Positions 1 through 64,000 of a stretch of 64,000 nucleotides of DNA are shown here, piece by piece. Location of the stretch: positions 19,108-83,107 of the forward strand of contig JAUCBJ010001560.1 in assembly GCA_032718475.1 (NCBI GenBank), in the 5' to 3' direction. Position 1 is the stretch's first letter. Each line of letters begins with the position of its first letter. The notes beneath the pieces are model-generated. The model saw only the letters and a program-made list of their open reading frames with translations, ran no database searches and was not told the DNA's origin. Both the position numbers and the translations under genes were made by a program. Source of the stretch: Nemertoderma westbladi (lineage: Eukaryota > Animalia > Xenacoelomorpha).

Positions 1-178
1 TGAGAAGGGTGGGGGGGGGGGGGGATTAAAAGGGGTGAACACGTACTGTCCCCCTTTCTTTGATTGATTGGTGGTGTGGGTAAATTTCTCAAAACCTGAT
101 TTTGTGATACAGTCGCTTAATTTTAATTTGTATCTCATAACTGGACCTCGTGCTGCGCGAAGGCCCCACGAACGTGTT
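1..178. repeat. Dispersed repeat end, near-identical to 5034..5211; cut off by the window start
   Basis: The same ~178 bp, from TGAGAAGGGTGGGG to GGCCCCACGAACGTGTT, occurs at both places; only the G-run length differs visibly. Confidence 0.9.
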
Positions 179-1480
179 CCATGTCTTACACCTCCATGTA
201 TTATTAAAAGTTAGAAAACTAAAACTTGACGACAGGTTTGCATTAGACTCGGTAAATAGTATATCCATATTATCATGTATTATAATGTTATGGATTTGAG
301 AAACTGTAAATTCATCAAAACAACTGCTGTGTCTGCTTGCAAAAGATTTCATGAATTCCAATTGTTGCTCAATTTCTGATGTATGTGGTAACTTTTCTGA
401 TTTCGATTGCATCAGACTGAGTAGAATTATGCGCAGTTTATCTGGAAGTATCATTGCCTGTTCCGAAAACATGTCACGTGCTGTTGGATGGGTTACTAGT
501 AATTGAGTGCATTTCCAAAAACCAAATAATATTCGAATCATTGAAGCTCCAACGATCCAGTTACTAGCGTTACTAATGCACATCATAGCAGAAAAGATTG
601 CATTAGAGGCCAGTAAATTGTACAAATAATTGTTTCCACACTCTAATGAAATCTGAAAAAATGTATATATAGCAGAATAAATGAGATACTTCAATCGATT
701 AGGTGCTGATTTAAATATAGAAATGTTGTTACATAGTTTTATCATAATTTCCATGCTTTGACAAGCATTTATTTTCTGTTCCTCATTTAATACGTTTGAA
801 ATCTTGTTTTTATTGGAACAACATTCCTGACGGATTAATCCCAATGTTGACAACATCCCTGCATAGTGGGATCTCATTTCCTGTAAGAGTATCCGAGGTT
901 CCAAGGTGCTGAACAGTTTAGATGCTTCTTGATAATCTTGATGAAATGATAGCAACCCTGCTTTTATGTAGTAAACGTAATTTGTGGAATCTTTTGTGAA
1001 CTCATCCATTCTCTGTTTCAACTGAGTTTCAGTTTTGTATAGTTCCTGGAGGTGTCCTCTGCCTCGCAAGCGATACATTATGCGTATCAACATTTGACCT
1101 GGAAGTCGGAATTTAGTTGAATCATGCAGAAATTTAAAGTAGTCCAGATACCCAGTGTTATCAATAAACTGGTGGGCAATCATGACCACTCGTATAGCGA
1201 CCGCCATACATTGAACATCCTCTTCACTTTCCTGATGTTGATCAACAATTTCTCTTGCACATTTTAATGCTTGTGTAGTGTTGTCATTTTTCTGTAGAAT
1301 ATTATATATAACATTCACTTCTGTGGTTCCACTTCCCTTGCAGCTGTTCCACATATCGGGAAGATACTCCCATTCCTTAGTTATTGATTCCTCTATGAGT
1401 AAATGCAAGACTTCATCCAGTGTTGCATATGTGGACTTCCACTTTTGATTATGTTGCTTCTTCTCTTTTGAAAACTCCAT
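89..1480 (-). CDS. Uninterrupted 463-aa ORF, probably alpha-helical/TPR-like, function unknown; its last ~30 codons come from the dispersed repeat
   Basis: Long ATG-initiated ORF in AT-rich DNA with natural protein composition. No motif recognised. The stop codon lies inside repeat 1..178. Confidence 0.55.
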   Translation of the reverse strand: MEFSKEKKQHNQKWKSTYATLDEVLHLLIEESITKEWEYLPDMWNSCKGSGTTEVNVIYNILQKNDNTTQALKCAREIVDQHQESEEDVQCMAVAIRVVMIAHQFIDNTGYLDYFKFLHDSTKFRLPGQMLIRIMYRLRGRGHLQELYKTETQLKQRMDEFTKDSTNYVYYIKAGLLSFHQDYQEASKLFSTLEPRILLQEMRSHYAGMLSTLGLIRQECCSNKNKISNVLNEEQKINACQSMEIMIKLCNNISIFKSAPNRLKYLIYSAIYTFFQISLECGNNYLYNLLASNAIFSAMMCISNASNWIVGASMIRILFGFWKCTQLLVTHPTARDMFSEQAMILPDKLRIILLSLMQSKSEKLPHTSEIEQQLEFMKSFASRHSSCFDEFTVSQIHNIIIHDNMDILFTESNANLSSSFSFLTFNNTWRCKTWNTFVGPSRSTRSSYEIQIKIKRLYHKIRF

Positions 1481-2782
1481 TAATTAAGCCAACGGTAATA
1501 ACTTTAATTGATAATTTAATTGTGACACCAAAATTTGGGAGAAAATATTGAAAAATGTGATAAATATTGGGAAAGGTATAGATTAAAATGAAACACCGAC
1601 TTTATTTGACAATTTCGGCAACTCGGATAGTTCCATATCAGCAGGTTTGTATATTCATTTACTTTATTGATTGATTTGAAAGTTTGACTTAAACATAAAG
1701 ATTCCAATCAGGTAAAGTTAACTATTTTTTAATCATAAATAACACAATGGTGGCTTTATAGGAATACAGTACAGAAGAATAAAAAATTACAGTTACCTTT
1801 GTAACCGAAGTTGGTGGAACAGAAATTCAATTGGGGAACGTATTTCATAAAATTCATATGTTCTCAAGATCGTCCAAACACTATACCCGTTACTTGTGGT
1901 ATGTTACTAATTTCACAAGTAGATAAAAAAATAAGAAACTAAGTACCTGCATGGTATGACTTTGGCAAATGACTACATATGGTACGAATGATACAACTTA
2001 TGGTACACCTTATGGTACATATGGTACACCTTCTGAATGAAAACACATATTTTTGTTATAAACAGAATCACCACAGCTGCAATAAAAATTTTCATGTTTA
2101 ACAATTATGTTTGTATAATCCGGACGTTTCGATATAATACTTTACATCATCATCAGCGTATTACATATTTTTAAGTTTTAACAATACTGTTGTAAATAAA
2201 ATCTTTTTAAATTGTAATCAATTTATTTTCAAGCAGTTACAGTAAATTATCCATTAAGGAAGGTAATTGTTGTAGAATATTGTAGTATATTTAATAATTT
2301 ACTAAATTGTTCTTGTTTCATTAGACTAAAACATAATGAACAGAAAATTAATAATTAATAACTTTTGCTACCGTGATATTCGTGCTCGAACAAGTAGCGT
2401 ACCTCGATTGGACATGGTTATTTAATAATATTTATCACAACTGATCCAAACCTGGGGTCTTTAACTATTCGTAGTTGCCAACTAATATAATTTACAGTGG
2501 GCCTACTAGCAATTTAACATTGTACATTTATTAAATAGCAGCCAAACCAATAACAACTTATTTAAATAAAGTAAAGATGTCAAATGTTAATTAATATCTA
2601 ATACCAAAGGCTAAGGTAAAAATATGGTTTGAAATAATATAGAGCCATTAATAATTGCAGAATAAGGAGTTAAATATATATTTTGGTCCGAAACCTCACC
2701 TTTAAACAATTTCACCACCCCATTCCCTGTGGGGCGAGCCACGAAGTGAGTGAGCCTTAGCGTAGTGGTACCATTAATCAAC

Positions 2783-2828
2783 CTGTCGTTCTGTCGTTCT
2801 GTCGTTCTGTCGTTCTGTCGTTCTGTCG
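2783..2828 (+). repeat. (CTGTCGTT)n microsatellite, probably the 5' part of a Helentron/DINE-1-like non-autonomous element
   Basis: About 5.5 copies of CTGTCGTT followed by ...AACTTGGTACACATG. A microsatellite followed by such a block is typical of HINE/DINE-1-like elements. The element's ends were not resolved. Confidence 0.4.
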
Positions 2829-5033
2829 TGTTCAATTTTAAACGTTAATAACTCGGCCAATCTTTGATGAAATCTATCCAAACTTGGTACACATGTTGTT
2901 TGGCAAAAGTTTAGAAATTTTCCAAGTAGAATTTCCGTGTGGCCTTCGAGAAGCTAAGATAATAGCAGTTAATTAGTTAATTAAGTTGATTACGGTAAAA
3001 ACACCATTTTCAACCTGCCTTTTAAAGGAAATTAATTGTTTTACAGTATAAGACTTCAATAATTATACTTAAAAAATATACAGATGTAATCCGCATACTC
3101 CATTCTATTATAGTTTTTAATTAGTTCAAGTGATTTGCTTTAATAATCGTGTCTTTAATTGATCTAAAGTAATTAAACCGGCATAAAAAATGTATTCTCA
3201 TTAAATACTGCTCATTTATTGGTTAACTCAAGTTGGCTTGTTTCCCAGCAACACTTGAGGTATTCAGTCAGCCTCGCTTGTAAGAGGCAGACTGCTGCTG
3301 CTGCTGGTAGCCATCCATTCACTCACTCTCCATTGAACTGGCTGATTGGAGGTGTGTGTGTATCGGGTTCAATGACATTAATATTATTACTAAAGTAACT
3401 TCGGGATGTTAATATTCACTGGAGCTATGAGTCGAGTCTCTCTGGTTAGTTGAATGAATGAAATAAATAATTGTTTTACTGTTCCGAATATCAATGTTTA
3501 TTTCTGTAGGCCAACTTACTGTATTATTATTTAATCTAAATGTACATAATAGTTTAAATAAATTATTTCACAATTTCATTCCAATTCATACTGCTTACGC
3601 AACCATGCTAATTAGGTATATTAAATGGCAGGATTGTTTTTAATTAAAATTTTTACAGAGCAAACAAGTATATTGTATTTAACTGAAAGTTAATTTATTT
3701 CGGTAAGTAGGCCTTGCGGTTTGTTAGTTTAGTTAGTATAATAAGTATCAAATATATTACGTGCTGCTGTACAGTAAACGCGGCTTTGCGTTATTGAATT
3801 ACAGAATTGGCGGTACAAAGTACATTAATAGGGATCAGGCATATTGCATTTATATAATTGTTGTTGTAAATGTACAATAATAAGCGCCACTTTTATTTTA
3901 GTAACTGAAATGTGTATTTCATTTGTACCTGCAACCCATTAAAAAGGGCAGCTGAACATATCGCGGACAGGCTGACTATTCACCATAACAAAAAAACCCA
4001 AATCGCCGCAGTTCCACTTACAGTTCCATATTATTCTGTTTTGCAATTCAACCCAATTTATCTGCTCTCTGCTACACGCGGTTTTATCCACGAGTTTTGT
4101 AAAGTCCCGACTTATCGGGAATGACATGAACTTAGCGTCCGGAATATTCTGAACAGATTAAATCTACTTGGCGCTGTAATACTGCATCCCGTTGTACCAG
4201 AAGTTATTAAAACATACCGGCCCCTCAAATGCGCTTGCAGTGGGTTAGAGAACAACATATACCGCCCCAGTACAACCGCTATTTTGATAAGGTCCATAAT
4301 ATATAATATATATATATGGTCTAACATATGATAGTTCACTAATCAGCTAATAGGCCTATTAATTCGTGAGATTTCAATTTATAAATAAAACTAATATACG
4401 AGCTCATATGAGCTCAATTGATTGATTGATTGAAGGTATGACCGTTGTTGTGGGGGACTAGGTCTACCTGTCTAGCAGCTAATAACTCGTCCGTGGAGAG
4501 AATAATATAAGTCGAGGAACATAACGAAACGCGTTTAATTTATTTATTTATTCCAATTGGGGATGCTTTCTAACGCGGGAATGCGGTGCTATTAAACATC
4601 AACACATTCCTGCGCGTGCGTCGATATTGTGCACCCTAATACTAACAACCCACCCAGACACCCCCTAACCCTCACCCCCCCCCCCCCCCCCCCCCCATCA
4701 CCCAACATTACTATGTATAGATCAATGCAGCTCAATATATTAGTAAAGGTATCGTCTGATTAGCTTTCCTACACATGACCTCTTATCCTTGTAGTTGTTT
4801 ATTTATTTACACTATTTTTTGTTGAGTAAATCTTTCTGATAGGGGGGGGGGGGGGGGGGGGGACTTACTCTGGACGAGCGCAACGATTGAACGACGCTTA
4901 TAATAATTAAGACGAGTACGGCGTTGATTATATTCATATACACCACCTGGCTTTGCATATTGAACGTGCGATTGGAAATAAGTTCGTTCTACCCTTCCGT
5001 GGGTGGTAGATGTCACGGTTATGTATTGGTGGT

Positions 5034-5211
5034 TGAGAAGGGTGGGGGGGGGGGGGGATTAAAAGGGGTGAACACGTACTGTCCCCCTTTCTTTGATTGA
5101 TTGGTGGTGTGGGTAAATTTCTCAAAACCTGATTTTGTGATACAGTCGCTTAATTTTAATTTGTATCTCATAACTGGACCTCGTGCTGCGCGAAGGCCCC
5201 ACGAACGTGTT
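5034..5211. repeat. Second copy of dispersed repeat 1..178
   Basis: Direct sequence match to the window start. Confidence 0.9.
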
Positions 5212-5547
5212 TCTACTACCTTGACTCCTACCTGTCACCCAATCCAAACTTGTAACGTCACAACTACCGTATATCCACATCTATTTATAGAACATTGCTC
5301 TTCTAAATAGTTTTAGTAAGAACTTTGTAACTTAGTAACCAGATTACCACATAATCTGTATCTGACCTCCGTGGTGAAATTGCTGTGGTATAACTAACTA
5401 TATCTGTGATTCCCATGATTCCCAGTCGAAACTCTCGCCATTAAAGGATTGCGAATCTGTAATAACAATATAATGTACAGTACAGGCAGAGTAATGAGCC
5501 ACCATGGCTGGATAATCCATTTAAAGCTTTAGAGCCGAAACGAAACT

Positions 5548-5622
5548 CTCCTGCAGGGATCGAACTCACGACCTCCGGGACATGTAAATTAAAGAAAAAT
5601 TATGTAAGCACTACGCCAAGGT
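5548..5622 (-). other. tRNA-derived (SINE-head-like) Pol III A/B-box element
   Basis: Minus strand reads TGGCGTAGTGC (A-box-like) ... GGAGGTCGTGAGTTCGATCCC (B-box, resembling a tRNA T-arm). No full cloverleaf. A related fragment AGAGGTCGTGAGTTCG lies near 61032. Confidence 0.4.
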
Positions 5623-8600
5623 GGGACTTGGTGCAGTGGTAGGTAGGTGGGCTAGTCGGGGTCGATCAGGGAGTTGCAGTTACAAGGTGGGACTTGGTGC
5701 AGTGGTTGAGGTAGGCTAGTCGGGGTAGATCAGGGTGTTACCGCTACAAGGTGGGACTTGGTGCATTGGTAGGTAGGTAGGCTAGTCGGGGTAGATCAGG
5801 GTGTTACCGCTACAAGGTGGGACTTGGTGCAGTGGTAGGTAGGTAGGCTAGTCGGGGTAGATCAGGGTGTTACCGCTACAAGATGGGTCTAGGTGCATTG
5901 GTAGGTAGGTAGGCTAGTCGGGGTAGATCAGGGTGTTACCGCTACAAGGTGGGACTTGGTGCATTGGTAGGTAGGTAGGCTAGTCGGGGTAGATCAGGGT
6001 GTTACCGCTACAAGGTGGGACTTGGTGCATTGGTAGGTGGGTAGGCGAGTCGGGGTAGATCAGGGTGTTACAGCTACAAAGTGGGACTTGGTGCAGTGGA
6101 AGGTATGTAGGCTAGTCGGGGTAGATCAGGGTGTTACAGCTACAAAGTGGGACTTGGTGCATTAGTAGGTAGGTGGGCTAGTCGGGGTAGATCAGGGTGT
6201 TACCGCTACAAGGTGGGACTTGGTGCAGTGGTAGGTAGGTAAGCTAGTCGGGGTAGATCAGGGTGTTACCCCTACAAGATGGGACTTGGTGCATTGGTAG
6301 GTAGGTAGGCTAGTCGGGGTTAGATCAGGGTGTTACCGCTACAAGATGGGACTTGGTGCAGTGGTAGGTAGGTAGGCTAGTCGGGGTAGATCAGGGTGTT
6401 ACCGCTACAAGATGGGACTTGGTGCAGTGGTAAGTAGGTAGGCTAGTCGGGGTAGATCAGGGTGTTACCCCTACAAGATGGGACTTGGTGCATTAGTAGG
6501 TAGGTAGGCTAGTCGGGGTAGATCAGGGTGTTACCGCTACAAGGTGGGACTTGGTGCAGTGGTTGGTAGGTAGGCTAGTCGGGGTAGATCAGGGTGTTAC
6601 CGCTACAAGGTGGGACTTGGTGCAGTGGTAGGTAGATAGGCTAGTCGGGGTAGATCAGGGTGTTACCCCTACAAGATGGGACTTGGTGCATTGGTAGGTA
6701 GGTAGGCTAGTCGGGGTAGATCAGGGTGTTACCCCTACAAGATGGGACTTGGTGGAGTGGTAGGTAGGTGGGCTAGTCGGGGTCGATCAGGGAGTTGCAG
6801 TTACAAGGTGGGACTTGGTGCAGTGGTTGGTAGGTGGGCTAGTCGGGGTCGATCAGGGAGTTGCAGTTACAAGGTGGGACTTGGTGCAGTGGTTGGTAGG
6901 TAGGCTAGTCGGGGTAGATCATGGTGTTACCCCTACAAGATGGGACTTGGTGCAGTGGTAGGTAGGTGGGCTAGTCGGGGTAGATCAGGGTGTTACCGCT
7001 ACAAGGTGGGACTTGGTGCAGTGGTTGGTAGGTAGGTTAGTCGGGAAAGATCAGGGTGTTACCCCTACAAGATGGGACTTGGTGCAGTGGTAGGTAGGTA
7101 GGCTAGTCGGGGTAGATCAGGGTGTTACCACTGTTACCCCTACAAGATGGGACTTGGTGCAGTGGTAGGTAGTTAGGCTAGTCGGGGTAGATCAGGGTGT
7201 TACCGCTACAAGATGGGTCTAGGTGCATTGGTAGGTAGGTAGGCTAGTCGGGGTAGATCAGGGTGTTACCGCTACAAGGTGGGACTTGGTGCATTGGTAG
7301 GTAGGTAGGCTAGTCGGGGTAGATCAGGGTGTTACCGCTACAAGGTGGGACTTGGTGCAGTGGTAGGTAGGTAGGCTAGTCGGGGTAGATCAGGGTGTTA
7401 CCGCTACAAGATGGGTCTAGGTGCATTGGTAGGTAGGTAGGCTAGTCGGGGTAGATCAGGGTGTTACCGCTACAAGGTGGGACTTGGTGCATTGGTAGGT
7501 AGGTAGGCTAGTCGGGGTAGATCAGGGTGTTACCGCTACAAGGTGGGACTTGGTGCATTGGTAGGTGGGTAGGCGAGTCGGGGTAGATCAGGGTGTTACA
7601 GCTACAAAGTGGGACTTGGTGCAGTGGAAGGTATGTAGGCTAGTCGGGGTAGATCAGGGTGTTACAGCTACAAAGTGGGACTTGGTGCATTAGTAGGTAG
7701 GTGGGCTAGTCGGGGTAGATCAGGGTGTTACCGCTACAAGGTGGGACTTGGTGCAGTGGTAGGTAGGTAAGCTAGTCGGGGTAGATCAGGGTGTTACCCC
7801 TACAAGATGGGACTTGGTGCATTGGTAGGTAGGTAGGCTAGTCGGGGTTAGATCAGGGTGTTACCGCTACAAGATGGGACTTGGTGCAGTGGTAGGTAGG
7901 TAGGCTAGTCGGGGTAGATCAGGGTGTTACCGCTACAAGATGGGACTTGGTGCAGTGGTAAGTAGGTAGGCTAGTCGGGGTAGATCAGGGTGTTACCCCT
8001 ACAAGATGGGACTTGGTGCATTAGTAGGTAGGTAGGCTAGTCGGGGTAGATCAGGGTGTTACCGCTACAAGGTGGGACTTGGTGCAGTGGTTGGTAGGTA
8101 GGCTAGTCGGGGTAGATCAGGGTGTTACCGCTACAAGGTGGGACTTGGTGCAGTGGTAGGTAGATAGGCTAGTCGGGGTAGATCAGGGTGTTACCCCTAC
8201 AAGATGGGACTTGGTGCATTGGTAGGTAGGTAGGCTAGTCGGGGTAGATCAGGGTGTTACCCCTACAAGATGGGACTTGGTGGAGTGGTAGGTAGGTAGG
8301 CTAGTCGGGGTAGATCAGGGTGTTACCGCTACAAGATGGGACTTGGTGCAGTGGTAGGTAGGAAGGCTAGTCGGGGTAGATCAGGGTGTTACCGCTACAA
8401 GGTGGGACTTGGTGCAGTGGTAGGTAGGAGGGCTAATCGGGGTAGATCAGGGTGTTACCCCTACAAGATGGGACTTGGTGCAGTGGTAGGTAGGTAGGCT
8501 AGTCGGGGTAGATCAGGGTGTTACCGCTACAAGATGGCACTTGGTGCAGTGGTAGGTAGGAGGGCTAGTCGGGTTAGATCAGGGTGTTACCGCTACAAGG

Positions 8601-9260
8601 TGGGACTTGGTGCAGTGGTTGGTAGGTAGGCTAGTTGGGGTAGATCAGGGTGTTACCGCTACACGATGGGACTTGGTGCAGTGGTCGGTCGGAGGGCTAG
8701 TCGGGGTAGATCAGGGTGTTACCGCTACAAGGTGGGACTTGGTGCAGTGGTAGGTAGGTTGGCTAGTCGGGGTAGATCAGGGTGTTACCGTTACAAGGTG
8801 GGACTTGGTGCATTGGTAGGTAGGTGGGCTAGTCGGGGTAGATCAGGGTGTTACCGATACAAGGTGGGACTTGGTGCAGTGGTAGGTAGGTGGGCTAGTC
8901 GGGGTAGATCAGGGTGTTACCGCTACAAGGTGGGACTTGGTGCAGTGGTAGGTAGGTGGGCTAGTCGGGGTAGATCAGGGTGTTACCGCTACAAGGTGGG
9001 ACTTGGTGCATTGGTAGATAGGTGGGTTAGTCGGGGTAGATCAGGGTGTTACCGCTACAAGGTGGGACTTGGTGCATTGGTATGTAGGTGGGCTAGTCGG
9101 GGTAGATCAGGGTGTTACCGCTACAAGGTGGGACTTGGTGCAGTGGTTGGTAGGTGGGCAAGTCGGGGTAGATCAGGGTGTTACAGCTACAAGGTAGGAC
9201 TTGGTGCATTGATAGGTAGGTGGGCTAGTCGGGGTAGATCAGGGTGTTACCGCTACAAGT
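5618..9260. repeat. 66-bp G-rich minisatellite, ~55 copies, with a higher-order duplication
   Basis: Unit CTACAAGGTGGGACTTGGTGCAGTGGTAGGTAGGTAGGCTAGTCGGGGTAGATCAGGGTGTTACCG. Diagnostic variants recur at an offset of ~1528 bp. Confidence 0.97.
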
Positions 9261-10715
9261 TTCCGCTATAATATGATATACACCTGAGTAGGCTTACCCG
9301 TATTTCACTTCAGGTTCAACGGAATTTTTAATATTTTCTCACGCATGATATTTTCCGGTCGTGAATTTATATTCTAGCTCTAGCCGGTATGAAATACGGA
9401 GAAAATATAAAACAGACGGAACCAGTACGTGAGATTGATAACAGGTGGGATCCACAATGTGGTGTATTTATTAAATATAATAGTCTCGCGCAGATGCAAA
9501 ACCATGCAATTTTCTAACGCTCATATCTCACTTATTTTTCCACGAAATTAATTCAATTACATATTGGAATCCTTGCGAGGCCAGCTTTCTAACAGTGACT
9601 ATAATATTGAAGAATAACTGTGGGGTAACTGGTGCAATATCGACGGAGACCATTTTTTTAAACTTTAGTAGTAGCTAAGAATGAAAGTTATTAACAAACA
9701 GAAACAAATTATTACTTTCCCAGATTACATAGTTTTTTGCACCAAATATTACTTAATATTAATATTAATTGGTATTTGGCCAATTGCCAATTTCCCCTTC
9801 AATTGGTAACAACTCAGTTTATTGTTTTGATTAGAAAAAGCGTTCTCTGTAACCTGCTCATTTCTCTCCATTTGTAACAACATCGTTTATTGTTTTGGTA
9901 TGGAAATAAATATCATATCTGACTAATTGTTGTTTGCTTTTATGTGTTTTAGTCTAGTAAATGTATGTTTTGGGGATGATGTTTTAATTTTTGGGTCGAC
10001 TTTATAACATTAGTTCAGATGTATTTTTTTGGTCAACAAGTAAATTATTTGGAGCGAAAAGTATGTGAAAAGTATGCCTGACCAACTAACCCTAACCAAA
10101 ATAATAAACAATCTGATCAATCAATTGATTGATCTTGACAGACATCTTGACAGCCTTTATTTTATAGTTTAATCCGCCTTGTCGCAATGTTGACATATTA
10201 TGAATGTTTACCGTAATAATCGATAGGGGAGGGAGGGGGGTGGGGGGTGGGATTTATGACGTAATGTTGTGTCCGACCCTCTGAGGTACTTGAACGCTGT
10301 GCGGTATATCGTAATCAAGAGCAATGACATCTAGATTCTGTCCACACAATGAAAATAAAATTTTAGATTGTAACGGCTTTCCATATAATTTAAATGTTAC
10401 TAAGCAATTAATAGACATTAACAATTGAAAGAAACTCAAATATAATTAAATTATAAAATATTGGTAAATTACAATTTTAAAAATAATCCGGTTAACACAG
10501 GATAATGAGAATAAATAAGGTTAATGTCTACAGCATTTGGTTCTCTTACTCTGACATGAAATCAGACCTCCTGGTAAACATATAATTTAACAATAATTGG
10601 TTTTGATTGAGTTGAGTTAATACCTCACCACAGGCGGAAGTTAAATTCAATCATGGAGTGAATTTTGGGAAATCCTAGAGAATGTTGCAAAATAATAAAA
10701 TTTAGGTGAATTATA

Positions 10716-12692
10716 ACGGCAAGATGCTGTACACGGCGACCAATACGGATGTTTATACGGCAAGATGCTGCACACGGCGACCAATAAGGATGTTTATACG
10801 GCAAGATGCTGCACACGGCGACCAATAAGGATGTTTATACGGCAAGATGCTGCACACGGCGACCAATAAGGATGTTTATACGGCAAGGTGCTGCACACGG
10901 CGACCAAAAAGGATGTTTATACGGCAAGATGCTGCACACGGCGACCAATAAGGATGTTTATACGGCAAGGTGCTGCACACGGCGACCAATAAGGATGTTT
11001 ATACGGCAAGATGATGTACACGGCGACCAATACGGATATTTATACGGCAAGCTGCTGCACACGGCGACCAATAAGGATGTTTATACGGCATGATGCTGTA
11101 CATGGCGACCAATAAGGATGTTAATACGGCATGATGCTGTACACGGCGACCAATAAGGATGTTTATACGGAAAGCTGCTGCACACGGCGACCAATACGGA
11201 TGTTTATACGGCAAGATGCTGCCGTACACGGCGACCAATAAGGATGTATATACGGCAAGCTGCTGCACACGGCGACCAATAAGGATGTTTATACGGCAAG
11301 CTGTTGCACACGGCGACCAATACGGATGTTTATACGGCAAGATGCTGCCGTACACGGCGACCAATAAGGATGTATATACGGCAAGCAGCTGCACACGGCG
11401 ACCAATAAGGATGTTTATACGGCAAGATGATGTACACGGCGACCAATACGGATATTTATACGGCAAGATGCTGCACACGGCGACCAATAAGGATGTTTAT
11501 ACGGCAAGCTGCTGCACACGGCGACCAATAAGGATGTTTATACGGAAAGATGCTGCACACGGCGACCAATAAGGATATTTATACGACAAGCTGCTGCACA
11601 CGGCGACCAATAAGGATGTTTATACGGAAAGATGCTGCACACGGCGACCAATAAGGATGTTTATACGGCAAGATGATGTACACGGCGACCAATACGGATA
11701 TTTATACGGCAAGATGCTGCACACGGCGACCAATAAGGATGTTTATACGGCAAGCTGCTGCACACGGCGACCAATAAGGATGTTTATACGGAAAGATGCT
11801 GCACACGGCGACCAATAAGGATATTTATACGACAAGCTGCTGCACACGGCGACCAATAAGGATGTTTATACGGCATGATGCTGTACACGGCGACCAATAA
11901 GGATGTTTATACGGCAAGCTGCTGCACACGGCGACCAATACGGATGTTTATACGGCAAGATGCTGCCGTACACGGCGACCAATAATGATGTATATACGGC
12001 AAGCAGCTGCACACGGCGACCAATAAGGATGTTTATACGGCAAGATGCTGCACACGGCGACCAATAAGGATGTTTATACGGCAAGATGCTGTACACGGCG
12101 ACCAATAAGGATATTTATACGGCAAGATGCTGTACACGGCGACCAATAAGGATGTTTATACGGCAAGCTGCTGCACACGGCGACCAATAAGGATGTTTAT
12201 ACGGCAAGATGCTGCACACGGCGACCAATACGGATGTTTATACGGCAAGATGCTGCACACGGCGACCAATAAGGATGTTTATACGGCAAGATGCTGCACA
12301 CGGCGACCAATAAGGATGTTTATACGGCAAGATGCTGCACACGGCGACCAATAAGGATGTTTATACGGCAAGATGATGTACCCGGCGACCAATAAGGATA
12401 TTTAAACGGCAAGCTGCTGCACACGGCGACCAATAAGGATGTTTATACGGCATGATGCTGTACACGGCGACCAATAAGGATGTTTATACGGAAAGATGCT
12501 GCACACGGCGACCAATAAGGATGTTTATACGGCATGATGCTGTACACGGCGACCAATAAGGATATTTATACGACAAGCTGCTGCACACGGCGACCAATAA
12601 GGATGTTTATACCGCATGATGCTGTACACGGCGACCAATAAGGATGTTTATACGGCAAGATGCTGTACACGGCGAACAATAAGGATGTTTAT
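10716..12692. repeat. 41-bp minisatellite, ~48 copies
   Basis: Unit TATACGGCAAGATGCTGCACACGGCGACCAATAAGGATGTT, with occasional 44-bp variants. Confidence 0.97.
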
Positions 12693-13874
12693 AGGTCGCC
12701 ATCGCTGCATCTTTACGCGGTTTTAAACGAAAAATCGAAAATAAACTATTTTATTCTTAAAATAACGTCGTAGCATTTTACCGTGTAGAAAATATAGGGA
12801 ATTAATTAAATATGTTTACAACTCTTACATCTGGTACTCCTAGAACGTAACAAATTGTTAAGCAATTTTACCCGGAATATGGAAAATTATCAACTATGTT
12901 TACTGAAGTGAATCGGTACAACCTATATATATATATATAATTGTTACTATTTAACTAAATAAGCCGCCCCGCCATCCAAATTGAAAAATAATCAAAATGT
13001 ATAGAAATATTATCACTAAAGAAAAACACAATTATTATAAAACAACACCAACAGGCGCAATGATTCAAAACGACAATAATACAAATAACATATCAATTAA
13101 TACAAATATGAGAAATAAACAAAACTATAACAAAATAATAACAAAATGGAATGAAATATTTAATAAACTTCGATAAACACAACTGAACAAATAAAAAACT
13201 GATTCACAGTGTAATAATCAATATTGCATAGCTATTAACTCATATAATATTGCATAGATGGACATCTAAACTAATTAATATTGCATATATTTAGTAATAT
13301 TATTAATGATTGCGTAATGCCCTCTAGCTGTACCAACCAGCACCCCTAACACCAATCCACTTCGTTAAAGATCTAAACTTAATTAAAAAGAAATATAAAC
13401 TGCTGTTAAATAAATGATTTGTTTAATGAAAGTCCCGTATATTTATTTAACAACTCGATTACAAACTGACTATAATTCATTATTCTTAAATTGTGATTTA
13501 TTTGACACTTTTATTTATTTAAAGGCTGGATTATAAATTTGACATATGATAGTACTGAAAGAGTAAATCACAATGTAAGAATAATAATAATAGGTAGTTG
13601 GGCCTATTAGGTTATTACATTACAAAAAAACGATATTCATAAACCGTTTAAGTACGCGTTGCGCTCGGAATACTATAAGTACCTGAAACGGCGGCGAAAA
13701 GTACTAGTTTTTGTTTAACAATTTAGTTTAACATTTAATTGTACATTGGAAATCAAGTTATAACTCGCTGAAGGAGCGAAGAGAGCGAGGTCTATCCGAC
13801 ATAATCAGACTATTTTATAACTCAATCAAACCGACTCTAATTAGCTTTTAACGTTGTCCCACTTTCTGCCGGAT

Positions 13875-16800
13875 CTAAGAATCACCACCATCCATTCTCT
13901 CCACACCAGCCCCGTCTTCCAGACTAGACTCGGGGGAGCTGGACACCTCGTCCCGAATCAGGGAGCTCCCATTGGTCTGTCTGGGAGGCGAGATTTCGGA
14001 GGCCAGCGAGTCATCCCGGTTGTTAGGGATACGGAGTCCCTGGTACGACTCGCTCAAATCGTCGCGACGCTGCTCTAGAAACTCCGAGTATTTAACGCTC
14101 TTTTTGGAGGCGGTTGACGCCGCTAGAGGCGTCTGTAATGGAGTTAGATACGGAAGTACTGACTCGTCTGCTGTACTAGTAACTACAGTCTTCATGTTGC
14201 CTTGGAGACAGAGTAACAGGGATCCGTCCTTGGTTGTGGTGTGGACGTAGATGGCCGAGGGGTTGAGGGCGTTCCCGACGTAATGCGGCTCGTCGCAGTG
14301 GAAGTGGCAACGAGCGAGTCGGGAATCCGGGAGATCGACGCTCGAGAGTTCCCGGACCTCGACCGAGTGGAAGTGGATGACGTAGAGGTAGGGATCGCGG
14401 TAGCGGAACCCCAACGGCATGCCGGACCAGCGGAGGTCGTGGCCGCGGGTTCGAATCCCCTGGGGGGAGACGAACACGCCCACCTCGTGGAAACACAGGA
14501 GGAGTTCGGTGGTGGCGGGAGGGTTGGCGCGATCGGGAGGGGTCACGTCGATTATACTCACCGGTAGACTCGCCCCGGAAGGGACCGGGTCCTGTCTCGA
14601 CAACGAGGATTCCTCCTCGTCGAGTAGCAAGGCGAGACTCGGCGCCGACAGGTCCACGGAGTAGAAGGAGTTGCCCCCGACTATTAGTCGGTCCGACAGG
14701 AACATCAGACAGCTGCAGGGCTCCATGTACTCGAAGTTACGGACCAATAGGAACTCGTTGCTGTAGTAACGGAGCAGCAGGAGGCTGTCCGGCAGTGCGG
14801 CGGCGACGTAGACGTTGCCGTCGTTACAAACCCCGGAGGATGCCGCGAAGAGATGGCAGTCGATGAGATCCTGCCGCAGGTTGTGCGGGTAGACGGTGTG
14901 CCGCGACTTGGGGTTGTTGGAGACGTTGACGCATTTAGCGAGGAGGTCCGCGGCGTCGACGGACTGCAGACGGAGTCGGTCCCCGCTGATGAGGAGGAGG
15001 AGATGGGGACTCGCGAGTAACTCGAGTTGGGCGACGGCGCCGGTGATCCCGTCGAGATGACCGAGGTTGTTGGGCGGCGAGCCGACGATGAGGCCGTAAT
15101 CGGTCCCGAGTAGGAGCAGCGGCCCATCGGCCCGGACGATGAGACAGCAGTTAACCGCCATCCGCTGCGGGAGTTGCAGCACTCGGGAGTGGACGATCTT
15201 GGCCTCGCGTTGCGCCGCAATCCGCTCGTTCACCGCCCGCGACGCCAGTCCCAGGCGTCGCAGCCACAGCTTCTTGTCCTCGTAGCCGTTAGCCAACAGG
15301 ACGACGGGTTCTTCTGGGTCGCGAAGCAACGCGAACGCTTCAATGAGTTGAGCGGAAGTGGTGGACACAGGTAGTTGGGAGGAAGGAAGAGTTGGTTGGA
15401 CGGATAGATGGGAGCAGCAATGGAAGTCGACGGAAAGGTAAACCGGAGCGTCGCTAAGATCCGAGTCGTACAGGATCAGTTTGTTCTCCGATAGATTCGC
15501 CCATTTCTTGATCCAGCCGGATTTACTTGCGGCGGTGGGGACCTTCAACCAGCCCTCGGTGGACGGCTCGCCCCACTGCGCCGCGGCTCGACAGCCCTGC
15601 AGCACCGGGAGCAGTTGCTGCGGGATCCCGCAGGTGTTGGACAACGAGGGCCGACAGCGCTGATGGCAGACGAGCCCGCACTCCGAGCAGCGCGCCGCCT
15701 TCCGCCCGAAGTGGACCGAGCCGACGCACACTGCGCATTCCGTCGGTCGCATGTTCGTGAATGCGACGAGACGATGGGGGATGTCGTGGCGTGCAACAGG
15801 GGCCACTGACTCAACCGATTCCTCCTCCTTGAGACTCGATACCTCGAGGTACCGACTCGTGTGGGTAGAGTCGACGACGGAGGTCGGACTGAGAGGGAGA
15901 AAGGAACTACTGGAGAGTCCGACAGCGGTGCCGGACAGGAAACCAGACTGACCGACAGCGGTGCCGGACAAGAACCCGGACTGTCCGACCGAGGTCATCT
16001 CGGACTGCCGCTGTTTCAGCAATGAGGCCTCGATCTTCGCCGCATTGCCGGCATCGACGGCACGATTCAGCCGACTCTCGAGGTCTCGACTCTTCGTTTT
16101 CTCCCTCTCTAACTGATTCTGCGCCTCGCTTATTATCGGGTCGCCCCCCGCCGCTCCCGGATTGCTCCGTTTGAATATCCCGCCTTTGCGTTTCTTCCCG
16201 GGGGTCACCAACTCAGACTTTCCCTGCAGGAAGTCGATGAGTTTGCCCTGCTGCGACACGGTTCCGTGCCATCGTATCTTCTCCTCGTAGTGGTTGTGCT
16301 GCAGTGCGGCGACCTGCTGCTCCAATCTCGCCGCCTCCAACTCCCGCAGCTCAACGCACTTCCTCCCGGACTCAACCTGCTGCTCCATCTCCGCGCACTT
16401 CCCTCCCAACTTCTCCGCCCGAACCCTCGTTTTCTCCAACTCCTTCCGTAGCTTCTCCCTCTCTCCCTGCACCTCCGTTAACGCGAGCTGCAGCTCCCCG
16501 TTCCGCTCCCCTAACTGCCGCTCCCTGTACTCCAACTCGCTCGCTCGCTGTACCAACGTGCCAACCCTCCCTCTGTTCTCCTGCAACTCCTCCCCAACCC
16601 GTCGTGTCTCCGCTCTCGCCGCCTCCAACTCCCTCCCGAGCTCTCCAATCGCCTCCCGATGTCTCCGCTCCTCTCGCTCCCTCCCCTCCGATGCCCGTGC
16701 CACCTCTCCAAGCAGCTCCCCCTTCTCCACATCTAACCCTCTCACTTTCCCCTCCATATCCCCCAGCCTCTCTGCCGCGCGCCGTTTCTGCTCCTCTAAC

Positions 16801-18197
16801 TTCCCAACCACCGCTTCATACTCCATATTCTCTTGTTCCAGAACGTCGCAGGCCGCCTTCATATCTTGAAGGTCTTTCCTCCTCCCAATCAGCTCCCTAT
16901 TGGCCTCCTCCAACTCCCGGGTTCGCTCGGTCAGTCTGGCAGATAGCCGTTCCATCTCGGCGTCTTTACCGCTAACGAGTGTTTGCAACTCCCTCGCCCT
17001 TGCCGCCAACCTACTTCGCTCTTCCTTGCTCTCCTCCAGCACCACGGACGCCTCTCTCCTCTCCTTCTCCACCGCCTCTACCATCTGCGCCTCGACTGTC
17101 CGCAATCTCGCGACCTCCTCTTTGCCCCGTTTGCATTGACTCTCGAGCTCCTTGGTCCCCTTCTGCAACCGCTCCAGATCCACCTTCACGCGATGGTGGT
17201 CCGTCTTGGCGGTGGCGAGTCGCTCCTCCAGTGTCGCTATGTCGACGTCCTTCTGCGAAAGCCGCTCGCGGAAGTCACAGACCTCGTCGTTGAACTTCCG
17301 TCGGTTATTGTCCGACTTCTTCTCGAGGTCGTTGATCTTCCTCTGCAGATTGTCGACGAGCACCGCGTTGCCCTCCACCTTGGCGATGAGTCCCACGCGT
17401 TCCCCCTCTTGGTTCTCCTTCTCCTGTTCCACCCTCCGTAACAAACGTTCCCGCTCCCGTTCTAACGAACCCGCGTTCCCCTCCAGTTTCAGCACGGTAT
17501 CGGACAGACTCGTAATCAACTCGTCCTTACCCGCCAATGTTTTCGCCAAGGCCTTACCGCTCGCTACCTCGGCACTCAGCCGCCGCACCTCCGCTTCCAG
17601 ATTCCGCCGCTTATTGTCGGAATCTTTTATCCTCTTATGTAGTGAATCGATCGACTCAAGTTTACACTTCGAGTGGGAAACTTCCCTTTTCAGTTCGATA
17701 TTCTCGCGATAGAGGGTCTCGTTTTTATCGCCCAACTCAAAACATCTAATGGAATTGGATTCGCTTTCATTTCGTAAATGTTGTATCTGAGATTTTAAGG
17801 AATGTACTTTATCATTGTGAGTGTCACTGAGTTGCTTTATCCGTTCCTCCGCGTTCAGTAAGTCTAGCCTGGTGTCTTTCTGCCCCGTTTCTTGGACCTT
17901 CAACTTTTCTTCCAGACTACATCTATCGGCGTAAAGTTCCCGAATTTCCGAACGCAGACGGTCTAGTTCTGCTCGCGTTCTTTCGTCGTGGAGTTGCGAA
18001 TGTTCGTGACGTTTATCATTAAACTCACTGAACATCTGCACAGCACCAGTGGCCAATTCAACCCTTTCTGAATGCTCATTCTCGAGATATTTTCTGACCT
18101 TTTTCAACTTAGAATGTGTTGATCTGAGTTCATCCTCCAGTTGTTTAGTTTTGCCTCTTAAACGCCTGATTTCTCTATCTTTAGGAGCTTCGGCCAT
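13875..18197 (-). CDS. CIT: Citron Rho-interacting protein-like, 1440 aa in one exon: long coiled coil, C1, PH and CNH domains; no kinase domain
   Basis: QQGKLIDFLQ matches the citron coiled-coil motif (QQTKLIDFLQ). HDIPHRL..TNMRPTECAVCVGSVHFGRKAARCSECGLVCHQRC..TCG matches the citron C1 domain. EGWLKVP starts the PH domain. LLCFHEVGVFVS..G.RTR..DLRWS..PL.F.YRDPYLYV.HF.S.EV matches CNH. Confidence 0.9.
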   Translation of the reverse strand: MAEAPKDREIRRLRGKTKQLEDELRSTHSKLKKVRKYLENEHSERVELATGAVQMFSEFNDKRHEHSQLHDERTRAELDRLRSEIRELYADRCSLEEKLKVQETGQKDTRLDLLNAEERIKQLSDTHNDKVHSLKSQIQHLRNESESNSIRCFELGDKNETLYRENIELKREVSHSKCKLESIDSLHKRIKDSDNKRRNLEAEVRRLSAEVASGKALAKTLAGKDELITSLSDTVLKLEGNAGSLERERERLLRRVEQEKENQEGERVGLIAKVEGNAVLVDNLQRKINDLEKKSDNNRRKFNDEVCDFRERLSQKDVDIATLEERLATAKTDHHRVKVDLERLQKGTKELESQCKRGKEEVARLRTVEAQMVEAVEKERREASVVLEESKEERSRLAARARELQTLVSGKDAEMERLSARLTERTRELEEANRELIGRRKDLQDMKAACDVLEQENMEYEAVVGKLEEQKRRAAERLGDMEGKVRGLDVEKGELLGEVARASEGREREERRHREAIGELGRELEAARAETRRVGEELQENRGRVGTLVQRASELEYRERQLGERNGELQLALTEVQGEREKLRKELEKTRVRAEKLGGKCAEMEQQVESGRKCVELRELEAARLEQQVAALQHNHYEEKIRWHGTVSQQGKLIDFLQGKSELVTPGKKRKGGIFKRSNPGAAGGDPIISEAQNQLEREKTKSRDLESRLNRAVDAGNAAKIEASLLKQRQSEMTSVGQSGFLSGTAVGQSGFLSGTAVGLSSSSFLPLSPTSVVDSTHTSRYLEVSSLKEEESVESVAPVARHDIPHRLVAFTNMRPTECAVCVGSVHFGRKAARCSECGLVCHQRCRPSLSNTCGIPQQLLPVLQGCRAAAQWGEPSTEGWLKVPTAASKSGWIKKWANLSENKLILYDSDLSDAPVYLSVDFHCCSHLSVQPTLPSSQLPVSTTSAQLIEAFALLRDPEEPVVLLANGYEDKKLWLRRLGLASRAVNERIAAQREAKIVHSRVLQLPQRMAVNCCLIVRADGPLLLLGTDYGLIVGSPPNNLGHLDGITGAVAQLELLASPHLLLLISGDRLRLQSVDAADLLAKCVNVSNNPKSRHTVYPHNLRQDLIDCHLFAASSGVCNDGNVYVAAALPDSLLLLRYYSNEFLLVRNFEYMEPCSCLMFLSDRLIVGGNSFYSVDLSAPSLALLLDEEESSLSRQDPVPSGASLPVSIIDVTPPDRANPPATTELLLCFHEVGVFVSPQGIRTRGHDLRWSGMPLGFRYRDPYLYVIHFHSVEVRELSSVDLPDSRLARCHFHCDEPHYVGNALNPSAIYVHTTTKDGSLLLCLQGNMKTVVTSTADESVLPYLTPLQTPLAASTASKKSVKYSEFLEQRRDDLSESYQGLRIPNNRDDSLASEISPPRQTNGSSLIRDEVSSSPESSLEDGAGVERMDGGDS

Positions 18198-18326
18198 TGA
18201 TTTGTGGTTGGCTGTAGGCTGTATGCAGTATGTGTGCAGTGTGGTAGGCCTAATCTGCTAATCCTGTAGGTAATCGGAATCCTGTAATCTGTTCTTTTAA
18301 ACACAAAAATCGTTACCGTACACAAC

Positions 18327-18743
18327 CCAGGCTGCAAATGAAGTGCAAAAATCGCAACGCGTTGTGCGCGTATTTGAAATAGTGCGCGGTAAAAGCGCGC
18401 GGAATTGAAATAAAAGTGCGCGAAATTATGTGAAAGATGGCAGTAATCTGTGCAAAATACCTATAGTGTAACATATGTAACAATGTAACATAAAGTGCGC
18501 GGACAGGCTAACAGCAACAGGTGGCTGGATGAGGTGTAAAAAGGTTTACATGCATGCAAAGTGAGAAAAATAATTTGCCACAAAAAAATTGCGCTTCGCT
18601 CGCGTATGTTTTTCGTTTTTTTTTTTGTTAAAATGTGGTGTGCGCGTTTTTTTCGGTGCATGCGCGGTATATTGTCCAATATTGCGCGGCTGAAAAATTG
18701 TGCGCAGGCGTTGTGCGCGGTTCAGTGGTGGTTTGCAGCCTGG
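18327..18743. mobile_element. hAT-like MITE just upstream of the CIT start, probably inside an upstream intron
   Basis: 12-bp TIR CCAGGCTGCAAA / TTTGCAGCCTGG, perfect 8-bp TSD TACACAAC (18319-18326 and 18744-18751), and subterminal TGCGCG motifs. Confidence 0.85.
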
Positions 18744-21263
18744 TACACAACACAGTACCTACTGCAGTACTGAATACTGGCTACTGACCTACCAGGCCAG
18801 GCCTATCTGCCTATCCAGTTACTTGGTTCGAATTGGAAAACATTGTTTCAAAAATGTTAATTCCGTAATTTCGCTGTTTCGTAGAAGTGTAATACTGTAA
18901 TACAGACCTTACCTGCTCAGATGCTTACTGCCACGAACCCGAACCAGACTGCACTGCCTGCTGCCAGAGACAGAGAGATAGATTTATATTAACTACATAT
19001 GTCATTGTTAATAAAATAGCACATTATAGCGTTACGGCACGATGATTTTGTTTAATTAATTTAAAATCAATGCAATCCTATGGGTTACTTTTTCTCCCGA
19101 TTTTGTCTAAATCTGTAAATTGGAGCGAAAAAGTAACAATTTAGGGGTGCATGTAGAGTAGACTGTAAACAGGTTTGATATATTTCACCATAAAGAAGTT
19201 GAGCCTCAGTCTGCACTATAAGTTTTACTACTCTGACCATAAATACGGCTACTATTTCACCATGAACTAGTTGTGGTGAAAGAAGTAATCAATTTGTTTA
19301 ATACTGTGACATGCCAATTTGTTTGGCATATATCTGTATATCCCACAACATTTTTATGGTGAAATTAACAACATAAAACATTTGCGTTATTACAATATTA
19401 CCCCAATTTTGTTGTGGTGAAAACAACAAAATTTTCATAGTTAGTCATAGTTAGCGGACTACGGACTGCGGATTGCCAAAATCAACGCGGTCAATTTGAA
19501 TTATCGACTTCTAAACTAAGAACCCGTTCTTTGTTGTCTGGACAAATGGCGGACTGAAGCTGGTAAATTGTAACCTGATTCTCGTTCCACTGAGGTTGAT
19601 ATCGATCAACCGGGTACCTCGACCTGTGGATACACCGACCGTAACCCTAAACCTTCCGATGCAATTGTATTGCACCCCTCACCCAGGAGTTATAGCCCTC
19701 CTAGTAAAGTGGCTCGCCCCAAAGAGAAAAGGACTCTTGCTAGCCTCAAAAAACTTTGTAAACGCCGTTCATGTAAGAAGGACTAACTGTTTAGAGTACT
19801 TTTATATTTTAGAAACTGTGATTTTTTATATTTTATAGAATTAAATCCCATTTTCTGGGAGCGGTGTAAAAGCTTTTGCGGACATAACAAGTCATTTTTC
19901 CCCGCAATGCACAGTATAGGTGCTTTAGCGGACATAAGTCATTTTTGCCGCAATGCGCATAATACTCTAAAAGATTGGAGCTCAGATGACGAAATCTGTC
20001 TGCTGATTTCCTGTAGACGTGGAACCTCCTTGTTCTGCTCAGCCAATCAGAGTGATTTTCACTTTATGTTCAACAGTGGCCTATGGAAAACCGCGCAATG
20101 CATTACGGTCTTTGTTTACCTTTCTGAGCCTCAGAACCGGCTTGGAATTCTTCTGTACTTCTGTTTTTGGAAGTTTCAGACTTTGGCCTAAACATCTGAT
20201 GGCTTTGATTATTATAAGAACGTAAATCTATTATCATAACGTAACACATCAATCCATACTCACTTACGGTCTTTGCATTACGTAACATATACTGATTGTT
20301 CACCGCATTATTTTACTTCTGTTATTAATTGTTGTTATATGGATATATATTGCTGATATATTTGGATAATACCGATGAATACTCATAAAACCCCCAATCT
20401 TCTTGATTACTGAAGGTGAGAGGAACAGGTTACCGGTAGCAACTGCGACTTAAATTATAGAGGTTTTGTGTGAATTAAATGCTATTTCATAATCCCTACA
20501 AGTGTCAGTTGCGATCTTCCTTATCAAATTCAGTGACGGTCGGCAGATCAGTGTGCATTAGTGTGAAGTAGTGTGAAGTCGTGTGAGGTAGTGTAACAGA
20601 TAATAAAGCATCTCCTAAAGAATGCGCTATTTACGAAACTCATTAGCCATCTAGTTGTGATTAGTATAAGTCATAACTCTGTTTTTATACTTAAAGCGCC
20701 ACGTCCTAAAGGAACTGTTAATATTTCCCCGAAAGTAAATATATTTGTCAGAGATTATATAGTAACGATCAATCGAATAATACAGTAGGTCTGCACAGCA
20801 ATAACTCTCAAGGCACCCGAATCCAGTCTCCCTTAACTGTGGGTGAATGATCGCGCACAGACTGGCTTCGGCAGATGTAACTTCAGTACATTAAATAATT
20901 GATCTAGGCTAAAGTCGATTTATAAACAAGAAGACAACTAAAATTGGCAGGTTAAACTGCTAAAGGTCTAAAAGCGCGAACATGACTCATATTTCCTACT
21001 AATATATTACAACTATATTCAGGTTTCTTTGAAAGGTATTTGCAATAAATAGAGCGAAAAGTTAGAGTGATGAAAACGAGAGAAGATGTGTCTTTCAGTA
21101 CTGCAGTATCAGAGTATAGTATAGTCTAGTCTGTCAGTCTGTGAGAAGTGCCCGGCGCCGTATGTACAAACCCCATACAGTAGAGCTCAGGCCCGGCCCC
21201 AAGCCACCCACCACTCTAAATCCGGCCCTTACTTCTGTACTGCTGTAGGCCTACTTTACTATT

Positions 21264-22735
21264 CGCAATAATTTTTATTGTCCGTTTAAATCCTTTTTTT
21301 GTCCTTTTTTTTTTATTTTTTATGTCCTCCAAAAGTCTAATGTTAGGTTCCATGCTACCGGTTTCTCTACTGCTGTTCTCTCAGGCTATCAGTACCGGTA
21401 TTAGTATATATAGCACTATTTTGCTGTATTGTATGTACAGATGTAGGTATAAAGCAGGTATTTCTGTATTTTAGTACCGGTACCAGCACCGGTACTGCTA
21501 TAGGCCTACTGTGTAGCCTACCATTTAAATACGGTAATGGTAGGCCTACCGGTTGTGCTAATAAATTTTAAATAATTGATAGGCCGAACTGGATTGCAGG
21601 ATTGTGGAAAATGTGGATATACCTTTCACATAATTTAGACCTATTACTGTATTAGTTTTATAATCAATAATGGATCATGACTACTGTCTGAGTAGTGTTA
21701 CGGATAGCGGCACCACTACAGTACTTCCAACAGCACAGAAGGCCCGCCTCTGTAACCTGCCCCTTTCCCTCAATTAGTTAAATGATCGTTTATTGTTTTG
21801 GTTAGATAATCCCGCCTCTGTAACCTGCTCCTTTCCCTCAATTGGTAATGTTATCGTTTATTGTTTTGGTTAGAAAATCCCGCCTCTGTAACCTGCTCCT
21901 TTCTCTCAATTGGTAATGTTATCGTTTATTGTTTTGGTTAGAAAATCCCGTCTCTGTAACCTGCTCCTTTCCCTCAATTAGTTAAATGATCGTTTATTGT
22001 TTTGGTTAGAAAATCCCGCGTCTGTAACCTGCCCCTTTCCCTCAATTAGTTAAATGATCGTTTATTGTTTTGGTTAGAAAATTCCGCCTCTGTAACCTGT
22101 CCCTTTCCCTCAATTAGTTAAATGATCGTTTATTGTTTTGGTTAGAAAATCCCGCCTCTGTAACCTGCTCCTTTCCCTCAATAAGTTAAGTGATCGTTTA
22201 TTGTTTTGGTTAGAAAATCCCGCCTCTGTAACCTGCTCCTTTCCCTCAATTAGTTAAGTGATCGTTTATTGTTTTGGTTAGAAAATCCCGTCACTGTAAC
22301 CTGCTCCTTTCCCTGATTTGTAAAAGTGACTGTTTATTGTTTTGGTTAGAAAACTCGGCATTAACCTGCTCCTTTCCATCAATTGGTAATTGTTTTTGGC
22401 TATAAAATGAGTGTTTTGCTACGTCATGTGGTAATCGATTATCGACAACAACCACAAACTATTAGATATAGAGTCTTTTTACCACAGGCGCATATGGAAA
22501 TCTATCTCATAGTCTATAAATCATGGAATCATGGAATGTTTTGGCACAGGCATAGTGAAATCAACTGTCTGACAGTCCAGAAATCAGCAGTCTGACAGTT
22601 TGAAGAAATACATACATAAAAAGTCATTAAAAGGACAATAAAAGTCATTAAAAGGACAACAAAAGTCATTATGCATAATTCGTAAAAAAAAAATGACAAA
22701 AAAAGTCAAATAAAAGGACATAAAAAATCACTGCC
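21264..22735. mobile_element. Mutator (MULE)-like non-autonomous element carrying an internal tandem array
   Basis: Imperfect ~23-bp TIRs (GCAATAATTTTTATTGTCCGTTT vs reverse complement GCAGTGATTTTTTATGTCCTTTT) and a perfect 9-bp TSD TTTACTATT (21255-21263 and 22736-22744). Confidence 0.7.
21743..22400. repeat. 68-bp tandem repeat, ~9-10 copies
   Basis: Unit CCCGCCTCTGTAACCTGCTCCTTTCCCTCAATTAGTTAAATGATCGTTTATTGTTTTGGTTAGAAAAT. Diverged monomers also occur at ~9790-9905 (+), ~57865-57920 (-) and ~58580-58640 (-). Confidence 0.93.
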
Positions 22736-23647
22736 TTTACTATTTATGGTGATTGGGACCAGCCACCAGGTGCCAGGTGCCTGGAAGAGGCTGGCACTGG
22801 CTGAACCTGGCTGGTACCGGTAAAGACAGAAAGAGGCAATAAAGTACAGTATACAGTCTAGAGTCTACCCCTACAGTTCTCCTAATCAGCTAATCGTATG
22901 GATATACTGTAGGCCTACAGTAGTGTGTGCAATGTGCATGCAGATACAATAATATACAGATAAAGGATATGCATATCCATTTACAAGCGTGCATGCATAT
23001 AATACAATACAGTAGACCTACGCTACGTGCCTAAGGGGGAGCCCCATCCAACGCGGACACGTAAAACTACAGTACAGAATAGATAACATACTGTAGCTTC
23101 CTATGAGAGTAACCCCAACCTTCGCGTCAGGGCAGGCAGATGGGTGACATTAATTATACAGTCGGTCTCGGACCTATTTTGCAAACACGGTTAACTTCTA
23201 CTTATACAGTACACAGTCTACTTACAGTATACACTTACAGTACTACAGTATACAGTCTACTTCCACTTATACAGTTGGCCCACTTCACTCTCCTACCCCC
23301 GGCTTTTTTCAGGCTGCATTTTCTTAAACGTCCATAAAATCACAAAGGTACATAAGACAACATTTAACCCTAACCCTAAGTCATGATTGCAATTTTTGCT
23401 TTACATGAAAGATAATTTCATAGGCTTCAATGAATTTCACGCACTTTTCTTAATTTAATAATATTTCCCCCTTTTTCTATGCATTTTTCCATCACATTGA
23501 AGACAAAATGTACAAGATAAGAAAAACCGTAGGGGGGGGGGCTACCCCCCCCCCCCCCCCCCTTAAGTGTTGCCATAGTACCATGGTCGACCCCCTTATA
23601 AAATTTATATATCAGCCTCGACTGCGTGGAACATTACATTTAAAGCA

Positions 23648-25853
23648 TAGGTTGAACGGGACGTATCTTTATGTAAATGTTCATATTGTATGTTGAACGG
23701 GACGTATCTTTATGTAAATTTTCATATTTTAGGTTGAACGGGACGTATCTTTATGTAAATGTTCATATTGTAGGTTGAACGGGACGTATCTTTATGTAAA
23801 TGTTCATATTGTAGGTTGAACGGGACGTATCTTTATGTAAATTCTCATATTGTAGGTTGAATGGGACGTATCTTTATGTAAATGTTGATATTGTAGGTTG
23901 AACGGGACGTATCTTTATGTAAATGGTCATATTGTAGGTTGAACGGGACGTATCTTTATGTAAATGGTCATATTTTAGGTTGAACGGGACGTATCTTTAT
24001 GTAAATGGTCATATTGTAGGTTGAACGGGACGTATCTTTATGTAAATTTTCATATTGTAGGTTGAATGGGACGTATCTTTATGTAAATGTTCATATTGTA
24101 GGTTGAACGGGACGTATCTTTATGTAAATGGTCATATTGTAGGTTGAACGGGACGTATCTTTATGTAAATGTTCATATTGTAGGTTGAACGGGACGTATC
24201 TTTATGTAAATGTTCATATTGTAGGTTGAACGGGACGTATCTTTATGTAAATGTTCATATTGTAGGTTGAACGGGACGTATCTTTATGTAAATGGTCATA
24301 TTGTAGGTTGAACGGGACTTTTTTTTATCAAAAAAGAAAGACAGGCATCTGGCTGTTATCTTTGTTGACTTCTTCAAGGCCTTTGATTCAGTCTCTCGCT
24401 CACGTATGTTCAGCATACTTTCATTATATGGGATTCCTGATGAAATTATTGCAGCAATCAGATCAGTATACGATGGTTCGACAACATTTGTGTCTACTGT
24501 TGATGGTGACACAGAACCATTTGAAGTGTTATGGGGCGTCCTCCAAGGAGACACACTTGCACCATTCTTGTTCATTATTGTGGTTGACTATGTTCTACGC
24601 ATGTCCTTAGATCATCATAATGATTATGGGGTGATGGTAACTCCACCTACTGGCTCCAGAAGTCGAGGAAATCCTGCCAAGTACCTAACTGATCTAGACT
24701 TTGCTGATGACTTAGGAGTACTCTCAGAATCATTAGAGGGAGCCCAACGGCTCCTCAGCTCATTAGAACATGCTGTGTTGGTCTTTTTATTAACTCCAGA
24801 AAGACCAAAATTCTGACAGTTAACTTTGAAAGTCCTCAGCAAGTCTCTGATCGGATGAGCATACTGTAAGCTCAAAGGATGGTATACTTGAGCATGTGGA
24901 CGACTTCTGTTACCTGGGATCATGGATCCGGAAGTCAGGTGAGGACCTTCGAATACGTAATGGAAAGGCATGGGCAGCCTTGAATAGGCTTTCCAGGATT
25001 TGGAAGTCACCGAGAATTAATCGGAAACTTAAGGTCCGATTATTTAGAGCAGCAGTAGTTCCAGTACTCCTCTACGGGAGTCCATGCTGGGCTCTAACTG
25101 CTGAGGACACCAAATCTCTGGATGGCACATTCACAAGAATGCTACGCCGGGTTCATTGTGTCAAGTACAATGCACACATCTCCAACCAGGCACTATATAA
25201 CATTGGAGGTGTCTCATTGGTTCCCCCAAGCTTGACACTAGAACAAAATCGCCTCCGCTTTGCAGGACATTGCTTTCGCCGTGAGGACCAGCCAGTGCAT
25301 AATCTTGTACTTTGGCAGCCTCATGGAGTGAATAAGCATGGTGGACAGCCCATGACTTTCTTGAGACGCATCTTAAAGGACACTGGCCTTAAAGATGCGG
25401 ATGATCTAGCAAATGTCATGGGTGATAGGGAGTTGTGGCGGTGCAATTTTGTTGACAAGCCGGCACAGCATTCTTAAAAATGCAGCTGCAATGCAGCATG
25501 CCGATCCTAGTAGTAGTAGTAGTATCTTTATGTAAATGTTCATATTGTAGGTTGAACGGGACGTATCTTTATGTAAATTTTCATATTGTAGGTTGAACGG
25601 GACGTATCTTTATGTAAATGTTCATATTGTAGGTCGAACGGGACGTATCTTTATGTAAATGTTCATATTGTATGTTGAACGGGACGTATCTTTATGTAAA
25701 TTTTCATATTGTAGGTTGAACGGGACGTATCTTTATGTAAATGTTCATATTGTAGGTTGAACGGGACGTATCTTTATGTAAATGTTCATATTGTATGTTG
25801 AACGGGACGTATCTTTATGTAAATGTTCATATTGTAGGTTGAACGGGACGTAT
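23648..25853. repeat. 41-bp minisatellite interrupted by an RTE LINE
   Basis: Unit GTAGGTTGAACGGGACGTATCTTTATGTAAATGTTCATATT; ~16 copies at 23648-24318 and ~8 at 25522-25853. Confidence 0.96.
24325..25521 (+). mobile_element. RTE-clade non-LTR retrotransposon, 5'-truncated and frameshifted (copy 1)
   Basis: RT motifs FVDFFKAFDSV, GVLQGDTLAPFLF, DLDFADD, FCYLGS and RLRFAGHCFR; short 3' UTR and (TAG)n tail. Confidence 0.93.
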
Positions 25854-25889
25854 AGACTGAATTGGAAGTTAACAATGCAATGCTAATGT

Positions 25890-25961
25890 CAAGGACTTCT
25901 AGAACATAGTATATATTCTTTGGAACATAATATATACTGTACTATGTTCTAGAAGTCCTTG
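25890..25961. mobile_element. 72-bp mini inverted-repeat element
   Basis: 22-bp perfect TIR CAAGGACTTCTAGAACATAGTA. Flanks CTAATGT / CTAATAT look like a 7-bp TSD with one mismatch. Confidence 0.55.
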
Positions 25962-26194
25962 CTAATATTAACACAATTTAATGGCAATATGTATAACAGA
26001 ACACATTATATTTAAATCGGTAATAGTTAATTTAGCATACAATGTTAAATACACATTCGATGCAAATCCTACAGTAGTTTTAAATTGAAAATATATTTTT
26101 CAACGTGATCCTTCCGATCAAGGTGTATCATACTGTATGTGGATTACGGCTCAGCTGCAGAGGAATGAAGCGATGGTGCGTCATTCGAAACTAA

Positions 26195-26620
26195 TCATTC
26201 TAATCCAACAGGAGGAAGTGCCATTACAGGCGGTGTTCCATGTCCGGCCGCAGGAGGGCCTACTTCAGTCGGGGTACCATATCTTTCGGACGGGGTAGAA
26301 CCATATCCTTCGGACGGGGTACCGTATCTTTCGGACGGGGTTCCATATCCGGGCGCAGGAGGGTCTACCATTCCTGGTGTTCCATCGAACCCCGGTGGTC
26401 TAGGCGACACAGGAGGATTGTCGACTGGATTGGCACGACTTCTTCTTTTCCAACTCCTACTAATGCAAGCGCAAATGGCGACAATTCCAATAATAACCAA
26501 AACTCCAATGATAACCGCCGGTATTGCCATCATCACATAAAGTATACTGGAATGGGCGTCGTCCTCCCCCTTATCTTTATCTTCGTGTAAGTCGGGTAGT
26601 TCGGATATACCGGTATCCAT
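26195..26620 (-). CDS. Small single-pass membrane protein with a Pro/Gly/Tyr-rich repetitive tail; possibly a retrocopy or pseudogene
   Basis: Hydrophobic stretch ILYVMMAIPAVIIGVLVIIGIVAICACI, then basic SRSWKRRSR, then YGTPSE repeats. GC-richer than its flanks. First in-frame ATG at 26620. Confidence 0.6.
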   Translation of the reverse strand: MDTGISELPDLHEDKDKGEDDAHSSILYVMMAIPAVIIGVLVIIGIVAICACISRSWKRRSRANPVDNPPVSPRPPGFDGTPGMVDPPAPGYGTPSERYGTPSEGYGSTPSERYGTPTEVGPPAAGHGTPPVMALPPVGLE

Positions 26621-27027
26621 TATGATGAATATATTTGCTCTCACATTGTAATTCCATAGACCATTGTATTTGCAGCACCGTATTTACTTGAGTTGTAATG
26701 AATAGAAATATAATGACATACAGTAGCCTACATTATTAATTGGGACTATAACAAATAATTACAATGTAATTGATGTAGTAGCCTAGTTTATAGTACAGAT
26801 AACTATGGTCCACTAAAGGCGATCTACCACTAAGGCCATGCAGCCCTGCTGGACTGAATGCAGAATTTACAAAAACAAGATTTATAAAATGATAGTATGG
26901 GGAGCGTTCTAGAAATTAAGATAAGCTGCTATTCGATCAATGGTCATAATTGTAACCACGCTGTTAAGCAAGCTAACTAAATTTTATGATACTGTAGTCC
27001 TATAGCTAGTATTTTGAAACTGGTTTC

Positions 27028-28008
27028 ATCAGAATGGGTTCCGTAAAGGTCGTAGGACCATGGAGCCCATTTTGGCACTTAGAAGGATAATTGGAGATTT
27101 ATCAAAAAAAGAAAGACAGGCATCTATCTGGCTGCTAACTTTGTTGACTTCTTCAAGGCCTTTGATTCAGTCTCTCGCTTACGTATATTCAGCATACTTT
27201 CATTATATTGGATTCCTGATGAAACTATTGCAGCAATCAGATCAGTATACGATGGTTCGAGAACATTTGTGTCTACTGTTGATGGTGACACAGAACAATT
27301 TGAAATGTTATGAGGAGTCCCACAGGAAGAAACACTTGCGCCATTCTTGTTCATAATTGTGGTTGAATATGTTCTACGCATGTCCTTAGATCATCATAAT
27401 GATGATGGGGTGATGATAACTCAACCTACTGGCTCCAGAAGTCGAGGAAATCCTGTCAAGTGCCTAAATGATCTAGACTTTGCTGATGACTTATAGGAGT
27501 ACTCTCAGAATCACTAGAGGGAGCCCAACGGCTCCTCAGCTCATTAGAACAGGCTGCTTGGTATTTTTATTAACTCCAAAATACCAACGTTTTGACAGTT
27601 AACATTGAAAGTCCTCAGCAAGTCTCTGACCGGATGTGCATTAGCTCAAAGGATGGTGTGCTTGTGCATGTGGACGACTTCTGTTACCTGGAATCATGGA
27701 TCCGGAGGACAGGTGAGGACCTTCGCATAAGTAAGTGAAAGGCATGGGCAGCCTTGAATATGCTTTCCAAGATTTGAAAGTCAAATATAATTAATCGGAA
27801 ACTTAAGGTCCGATATTATTTAGAGCACCAGTAGTTCCAGTACTCCTCTATGGGAGTCCATGCTAGGCTCTAACTGCTGAGGACACCAAATCTCTGGATG
27901 GCAAATTCACAAGAATGCTACGCCGGGTTCACTGTGTCAATGCACAGCACACATATCCAACCAGACTCTATATAACATTGGAGGTGTCTCATTGGTTCCC
28001 CCAAGCTT
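27028..28008 (+). mobile_element. Degraded RTE LINE, truncated at both ends (copy 2)
   Basis: Colinear with 58852-59833 but with many substitutions, indels and stops; no TAG tail. Confidence 0.9.
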
Positions 28009-28720
28009 TATTTTCGCTACCAATCTTTATCTACTGTACAAGCGTTTAAAAGAGGTGTCTCCGTCCATATTGCATCAGTCGTGGTGCTGTTATTCCTATG
28101 TAAAATCATTTGAATTTGGTTTGGAAGTATTTGAGTTATAGGCATTTCAAAGTTGCATGGTTTTGCTTCCGCAGCCATTTATTATATTTACTATCGGTTG
28201 TCGCTAAAAATTCTTACCCACTAAGGAGGAGGGAGGTAAAATTACGTATCTCTGTTTCAAATTTAATAAAGATTTGTAGAAAAATTTGGGAGGGTGTCTT
28301 ACCCTCCCAACTTACTTCGCCCTGTTGTGTCGAAAGGACTAAGTAGTAGGCCCTATCTCGGTACAGGATTTTTTACTACAGTAGGCCTAGCTAGTAAAGT
28401 ATTTAAAATATTTAAAACGCCTGTTTTTAATAATGTTGCGTATGTATAGATAGATAGTCGTAAAATATGTATAGATCACATGTATTTAAAGTGATTTCAT
28501 AAAATTCCTCAAGGTGAGGCACTGGAGGCATGTTATAATATTATTCTACGATAAATTCTACGTCGAATGATTTCAAATTTAGCCATATTGTATTTTTTCC
28601 GGGTTTGTCTACTTTTGGGCCTAATTTGACTACACTATATTGAATTTGTAGCAGCAAACGTCGGCCTACACTAAGGCGTTCTAGTCCTAAACTATAGGCC
28701 TAGTATAGGACGCCTTGTCC

Positions 28721-29872
28721 GGTACTACTATGTTATGGGTACCCACTTTTTAAACAAATTTATTCATATGAAAATTGCTTTTATCATGAGGTTTTTTGTT
28801 CTAGAACAAGTATTTAACCTTCTGCCAGTACGATGGTAGCTAGTAATTTTGATTTTGTGTTATAGCTAGTACTTTTTATTAGCTAGTGAAAAAAATTATA
28901 ATGGAAAAATTGAAAAAAAATTTGACCAACTATTTTCTTGTAAAAATATATTTTATTTTGAAGTTTTTTATCTAGAACAAATATTTGACCTTCTGACAGT
29001 AAGAAGGTAGCTAGTACTATTAATTTTGTGTTAGCTAGTACTATTTATTAGCTAGTAAATGTAAGATATAGGCCTACTGGTAATTTAATTCTCAATTATA
29101 TATTTGCATGGAATAATTTATGAGTCATGGCAGCTAGTAATGTTTATTTGATAGTCAACGTAGCTAGTAATTATTCACTAGCTAGTTTTTTATACAAAAT
29201 ATAGACAGATGTAAAAATATAGTTTTTACATATTTTACTTATTTAGGCCTATTTTACTTATTTATTACTAGATTTATTTATCTTTTTATTAGTCATTTCT
29301 ACAGTAGAACATATTGATGATATGGAAATTGTCTAAATAAAAGGGGCACTACAAAATTTCTTTTCTAATTTTAAGATCACTATCTATCTACCTTTAAAAA
29401 CACTAGCTACTGTACCATAATAAAAAATAATAGCTAACCTCTCTCAGAAGGTGAAATAATTTATGTTCTAGAACAAAAAACCATCTTGATAATATCCATT
29501 AACATGGTCCAAAATATTATTTTGTAATTTTAAGATCTCTAGCTACTTTTAAAAACACTAGCTATTTTAATAAAAAATAATAGGTAACCTCTCTCAGAAG
29601 GTGAAATTTATGTTCTAGAACGAAAAACATCATGATAATATCCAATAATATGGTAAAAAAAATTGCTCAAAAATTTGGGGCCAAAAATTTGGTTTTGTAA
29701 TTTTAAAAACAGTAGCTACCTAAAAGAAATCACTAGCTACCATAAAAAAAACAATAGCTAACGTCTAACAGAAGATGACATTAATGTTATAAAACAAAAA
29801 ACCTCAAGATAATAGCCATTAACATTGTCAAATAAATGGTCAAAAAGTGGGTACCCATAACATAGTAGTACC
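28721..29872. mobile_element. Non-autonomous TIR element, Merlin-like termini
   Basis: 31-bp perfect TIR GGTACTACTATGTTATGGGTACCCACTTTTT, flanking duplication (C)CTTGTCC of 7-8 bp, and internal subrepeats rich in TAGCTAGT and TTCTAGAACA. Confidence 0.8.
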
Positions 29873-30889
29873 CTTGTCCTACACCTACGTACAGAACGCA
29901 GTGACACTCACTGCATTACTTGTTTTGTTTTGTTATCACTGTTTATATATTGTGTTACTATAGAATTATTTCGTAAAAGGAAATAAAACCAAATTTGAAA
30001 ATTGAACAAACCATTAATAAAAGCACCGCTTTTGATACAGGGCCGTTGGTCTATCTAATTATACCTACAGTATTCATACTGTTAGTAGGCCTATCCCTAC
30101 TGTAGGCCTAGGCCTAGATTTATATCTATAGGCCTAAGGAAGTCTTACTTAAGGAAGACTTACCAAAATCAAATGGCATAAAATAATTATATAATCAAAA
30201 TTTGGAAAACTAGCTATTTTTCACGGACTTCACTAAGTGTGGTTATTCATGGACTTCTAGAATGTTATTTATACCAGGACGGGAAACTAGGTAGCTATAA
30301 GCAAAATAAAAATACCAGTTGAGGCCTACTTATTAATTACTGCCAATAGTAATAATTGTAAACATAACATGATATACACGTTTTTAGTGATTATTATATA
30401 GGTCATATTAATTTTTATATTTTTGTAGGCCTGCATATACGACGTTTGCTTAAATCAATTATTATTGTTTGATCTTTTATACATTCCATATAAAATTGAT
30501 GAGTATTATTGACAACATGACATGTATTGCTGAAGTAAATTAGGAGAGAAAAAAAGCAACCATAATATCCGAATTCAATAATAATTAGCTATTTATTGTA
30601 TTTCCTCACATAGTGCAGCTACATAATAATGTGAGTGTGAGTGTGCGACATGACATTTATAGTTCAGTTATCAGTATTTACGATATAATGTACAGTGGGT
30701 ACTGTTTCGATAGGCGTATCTATACCTACCATGCCAAATTTTTACACTAGCTACTGTAGTTTTTGCTATTTGTTTCAAAAGTTCTAGAATATGTTAGCTA
30801 TTTAATTTAAAAAAACTTTGTTCTAGAACAAATATTTTTTGTTCTAGAACATTAACATCTGCCGATTCCAACACATTCTACTGTACTGT

Positions 30890-31191
30890 ACAACCTCGAA
30901 GGAGCACTAGTTAAGAGCACAGTGCGAAACTTCAAAGAATGCAGAAGCTGTTTCACCTCTCTTGCTGACTCTCATAATTGCTCTCCCCTTCAAATGTTCG
31001 ATGTTGAACAAGAAGACGTGCTAATATCCGGAGACGTGAGGGAATATGTCAATATTTTCAACTGCGGTGGATTACTCCACCCTAGCATTCAATCATTCTG
31101 CTTATGTCTCCATAGTTGGTTTGCATATACTATAACAAATGAATATAATTCCTTCAAGTATAAGGTGTTCATTCGTTCAGAGATGCCATAA
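30890..31191 (+). pseudogene. Remnant of a P-element/THAP9-like transposase C-terminus
   Basis: LVKSTVRNFKECRSCFTSL...FNCGGLLHPS resembles the CxxC...L...(R)GGL..PS motif of P-superfamily transposases. Confidence 0.4.
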
Positions 31192-31547
31192 TTCTAAGCA
31201 ACTATTTACTAATATACAGTGATTGAGGAGATCATCTTGCCACAAAAGAATCGGACAGATACGCCAGAGATCTGCCTAAAGGATTTAGTTGGTCGTTTCT
31301 AAAGCACTGTCACAAAGAATTTTACATTTATTATAGGAAGGGATCTTGGGGTCTTAACCTCGAATGATAAGTTTATTTTACCGAAAATAACTTATCTTTT
31401 ATTGGCGCAATTGTAGGACTAATCCCATCACATACACTTTTTAACCGGGTAGTGTACAAATTTAGGAATCGCGTAATTTTTTCTTGAAATTAATATCTCA
31501 TATCTCTCCAAACCACGTACGCGTTTCGACCATTACTGGGTCTCATC

Positions 31548-31618
31548 AGCGTGGTGTCGGATTCGAACCTGGGACCTCGAGGTGGAAGCCGAGACTACAA
31601 CCACTAGGCCACAGGTTC
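31548..31618 (-). other. tRNA-like Pol III element (pseudo-tRNA or SINE head)
   Basis: Minus strand: TGTGGCCTAGTGG (A box) TTGTAGTCTCGGCTTCCACCTCGAGGTCCCA GGTTCGAATCC (B box). The acceptor stem does not pair. Confidence 0.6.
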
Positions 31619-31625
31619 TTGAGAT

Positions 31626-34600
31626 ATACTTCACTTCCACTTGTAGGTACAGGGCATACTTCACTTCCACTTGTAGGTTCACAGCATACTTCCACTTGTA
31701 AGTTCAGGGCATACTTCACTTCCACTTGTAGGTTCACGGCTTACTTCCACTTGTAGGTTCAGGGCATACTTAACTTCCACTTGTAGGTTCAGGGCATACT
31801 TCACTTCCACTTGTAGGTACAGGGCATACTTCCACTTGTAGGTTCAGGGCATACTTCACTTCCACTTGTAGGTTCACGGCATACTTCCACTTGTAGGTTC
31901 AGGGCATACTTCCACTTGTAGGTTCAGGGCATACTTCCACTTGTAGGTTCACGGCATACTTCCACTTGTAGGTTCAGGGCATACTTCACTTCCACTTGTA
32001 GGTTCACGGCATACTTCCACTTGTAGGTTCAGGGCATACTTAACTTCCACTTGTAGGTTCAGGGCATACTTCCACTTGTAGGTTCACGGCATACTTCCAC
32101 TTGTAGGTTCACGGCATACTTCCACTTGTAGGTTCACGGCATACTTCCACTTGTAGGTTCAGGGCATACTTCCACTTGTAGGTTCAGGGCATACTTCCAC
32201 TTGTAGGTTCACGGCATACTTCCACTTGTAGGTTCAGGGCATACTTCACTTCCACTTGTAGATTCAGGGCATATTTCACTTCCACTTGTAGATTCAAGGC
32301 ATACTTCCACTTGTAGGTTCAGGGCATACTTCATTTCCACTTGTAGGTTCACGGCATACTTCCACTTGTAAGTTCACGGCATACTTCCACTTGTAGGTTC
32401 AGGGCATACTTCACTTCCACTTGTAGATTCAGGGCATACTTCACTTCCACTTGTAGGTTCACGGCATACTTCCACTTGTAGGTTCAGGGCATACTTCCAC
32501 TTGTAGGTTCAGGGCATACTTCCACTTGTAGGTTCACGGCATACTTCCACTTGTAGGTTCAGGGCATACTTCACTTCCACTTGTAGATTCAGGGCATATT
32601 TCACTTCCACTTGTAGATTCAGGGCTTACTTTCACTTGTAGGTACAGGGCATACTTCCACTTGTAGGTTCAGGGCATACTTCACTTCCACTTGTAGGTTC
32701 ACAGCATACTTCCACTTGTAGGTTCAGGGCATACTTCACTTCCACTTGTAGATTCAGGGCATATTTCACTTCCACTTGTAGATTCAGGGCATACTTCCAC
32801 TTGTAGGTTCAGGGCATACTTCATTTCCACTTGTAGGTTCACGGCATACTTCCACTTGTAGGTTCAGGGCATACTTCCACTTGTAGGTTCAGGGCATACT
32901 TCCACTTGTAGGTTCAGGGCATACTTCCACTTGTAGGTTCAGGGCATACTTCCACTTGTAGGTTCAGGGCATACTTCCACTTGTAGGTTCACGGCATACT
33001 TCCACTTGTAGGTTCAGGGCATACTTCACTTCCACTTGTAGATTCAGGGCATATTTCACTTCCACTTGTAGATTCAGGGCTTACTTCCACTTGTAGGTTC
33101 AGGGCATACTTCACTTCCACTTGTAGGTTCACAGCATACTTCCACTTGTAGGTTCAGGGCATACTTCACTTCCACTTGTAGGTTCAGGGCATATTTCACT
33201 TCCACTTGTAGGTTCAGGGCATACTTCCACTTGTAGGTTCAGGGCATACTTCATTTCCACTTGTAGGTTCACGGCATACTTCCACTTGTAGGTTCAGGGC
33301 ATACTTCCACTTGTAGGTTCAGGGCATACTTCACTTCCACTTGTAGGTTCAGGGCATACTTCACTTCCACTTGTAGATTCAGGGCATATTCACTTCCACT
33401 TGTAGGTTCAGGGCATACTTCCACTTGTAGGTTCAGGGCATACTTCATTCCACTTGTAGGTTCAGGGCATACTTCCACTTGTAGGTTCAGGGCATACTTC
33501 CACTTGTAGGTTCAGGGCATACTTCACTTCCACTTGTAGGTTCAGGGCATATTCACTTCCACTTGTAGGTTCAGGGCATACTTCCACTTGTAGGTTCAGG
33601 GCATACTTCCACTTGTAGGTTCAGGGCATACTTCACTTCCACTTGTAGGTTCAGGGCATATTTCACTTCCACTTGTAGGTTCAGGGCATACTTCCACTTG
33701 TAGGTTCAGGGCATACTTCACTTCCACTTGTAGGTTCACGGCATACTTCCACTTGTAGGTTCAGGGCATACTTCCACTTGTAGGTTCAGGGCATACTTCA
33801 CTTCCACTTGTAGGTTCAGGGCATATTCACTTCCACTTGTAGGTTCAGGGCATACTTCCACTTGTAGGTTCAGGGCATACTTCCACTTGTAGGTTCAGGG
33901 CATACTTCCACTTGTAGGTTCAGGGCATACTTCACTTCCACTTGTAGGTTCAGGGCATATTTCACTTCCACTTGTAGGTTCAGGGCATACTTCCACTTGT
34001 AGGTTCAGGGCATACTTCACTTCCACTTGTAGGTTCACGGCATACTTCCACTTGTAGGTTCAGGGCATACTTCCACTTGTAGGTTCAGGGCATACTTCCA
34101 CTTGTAGGTTCAGGGCATACTTCCACTTGTAGGTTCAGGGCATACTTCCACTTGTAGGTTCAGGGCATACTTCCACTTGTAGGTTCAGGGCATACTTCCA
34201 CTTGTAGGTTCAGGGCATACTTCCACTTGTAGGTTCAGGGCATACTTCCACTTGTAGGTTCAGGGCATACTTCCACTTGTAGGTTCAGGGCATACTTCAC
34301 TTCCACTTGTAGGTTCAGGGCATCACTTCCACTTGTAGGTTCAGGGCATACTTCCACTTGTAGGTTCAGGGCATCTTCACTTCCACTTGTAGGTTCAGGG
34401 CATACTTCCACTTGTAGGTTCAGGGCATACTTCCACTTGTAGGTTCAGGGCATACTTCACTTCCACTTGTAGGTTCAGGGCATACTTCCACTTGTAGGTT
34501 CAGGGCATACTTCCACTTGTAGGTTCAGGGCATACTTCACTTCCACTTGTAGGTTCAGGGCATACTTCACTTCCACTTGTAGGTTCAGGGCATACTTCCA

Positions 34601-35236
34601 CTTGTAGGTTCAGGGCATACTTCCACTTGTAGGTTCAGGGCATACTTCACTTCCACTTGTAGGTTCAGGGCATACTTCCACTTGTAGGTTCAGGGCATAC
34701 TTCACTTCCACTTGTAGGTTCAGGGCATACTTCACTTCCACTTGTAGGTTCACAGCATACTTCCACTTGTAGGTTCAGGGCATACTTCCACTTGTAGGTT
34801 CAGGGCATACTTCACTTCCACTTGTAGGTTCAGGGCATTTCACTTCCACTTGTAGGTTCAGGGCATACTTCCACTTGTAGGTTCAGGGCATACTTCACTT
34901 CCACTTGTAGGTTCAGGGCATACTTCCACTTGTAGGTTCAGGGCATACTTCACTTCCACTTGTAGATTCAGGGCATTTTTCACTTCCACTTGTAGATTCA
35001 GGGCATACTTCCACTTGTAGGTTCAGGGCATACTTCACTTCCACTTGTAGGTTCACGGCATACTTCCACTTGTAGGTTCAGGGCATACTTCACTTCCACT
35101 TGTAGATTCAGGGCATTTTTCACTTCCACTTGTAGATTCAGGGCATACTTCCACTTGTAGGTTCAGGGCATACTTCACTTCCACTTGTAGGTTCACGGCA
35201 TACTTCCACTTGTAGGTTCAGGGCATACTTCCACTT
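31626..35236. repeat. 25/30-bp minisatellite, ~3.6 kb
   Basis: Interspersed units CATACTTCCACTTGTAGGTTCAGGG (25 bp) and CATACTTCACTTCCACTTGTAGGTTCAGGG (30 bp). Confidence 0.97.
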
Positions 35237-35238
35237 AT

Positions 35239-36190
35239 ACTAGAAAGCCAGCAAGCTGGCTTTAAACGAACCTGCCCCTCAAACCAGTACTCTGAGTGAG
35301 TGAAAATGAAAACTCGAAAATTGCCATCAATTCAACGATAGAAACACCAGCTGCTGCGCTGCTGGTACTCATGTGGGCCAAGTAAGCTACTACTATTTAT
35401 TGAATGGATAGCCCAAACTGCAGATAAGTATATTACTTGCCAAATTTATTACTATCTCACTCTAACCCAGACAGTAATCAAATATCAACTGTTATTTTGT
35501 ATAATGTATTACCCCGTAAGCTGAATTCCCAGTGAAACCTATGGGAATATCTTTGTAAGCACCGGGCCGTTCAAATGTTTTTTAGGTTGATAGGTTGATG
35601 ATAAAGAATGAGGAGGAACCCAACTAACACTACGTTTGTCTATGGACGCTCTCCTTATAGCCAGCGTGCTGGCTTTTCTAGTTGAATAATATTATTCTGC
35701 AACCAAATAATTTACTCTTTTAGACGAATTAGTGCGTTTTTTGCCGGACTAACAAATTTTGGCGACGTTCTGTACGAGATTGGCGATATTTGAAAAGATT
35801 CTGAGGCTCAAATATGTTGTTCAAATGACTGAATAGCCCAAATAAAAAAGTTGGTGCATACTCGACGAGTTGAAATCGGTAAAATTCGACATTAAATTTT
35901 CAAAACCTGCTATTTTTCAGTGATCCCGTGATCGAAACCCCACAAAAAATATACAGTCTTGTGCGCAACCAAAATCTATGTAGAGTTTGTTATTAAAATT
36001 TTTGCGTACCTGCTTGAATTTTTGAGATATTGGATGGTTATACACACATACACAGATAACCACATCGTGTTTTTGAACGGCTCAACTCTTGACAAAAACT
36101 ACCCTGGCCTATTAATAGGCAGGTTCGTTATTTTGAACGGCTCAACTCTTGACAAAAACTACCCTGGCATATTAATAGGCAGGTTCGTTA
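35239..36190 (-). mobile_element. Helentron/HINE-like non-autonomous rolling-circle element (copy 1)
   Basis: Subterminal inverted repeat AACGAACCTGCC / GGCAGGTTCGTT, terminal hairpin GCCAGC-AA-GCTGGC next to CTAGT, and a short CA microsatellite. Matches 44159-45049. The last 60 bp are tandemly duplicated. Confidence 0.7.
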
Positions 36191-36780
36191 TGAATTTATT
36201 TTAGAAGATATATTAATTCGCCGGGATGGCATTTACTTAACTTTTGTTTAGGACGGATCCGATACTTTATAAAGCTTCATTTCTATTTATTAAAATTATA
36301 GATAAAACTCAATAGGATAACTGTTGGTCTACGTATGATATATTTCGCAAATATTATTTTATTATAAATCTTAATGATACAATACAAAGATTAAATAACT
36401 CACCATTACCAATAAATTACACTAGCTAAAAAACTTGCTCCAACATTTCTCAGAGTAAATAATATGTGACTATACTGTGACTGTTATTTATAATATGTGA
36501 CTATAATGTGACTGTGACTACTGTACGTGTGTAACAAATAATGCACTGACTGTATAGTTTAGAGTTAACTAATAAATGAACTCCTAACTAAAACAATTAA
36601 ATTGACAATTATATATATCACTTTTAGCTTCGTTTAATGGCGCGTTATTTAAAACTATATTTCATGTAAAAAAAAATTAAATTATAGCAAACTTTCATGC
36701 ACGATCACCTAATTATATAATAATTATAAGTTAAATTGTAGCTCCTTTTCAGCTTGAATAAATTGCTAAATTACCAAAGT

Positions 36781-37843
36781 CCATTTTTAAAATTAGGCAA
36801 CAGCTTATTTTTGGCCATAACTTCGCGAGTTTTGATCGTTGGGGGGTGTATATGATTTTATTATGTTTTCTCAACCAAAAACGTTGTGAAAAAACACTAT
36901 TTTTAAAAATTGTGTTTCAACATTCGACATTTTGCACTCTAATAGAGCAATAATTGGTGGTTTTAAAAATATATGGGTTTAGATGTTTTGATTTAGCGGC
37001 ATCGCAATAATAAGTCTCAAATTCATCCTAATCGTTGTTTTTCTTAAATTTATCGGAATCGTGTAAATATACAACTCAGTTAAAATCGTTAAATAAACGA
37101 ATTGCCTTTCAACAATATGGTTAGATATGGTGGAAAGTTTCCATAGCAACAGACAAACTACAGAATTAATTGTTGATCTGCCTCTTAGGTTGCATTGTTT
37201 TGGGATGTTTGAACGAACATAGAGTAGATAAAGATACCGGACAGTTGTAAATAGTAATAATACTGTGGCTGTAAAGGAACTAAATGCCAAGTTATTAAAA
37301 TAACGCGATAAGAAAACGAAAAAAACTTTTTGTAATAATATCTGTTAACGCACTCATTATAATGACGTCGATAAAAAAGTATCTCCAACCATAATTGGCC
37401 CGTCTGCTGCCACTAATGCAATAGGTTTCCTTGGAAATGTTGAAAATAAATATCTGTTATAATTATACAACGTCTTACTAAATAAATATTAAACAATTCA
37501 TTCCTATATAATAATTACAGAAAAACAACGAATTTTATACACTTTAGACGTAATTATTGCAATGCTGCGAAATAAAAACTCTTAAACCAATATATTTTTG
37601 AAATCAGCAATTACTGATCTATTGGAGTGCAAAATCGCGAATGTTGGAACACAATTTTTAAAAAGATGCATTTTTTGACAGCGTTTTTTAATGAGAAAAC
37701 ATAATAAAATCCTAAAATTTGAAATGGATTTGAATAAAATGGTTATTATTCCGAACAGAATGATCCCAAAGTCACCTCACTATACGATTAAAACTCGCGA
37801 AGTTATGGCAAAAAATAAGCTGCTGCCTAATTTTAAAAAATGG
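36781..37843. mobile_element. Old long-TIR (foldback) element
   Basis: 36781-36838 is an inverted match to 37785-37843, and 36901-36945 to 37620-37665. The true ends probably lie further out. Confidence 0.6.
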
Positions 37844-38300
37844 TCTTTAAATTTAAATTGCCATTTAACTTTTGCACATAAAAATAAAAGTCTAAACAAT
37901 ACCTCAGTTCATTCAATAATATTTTAAACGACCACGAAATGTTTCTAAATATGCGCGCTTTGTCGAGGTTAGCACAAAATTGTTAAGAAAATGCTATATA
38001 AATAAATATTATCTCGTAGATATGATTAAATAGCATATTCTATGTAGAATAATATAGGCCTGGAGTAAACAGTTTTAAACTAAATTATTATACACCAATT
38101 AAAAATTAAGAACCATAAAGGAAAATTAAGTCCCTTTACTTGTTGGAATTAAGATTGATATGCAAAGTGCTATGTGAATAATTTTGGAAATAAACTACTG
38201 TAGGTTGGAAGTTATTCTACAAACATCAAGTAGGCCTATATATGTATAACATCACAATAATATCAAACTTCCAAAATTATTCACAGGTATGGCTATGATG

Positions 38301-41300
38301 TTATGAATCCCAGTTAGGCAATCCGGCCAAAGCGTTGTTGCTATGGTGAATGTGGGTGGAAGTAGGGTAACTGTTTGGCGACAGCAAACAACTGCTATCC
38401 ATCTCCTGACAGTCGATGCCTAATTCATCGGAACCAATGGCCAAACGCTCATACTCAATGCCCATCTCCGGGGACTCTATAAATCCTTGATAATCAATAC
38501 CTAAATCCTGCGAGTCATTGCCTAACTCCTGCGACCCATTGCCTAACTCCTGCGACCCATTGCCTAACTCCTGCGACCCATTGACTAACTCATGCGACCC
38601 ATTGACTATCTCCTGCGACCCATTGACTATCTCCTGAGAGCTGCCTGCGCATATGTCGCTGCTCCGCCAGACATCCAGATCGAAGTTTGTATTATAGCCA
38701 AAATCGGATTGGCTATGATCAGAACAGTAATTCGAGGATATATTAGAGTAAACCTTGGCGTCGCCATTCTGTAATTTGGCGAAACATGGGTCCTCTACAG
38801 GTAAACAGTTTGATAAGCTCATTCTTGGTTCGATTTCAAATGTTAAATCATCTGCAACATTAAGTTAAATAGTTATGTTGGGTAGGGCCTATGATTCCTT
38901 TTCGAGTTAAGTCAATTTTAATCGAATGCCCATAACTAATAATAAATATAATATTGGTACTCCAACACCATGGATGTAAACGCTCCACCGACAATCACAA
39001 ATCTGAAACTGTAAACTGTGCTCTTGAATTTCGTGTTTTGGATAGAAAAGCTTTCCAGTGTAACCTGAACCTGTACTTCTAGTGATAATAAACATAAAGT
39101 AGCATTAATAATGGTCCTCGGATTTGGATGTGAGTTGTCGGCTTAGTGTTTACTTCACTCGCTCTCCATCCAGGTTACGGGTACGCAGTCAAATTGTACA
39201 TACTTGTGTCTTAGTTAGTTCTGATGGTTTTCAAGGAAAAAATTTAAATATCCCGGTTATTTTATTAAAAATTTTATAATTTTCAGTCTAAATGCTACTC
39301 CTCTCGTTATTTTTTAATCAAATTATTTGAAATTTACCCAAAAAATTTAAAAAAAAAGTAAAAAATTAGTGAAAGAAAGTAAAACTAATTTTCTACTTTT
39401 TTTTTAATATGATATGAAACAAAGTTAGATGAATTCACTAAGGTTTACAAAAATTAGCGAGAAAAGGGGATTTTTCAAATAAAATTAAACCTTCCCGCAA
39501 AATTGATAGTCTCAATCTGACTGTCAATATGTAATAATTATGAATTTTAGTTACAGTGAGTTTTCGTGGTCGGTGATTTCATTCCGATGTCAGATTGAGA
39601 AAATCTAGTCCGTCTATCTTCCAGGAACCACATTTATTCGGTAACATAATGTTAATTTGATTGCAATGAAAACATGTGATAGTAAAATCGTTACAACTCC
39701 AAAAGTAAACATGATGGGAAGTACAGTAATACTTACCGTACATATTATTATTCGCCATTAAATTCTGCAAAAAATCTAACAACAAGGGTTTTTTTGGCAT
39801 ATAAAAGGTAACACCCCCCCCCCCCCCCCCCTCAATAATTTATTTGTGTATTACATAAATCATAAACCAATAACTCACCAGGTACAGTTTCAAGATAAGA
39901 ATTCCTCAAATTTGCTGTTGCCATGTCAGTTTCAAAGAACTGTCTATCCACACTACCCATGCCAGCAGTACCGTTCCACTGACAACCTTTAGCACTTTCA
40001 TTCCTGTCTTCCCTGTCTTCCCAGGGCCGTGTTACATTCGCACCCGGTGCGACAACTTTTCTATCTTGTTTTGCACCGCTGTTGTTTTGACCCAATTTCA
40101 CAAGTTGTTTCGCCACCCCATCACATCCAATCTGTTTAATCCTACAGAGGTTTTGGCCACGTCGAGTAGCGCTTACATTTAGTTTCGTGTCGCTATCTAT
40201 ACGATCCCTTTTCGCCATAACGTCTTTCTCAAACAGCTTAACGCTGTTGTAATTTCGATCAGTTTCAGGCACGACATATTTTCGACTCAGTTTTCCGCCG
40301 TAGTCATTTGGTTTCAGTTTCGCCTTGCTTTGATTCAGTTTCGACCATTTGCAATTTCGAGCCAGATCAGTCTCATCCTCGCTGACACTTAGTTTCCCCA
40401 CGGTGAGATTTCTACCCAATCTAGACTTGTCAACGCTTCGACCAAATTTCTTAATATTTTCAGTATTACCGGAACTAGGTAAGACGTTATCGGTCCCATC
40501 GTATTTCCTAACGGGCGCGCCAATGTCGAAAGATTGCCGGAAGACAACCCTCTTGGAACGCTGCGCCAGATCTGGCGATGTAGATTTTGAGCGGTTCTGC
40601 GATAATTAAATTAAAAGTATCGATACAAAATACGGAATTATGTACTACGAATGTGGGTAAATCTTATAAATATATTGGCCTGTTTCGTGCTAATTACTAG
40701 TTTACACAAAGGATGATTTACGTTCGATTCATGCCTATAAGAGAGGGAATTGATTCAATGCTTTCGAAACCAACTGGACTGACAACTCATTCGAATTTGT
40801 TATTATTTATCAATCATAATTATTCATCAATGCGGCTGCTCAGTTCAGCACATAGTTAGGTTAGACAATAGCTCGCTCTATACCATGCTCTATACCATGC
40901 TTTATACCATGCTTTATTATACCTGTCTATATCTGTAGAACACCAAACCCTATTCTTAGCAGAGCTCAGGACTCCCAAGATAATTATATCCAACAGTGGT
41001 GGTCACTAGTGAGTTCTTCTCCCAAATCGCTGCTCTACGTTAAGTATTTGTTCCAGGAGGAATCCTACCTGAATGTTCTACACAGGTACCCCAGACTCTG
41101 TCGGTCGCTTGCGAGATTACTTACATAATCTCACTCCGTAATGATCGAGCAAGAAACATGGAATAGCACACCCCGTAATGAACGTTATTGCCCTGTCTGT
41201 ATGTTTGCGGTCATTGAGGATGAATATCACTTTTTGCTAAAAGGCCCAGTCTATCAGGATCTCAGAGTAATTCATTTGTCTTCTCGTTACCACGGTATTT

Positions 41301-44300
41301 AGTGCAATGCAGTCAGTGAATCCACCCATGTTCCGGCTGCTAATCTAACTTCAATTTTAAACTATTTTGATATTATTAAATATATTATTAAAACTATTAA
41401 TGATATTCAAATTGTTAATCAATCCATAATTTTATGTTTAAATTACTTATTAAATTAAATTAATAATTCAGTAATTATGTCATTTTTTCATTTTTTCATT
41501 TTTTTTTCATTTTAAAATAGCATCCGGCCATGGTGGTAGGGTTCCGGGACCACGTACATAGGTTCTACACGTACAGTAGTTGATTGTTGTGACAGTATAA
41601 AGATGGTGTCTTCGTATCGGTACCAGAACTGTACAATTCCTGTTTCTCCTTAAAATACATACTGTTTTGACGTCTTGGCGATATGATTAACTACGGTATA
41701 TAGGCTGACCGGTGTATCGGTACCGTATACAGGTAATCAGTGTTGAAGTGAAAGTTATTGGTGGTGGTAGACCCCTAGTACTAAGTACAGGACTTATTCA
41801 TTACGCCCCAATGTAATATATAATAATTTCATGTGAACAGACTAGATTATATCTAAAATTACAGATTGATAATGAAAGATTTTGATTCCAAAATTGTAAC
41901 ATTACTCAACGCCGTTAGTATTAAGAGCGAGTTGTTATTTAGCACTTTACAACAACTACATTAGTGTTGTATTGGCCTGCACATTTAGTATTGGTGTTGT
42001 AATATCCTTTGTTTGTGGTAACCAATGACGGTGAACTGTAAAGTTACGGCGTCATTGGTTACCACGTAAACAATAGGTGGTATTTAATATTAATTGCCTG
42101 ACAGCAAGAAAGGCCTACAGTACAGCATTACCTACCGGTAGCTATTAATAACCAGCAGCTATAAACTATTAACATGGCTCCAAACGCCACCATAAATATA
42201 AGCTAATTTATTTATAACATAATTTATGTCATTTTTATATTTATTTATACAGCAACTAATATAATTTGTGCAGTTTCTATCACTTATAATGTGTATGTAC
42301 AATCATTTCGTAATGTTACAATTATTCGGAATAAAACTACATACATACTTGTTGCAAAGTACTTTACAGTGTTTTGATCCTCGTGGATTTATTATCACTC
42401 ACTCACTAACGTTCGTTCGTATAACAAAGCCACTCGGATCATCACACTGTAAAGTTCTACTTTACACACAAGTATGTAAATAGTTATATTTACCGCGTTA
42501 ACCTTTAGTACTGTATGCTAACATAGCTCAGTTAGCAAGGTGTCCTGCTTTCTCATTCTTCCTTGTCTATAAATTCTTGATGGCGGCTAGAATATAGGAT
42601 TACCCAACACAAAAGTAACAGAAACAAATTAAATTAGCTGACTAACAGTTAGGTCGGTCGCGTGGTCTGGGGCCATATTAAATCTGCGTTTGCGCTTTTT
42701 AATCTTTAGCGACGTAATGTAATCGCCGTCACATGGAGCCGCAGTCGTTGACACTGATTCTAAATTCAATATAAAAATACCTTAATTGGACATCTCATAA
42801 ATGAAAATCACCAAAACATTAATCGTGACTTCCGTGGTGTCCTTTGGGCGAAATGGTCTGTGTGCTAAGACAGACTTTGTTCTGTACATATTATGTATAG
42901 TAATAAGATAAAACTATATAAATACATTTACCATTAGGCCACCACAAACCGACAACAATCGAACAAATCGATAACAATGGTACAAGGTAACCCATGTGGG
43001 TGTAAAATTCGGAGGGGTGGGTTTTCGAGCCAAGATTTAACAAAATATTTGTTTTTTATTTAATCTGAAGCAACATTTAATGAGCATTTCAAATCTTAAA
43101 CTGGCTTTGCAAAATCCCCTTTAGTTCACGAGTTTTCGCCTTCATTGTTCATCTCTCACATGTAGACCTTTTCAATGATACTGGGCCTATTTGGGTGACT
43201 AACCTGGTCCCAATGATACTGGGCCTATTTGGGTGACTAACCTGGTCCCAATGACACTGGGCCTATATGGGTGACTAACCTGGTCCCAGTGATACTGGGC
43301 CTATTTGGGTGACTAACCTGGTCCCAATGACACTGGGCCTATATGGGTGACTAACCTGGTCCCAGTGATACTGGGCCTATTTGGGTGACTAACCTGGTCC
43401 CAATGATACTGGGCCTATTTGGGTGACTAACCTGGTCCCAATGACACTGGGCCTATATGGGTGACTAACCTGGTCCCAGTGATACTGGGCCTATTTGGGT
43501 GACTAACCTGGTCCCAATGACACTGGGCCTATATGGGTGACTAACCTGGTCCCAGTGATACTGGGCCTATTTGGGTGACTAACCTGGTCCCAATGATACT
43601 GGGCCTATTCGGGTGACTAACCTGGTCCCAATGATACTGGGCCTATTCGGGTGACTAACCTGGTCCCAATGATACTGGGCCTATTCGGGTGACTAACCTG
43701 GTCCCAATGATACTGGGCCTATTCGAGTGACTAACCTGGTCCCAATGATACTGGGCCTATTTGGGTGACTAACCTGGTCCCAATGATACTGCAGGAATGG
43801 GTTGACGAATTGCATCCTGATACCTTTGGAGACTATACCAATCAGGTTGTTGAATGTTGCTAGCATTCAACAGCTCTTTCAAATCGTTAATGTAGATAAT
43901 AGCAAGTCTGAGAGTCTCATATTTGCTTAATCTGTAAATGAATATATTACTATATAGGTACAGAATCACTGCTTAGTTAAACAGAATATTGCATGTGCAG
44001 CATGCAGAATCGCTGTCAGGATTCAATGTTCATTTTGACAAATGAGGCATCAACATCGGGAACATTTTATTGCCAAAACCCAACGCTACCATGAACCCTC
44101 CAAGGACGGAATGTCATGCCCGTCATTGACATTTTTTTTTATTTGACATTTTTTTTTTACTAGAAAGCCAGCAAGCTGGCTTTAAACGAACCTGCCCCTC
44201 AAACCAGTACCATGAGTGAGAGAAAATAAAAACACGATAATTGCCATCAACTCAACGATAGAAACACCAGCTTCTGGTACTCATGAGGGCCTAGTAAGCT

Positions 44301-45471
44301 ACTACTATTTATTGAATGGATAGCCCAAACTGCAGAGAAGTATATTACTTGCCAAATTTATTACTATCTAACTCTAACCCAGACAGTAATCAAACATAAA
44401 CTGTAAGTTTGTATAATGTATTACTCCACCAGATGAATAGCTCTTCCCAGTGAATCCTATGACAACATCTATAAGGTTACTCACTGCTATGTTAGGTGGG
44501 AGGGAGTTGATAATAATGAATGAGGAGGGACCCAACTAACACTACGTTTGTCTATGGACGGTCTCCTTATAGCCAGCCAGTTTACTGGCTTTTCTAGTTG
44601 AATCATATTATTCCGCAACTAAATAATTTACCCTTTTAGACGAATTTGTGCGTTTTTTTGCCGGACTAACAAATTTTGGCGACGTTCTGTGCGAGATTGG
44701 CGATATTTGAAAAGATTCTGAGGCTCAAATATGTTGCTCAAATGACTGAATATCTCAAATAAAAAAAGTTGGTGCATACTCGACGAGTTGAAATCGGTAA
44801 AATTCGACATTAAATTTTCAAAACCTGCTATTTTTCAGTGATCCCGTGATCGAAACGCCACAAAAAATATACAGTCTTGTGCGCAACAAAAATCTATGTA
44901 GAGTTTGTTATTAAAATTTTTGCGTACCTACTTGAGTTTTTGAGATATTGGATGGTTATACACACATACACAGATAACCACATCGTATTTTTGAACGGCT
45001 CAACTCTTGACAAAAACTACCCTGGCCTATTTATAGGCAGGTTCGTTATTAGACATTTTTCATAACAGCTGTTACCTCAGACTGGAGGGTGAAACGCAAA
45101 ATGATAAAATTGGATGGAATATAATTATCATAAGTATCATAATATATGCATTAGTCATCTATTATTCATTAGTGATAGTGACAGCGACATGGATTGCATT
45201 TTTCTCTAGGCCTATGCACGTTACGGTGCAGTCATTTAACATAATGCTCTATAATTATTACTTAGACTCGCATCACCCACCTGCATTTGTTCTCTGGGAG
45301 AGGAATGGCGTCCATAAGGTCCATGTAGGACTCGTTTAGTTTGTATACCCGGTTCCGTTCCCGAGCGTTGGCTTCCAGCCGTCGCTGGTCCTCAGAGCCG
45401 GGCTGCCGTAGATACTGGGAGGTGAGGTTCGCGGATGTGGAACAAATGGGATCGGGTTCGGTTGGGGTCAC
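38301..45471 (-). CDS. Atonal-related bHLH transcription factor, spliced. Exons 45281-45471, 43774-43931, probable 39879-40596, terminal 38301-38851
   Basis: Splicing at AG|gtgggt ... tttacag|A gives RRLEANARERNRVYKLNESYMDLMDAIPLPENKCRLSKYETLRLAIIYINDLKELL (atonal/NeuroD-type bHLH). The donors at 43774 and 39879 are both phase 1, matching the acceptor at 38851. Exon 39879-40596 starts in phase 0, so a linking exon is unresolved. Confidence 0.8.
41100..41280 (+). pseudogene. Fragment of a non-LTR retrotransposon ORF2 C-terminal zinc knuckle
   Basis: Translates as SHSVMIEQETWNSTPRNERYCPVCMFAVIEDEYHFLLKGPVYQDLR, the typical SHxLxIE..R.C..C...EDExHFL.CP.Y..LR motif, with a stop just upstream. 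Confidence 0.7.
42326..42495. mobile_element. Small palindromic MITE-like element
   Basis: Nested inverted pairs TACATACTTGT/ACAAGTATGTA and ACTTTACAGTG..GATCC/GGATC..CACTGTAAAGT. Confidence 0.5.
43173..43791 (-). repeat. 38-bp array, ~16 copies, made of a bHLH exon end plus its splice donor
   Basis: Minus-strand unit CAGTATCATTGGGACCAG|GTTAGTCACCCAAATAGGCC. The first copy overlaps the 3' end of exon 43774-43931. Confidence 0.93.
44159..45049 (-). mobile_element. Helentron/HINE-like element (copy 2), in the intron that splits the bHLH domain
   Basis: Colinear with 35239-36130, with the same subTIR and hairpin; inserted next to a T-run. Confidence 0.7.
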
Positions 45472-45958
45472 CTGTAGAATCACGGCTACGAAAACAATCA
45501 CAGAAAAAATTCAGATAACTGACTACTGTGCAACGTTTGAAATTAATATTAACAGTATACCAAGCTTTCTTTGGTCCTCCCACAAACAATTAGACAATAG
45601 GCCTACTTATCAAATAATTATCCGTTAACATTATTAAAAGAAAAATTTCCACAAGTTTTCCGACAAATAAACACGTTTCTTCCTCATAGGAAGGTTGGGG
45701 CGAAAGTAGAAACAGCCCACCATGGATTAAAATGGACTTTAAAATTCGAAATAATTTTAAGCTAAAGATCACCTCCAGTTTAGTCTACCACAATACCTCA
45801 TGAATATTTGCAGGAAATATTTTTTCAAAAAGTTTATTACACTACATTGGTTGGTCAGATATAGGCAGACGAATAAATCAATGTTTACAAAATCGTACCC
45901 AATTTTAGCAATCTGTTACCGTGGTAAGGAGAGCCATTAATAATGTAAATAAACTAAC

Positions 45959-46958
45959 AACTAGTATCTCCGACTGACAACGATTTTTCAAATTCCTCCA
46001 AAGCCTTTCTCATATTTAACAATCCATTGGTTTGCTCCTTTATCTTTTCAGGGGAGTTTTGACGTTTTTGTCTCCTTGGTGTGATCTTTACATCATTTGT
46101 GGGAGAAACATTGGTCTGCTGATGATTGGTTGTTGGCGGTCTGCTTGGGTGTTGAGTTAATGGCAATAATTGGTTGTGGTTGATTGTGATTGGCTGGGAG
46201 AGGGTTGGCGTAGCAACCAACTCCTCTGGAGGAATTCGGCTCCCAATAGGAAGATGGGCTAATGCTGCATGATGATTGGCCTTCACTTGCTGAAAAAAAA
46301 TAGTTACCAATAATTTAATTAAGTTAGGTAGCTCTTACATACCTACGGTTCAACTATCTCAGTATCGTAATCCTGACATGTTAAACTAATGATATTTTAT
46401 AAAATGATCCTAATCTTTAGATAACTAGGTCATGATCCAAAGATTCTAGATTAGGGATCATCCTTAAAAGTGAAGATCCTGATATAATTAAATCTAGATC
46501 CTGAAATTTCAAGTAAGGATCCTCAGAAACGAATTCAGGATCCTGAGAAAATATGTCAGGATCTTGAGGAAATAAGACAGGATCCATAGATACTATATCA
46601 GGATCCTGAGATAATTTAAACAACATTTAATCAACTTATAATATGAACTACATATACATCTGATATGCCTGTAGATATTCTCAGTTACTAATTTATTCCC
46701 TTATTGTTATACAAATAAAAGGAAGTGAATGGAATTGAATTGTGTTGAATAGAGAGAATTGAGTAAGCGAAACGAGCGCGATAATTTAAAAAATAGGTAA
46801 TTGTTTTACTTATTTTGGCTTTTAAATACGCCACGGCTGTAAATGTTACCATCACTGTATTTCTTAGTCAACACTTACCTTGTAAACAAAACTACCATTA
46901 TCTGTCTGTCGTGACGCCAACATAGGTAATCGCTTAGAATTCCTGGTTAATTCAAAAT
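45959..46958 (-). CDS. Two probable upstream coding exons (46879-46958 and 45959-46289), of the bHLH gene or a neighbouring gene
   Basis: Good acceptors (ttgttcag, tttttcag) and donors (gtaagt, gttagt), joining in frame as ...TDNGSFVYK|QVKANHH... The phase-1 end does not directly match the phase-0 exon at 45471. Confidence 0.5.
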
Positions 46959-48178
46959 CTGAACAAAACGATGTAATTGGCATATGTACGACTGAAAATA
47001 TATATAGGCTCATAAAACCCTAGATAGACGTAACAGTACGGTATGGTTTTCCCCTGTTTCGGTAATGGTGATTGGAGAGATTTATGTTGTTATGGTGTAG
47101 AATTTGTTAATGAAGAAAAAAATTAATTGAAAATTTTAATTCAAAATTACAATATATGAAAATATTTGTATTGAGTAAATGCTTAATTTGTTGTGGAAAT
47201 AAAGTATCATGCCTCTAAATTATGATGTGAAATACAGTTTTCAGCAGTGCATACTACTCCACTGTCTTAGAATATTATCTTAAATTTAAACTGCAACGTT
47301 TACTTAAATAAGGCCTAATGTAACAATGTAACCCTGGAGCAAGGTCAAGTGTCTGCTGCGGTAACGCACCTTTCAAAATGCAAACAAACTTATTTACTTT
47401 CTAATGATGGTATGGTAGGTAGGCTGCAATTATATAAACTTAATGTACCGGTAAGAATGATATGCAGTAAAGAATAGACTATTCTTCATAGAACTACATG
47501 GAATTACATTAGAGTACAATATAAATAAAACATTCACAGTGCTAAAATAGCACACGCATAATATTAATTAGTTATGTAGGTTGTGGGTAGCTACAATACT
47601 GCTATATAATTATCAATCCAGCAGTACACGTATTATAAGTATAAAAGAAAGAAGTTAATAATACTAATTGTCACCTCGGAATCCAATTATCACTATCACT
47701 TAGACATGAAGAGTAACTCCAATCCGCCCAACAATAATTGTGTGGAATGCCAAACCGGAACTCCAACATTTATTTATGTAGGCCTATTGTGTGTTGCGCT
47801 TTTTTATTAGATCGTGCGTTGTAGGTTAGTTTGTTGATATATTGGATTAATTTAATTTATTTTCTTATATAATTGGCAATTCAGACAGTAATCAGCCCAG
47901 TAGGGGGGGGGGGGGGGGGGGGGGGCTGTTGAAAACCAGTTTCCAGCGATACTAGGGGATAGGGGTGTGTGTGTGTGGGGGGGGGGGGCTGTTGAAAACC
48001 AGTATCCAGCGACACTAGGGGATAGGAGGGGGTGTGTGTGTGTGTGTGGGGGGGGGTATCACTATTCCAACCATTGCCTATAATTAATTCCACCGAAGAT
48101 TGTTCTTAGCCTTCAATCATTCGGTGACAGACCGACCAACTATTTGAATGTTGTCCCGATATTTGGGAGTTGTCCCCA

Positions 48179-50339
48179 GGGCCGAGTAACTCAAAAAATC
48201 ATGAGATTGCCCTTGAAATCCACTTCAAGGTCACCTTGAAACTCAAGTTTTACCTTGACTAAGATTTTCTTGAGTTTCAAGTCAAGCGCGTAACTCAAAG
48301 CAATACTTAGTCAAGGTGGAGCTTGAAATTTCAATGCTCACCTTGAGAATTAAAGATTGGCGACATATTTGTTTATTTCAGCAGTTGCCTTAGTTATGCA
48401 GTGAAACGAACTGTATAATCCCTGCAGTATACAGTTAGTAGGGCTATTGAATACAGGTTAAACCACTGTTGCAACACTGGCAATGGTAATTTCTATAACA
48501 CCACGGAACTTATAAACAGTTGTATAGAAAGCTGTAGTTAGTTTACCGACTACAGTAGCCTGTGAGGGGGTGAGCAATGTACTTCTAAAGGGAGGGGGGG
48601 GGGGGATATTTTTCGATACCACATTTTTTGAAACCAGCATGTTCATTTTCATCATATTTTCGGCCACTTTTTATGTTTTAATTTTCTATATCTGATAATT
48701 GCCAATTTTGTAAAAAAAAAATTAAAAAAAAAATGAAAAATAACATGTTTTTTCTAACTTATAATTGGAAAAAATTGAGAAATATTAATTGAAATTATTG
48801 CAGCAATCAGATCAGTATACGATGGTTCGACAACATTTGTGTCTACTGTTGACGGTGACACAGAACCATTTGAAGTGTTATGGGGCGTCCTCCAAGGAGA
48901 CACACTTGCACCATTCTTGTTCATAATTGTTGTTGACTATTTTCTACGCATGTCCTTAGATCATCATAATGATGATGGGGTGATGATAACTCCACCTACT
49001 GGCTCCAGAAGTCGAGGAAACCCTGCCAAGTACCTAACTGATCTAGACTTTGCTGATGACTTAGGAGTACTCTCAGAATCACTAGAGGGAGCCCAACGGC
49101 TCCTCAGCTCACTAGAACATGCTGCTTCTAGTGTTGGTCTTTTTATTAAATCCAGAAAGACCAAAATTTTGACAGTTAAATTTGAAAGTCCTCAGCAAGT
49201 CTCTGATCGGATGAGCATAAGCTCAAAATATGGTATGCTTGAGCATGTGGATGACTTATGTTACCTGGGATCATGGATCCGGAAGTCAGGTGAGGACCTT
49301 CGCATACGCAAGGGAAAGACATGGGCAGCCTTGAATAGGCTTTCCCGGATTTGGAAGTCACCGAGAATTAATCGGAAACTTAAGGTTCGATTATTTAGAG
49401 CAGCAGTAGTTCCAGTACTCCTCTATGGGAGTCCATGCTGGGCTCTAACTGCTGAGGACACAAAATCTCTGGATTGCACGTTCACAAGAATGCTACGCCG
49501 GGTTCATTGTGTCAAGTACAATGCACACATCTCCAACCAGACACTATATAACATTGTAGGTGTCTCATTGGTTCCCCCAAAGCTTGACACTAGAACAAAA
49601 TCGCCTCCGCTTTGCAGGACATTGCTTTCGCCGTGAGGACCAGCCAGTGCATAATCTTGTACTTTGGCAGCCTCATGGAGTGAATAAGCATGGTGGACAG
49701 CTCATGACTTTCTTGAGACGCATCTTAAAGGACACTGGCTTTGAAGATGCGGATGATCTAGCAAATGTCATTGGTGATAGGGAGTTGTGGCGGTGCAATT
49801 TTGTCGATAAGCCGGCACAGCATTCATAAAAATGCAGCTGCAATGCAGCATGCCGATCCTAGTAGTAGTAGAGAAATATTATGTAATCAAGAAAACTGGC
49901 CGAAATTTACTTAAGCTTAGGAAATTACCAAAAAATAAAAAATTACAAAAAACTAAAAGTAGTTTTCGTGTGAAAAAATGTCATTCAGAGATAATTGCTT
50001 TCAAAGTTCAAAAACATTTCGGGGTGGGGGGCATTCTGCAAAAATGCCTATTTTATGGTACCGGTAGCAGTAGGCTAACAGTAACAGCTAAAGCGATGAT
50101 TTGAGATACCTTGAAATTTGAAGGTACCTACATGGCTACCTTGAAATTTATCTCGAACCTTGACTTCAACTCAAGTCAAGATTTTTTGTGTTACCGGATT
50201 GAAATTTCAAGTTTACCTTGAGGAAAATCTTAATTCTACCTTAAGGTTGACCTTGACATTTTTCAGATAGGAATACTAGTAAAATAGATTCAAGGTTAGT
50301 TTCAAGGTCAATCTCAAGATTTTTTGAGTTACACGGCCC
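48179..50339. mobile_element. PIF/Harbinger-like non-autonomous TIR element, interrupted by an RTE copy
   Basis: ~40-bp TIR GGGCCGAGTAACTCAAAAAATCATGAGATTGCCCTTGAAA vs reverse complement GGGCCGTGTAACTCAAAAAATCTTGAGATTGACCTTGAAA; subterminal CTTGA/TCAAG motifs. TSD not clear. Confidence 0.7.
48790..49870 (+). mobile_element. RTE LINE, 5'-truncated (copy 3)
   Basis: RT motifs, one frameshift near 49580, (TAG)n tail, and an 11-bp TSD GAGAAATATTA (48777-48787 and 49871-49881). Confidence 0.94.
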
Positions 50340-50877
50340 ATACGTATGACTGTTTTCCTGCGTCTTTCCGGCGACATGCGGTGCCGAAACTTTTGACAAT
50401 TACTTTTAGGACTGTGATCTGCTGTTATTCACAGTGTTTGTGGATGGGCATTTTTGTCTTTGTGGTCTACTGTTTATTTATTGTAGCTTAATTAATTTAT
50501 ATACTGTATAATATAGACTGCAATTTAAATAATAACTAATTACAACTACCAGTAGATTGTTCCGGAACAAGCAACTCCAAATTATACTTTAATATTAGGC
50601 CCAAACTATTTACAACTTGGTGATCCATTTATACCAATTAAACAATTTGAAAAATTCCACCCAAGATAGTTTTAGTAACAAAGTTTTCCTTTTGCAGTGG
50701 TTTTTCATCAGCAATCGTTTTGTAATTCTATATAATTAAGGAATAAAGCTACTTTACTTACTTTTGTTGTCAACTAATTTACATGTATCTGATCCTCGTA
50801 TATCTACTGTATTTGTACACACTCACCCCTACCTTCGTCTGTGAACAATAACATAAAGTTTAGAGGTCGCTTCTGAT

Positions 50878-51743
50878 CAGGGGCGCAGCCACGTTCCCAA
50901 AAGTGGGGGGACGATAAAACAATGAGGTTCGGCATAACCACGCCCCCCCCCCCCCCCCCACACAAAACTTTTTTTTTACAAATCTTAATGAGATTGTATG
51001 AAATGTGAAACATCGATAGTTTCAACTCCCTCCTCCTCCGTGGAAGAGCCATAATTTTTATTTTCGCTTTCATTCATAAGCTACAAAAAAAAGGTGTTTA
51101 AAAGATAGAAATAAGCGCTATACAAGGACAACTCTACAGTTGATTACAGTTCTACTGTAAACCTTTCAAAAAACTCAAAGACACCTACCTAACGCATTCG
51201 TGTACAGAAAAATTCAGAATTGATTACATATTTAGTTTCCCTGCAACAACGTCATCTTCCATTCGTTACCAACGAACCCTCTATAAGATTAAAATGTCGA
51301 CTGAGATCTACTGACCTATATAAAGCAGGTAAGGATTGAAAGAAAAGGCGGGTTGATATCTCGACACGGGAAATTAACAAAAAATTTAATTATCAATAAA
51401 TTTGTTTTAGTTATTCTACCGAAAACAATATAAGACGAAATTGTGGGGATAAGAAAATACACCTTATATTATCAGACTTATATTGTCAGGGCAAAAACAG
51501 TTCATGGTGTTTGGAAATATGGGACAGGGTTGGGAAGGATTGAAATGTACGTAGGAGTTAGTAATAGTTACACTGTAATACCCGATCAGAGATTAATACG
51601 ATTATTTGAATTTTAAATTGTGTATACAAAGTGTAAAAAGTGCCGGCGACTTATGATATGGTGTCCCCCCCTACCTGAAAAGTGGGAGGGACGTGTCCCC
51701 CCCGTCCCCCCCCCCCCCCCCCCCCCCTATGGCTGCGCCACTG
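50878..51743. mobile_element. hAT-like non-autonomous element
   Basis: TIR CAGGGGCGCAGCCA / TGGCTGCGCCACTG and a perfect 8-bp TSD CTTCTGAT (50870-50877 and 51744-51751). Confidence 0.88.
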
Positions 51744-53842
51744 CTTCTGATCCCACGGCATGAGAATACTTCACGGAATTAAATTAATAAAAAATATTAT
51801 TAGCGCGTATTATAATAATTTAAATATCCCCTGATCAAAGCACCGTGGATGAATAGTCATATAAACATCCCGTAGTGCCAATCTCTCAACTTACTACATA
51901 ATTAATTTAATACGTTTAAATATAATTGTACATAGTAAGACTTTTACTATGCATTAACCCTATTGTAATATCTTTAACTAATTCCTATATAGTCGCTGCG
52001 CTCAAGACGAACGCTAGCATAAAGCCTCTATGGTGCTGCGACTAGTACCTCAGTAAATAGAGCAAAATCTAAATGAATTAGTAGATAATAAATAATTAAG
52101 GACAGCTAACTATACCTTTTCTAACATCAAGAACAACAATAACTGCATTAAGTTTTGGCATTGTAAGGAATACTTCTTGTTTTCTAGACAAGCCTCCTTA
52201 CATTACAGCATATCAGCCAAGAGCCAATAGCGTGTTAGAACAACAAATATCAGCTGATTGAGATGTGCTCTCGGTCTGTCAGTAGGAGACGTATGAACTT
52301 GCAAACATTTGACTGTTTGATTTGGTTTGATTGTTAATTAGATCTGTACTGCTGTACTGTACGGTACTCGTACTGCAACGTACCGTACACCGTAGGGTAG
52401 ATCAGTTGTAAGCCTCCTCGTCTAATGTATTGTCGTAGATTACGCAACTGCTGGCCTGGGCTGTGGGCAGTCTGGCAGTACAGCTTTACATTATTATTAA
52501 CTTGAACGATGCGATGTCTGGATGGTACATGGTAGTCGAGTGCAACGCAACAGCAACAGTGCAGGGCAGGGGTGCTCATGCAGTTCCGTACTATTGGCGG
52601 ATACGCGGATAAGGCTGTAAGTCGGTAGGCCCAGAGTATGGAGTAGGCCTACATCAGTACGGTTATGCCCGGGACCCGGCTAGTCCTCCTGCCAGCTTGC
52701 TAGTGGCACTTTACGAGTACAGGAGTAGGAGTAGGCATACATTACACCAACACCAGTAGGCCAAGCTGTACTACTATACTATACACTATAGGTCATCATC
52801 ACTCGTAGTTTGTCGTAGTCCTAATGACTGTTATAACCTAATCCATTTTGTGATATTATAATTTTCTGTGCGGAATGCAAAGATGAGCCGAGTATGAACA
52901 AATTCAGCACAGGTCTGCGTTTAATACAGCAATGTTGTGTCGGATATCGAATAGTCTTGTATTTGGTATTTCAGTTCCTACCTCCAGTACTTGGGGAATA
53001 ATCACACTCATTTGCGCACCACCCCAAACAGCCATCTTATGTTTATGTATGTTATGATTAATTTTTATTGACCACCGCTCACGCGCAAGGGTCTTGCCAG
53101 ATTCTTGGATTCATCTTTGTCATCAAAAGATGTAGAATCTGAGTGGAGCGAGAAACCTGCTTATACTGTAGCCGCGGAGATCATTCGATAAAACAGGATA
53201 TACCGCGAGGGCGAGCGGACATATTGACATACGTGTTACCAACATTCAACTAAATGGGTCATTTAGCCATGTAAATTACCATCAGACCATGTCAGAATGT
53301 GGCGGTGGCGGAAGAGTACACACATGGCGGTATATCGGTTTATTTATTATTGATTCTAACTATCGAATCTATTACATGTTGCATGTTTTTATAATACAAT
53401 GCCGGTACCGGTACGAGGTAAAACTTAACGAATTTGTTATTATTTCGTAAAATTATCTAAATTTTCATATCATATATTTCGACTTTTTTTATCCCCATTC
53501 ATTGCGGTATTATATTTACTTCTAGTAATTTCGACGCAAAATTAAAACGCTACATCAGAACATTGTATTGGCATTTATTGAGGTAACTCTAGGCGGATAC
53601 CAATTAGTTTGGTTAGGGTTAGCTGGTCAGTTTTATACCCTGCTGCCCTGATTAAAACAATAATGAAACCCTGATCCGAAATCTCAAAGCAGGCAAAATT
53701 TTTTGGACAAAGCACGCGAAATTTCTTGAAAAACATTTAATGGTTTTTAGGTTAACATTAATTTAAATTAGGGTTATAGTCGAAAATGATCCCTGCCTGA
53801 TCATTCTGGAATTTACTGATCTGTGAATTATAAAGTTTGAAT

Positions 53843-56800
53843 ATGTCTGGAAGCAGTGTTGTTGTGCCCATTGTACTTTGGGGAAAGAATCCGCCTACAC
53901 ATTGCGTTTCTACAATTATTATAACAAATGATCAGAAAACAATATGTACCGGTTCCCATGATGGCCAGTTACTTCTGTGGGATGTAAGTTAAGTTTTGAA
54001 TTTGTTATAGATAACGGTAATATAACGGATATATGTTACCGGTAATAACTCCTATTTTAGTTAGGTCATTCGCTACTATACAAAGACTTACCCTAATGGT
54101 ATCCTTAATGTCGATAAAATGTAAACTAAATATGTACCGGTCCGGTAGGTAGTGCCTCATTGTGTTAATGTAACATGAATATGGCCGTAAAATAAAATGG
54201 AAAAGGAAATGGCCGTAAGATAATATGGAGATAACCACAGTGTAAAATAGAAATAGCCGTAAAATAATATTACTTTGGCCTTACCGTATATATAAAAAAA
54301 AGAAAAAATACCAAAAGAAAGAGTTTTAGGAGCAACACCGAAACATTACGAGATTTTAATTTTTGTAGATTAATGGGCTGGACGTTAAGCCGCGTCTGCT
54401 ATTACTAGGACATTCCACCGCCATCAGCTGTTTGTCTAAAACTCCGGATTCCTCGTGCATATACAGCGCTTCGGAAAACGGGTAGGTCCTGTAAAGTGCT
54501 ACTTTACACAACATTAGGTTATATACATACAATTGTTATTACTATCCCACATAAATTATGTTTATAATGTCGGACAAAAAATGTTACCTCCTTTTTGTGA
54601 AGTAAACAGTTAACTGTTGGAATTTTTGTTTTAGATTCTTATAAAATTTTTAATTTAATTTATATTTCAAATTCAAATAGAGGAGAAGAGATGGGAGGGG
54701 GGTGATTCTTTAATATACGAGGTGATGGGGGAAATGAAAGCAGGTAGATATAACTATTTGACTTCAGTCTTATAATCCTTTGTTTTACACGACTAGGGAG
54801 ATCTGCCTTTGGGATGTATCTGACGGCCGCTGCATGCAGACCTCCAAGCAAGGCGGCGCCCACACTGGAATGGTCACTTTCTACACCCAACAGTCAAGTG
54901 GCTCGCCCCAGGGTGGACGTGAATTGAGATTACTCACCCACGGTGTCTACCCTGTACTCCAGGTACGTTACTATGGTTACTCACCCACGGTGTCTACCCT
55001 GTACTCCAGGTACGTTACTATGGTTACTCACCCACGGTGTCTACCCTGTACTCCAGGTACGTTACTATGGTTACTCACCCACGGTGTCTACCCTGTACTC
55101 CAGGTACGTTACTATGGTTACTCACCCACGGTGTCTACCCTGTACTCCAGGTACGTTACTATGGTTACTCACCCACGGTGTCTACCCTGTACTCCAGGTA
55201 CGTTACTATGGTTACTCACCCACGGTGTCTACCCTGTACTCCAGGTACGTTACTATGGTTACTCACCCACGGTGTCTACCATGTACTCCAGGTACGTTAC
55301 TATGGTTACTCATCCACGGTGTCTACCCTGTACTCCAGGTACGTTACTATGGTTACTCACCCACGGTGTCTACCCTGTACTCCAGGTACGTTACTATGGT
55401 TACTCACCCACGGTGTCTACCATGTACTCCAGGTACGTTACTATGGTTACTCATCCACGGTGTCTACCCTGTACTCCAGGTACGTTACTATGGTTACTCA
55501 TCCACGGTGTCTACTTGTAAACAGTAAGGCATATATCATTTACCGAAATTTCAGTCTTTATAAAACTTCCAAGGATACCTACATAAGTAACATTTAATTT
55601 AATTTAGATTAGAACCTCATGACCTAGGGTTTATGGTTCAATTACAACTTTAATTATTGCTTGTGACTGACCAACAAATTATAACCCCAAAAAAACGAAC
55701 CAATATCAGGATAAGTACTACTGATTAGGCACTTATCAAGATTGACCAACTAACTAAGCGGCAAAAGTTGCTTTATATTCTCTAAATTATTGCGAATATT
55801 ATTTTTGATTGTCTCAGTTGGTTGTTTCTTGATAAAGTTGCTAAAACGCCTTTAGAGCGAGTCGATTTTATGGTCACGTTGTCTGTGAAACTCTGATGAA
55901 ATGAGAAATTACTTAATTCGACGATGAGAAAAGTTCTTCATTCGAGATTGAATTGGAAAATCTCTGCGCTGCGCTGCTGATAGCAAAATAAATGGTCATA
56001 ATATGTCGACCGTCGAAAAGGTAAGGTAAAAGAAGCCAGGCTGTTATTATCTGGTTGAATTCATTGTAACATCGTCAATCATTCACCCAGAAGATGATAG
56101 ATGGAATACGGAATAGGTAATCTACTTCGGTTGAACTGGTTGGACAACGAAACCTCAGCGAAAACCGAACCTTGGATCGTAAACCTTGGAACGCGATCAG
56201 CCAGGCATCCATCGACGCACACACACCCGTGCATCCCCCGTGCCCCTGTCTACCATACCGAATCGGCACCTCACAATGTTCACACAAGGGTTCGACTCTC
56301 CCGACGCAAGTTCGAGGTAAACGGGAACGTTCGTCGCCGGCAGCTGGTGTAGCATTGAATCGGAGACCGAATGTTACGCGCTCAGTACAGCAGCTATCGC
56401 TAGGATGACGATTCAGTGGGCGGGAATCTAGCGCTCAGTGAACACATCGCAGATAACGGCTTCCCTCGCGTACCGAACCTGGGCTGGACAAAACGGAGCA
56501 GAAAAACGTATACCTGTATTCCAGTTTACCAACGAGAATACCCTCGGCTCAGCTAAGACCTGATGCGAAAAACTGTTTTTACGGAAGTATGTTGCTATCA
56601 CCTGGCGACGGGCCCCCACGGCCCGGGTGCCTGGTAAGTGGGGGGTTGTTGTGAGTTTTTAAAACTCTCAGGAATTCAGTGAAGTTTACCGAGGAGTTGA
56701 CCTTTAATACAGAAATAAATAGTAATGCAGTTAGATTGTTATTGAAATACGCTACAGATACAGAAAAGGTTGTTTTACTTCAGGTACAATAAATATAATA

Positions 56801-59800
56801 ATAGCTCCATATCTTACACATAGCTTACCTTGCTTACATATAATACTGCGCAATACAATACACAATTAAATTAGTTATAAAAAAATCAATAAATATTGCA
56901 TCCAAATTGGCTTTGAGCACTACTACTGCTGTTAGCTAATGAATTACTGAATTAAAATGTTAAGCGTTCGTTACCCGAGGGTTTCGTCCGACAATCGAAT
57001 ATCGGTTAACATCGACAATATCGACTTCATATCGGTGGTCATGTTCCGTGCCATATCGTTCTGCATTCCGATTACCTCTGCCATATCGGCTAATAGTTGC
57101 GCGTGATCCTCTTTCACCTTAGCCAACCTCTCCATTACGTTATCCTGGCGCCTCTCCAAGTTGTCCGCGGGTTCTGCTGACGGACTTCCGGGGACCTCGG
57201 GTTTACTTTTGCATTCACCGAACTCCACTCCCCAATCCTTCTCGACGTTCTCGATTTCTGTGCTGGTTTCTTTCATTTTCTTCTCGATTGCAGTAAATGA
57301 GCTCAACATATTCTCACTGTACTCGCTCAGGTTCTTCTGCACTTGCGTCATGGTGGAGTTTATACTGTCAGCTCCTCCTTCCGCCATTGTATTGTTGTCC
57401 CGGTGCCGGTAGTAATGATAGGGCTTCTGTATTTTGTTTATAGAACCGTTCCCTAACTCTATAGGTACGGTACTGCGTAAGCCAGTAAGCGACGGTAGCT
57501 CTTCCCATTCACTGAATCGGAATCCGCGAATTAGCCGGCCAAATTATCAAATAGCCATCTCCCGATATTACAGTATTAGACAGTAGTTCAGTAGTTATCG
57601 TATAATAAATAAAGGTGATACGTTTTATTATATTACTGTATTATCAGGGGGGCCTACCATATTGTACCAGTCAGTAGTGTACCGGTACATCGGTACATCA
57701 TAGACACTGTAGTTCAGAAACAGCCTGTGAAACGAACTGTATTACAGCAGACGGTTGTAAGTTTGTTATGGATGTCTGCTGTCTGCGTAACATTTACACA
57801 TTATTACGAGACAGGGAGTGACGAAAACCTCATATTGGCGAATTAATATTTCGTCTCCATGTTAATTTATGGAAATGTGCAGGTTACAGTGGCACATTAT
57901 TCTAACCAAAACAATAAACAAAAGTCAATAGAACAGTTTTTTATTTTTGAGAGTAATCAGTTCAATTTCAATTTCAATCCGGGAAGGCCCGGCCCTTTAT
58001 TTAATCTCACAGCAGACAATATTATGATGACAATACAATATTATACTTACAATTATCACGATTAACAATACAATGTCTTTCATCAATACACAAAATACAG
58101 ATATTATTACAACAGGATAAGTTTGAATGATATAAATTGAATTGCACCAACGGATTGCCGTAGCGAAGTGGCACCCGTTATGTGCTAAATAAATTGTACA
58201 CATATTATCTGGTGATTGGCGGGGTGCGGGGGATACTCGGTAGAATACATTTTCAGCGTGAATTTGTTTAATTTTAATGAGATATCATGAAAACGTGTTG
58301 TTGGTGTACTGGTGGTGGGGAAACTGACTTGACTTGTCGGATAAGATTCTATAAATACTTTGTTGTTATAACGTTATATATTATCTAGATAATGTTGTGA
58401 GTAATCAGAATTTCATCCATGAGGTTGCTTAGCTTGGACCAATAAATTAATTGGTCGACATAATCTATATCGATTATTTGAAAGCTATTATGTAACTTTT
58501 GGAGACAGGGGGGGGGGGGGGGGGGGGGGACTGGACGCAAAACCCGCCTTGGCGAATTAATATCCCGCCTCAATGTTAAATTCTCAATTTGGGAAAAGGA
58601 GCAGGTTACAGTGGCACGTTACTTTAACCAAAACAATAAACTAAGCACAATAGAACAGTTACAGTTTATTTTTCAGAATAATCAGCTGTTATTTGCGTCG
58701 AATTTCCCCTGGAGAGGGATTAATTTTTATTGCGTCCAGTTTATTTTTACTGGGTTTCTAGGCTATTGTGCATTTGCAGTGCAGTCATATATTATGGTGA
58801 TATTATTATTAAATCGCATCAGGGATCCCATTGAGAGACTGCTACGTGGAAATCAGAATGGGTTCCGTAAAGGTCGTGGGACCATGGAGCCCATTTTGGC
58901 ACTTAGAAGGATAATTGAAGAGTTATCAAAAAAGAAAGACAGGCATCTGGCTGTTATCTTTGTTGACTTCTTCAAGGCCTTTGATTCAGTCTCTCGCTCA
59001 CGTATGTTCAGCATACTTTCATTATATGGGATTCCTGATGAAATTATTGCAGCAATCAGATCAGTATACGATGGTTCAACAACATTTGTGTCTACTGTTG
59101 ACGGTGACACAGAACCATTTGAAGTGTTATGGGGCGTCCTCCAAGGAGACACACTTGCACCATTCTTGTTCATTATTGTGGTTGACTATGTTCTACGCAT
59201 GTCCTTAGATCATCATAATGATGATGGGGTGATGATAACTCCACCTACTGGCTCCAGAAGTCGAGGAAATCCTGCCAAGTACCTAACTGATCTAGACTTT
59301 GCTGATGACTTAGGAGTACTCTCAGAATCATTAGAGGGAGCCCAGCGGCTCCTCAGCTCATTAGAACATGCTGCTTCTAGTGTTGGTCTTTTTATTAACT
59401 CCAGAAAGACCAAAATTCTGACAGTTAACTTTGAAAGTCCTCAGCAAGTCTCTGATCGGATGAGCATAAGCTCAAAGGATGGTATGCTTGAGCATGTGGA
59501 CGACTTCTGTTACCTGGGATCATGGATCCGGAAGTCAGGTGAGGACCTTCGAATACGTAAGGGAAAGGCATGGGCAGCCTTGAATAGGCTTTCCAGGATT
59601 TGGAAGTCACCTAGAATTAATCGGAAACTTAAGGTCCGATTATTTAGAGCAGCAGTAGTTCCAGTACTCCTCTACGGGAGTCCATGCTGGGCTCTAACTG
59701 CTGAGGACACCAAATCTCTGGATGGCACATTCACAAGAATGCTACGCCGGGTACATTGTGTCAAGTACAATGCACACATCTCCAACCAGACACTATATAA

Positions 59801-61556
59801 CATTGGAGGTGTCTCATTGGTTCCCCCAAGCTTGACACTAGAACAAAATCGGCTCCGCTTTGCAGGACATTGCTTTCGCCGTGAGGACCAGCCAGTGCAT
59901 AATCTTGTACTTTGGCAGCCTCATGGAGTGAATAAGCATGGTGGACAACCCATGACTTTCTTGAGACGCATCTTAAAGGACACTGGCCTTGAAGATGCGG
60001 ATGATCTAGCAAATGTCATGGGTGATAGGGAGTTGTGGCGGTGCGATTTTGTCGATAAGCCGGCACAGCATTCTTAAAAATGCAGCTGCAATGCAGCATG
60101 CCGATCCTAGTAGTAGTATGGTGGGCCTAGCTACTAAGTGTAGTAAGTTGTGAAGTGTAGTTTATTTGCTTGTGTATATAGATGTTTGAGGTACTTCTAA
60201 ATGAAAAGTAGTCTGCCAAACCAGTGTCGATCCGATAATTTTATTGAACGTTATCACATTTGGCACCTGTTCGGCGTTTATCCGCCTTTCCTGGCAAATG
60301 TAAACGAAATTTCTCACATGTTTCAAACATTCATAATTTACAAGTTATTTATGAATTCACTGTGAATTTATATTGCAGGTATTGGACGGACTTTCTCTTT
60401 GTCTACTCTACCGTCTGGCTTCCCGTCTCTCACCTGATTGGATATCTTGCCTCACTGTATTTCGCCCTGTATCCATACAAGGTAAATAGATAGATAGAAA
60501 GATGACTTCCTCTCTCCTCCGTGTCATACTTTGTGTAAAGAACTAAAACACTAATAGAAGTAAAGGTTCTTAATTAAAATAGTAAAGCAATGTAACTATA
60601 ATAAAGTAATTATAAGTATATTGTTGACCATTACCTTATTTTGTAGAGGAGACAGTTATAGCTGTAACCAGCAGTGGAGTCCTCAAGGTGTGGTCATTGG
60701 CTGCTGCCCCTAGCAACGACGTTGTGTATGAGGAAGACTCCAGAGAACTACGATGTCTTAATGCCCAATGTATAGTATGCTGCCCCTTCAACCAACGTAC
60801 TGTTCTTGTCGTCTGTAATAAATATTGGCACGTTAGTAATAATATACGATATATTCCAAGGTTGTTTATTAAACAAAGGGACTTAAAATAATTACGGGTA
60901 GCATTAATTTTGAGAGACTGGTGTCCTTAGGTGTTATTGTATTATTACATTTTCCCACTTATATAAATTATTTTTTAATTTTATTGTATAATGCCATTTT
61001 TAGCAAATCTTGAAGTCGGATCTCTGGCCCTAGAGGTCGTGAGTTCGGGCCCCGCAAGGGGACGACCAGGACTACGACTTTTATGTTAATAAAGGCTGGT
61101 GCTTGTGCTGCTCTAGGTTGTATTTTATTGCACCCTATTGTACTTTATTTTAACTTTATTTTATTTATTAAGTTAAATAGTTATAATGTAGTCTTATTTT
61201 GTACTATTTGTCGTACTTAGTACATTGTGTTTTTTTTTCAACGTTACGATTCTATATTTCTCTGTTACTATGTGCGTTTTTTTCAATATGTAATTATTTA
61301 ATTTGGCGACAATAAATCTAATCTAATATAATCTAGACATACAATATTCCTCTATTATTATAGTTAGTATTTACTACAGTAGAATTTATACTGGGTCTAT
61401 AACTTTACAGATATATGACGCCACCGATTACTCTTTACTATGTTCCGTCAGCCACACACAGGGGCAGCGTTGGGCCGGTGGTCATTTTATTGCCAAAGAT
61501 GAGGTGATTGTTTGGACCGGCGAAGGTGTAGGGTATCTCTACAGAGTTCCATCAAA
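53843..61556 (+). CDS. WDR7: WD repeat protein 7 (rabconnectin-3 beta), 5' part. Exons 53843-53983, 54369-54481, 54797-54962, 60379-60481, 60647-60831, 61411-61556; continues past the window
   Basis: All junctions are GT-AG and phase-consistent. The spliced protein MSGSSVVVPIVLWGKNPPTHCVS...GHSTAISCLSK...SASENGEICLWDVSDGRC...RLLTHGVYP...SPDWIS...GVLKVW...QRTVLVVCNKYW...DYSLLCS...VWT is colinear with the WDR7 N-terminus (VLPIVLWGRKAPTHCIS...). Confidence 0.93.
54930..55514 (+). repeat. 47-bp array, ~12.4 copies, made of the WDR7 exon 3 end plus its donor
   Basis: Unit TTACTCACCCACGGTGTCTACCCTGTACTCCAG|GTACGTTACTATGG (33 nt exon + 14 nt intron). Confidence 0.96.
56971..57387 (-). CDS. Nested antisense intronless 138-aa coiled-coil protein, SKA2-like (tentative)
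   Basis: ATG in a good context (CAATGG), GC-richer than its flanks, AATAAA-poor but T-rich 3' flank. Helix spacing (IEKKMKETSTEIENVE...EF...NVMERLAKVKEDHAQL...Q) resembles spindle/kinetochore protein SKA2. Confidence 0.6.
   Translation of the reverse strand: MAEGGADSINSTMTQVQKNLSEYSENMLSSFTAIEKKMKETSTEIENVEKDWGVEFGECKSKPEVPGSPSAEPADNLERRQDNVMERLAKVKEDHAQLLADMAEVIGMQNDMARNMTTDMKSILSMLTDIRLSDETLG
58800..60116 (+). mobile_element. RTE LINE, 5'-truncated with an intact RT reading frame (copy 4), in WDR7 intron 3
   Basis: Open from LLNRIRDPIERLLRGNQNGFR to the stop at 60077; (TAG)n tail; 7-bp TSD TATGGTG (58793-58799 and 60117-60123). Confidence 0.95.
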
Positions 61557-64000
61557 GTAAGTTCCGTTGTATCTCTACAGAGTTCCATCAAAGTAAGTTC
61601 CGTTGTATCTCTACAGAGTCCCTACAAAGTAAGTTCTGTTGTATCTCTACAGAGTTCCTACAAAGTAAGTTCTGTTGTATCTCTACAGAGTTCCATCAAA
61701 GTAAGTTCCGTTGTATCTCTACAGAGTTCCGTCAAAGTAAGTTCCGTTGTATCTCTACAGAGTCCCTTCAAAGTAAGTTCAGTTGTATCTCTACAGAGTT
61801 CCTTCAAAGTAAGTTCCGTTGTATCTCTACAGAGTCCCGTCAAAGTAGGTTCCGTTGTATCTCTACAGAGTTCCATCAAAGTAAGTTCCGTTGTATCTCT
61901 ACAGAGTCCCGTCAAAGTAAGTTCCATTGTATCTCTACAGAGTTCCATCAAAGTAAGTTCCGTTGTATCTCTACAGAGTTCCATCAAAGTAAGTTCCGTT
62001 GTATCTCTACAGAGTCCCGTCAAAGTAGGTTCCGTTGTATCTCTACAGAGTCCCGTCAAAGTAAGTTCCGTTGTATCTCTACAGAATTCCTACAAAGTAA
62101 GTTCCGTTGTATCTCTACAGAGTCCCTTCAAAGTAAGTTCCGTTGTATCTCTACAGAGTCCCTTCAAAGTAAGTTACGTTGTATCTCTACAGAGTTCCTT
62201 CAAAGTAAGTTCCGTTGTATCTCTACAGAGTTCCATTAAAGTAAGTTCCGTTGTATCTCTAGAGAGTTCCATCAAAGTAAGTTCCGTTGTATCTCTACAG
62301 AGTCCCGTCAAAGTAAGTTCCATTGTATCTCTACAGAGTTCCATCAAAGTAAGTTCCGTTGTATCTCTACAGAGTCCCGTCAAAGTAAGTTCCATTGTAT
62401 CTCTACAGAGTTCCATCAAAGTAAGTTCCGTTGTATCTCTACAGAGTCCCTTCAAAGTAAGTTCCGTTGTATCTCTACAAAGTCCCTTCAAAGTAAGTTC
62501 CGTTGTATCTCTACAGAGTCCCTTCAAAGTAAGTTCCGTTGTATCTCTACAGAGTTCCTTCAAAGTAAGTTCCGTTGTATATCTACAGAGTCCCTTCAAA
62601 GTAAGTTCCGTTGTATCTCTCTCTATAGAGTCCCGCCAAAGTAAGTTCCGTTGTATCTCTACAGAATTCCTACAAAGTAAGTTCCGTTGTATCTCTACAG
62701 AGTCCCTTCAAAGTAAGTTCCGTTGTATCTCTACAGAGTCCCTTCAAAGTAAGTTCCGTTGTATCTCTACAGAGTCCCTTCAAAGTAAGTTCAGTTGTAT
62801 CTCTACAGAGTTCCTTCAAAGTAAGTTCCGTTGTATCTCTACAGAGTCCCGTCAAAGTAGGTTCCGTTGTATCTCTACAGAGTTCCATCAAAGTAAGTTC
62901 CGTTGTATCTCTACAGAGTCCCGTCAAAGTAAGTTCCATTGTATCTCTACAGAGTTCCATCAAAGTAAGTTCCGTTGTATCTCTACAGAGTTCCATCAAA
63001 GTAAGTTCCGTTGTATCTCTACAGAGTCCCGTCAAAGTAGGTTCCGTTGTATCTCTACAAAGTCCCTTCAAAGTAAGTTCCGTTGTATCTCTACAGAGTC
63101 CCTTCAAAGTAAGTTCCGTTGTATCTCTACAAAGTCCCTTCAAAGTAAGTTCCGTTGTATCTCTACAGAGTCCCTTCAAAGTAAGTTCCGTTGTATCTCT
63201 ACAGAGTTCCTTCAAAGTAAGTTCCGTTGTATATCTACAGAGTCTCTTCAAAGTAAGTTCCGTTGTATCTCTCTCTATAGAGTTCCATCAAAGTAAGTTC
63301 CGTTGTATCTCTACAGAGTCCCTTCAAAGTAAGTTCCGTTGTATATCTACAGAGTCCCTTCAAAGTAAGTTCCGTTGTATCTCTCTCTATAGAGTTCCGT
63401 CAAAGTAAGTTCCGTTGTATCTCTACAGAGTTCCATCGAAGTAAGTTCCGTTGTATCTCTACAGAGTTCCATCGAAGTAAGTTCCGTTGTATCTCTACAG
63501 AGTCCCTTCAAAGTAAGTTCCGTTGTATCTCTACAGAGTCCCTTCAAAGTAAGTTCCGTTGTATCTCTCTCTATAGAGTCCCGCCAAAGTAAGTTCCGCT
63601 GTATCTCTACAGAGTTCCTTCAAAGTAAGTTCCGTTGTATCTCTACAGAGTTCCATCAAAGTAAGTTCCGTTGTATCTCTACAGAGTTCCATCAAAGTAA
63701 GTTCCGTTGTATCTCTACAGAGTCCCGCCAAAGTAAGTTCCGTTGTATCTCTACAGAGTTCCATCAAAGTAAGTTCCGTTGTATCTCTACAGAGTCCCTT
63801 CAAAGTAAGTTCCGTTGTATCTCTACAGAGTCCCTTCAAAGTAAGTTCCGTTGTATCTCTACAGAGTCCCTTCAAAGTAAGTTCCGTTGTATCTCTACAG
63901 AGTTCCATCAAAGTAAGTTCCGTTGTATCTCTACAGAGTCCCTTCAAAGTAAGTTCCGTTGTATCTCTCTCTATAGAGTTCCGTCAAAGTAAGTTCCGTT
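61533..64000 (+). repeat. 36-bp array, at least 68 copies, made of the WDR7 exon 6 end plus its donor; runs off the window
   Basis: Unit GTATCTCTACAGAGTTCCATCAAA|GTAAGTTCCGTT (24 nt exon + 12 nt intron), with occasional 40-bp variants. Confidence 0.97.

What the first reader, a model, noticed from the sequence alone, without database searches (positions are those of the whole stretch)
43173..64000. Recurrent minisatellite arrays seeded exactly at exon 3' ends and splice donors
Seen in sequence: three unrelated arrays (38 bp x16 in the bHLH gene; 47 bp x12 and 36 bp x68+ in WDR7) each begin inside a coding exon. Each unit is 18-33 nt of the exon end plus 12-20 nt of intron including the GT donor, and each array extends downstream into the intron on the gene's own strand. 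That covers about 3 of the ~11 donors identifiable here. Inference: some process repeatedly amplifies 5' splice junctions, for example transcription/R-loop- or splicing-coupled slippage, or rolling-circle/template-switch copying. The spliceosome must then choose the first of dozens of near-identical donors, or ratchet through them. I do not recognise a named system for this.
Basis: partly seen in the sequence, partly recalled or inferred. Interest (0 to 1): 0.88.

Follow-up and report, generated by a model that had tools for sequence, protein, structure and literature searches.

The report
Splice-donor "mirage" minisatellites in two genes
Three short stretches that straddle the end of an exon have been copied head to tail 12 to 68 or more times into the next intron of two animal genes, and the messenger RNA seen uses the first, genuine splice signal (shown for two, inferred for the third), so they are likely harmless repeats of a kind already known from lancelets and a few human genes, although here they sit on exon ends more often than chance predicts.

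Summary
Three unrelated arrays (38 bp x16, 47 bp x12, 36 bp x68+) each copy an exon end plus its GT donor into the intron of a bHLH gene and of WDR7/Rbcn-3B. A spliced contig joins the first donor straight to the next exon for both WDR7 arrays; contig depth implies the same for the bHLH array. DNA contigs from another study break 29-30 bases inside each array, as expected if the arrays are real. The system is known: lancelet 'mirages' and the human F7, 6-16, CBS, LAMIN B2 and PDGF minisatellites; F7 experiments show that the most upstream donor wins. The scan has noted such arrays before in other genomes. The downstream polarity is forced by geometry and says nothing about mechanism. Ratcheting is unsupported: one array has no AG at its donor, and the other two have AGs that score like background. 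What stays open is frequency: 3 of 8 large arrays sit on donors against about 0.1 expected (P about 1e-4 to 1e-3). That comes from one selected window, and no genome was held to test it. Verdict: new members of a known kind, birth bias unexplained.

The parts
43173..43791 (-). Array 1: 38-bp minisatellite, 16 full units plus an 11-nt partial; unit = last 18 nt of a bHLH exon + first 20 nt of the intron (CAG|GTTAGT); an in-frame TAG follows the first donor
   Evidence: X2 contig ends at 43763, 29 nt inside the array
43774..43931 (-). bHLH exon encoding helix 2; its 3' end is unit 1 of array 1; donor GT at 43773-43772
   Evidence: Pfam HLH positions 36-53; ORF model and depth match 26.7 = 26.7
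45281..45485 (-). bHLH exon encoding the basic region and helix 1 (no array)
   Evidence: Pfam HLH E 6e-08; depth 34.6 predicted and observed
45959..46289 (-). Upstream bHLH exon (no array)
   Evidence: piece of a 1957-nt X4 contig
42647..42759 (-). Predicted next bHLH exon after array 1 (phase 1 to 0); further predicted exons at 39879-40596 and 38301-38851
53843..54481 (+). WDR7/Rbcn-3B coding exons 1 (53843-53983) and 2 (54369-54481), no arrays
54797..54962 (+). WDR7 exon 3; its last 33 nt are unit 1 of array 2; donor GT at 54963
   Evidence: spliced contig joins 54962 to 60379
54930..55514 (+). Array 2: 47-bp minisatellite, 12 full units plus a 21-nt partial; unit = 33 nt exon + 14 nt intron (CAG|GTACGT); no in-frame stop on read-through
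   Evidence: X2 contig ends at 54959, 30 nt inside the array
60379..60831 (+). WDR7 exons 4 (60379-60481) and 5 (60647-60831), no arrays
   Evidence: GT-AG joints in the X4 contig
61411..61556 (+). WDR7 exon 6; its last 24 nt are unit 1 of array 3; donor GT at 61557
   Evidence: X4 contig covers 61411-61556 and then runs into other letters; homology
61533..64000 (+). Array 3: 36-bp minisatellite, 68 units of 23 types up to the window end; unit = 24 nt exon + 12 nt intron (AAA|GTAAGT); in-frame TAA after the first donor; an 8-unit block recurs at units 7 and 35
   Evidence: high-depth repeat contigs in X1, X2 and X3, and a diverged X3 haplotype ends at 61562

Best explanation
These are junction-spanning ('mirage', F7-type) minisatellites: a 36-47-bp piece straddling an exon end was likely duplicated in place as DNA and then likely expanded by ordinary minisatellite turnover, and it would be tolerated because the spliceosome takes the first donor (shown for two arrays, inferred for the third) and removes all other copies with the intron. 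Shown: unit anatomy, real exon ends, first-donor use in the dominant WDR7 transcript, arrays in a second study's DNA, internal block duplications. Inferred: (1) Birth as a local DNA duplication (slippage or break-repair fill-in). The unit contains intron sequence, so spliced mRNA was not the template. (2) Growth by unequal exchange or conversion. (3) First-donor choice by 5'-to-3' priority as in human F7; leaky use of later donors would mostly hit stops or frameshifts and be degraded. (4) The clustering at donors reflects a genome that makes many arrays (about 23% of this window), a modest excess of duplications at exon edges that survive only when in frame or across a junction, and the selection of this window for showing the pattern.
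For: Units and intact GT in all copies. Spliced contig uses donor 1 at 54963 and 61557; depth fits donor 1 at 43773. Contigs of X2 and X3 stop 29-30 nt inside each array. Five other large arrays not on identified splice sites, one sharing sequence with a dispersed repeat, have the same make: units of 25-68 bp and partial end units of 4-30 nt, against 11 and 21 nt for arrays 1 and 2. Repeated blocks of variant units. No significant conservation of the donor in the copies: 2 of 24 variant types fall in -3..+6, 5.4 expected, P=0.07. In-frame stop at the next codon for arrays 1 and 3; a 47-nt frameshift for most array-2 donors. Three other coding repeats in the window all have periods divisible by 3. 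Precedents: PMC1557585, PMC3087553, PMC3902484.
Against: The local excess is large: 23- to 32-fold, 95% interval about 5- to 90-fold. A 2-fold bias would give three hits only with P about 0.001, so simple neutrality leans on ascertainment that I cannot quantify. The exon-born idea has weak support: in-frame coding repeats occur at 0.33 per kb vs 0.25 per kb in non-coding DNA, P=0.44, or P=0.06 if two thirds are assumed purged. The trend to fewer variants around the donor (P=0.07) runs towards selection. The bHLH contig is 39 nt shorter downstream than my exon model predicts (1453 vs 1492), which is unexplained. Contigs drop rare isoforms, so leak to later donors is not excluded.
Confidence: 0.68

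Rival explanations
1. A transcription- or splicing-coupled DNA lesion or stall at exon-intron junctions (polymerase pause, R-loop, nucleosome edge) makes short duplications arise at junctions many times more often than elsewhere; the arrays are neutral footprints of that mutational process.
For: 3 of 8 large arrays on 13 donors, P 9e-5 unmatched and 2e-4 GC-matched. Several mirages per gene in lancelets, with origin called unclear. The scan's unchecked notes record recurrence in other genomes (leads only).
Against: One window, chosen for the pattern. The units form no unusual hairpins (z from -0.4 to +1.1), and the exon ends show no consistent GC skew. End geometry is the same as in non-junction arrays. 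In humans 3 of 467 expanded VNTRs overlap coding ends against about 2.4 expected by a rough estimate with recalled genome numbers.
Confidence: 0.2
2. The copies are kept by selection as extra U1 sites: decoys that tune splicing, protect a long intron from early cleavage, or give a small poison isoform through a stop just behind later donors.
For: GT intact in 96 of 96 full copies; fewer variants than expected at -3..+6 (P=0.07); in-frame stops behind arrays 1 and 3; 6-16 and CBS use one or two extra donors (PMC1557585 introduction).
Against: Only 1.2 GT variants were expected, so zero is unremarkable (P=0.30). The dominant contig uses donor 1. The genes are unrelated and the copy numbers range from 12 to 68+. 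Stops arise from the donor consensus itself.
Confidence: 0.07
3. The spliceosome ratchets through the copies (recursive or dual-specific AG|GT sites).
For: Arrays 1 and 2 carry AG|GT in every unit; dual-specific sites in tandem repeats are used in human UBC and VCX3A (passages). Zero-length steps would be invisible in mature mRNA.
Against: Array 3 has AAA|GT, with no AG. The AGs of arrays 1 and 2 score -5.3 and -2.8, against -2.2 to 6.6 for 12 true acceptors and a background median of -3.8 (a small model). Steps of 38-47 nt are shorter than the shortest intron seen here (165 nt).
Confidence: 0.04
4. The arrays are assembly or library artefacts.
For: No long reads were seen and total lengths are unverified.
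Against: Units carry heritable-looking variants in repeated blocks. Short-read contigs of X2 and X3 break at the array edges, and single repeat contigs reach depth 1920 against 26 for single-copy DNA in X1.
Confidence: 0.01

Closest known systems
Lancelet 'mirage' minisatellites (Adh3, troponin C, globins BflGb6/BflGb9, PGBD5); PMC3087553 and PMC3902484, passages read; the original Adh3 paper was not held
   Same: Tandem copies of an exon-intron boundary, several per gene or region, units from 10-72 bp (Adh3) to about 160 bp, normal mRNA still made, origin described as unclear.
   Different: Another animal (lineage not determined here); higher copy numbers (12 to 68+ vs 2-7 in the passages read); only donor-side arrays in this window, whereas lancelets have both sides.
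Human F7 intron 7 37-bp VNTR (Borensztajn et al. 2006, PMC1557585; parts 1, 4 and 5 of 6 read: abstract, introduction, end of results, discussion, methods)
   Same: First unit spans the exon end and the donor, identical donors follow, only the most upstream is used; nearly the same unit size.
   Different: F7 units hold 4 nt of exon, these hold 18-33 nt; 5-9 copies vs up to 68+; three arrays within 21 kb here.
Human 6-16 (IFI6), CBS intron 13, LAMIN B2 and PDGF intron 4 minisatellites (seen only as described in the introduction of PMC1557585)
   Same: Donor-spanning arrays of 10-25 copies; LAMIN B2 and PDGF use only the authentic donor.
   Different: 6-16 and CBS also use one or two extra donors; such leak could not be seen or excluded here.
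Dual-specific AG|GT arrays (UBC, VCX3A; PMC10809524, passages) and recursive splice sites
   Same: Arrays 1 and 2 have AG|GT in each unit.
   Different: There the units are exonic and variably included; here the dominant mRNA holds one unit end only, and the AGs are not acceptor-like.

Membership tests
Mirage / F7-type junction-spanning minisatellite | Head-to-tail array of a minisatellite-sized unit | tested here: met
   38, 47 and 36 bp units, 92-98% matches
Mirage / F7-type junction-spanning minisatellite | Unit spans a real exon-intron boundary of the host gene | tested here: met
   spliced contig and homology for both WDR7 donors; ORF, Pfam and depth for the bHLH donor
Mirage / F7-type junction-spanning minisatellite | Terminal unit is the authentic junction; other copies lie in the intron | tested here: met
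Mirage / F7-type junction-spanning minisatellite | Normal mRNA is made from the authentic site | tested here: met
   one contig from one run for WDR7; indirect for bHLH; rare isoforms are not visible in contigs
Mirage / F7-type junction-spanning minisatellite | Copy-number polymorphism or instability between alleles | not testable with these tools
   short-read contigs collapse arrays; only internal block duplications were seen
Recursive (ratchet) splice sites | Acceptor-like tract and AG directly before the GT | tested here: not met
   array 3 has no AG; arrays 1 and 2 score at the 31st and 59th percentile of 223 background AGs with a model from 12 acceptors
Recursive (ratchet) splice sites | Intermediates or lariats in nascent RNA | not testable with these tools
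   all runs laid were contigs
Dual-specific splice-site arrays (UBC type) | mRNA includes variable numbers of units | tested here: inconclusive
   the dominant contig has one unit end; minor forms cannot be excluded
Copies templated by spliced mRNA (retro-insertion) | Unit lacks intron sequence | tested here: not met
   each unit has 12-20 nt of intron

The most novel reading that the evidence does not exclude
Splice junctions are true mutational hotspots for short tandem duplication in this animal, many-fold above background, because transcription or spliceosome assembly destabilises the DNA at exon ends. Mirages would then be the genome-wide footprint of a splicing-coupled mutational process that seeds minisatellites and supplies raw material for intron gain and donor shifts.
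Probability: 0.2. Interest if true: 0.72.

Novelty: new member of a known kind. Interest (0 to 1): 0.3.

Why it matters
As it stands, it adds three examples to a described class and shows first-donor choice holding in an animal other than mammals or lancelets against at least 67 near-identical competing donors. It is also a warning for gene annotation and read mapping. The open point is how mirages are born, which the lancelet globin paper calls unclear. An array-rich genome like this one (8 large arrays in 64 kb) would make a genome-wide test well powered. A strong expression-dependent excess at junctions would tie splicing to mutation; a weak one would close the question as tolerance plus ascertainment.

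Tried and rejected
(1) Genome-wide test: no genome is held for this window, and the scan has no notes on this genome.
(2) Orthologous introns in relatives: organisms B and C (X6, X7) gave listed pieces only on repeats or of about 40 nt, so no comparison was possible.
(3) No RNA holder was listed as such. X4 is labelled 'DNA?', and I treat it as RNA because its contigs skip GT-AG introns and leave most intron bins empty.
(4) My first idea that acceptor-spanning arrays are purged was dropped: BflGb6 is acceptor-side, and 3 of 13 vs 0 of 12 is not significant.
(5) A special end signature (arrays ending in exon-derived partial units): non-junction arrays have similar overhangs.
(6) Hairpin-prone units: no. 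Stronger donors or GC-richer exon ends at arrayed sites: no clear difference among 13 donors. Polar divergence along array 3: none (rho -0.06, P=0.62).
(7) Relic duplications at the other 10 donors and 12 acceptors: longest repeat 12 nt or less.
(8) The bHLH 'GGT TAG' as a true stop: rejected by the 1453 nt of contig beyond the upstream exon and the 706-aa ORF. Contig length alone does not pick the donor (1453 observed; 1492 and 1530 predicted).
(9) A homolog search with the long C1-PH-CNH protein, meant to place the organism, found nothing among 7991 candidates.
(10) Papers whose passages did not bear on the question: PMC6823432, PMC12783039, PMC10078293, bioRxiv 2022.03.26.485930; PMC5941971 mentions one junction-spanning VNTR in FAM20C. 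Canestro 2002, Zhuo 2007 and Gao & Lynch 2009 were not held.
Full report
Observation. Tandem Repeats Finder confirms the three arrays at 43173-43791 (38 bp x16.3), 54930-55514 (47 bp x12.4) and 61533-64000 (36 bp x68, open-ended). Cut in gene orientation, the units are 18+20, 33+14 and 24+12 nt of exon plus intron, and all 96 full copies keep the GT. They share no 13-mer with anything else in the window. The window holds five more large arrays (66, 41, 68, 41 split by a LINE, and 25/30 bp); arrays make up 14.5 of 64 kb.

The exons are real. The first WDR7 exon finds an insect Rbcn-3B/WDR7, and six exons joined in a script give 284 codons without a stop, 46% identical to it. Run X4, labelled 'DNA?' but evidently RNA because its contigs skip GT-AG introns, has one 2451-nt contig covering exons 2-6. 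Record positions 2172 and 2171 put 54962 directly next to 60379, and the contig leaves at 61556 into further sequence. Both WDR7 arrays therefore start at used donors, and the first copy is the one used in the dominant transcript. This rests on one contig from one run, and contigs drop rare forms. For the bHLH gene, two exons carry the halves of Pfam HLH, and a seven-exon model gives a 706-aa ORF. An X4 contig of depth 63.6 predicts bin depths of 34.6 for the upstream exon and 26.7 for the array exon with donor 1 (33.1 with donor 2); observed were 34.6 and 26.7. This is indirect, and the contig is 39 nt shorter downstream than the model predicts.

The arrays are real DNA. Contigs of X2 end at 43763 and 54959, and a contig of X3 with 13 other letters over 950 nt ends at 61562. 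These points lie 29-30 nt inside the arrays, where a short-read assembly graph breaks at a repeat (the 31-letter word size is my assumption). Single array-3 contigs reach depth 1920 against 26 for single-copy DNA in X1; X1 may be the source of the window. Variant units recur in blocks: a two-unit pattern in array 1, a three-unit block in array 2, and an eight-unit block at units 7 and 35 of array 3. Lengths are not verified.

More than chance? I identified 13 donors (9 with contig support, direct or by depth; 3 from the ORF model; 1 from consensus) and 12 acceptors. Three donors and no acceptor carry an array, and the other 22 sites have no repeat longer than 12 nt. With eight large arrays seeded at random outside fully coding positions, 0.095 hits are expected (P 9e-5), 0.128 with GC matching (P 2e-4), and P stays at or below 1e-3 with up to 25 donors. 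The fold is 23-32, interval about 5-90. The window was picked from a very large scan for this pattern, so the estimate is inflated, and no genome was held for a fair test. Donor versus acceptor is not significant (P=0.22). The shared downstream direction is a geometric necessity, not evidence.

Mechanism. The unit contains intron sequence, so the template was DNA or pre-mRNA. The arrays look like their non-junction neighbours in unit size and partial end units, form no unusual hairpins and show no polar divergence. I infer a local duplication followed by ordinary turnover. [quoted passage not shown] Leak would meet an immediate stop in arrays 1 and 3 and a frameshift at two of every three array-2 donors. 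Selection on the copies is not shown: 2 of 24 variant types lie at -3..+6 against 5.4 expected (P=0.07), and none in GT against 1.2 expected (P=0.30). Ratcheting is unlikely: array 3 has no AG at the donor, and the others score like background AGs. Why exon ends are favoured remains the unexplained step. An excess of duplications starting in exons, filtered by selection, is my best guess. It fits three in-frame coding repeats in the window but is statistically weak.

Known systems. The arrangement is in print twice over: as lancelet 'mirages' (PMC3087553 and PMC3902484, passages) and as human junction VNTRs in F7, 6-16, CBS, LAMIN B2 and PDGF. Four of five defining features were tested and met; length polymorphism was not testable. 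The globin paper states that the mechanism of generation is unclear. Nine searches of the held library listed no genome-wide test of junction enrichment by title or abstract; subscription papers are mostly missing, and three cited papers were not held. No supplements were opened. Among 467 human-specific VNTRs, three overlap coding ends (PMC8327921, passage), close to the 2.4 I estimate with recalled genome figures, which argues against a universal strong bias. The scan's own notes report donor and acceptor arrays in other genomes, one with about a two-fold excess; they are unchecked leads and gave me the mirage literature.

Verdict. Real, correctly described, and a new member of a known kind. 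Interest 0.3. The residual novelty is a possible junction-biased mutational process (probability 0.2, interest 0.72 if true).

Noticed in passing
window 58820-60110, 48780-49870, 24320-25520, 27030-28007: Four copies of one LINE (Pfam RVT_1), one inserted inside the 41-bp array. Contigs from two other organisms (X6, X7) match it with only 22-23 differences over about 860 nt while showing little else of the window: horizontal transfer or contamination.
   Followed up: no
window 13878-18196, minus strand: Intronless ORF of about 1440 aa with a long coiled-coil-like region, C1, PH and CNH domains but no kinase domain, with a sharp rise in GC; no homolog among 7991 candidates. A citron/MRCK-like gene (name recalled), possibly retroposed.
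   Followed up: partly
array 3, unit positions equal to 61571-61576: Loose contig ends in X1 enter before 61571 and leave after 61576, a 6-nt overlap that may mark an insertion with a target-site duplication further inside the array, beyond the window.
   Followed up: no
window 61570-61580 and each array-3 unit: Each unit has an acceptor-like CAG 12 nt before its donor (82nd percentile of background), a potential in-frame 12-nt micro-exon; not seen in the contig.
   Followed up: partly
window 15919-15989, 26270-26349, 38500-38636: Three coding tandem repeats, all with periods divisible by 3 (33, 21, 21).
   Followed up: partly
window 5617-9259 and 31633-35236: Both large arrays abut tRNA/SINE-like fragments on their left side; the 66-bp array ends about 40 nt from a donor-like site on the minus strand near 9299, untested.
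   Followed up: no
window 21743-22384: The 68-bp unit shares sequence with a dispersed repeat at 9817, 57900 and 58595, so this array is probably element-derived.
   Followed up: partly
window 50869-51742: An X2 contig lacks this 874-nt stretch: a polymorphic insertion.
   Followed up: no
window 52000-53843: The bHLH gene and WDR7 lie head to head with X4 contigs in between; 4 of 13 donors read GTTAGT.
   Followed up: no
WDR7: Human WDR7 also carries a 69-bp VNTR linked to ALS (PMC8327921, passage); nothing ties it to these arrays.
   Followed up: no
window 1-50 and 5030-5210: The first 180 bases of the window recur at 5030-5210, a dispersed repeat or short duplication.
   Followed up: no

What the first reader, a model, noticed from the sequence alone, without database searches (positions are those of the whole stretch)
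61533..64000. Variation among the 36-bp units falls at wobble positions of the parent WDR7 exon frame
Seen in sequence: the exon ends TAT CTC TAC AGA GTT CCA TCA AA|gtaagt. The two commonly variable sites among the copies are GTT/GTC (Val, third position) and CCA/CCT/CCG (Pro, third position, three states), so most copies still read V-P-S. Rarer variants include TCG and TAT (synonymous), ACA, AAA and ATT (conservative) and a few non-conservative ones (CCA, TTA, CTC). The GTAAGT donor is almost invariant. A neutral intronic satellite has no reason to respect codon structure. Inference: either the copies are translated, or the array exchanges sequence with the true exon by gene conversion/unequal crossover, so it is filtered by, or archives, synonymous alleles.
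Basis: partly seen in the sequence, partly recalled or inferred. Interest (0 to 1): 0.8.

Follow-up and report, generated by a model that had tools for sequence, protein, structure and literature searches.

The report
WDR7 splice-donor "mirage" repeat, wobble coincidence
The end of one exon of an animal's WDR7 gene, splice signal included, is copied head-to-tail into the next intron; the three commonest changes among the copies are silent in the exon's reading frame, but every copy carries a stop codon and the one spliced transcript seen skips them, so the pattern is likely chance amplification of a few old mutations in a known repeat type, with a smaller chance that the copies trade sequence with the real exon.

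Summary
Real array: 68 units of 36 bp whose first unit is the last 23 bases of a WDR7 exon plus 13 intron bases. The three common variants (36, 33 and 15 of 68 units) are synonymous in the exon frame; taken alone P is 0.003-0.005. But they are three mutations at two sites. Over distinct mutations only 5 of 13 are synonymous (P 0.16-0.25). The two other exon-anchored arrays in the window give 2 of 4 (P 0.33-0.41). One peak site lies in a mutation cluster that is mirrored in the intronic half of the unit. Translation is unsupported: 68 of 68 units have an in-frame stop, and one spliced contig leaves at the first donor with no micro-exon. The exonic copy is unchanged in a second haplotype and in that transcript, against frequent exchange. 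This is a donor-spanning 'mirage' minisatellite, known from lancelets and human F7; the scan had already noted about 27 such arrays on other pieces of this genome, so one wobble-looking array is near expectation. A residual signal (1 radical change among 10 multi-copy alleles, post hoc P about 0.01) keeps an exon-array selection filter alive at about 0.2.

The parts
61411..61556 (+). Sixth visible coding exon of WDR7 (rabconnectin-3B); ends in phase 2
   Evidence: 54% identity over 48 aa to insect WDR7 P0002, E 2e-20 for the pair; spliced at both ends in run X4 contig 25
61534..61569 (+). First unit of the array: 23 exon bases + donor GTAAGT + 7 more intron bases
   Evidence: same letters at the exonic positions in the X3 haplotype and the X4 transcript
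61534..64000 (+). 36-bp donor-spanning minisatellite, 68 units, 23 distinct complete unit types, runs off the window
   Evidence: word depth suggests roughly 700 or more exon-type units in run X2 (rough, depth is not copy number)
61548..61551 (+). Unit positions 15 and 18, the two common variable sites (Val and Pro third positions)
   Evidence: the same three substitutions are the only ones listed above a 1% share in runs X1 and X2, two of them in X3
61545..61567 (+). Internal 8-base direct repeat of the unit (positions 12-19 and 27-34), differing only at 18 versus 33; holds 13 of 19 distinct changes
   Evidence: sequence
61545..61556 (+). 12-base stretch between an acceptor-like CAG and the donor in each unit: a possible in-frame micro-exon, not seen used
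   Evidence: sequence; acceptor comparison; no such joint
61750..62037 (+). Units 7-14, duplicated as units 35-42 (62762-63049): higher-order block
53843..60831 (+). Upstream WDR7 exons 53843-53983, 54369-54481, 54797-54962, 60379-60481, 60647-60831
   Evidence: only GT-AG combination near the guessed edges that gives an open frame, 284 aa with the sixth exon; 46% identity to insect WDR7, E 1e-91; two joints seen in X4
54930..55514 (+). 47-bp donor-spanning array on WDR7 exon 3 (12 full units): control array, 0 of 2 changes synonymous
43173..43791 (-). 38-bp array whose first unit is the end of a bHLH coding exon plus a donor-like GTTAGT (16 units): control array, 2 of 2 exon-part changes synonymous
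   Evidence: (PF00010, E 5e-8 for the upstream exon); donor use not checked in RNA

Best explanation
This is an intronic minisatellite seeded on a WDR7 splice donor, skipped by the one spliced transcript seen, whose three common silent-looking variants are likely old mutations amplified by drift within the array, one or two of them likely favoured by a local mutation hotspot. Shown: a 36-base piece spanning the exon end and donor was duplicated head to tail; the exon-type unit remains the first copy; splicing uses the first donor in the one transcript assembly. Inferred: the array grew and turned over by slippage and unequal exchange (an 8-unit block is duplicated), so a few early mutations rose to 20-50% while later ones stayed rare; position 18 is hot because it is the single mismatch between the unit's two internal 8-base repeats; that the two peak sites are third codon positions is a coincidence of the size expected once among some 30 such arrays.
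For: Distinct changes: 5 synonymous of 13, expected share 0.23-0.27, P 0.16-0.25; removing the duplicated block and identical neighbours leaves the same 19 alleles and the same three common ones. Independent arrays: 2 of 4 synonymous, P 0.33-0.41; both 47-bp changes give residues seen in 0 of 58 distinct homologue segments. Hotspot: 5 alleles at positions 16-19 and 5 at the matching intronic positions 31-34, 10 of 19 in all, scan-corrected P 0.003-0.005; 4 of the 6 possible changes that perfect an internal direct or inverted repeat of 8 or more bases are present, against 15 of the other 102 (Fisher P 0.008), including two of the five synonymous ones. Without the templated allele the two remaining give P 0.02-0.03 over all positions, 0.05-0.07 over exon positions. 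Stop in 68 of 68 units. First donor used, 0 other letters. Exonic unit unchanged in a haplotype that differs at 13 places in 950 bases. Same architecture described in PMC3087553, PMC3902484, PMC1557585.
Against: Top three alleles all synonymous has P 0.003-0.005 under uniform placement and copy-number permutation gives P 0.007. Among the 10 exon-part alleles in 2 or more units only 1 is radical, while all 3 singletons are (P 0.003-0.011, thresholds chosen after looking); Lys, Ile at position 2 and Thr are residues that homologues use (75, 4 and 2 of 85 segments). The 38-bp array has 2 of 2 synonymous changes; pooled with the discovery array, common alleles are 5 of 7 synonymous, P 0.016-0.03. 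The hotspot and templating tests are also post hoc, and templating shows nothing in the two small arrays. The T>C change at position 15 has no mutational excuse. Only 68 of probably many hundred units were analysed base by base.
Confidence: 0.7

Rival explanations
1. Selection filter through exchange: contractions or conversions with a breakpoint in the first unit put array alleles into the real exon, so arrays rich in damaging alleles are selected against and only silent or conservative alleles can become common.
For: All three common alleles synonymous; 9 of 10 multi-copy exon-part alleles synonymous or conservative; singletons are a stop, Pro>Ser at a proline invariant in 85 of 85 homologue segments, and Ser>Leu. 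All 4 common alleles of the 38-bp array are synonymous or intronic. Minisatellite turnover is fast (established knowledge; duplicated block).
Against: For the filter to work the inflow to the exon must be frequent enough that silent array alleles also enter it (inference), yet the exonic unit is T15/A18 in the window, the X3 haplotype and the X4 transcript (about 0.09 for two further matches at the window's 20 of 68 share; small sample). The 47-bp array in the same gene carries two radical changes at 2 of 12 units each. None of the common alleles lies in the 7 unconstrained intron positions (0.08 under the filter). PMC3087553 reports that cluster edges are excluded from homogenisation in a lancelet mirage.
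Confidence: 0.17
2. Archive: the array was seeded more than once from the exon, or arrays of diverged haplotypes recombined, so the common unit types are former or alternative synonymous alleles of the exon.
For: The organism is polymorphic: two exonic differences in the neighbouring exon of the X3 haplotype are both synonymous. Run X3 shows C15 and G18 at the same depth and lists no T18, so a two-step silent type may coexist with the exon type.
Against: Needs three silent changes within 4 bases of exon history while the 13 intron bases of the seed show no common variant (maximum 4 of 68). No alternative exon allele seen. No gradient of similarity to the exon along the array (Spearman -0.01, P 0.92).
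Confidence: 0.08
3. Micro-exon use: each unit holds an acceptor-like CAG 12 bases before its donor, so distant units could be spliced in as 12-base in-frame micro-exons adding four residues to a loop, which would put positions 12-23 under coding selection.
For: Phase matches the exon end; the acceptor-like site has a pyrimidine share (0.71) within the range of the gene's five real acceptors (0.53-0.71); an AG stands at positions 10-11 in 65 of 68 units; both common sites lie inside the 12 bases; homologues vary just after this point.
Against: No 12-base go-back joint and no other letters in the X4 spliced contig (contigs drop rare forms). Adjacent units would leave 24-base introns. 5 of 9 distinct changes within the 12 bases are non-synonymous. 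Lancelet mirages with AG/GT signals were not seen spliced in (PMC3087553).
Confidence: 0.05

Closest known systems
Lancelet 'mirage' minisatellites (Adh3, globins BflGb6 and BflGb9, troponin C, PGBD5). Seen: 6 passages of PMC3087553, 4 passages of PMC3902484; the original Adh paper (doi 10.1093/nar/gkf386) was not held
   Same: Tandem copies of an exon-intron boundary, unit length in the reported range (10-160 bp), splice signals kept, normal mRNA splicing, several per gene
   Different: Far more copies (68 in the window, roughly 700 or more by word depth, against 3-7 in the passages read); the passages read do not discuss codon-position bias
Human F7 intron 7 37-bp VNTR, and the CBS, 6-16, LAMIN B2 and PDGF arrays it cites. 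Seen: abstract, outline and 12 passages of PMC1557585
   Same: First monomer spans the exon-intron boundary; identical donor pseudo-sites follow; the most upstream donor is used
   Different: F7 unit holds 4 exon bases, this one 23; F7 has 5-9 copies; in CBS and 6-16 the next donors are partly used, which here would meet a stop codon
Template-switch mutations that perfect quasi-palindromes and short repeats. Seen: search listing and abstract starts only (PMC3820800, PMC5677150)
   Same: Changes at unit position 9 make 10-base palindromes; changes at 18 and 33 make the two internal 8-mers identical
   Different: Mechanism inferred from sequence only; the change at 33 is equally a CpG transition

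Membership tests
Mirage / donor-spanning minisatellite | Head-to-tail tandem units of minisatellite length | tested here: met
   68 units, period 36, 92% matches
Mirage / donor-spanning minisatellite | Terminal unit spans the boundary of a real, used exon | tested here: met
   WDR7 homology; spliced contig leaves at 61556
Mirage / donor-spanning minisatellite | Downstream copies keep the splice signal | tested here: met
   GT in 68 of 68, GTAAGT in 64 of 68
Mirage / donor-spanning minisatellite | Mature mRNA spliced normally at the exon-proximal site | tested here: met
   One contig of one run (X4, inferred to be RNA from its GT-AG joints); rare isoforms not visible
Mirage / donor-spanning minisatellite | Length or composition polymorphism between haplotypes | tested here: inconclusive
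   Allele lists and depth ratios differ between X1, X2, X3, but contig depth is no copy number
Mirage / donor-spanning minisatellite | Somatic instability (reported for Adh3) | not testable with these tools
   needs reads from several tissues of one animal
Coding VNTR | Host reading frame runs through the units | tested here: not met
   stop at positions 25-27 in 68 of 68 units
Micro-exon cassette array | AG...GT-flanked in-frame short exons | tested here: met
   12 bases, phase 2-2, AG present in 65 of 68 units
Micro-exon cassette array | Inclusion in spliced RNA | tested here: inconclusive
   not seen in the one spliced contig; contigs drop rare forms
Array under protein-level purifying selection | Excess of synonymous changes among independent mutations, repeated in other arrays | tested here: inconclusive
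   5 of 13 (P 0.16-0.25); other arrays 2 of 4 (P 0.33-0.41); copy-weighted P 0.003-0.007 in the discovery array only

The most novel reading that the evidence does not exclude
Untranslated intronic copies are under protein-level purifying selection at one remove: because any unit can replace the exon end by unequal exchange, only silent or conservative variants can spread through the array. The satellite would be a standing pool of exon alleles, and a genome with dozens of such arrays would let one measure exon-satellite exchange directly.
Probability: 0.2. Interest if true: 0.7.

Novelty: new member of a known kind. Interest (0 to 1): 0.27.

Why it matters
As read here it is one more large mirage minisatellite in a genome already noted to be full of them, and the wobble pattern is a small-number effect. 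If the filter reading held, non-coding satellite DNA would carry the imprint of selection on a protein it does not encode, and exon ends next to such arrays would mutate by a route far faster than point mutation. The finding does hand over a cheap, well-defined test: score common alleles in all exon-anchored arrays of this genome by codon effect.

Tried and rejected
No whole genome is held for this window, so the genome-wide test could not be run; only the two other exon-anchored arrays of the window served as controls. The run search listed no holder on record as RNA; X4 was inferred to be RNA from its spliced contig. 4 of the 8 listed runs were laid; X5-X8 hold next to none of the words and were left out. 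X1 and X2 have no cover at 61370-61529, so their exonic allele was not read (a hole proves nothing). Laying on one unit listed only three substitutions and the 4-base insertion above 1%, so it did not enlarge the set of rare alleles. Metagenome scans for the unit (0 matches) and for the exon peptide (596 pattern hits, none confirmed) gave no related loci, so codons in relatives are unknown. Protein search with the 48-aa exon found nothing; the first exon found P0002. Structure-database searches gave only generic WD40 or chance hits. The Atlas was unavailable. Read-through translation rejected (stop in every unit); the other two + frames are nearly open (stops in 1 and 4 of 67 unit steps) but are not the exon frame, and the common variants change residues there. 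Selection on the donor hexamer not supported (P 0.11-0.12). Polarity towards the exon not seen. The other five long arrays of the window (66, 41, 68, 41, 25 bp) showed no exon anchoring by eye and were not scored. Literature: seven searches returned no paper whose listing addresses synonymous bias in boundary-spanning minisatellites; the library lacks most subscription journals, the Adh paper and all supplements were unseen, so this is no proof that it is not in print.
Full report
What is there. Tandem Repeats Finder reports a 36-bp array from 61533 to the window's end, 68 copies, 92% matches. Cutting it into units gives 63 of 36 bases and 5 with a 4-base insertion. The first unit is the last 23 bases of an exon (61411-61556) and the first 13 bases of the intron. 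Six exons from 53843 to 61556 join at AG and GT into an open frame of 284 residues that is 46% identical to insect WDR7/Rbcn-3B (E 1e-91; names).

The observation. Positions 15 (T 32, C 36) and 18 (A 20, T 33, G 15) are by far the most variable; both are third positions, of Val and Pro, and 59 of 68 units read V-P-S. In all there are 19 distinct substitutions: 13 in the exon-derived part (5 synonymous, 8 not, one a stop) and 6 in the intron-derived part. All 5 units with the synonymous TAT carry the frameshifting insertion. In runs X1 and X2 the same three substitutions are the only ones listed above a 1% share, and X3 lists two of them, so they dominate beyond the window too. Word depth suggests roughly 700 exon-type units in X2, a rough figure.

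Is it more than chance? Weighted by copies, nominally yes: if 19 alleles are dropped at random on the unit, the top three are all synonymous in 0.3-0.4% of trials (up to 0.5% by formula), and permuting copy numbers among the 13 exon-part alleles gives P 0.007. Counted as distinct mutations, no: 5 of 13 against an expected share of 0.23-0.27, P 0.16-0.25. Copies are not independent: units 7-14 recur as 35-42, and after removing that block and identical neighbours the picture is still three common alleles. The window holds two more arrays whose first unit is a coding exon end. The 47-bp array on WDR7 exon 3 has two changes, both non-synonymous and absent from 58 homologue segments. Together the controls give 2 of 4, P 0.33-0.41. 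Notes from other pieces of this genome list about 27 boundary-seeded arrays (unchecked AI notes), so a P of 0.003-0.005 picked from about 30 arrays becomes about 0.1-0.15 (my arithmetic).

A mutational account. The unit holds an 8-base direct repeat, positions 12-19 and 27-34, with one mismatch, 18 against 33. Five alleles lie at 16-19 and five at the matching intronic 31-34, 10 of 19, scan-corrected P 0.003-0.005. The intronic half has no codons, so the cluster is not a codon effect. Of six possible changes that perfect an internal direct or inverted repeat of 8 or more bases, four occur (P 0.008): A18G, G33A and both changes at position 9. That such changes arise by template switching is established in yeast (listing only); here it is inferred. 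Setting A18G aside leaves two common alleles, P 0.02-0.03 over all positions or 0.05-0.07 over exon positions. These tests are post hoc as well, and the T>C at 15 stays unexplained.

Are the copies translated? In the exon frame every unit has TAA (64) or TAG (4) right after the donor's first base. Run X4, labelled DNA? by the tool but holding a 2451-base contig that joins exons over GT-AG introns, leaves the exon at 61556 into the next exon with 0 other letters, and the 30 loose letters shown read on without a stop. Each unit also has an acceptor-like CAG 12 bases before its donor, which would make an in-frame micro-exon covering both variable sites; its pyrimidine share is like the gene's real acceptors. 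No such joint is listed, though contigs drop rare forms. An array-type contig in X4 has depth 232 against 9.5 for an intron piece, 24-fold, which unspliced background from a many-copy array can explain.

Do array and exon exchange? If array alleles entered the exon often enough for selection to shape the array, silent alleles at 20-50% would enter too and the exon would be polymorphic for them (inference). The X3 contig covers 60613-61562 with 13 differences, all listed between 60735 and 61351, two of them synonymous changes in the previous exon, none in this exon; X4 is also identical. X1 and X2 do not cover the exon. Two matches have a chance of about 0.09 at the window's share of exon-type units: modest evidence against. 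For exchange: only 1 of 10 multi-copy exon-part alleles is radical while all 3 singletons are (P 0.003-0.011, post hoc), and three of the conservative residues occur in homologues. I leave the filter at 0.17 and the archive version at 0.08.

Known kind. Tandem copies of exon-intron boundaries are described as mirages in lancelet Adh3, globin, troponin C and PGBD5 genes, with normal splicing (passages of PMC3087553 and PMC3902484), and in human F7, CBS, 6-16, LAMIN B2 and PDGF, where the most upstream donor is preferred (abstract and passages of PMC1557585). The name mirage and the globin paper came to me from earlier notes of this scan. The array meets the features I could test. Seven searches found no paper on codon bias in such arrays; supplements and the Adh paper were not seen.

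Verdict. A genuine, large donor-spanning minisatellite of a known kind. The wobble pattern is correctly described for the common alleles but rests on three mutations at two sites, does not hold over distinct mutations, is not clearly repeated in the two control arrays, and is not due to translation as far as one transcript shows. Interest 0.27; the exon-array filter is the open possibility worth one genome-wide count.

Noticed in passing
window 43173-43791 (- strand), gene about 43774-45450: bHLH gene with an intron inside the HLH domain; a 38-bp array starts at the end of its second visible exon, where the frame either splices at GTTAGT or stops two codons on. Both exon-part variants are synonymous.
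   Followed up: partly
window 54930-55514: Second donor-spanning array in WDR7 (47 bp, 12 full units, 33 exon bases); the X4 contig joins this exon end to the next exon.
   Followed up: partly
window 13875-18257 (- strand): Uninterrupted 1460-codon frame with coiled-coil-like region, C1, PH and CNH domains (citron/MRCK-like) and no kinase domain hit; unusual among intron-rich neighbours, possibly a retrocopy.
   Followed up: partly
window 24325-25518, 27028-28008, 48790-49870, 58800-60125: Four 5'-truncated copies of one reverse-transcriptase element (PF00078), 92-98% alike; one sits inside the 41-bp array 23648-25853, one in WDR7 intron 3; short TAG-type repeats at the 3' end.
   Followed up: partly
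36-bp array beyond the window (runs X1, X2): Unique sequence joins the unit after position 19, after position 7 and before position 2: an array end plus a likely insertion inside the array, or a second locus.
   Followed up: no
window 5617-9259, 10711-12693, 21743-22384, 23648-25853, 31633-35236: Five further minisatellites (66, 41, 68, 41, 25 bp); the 66-bp and 25-bp ones begin just after short tRNA-like repeat remnants by eye; no exon anchoring seen.
   Followed up: no
window 1-185 and about 5030-5210: A stretch of about 180 bases occurs twice, by eye.
   Followed up: no
window 26195-26683 (- strand): Frame with a hydrophobic, membrane-like stretch followed by a short proline-rich 21-bp repeat.
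   Followed up: no
window 60613-61562, run X3: Second haplotype with 13 substitutions and three indels in 950 bases: high heterozygosity.
   Followed up: partly
WDR7 gene: Recalled, from no call: human WDR7 has an unrelated 69-bp intronic VNTR in its last intron; different place and origin, likely coincidence.
   Followed up: no
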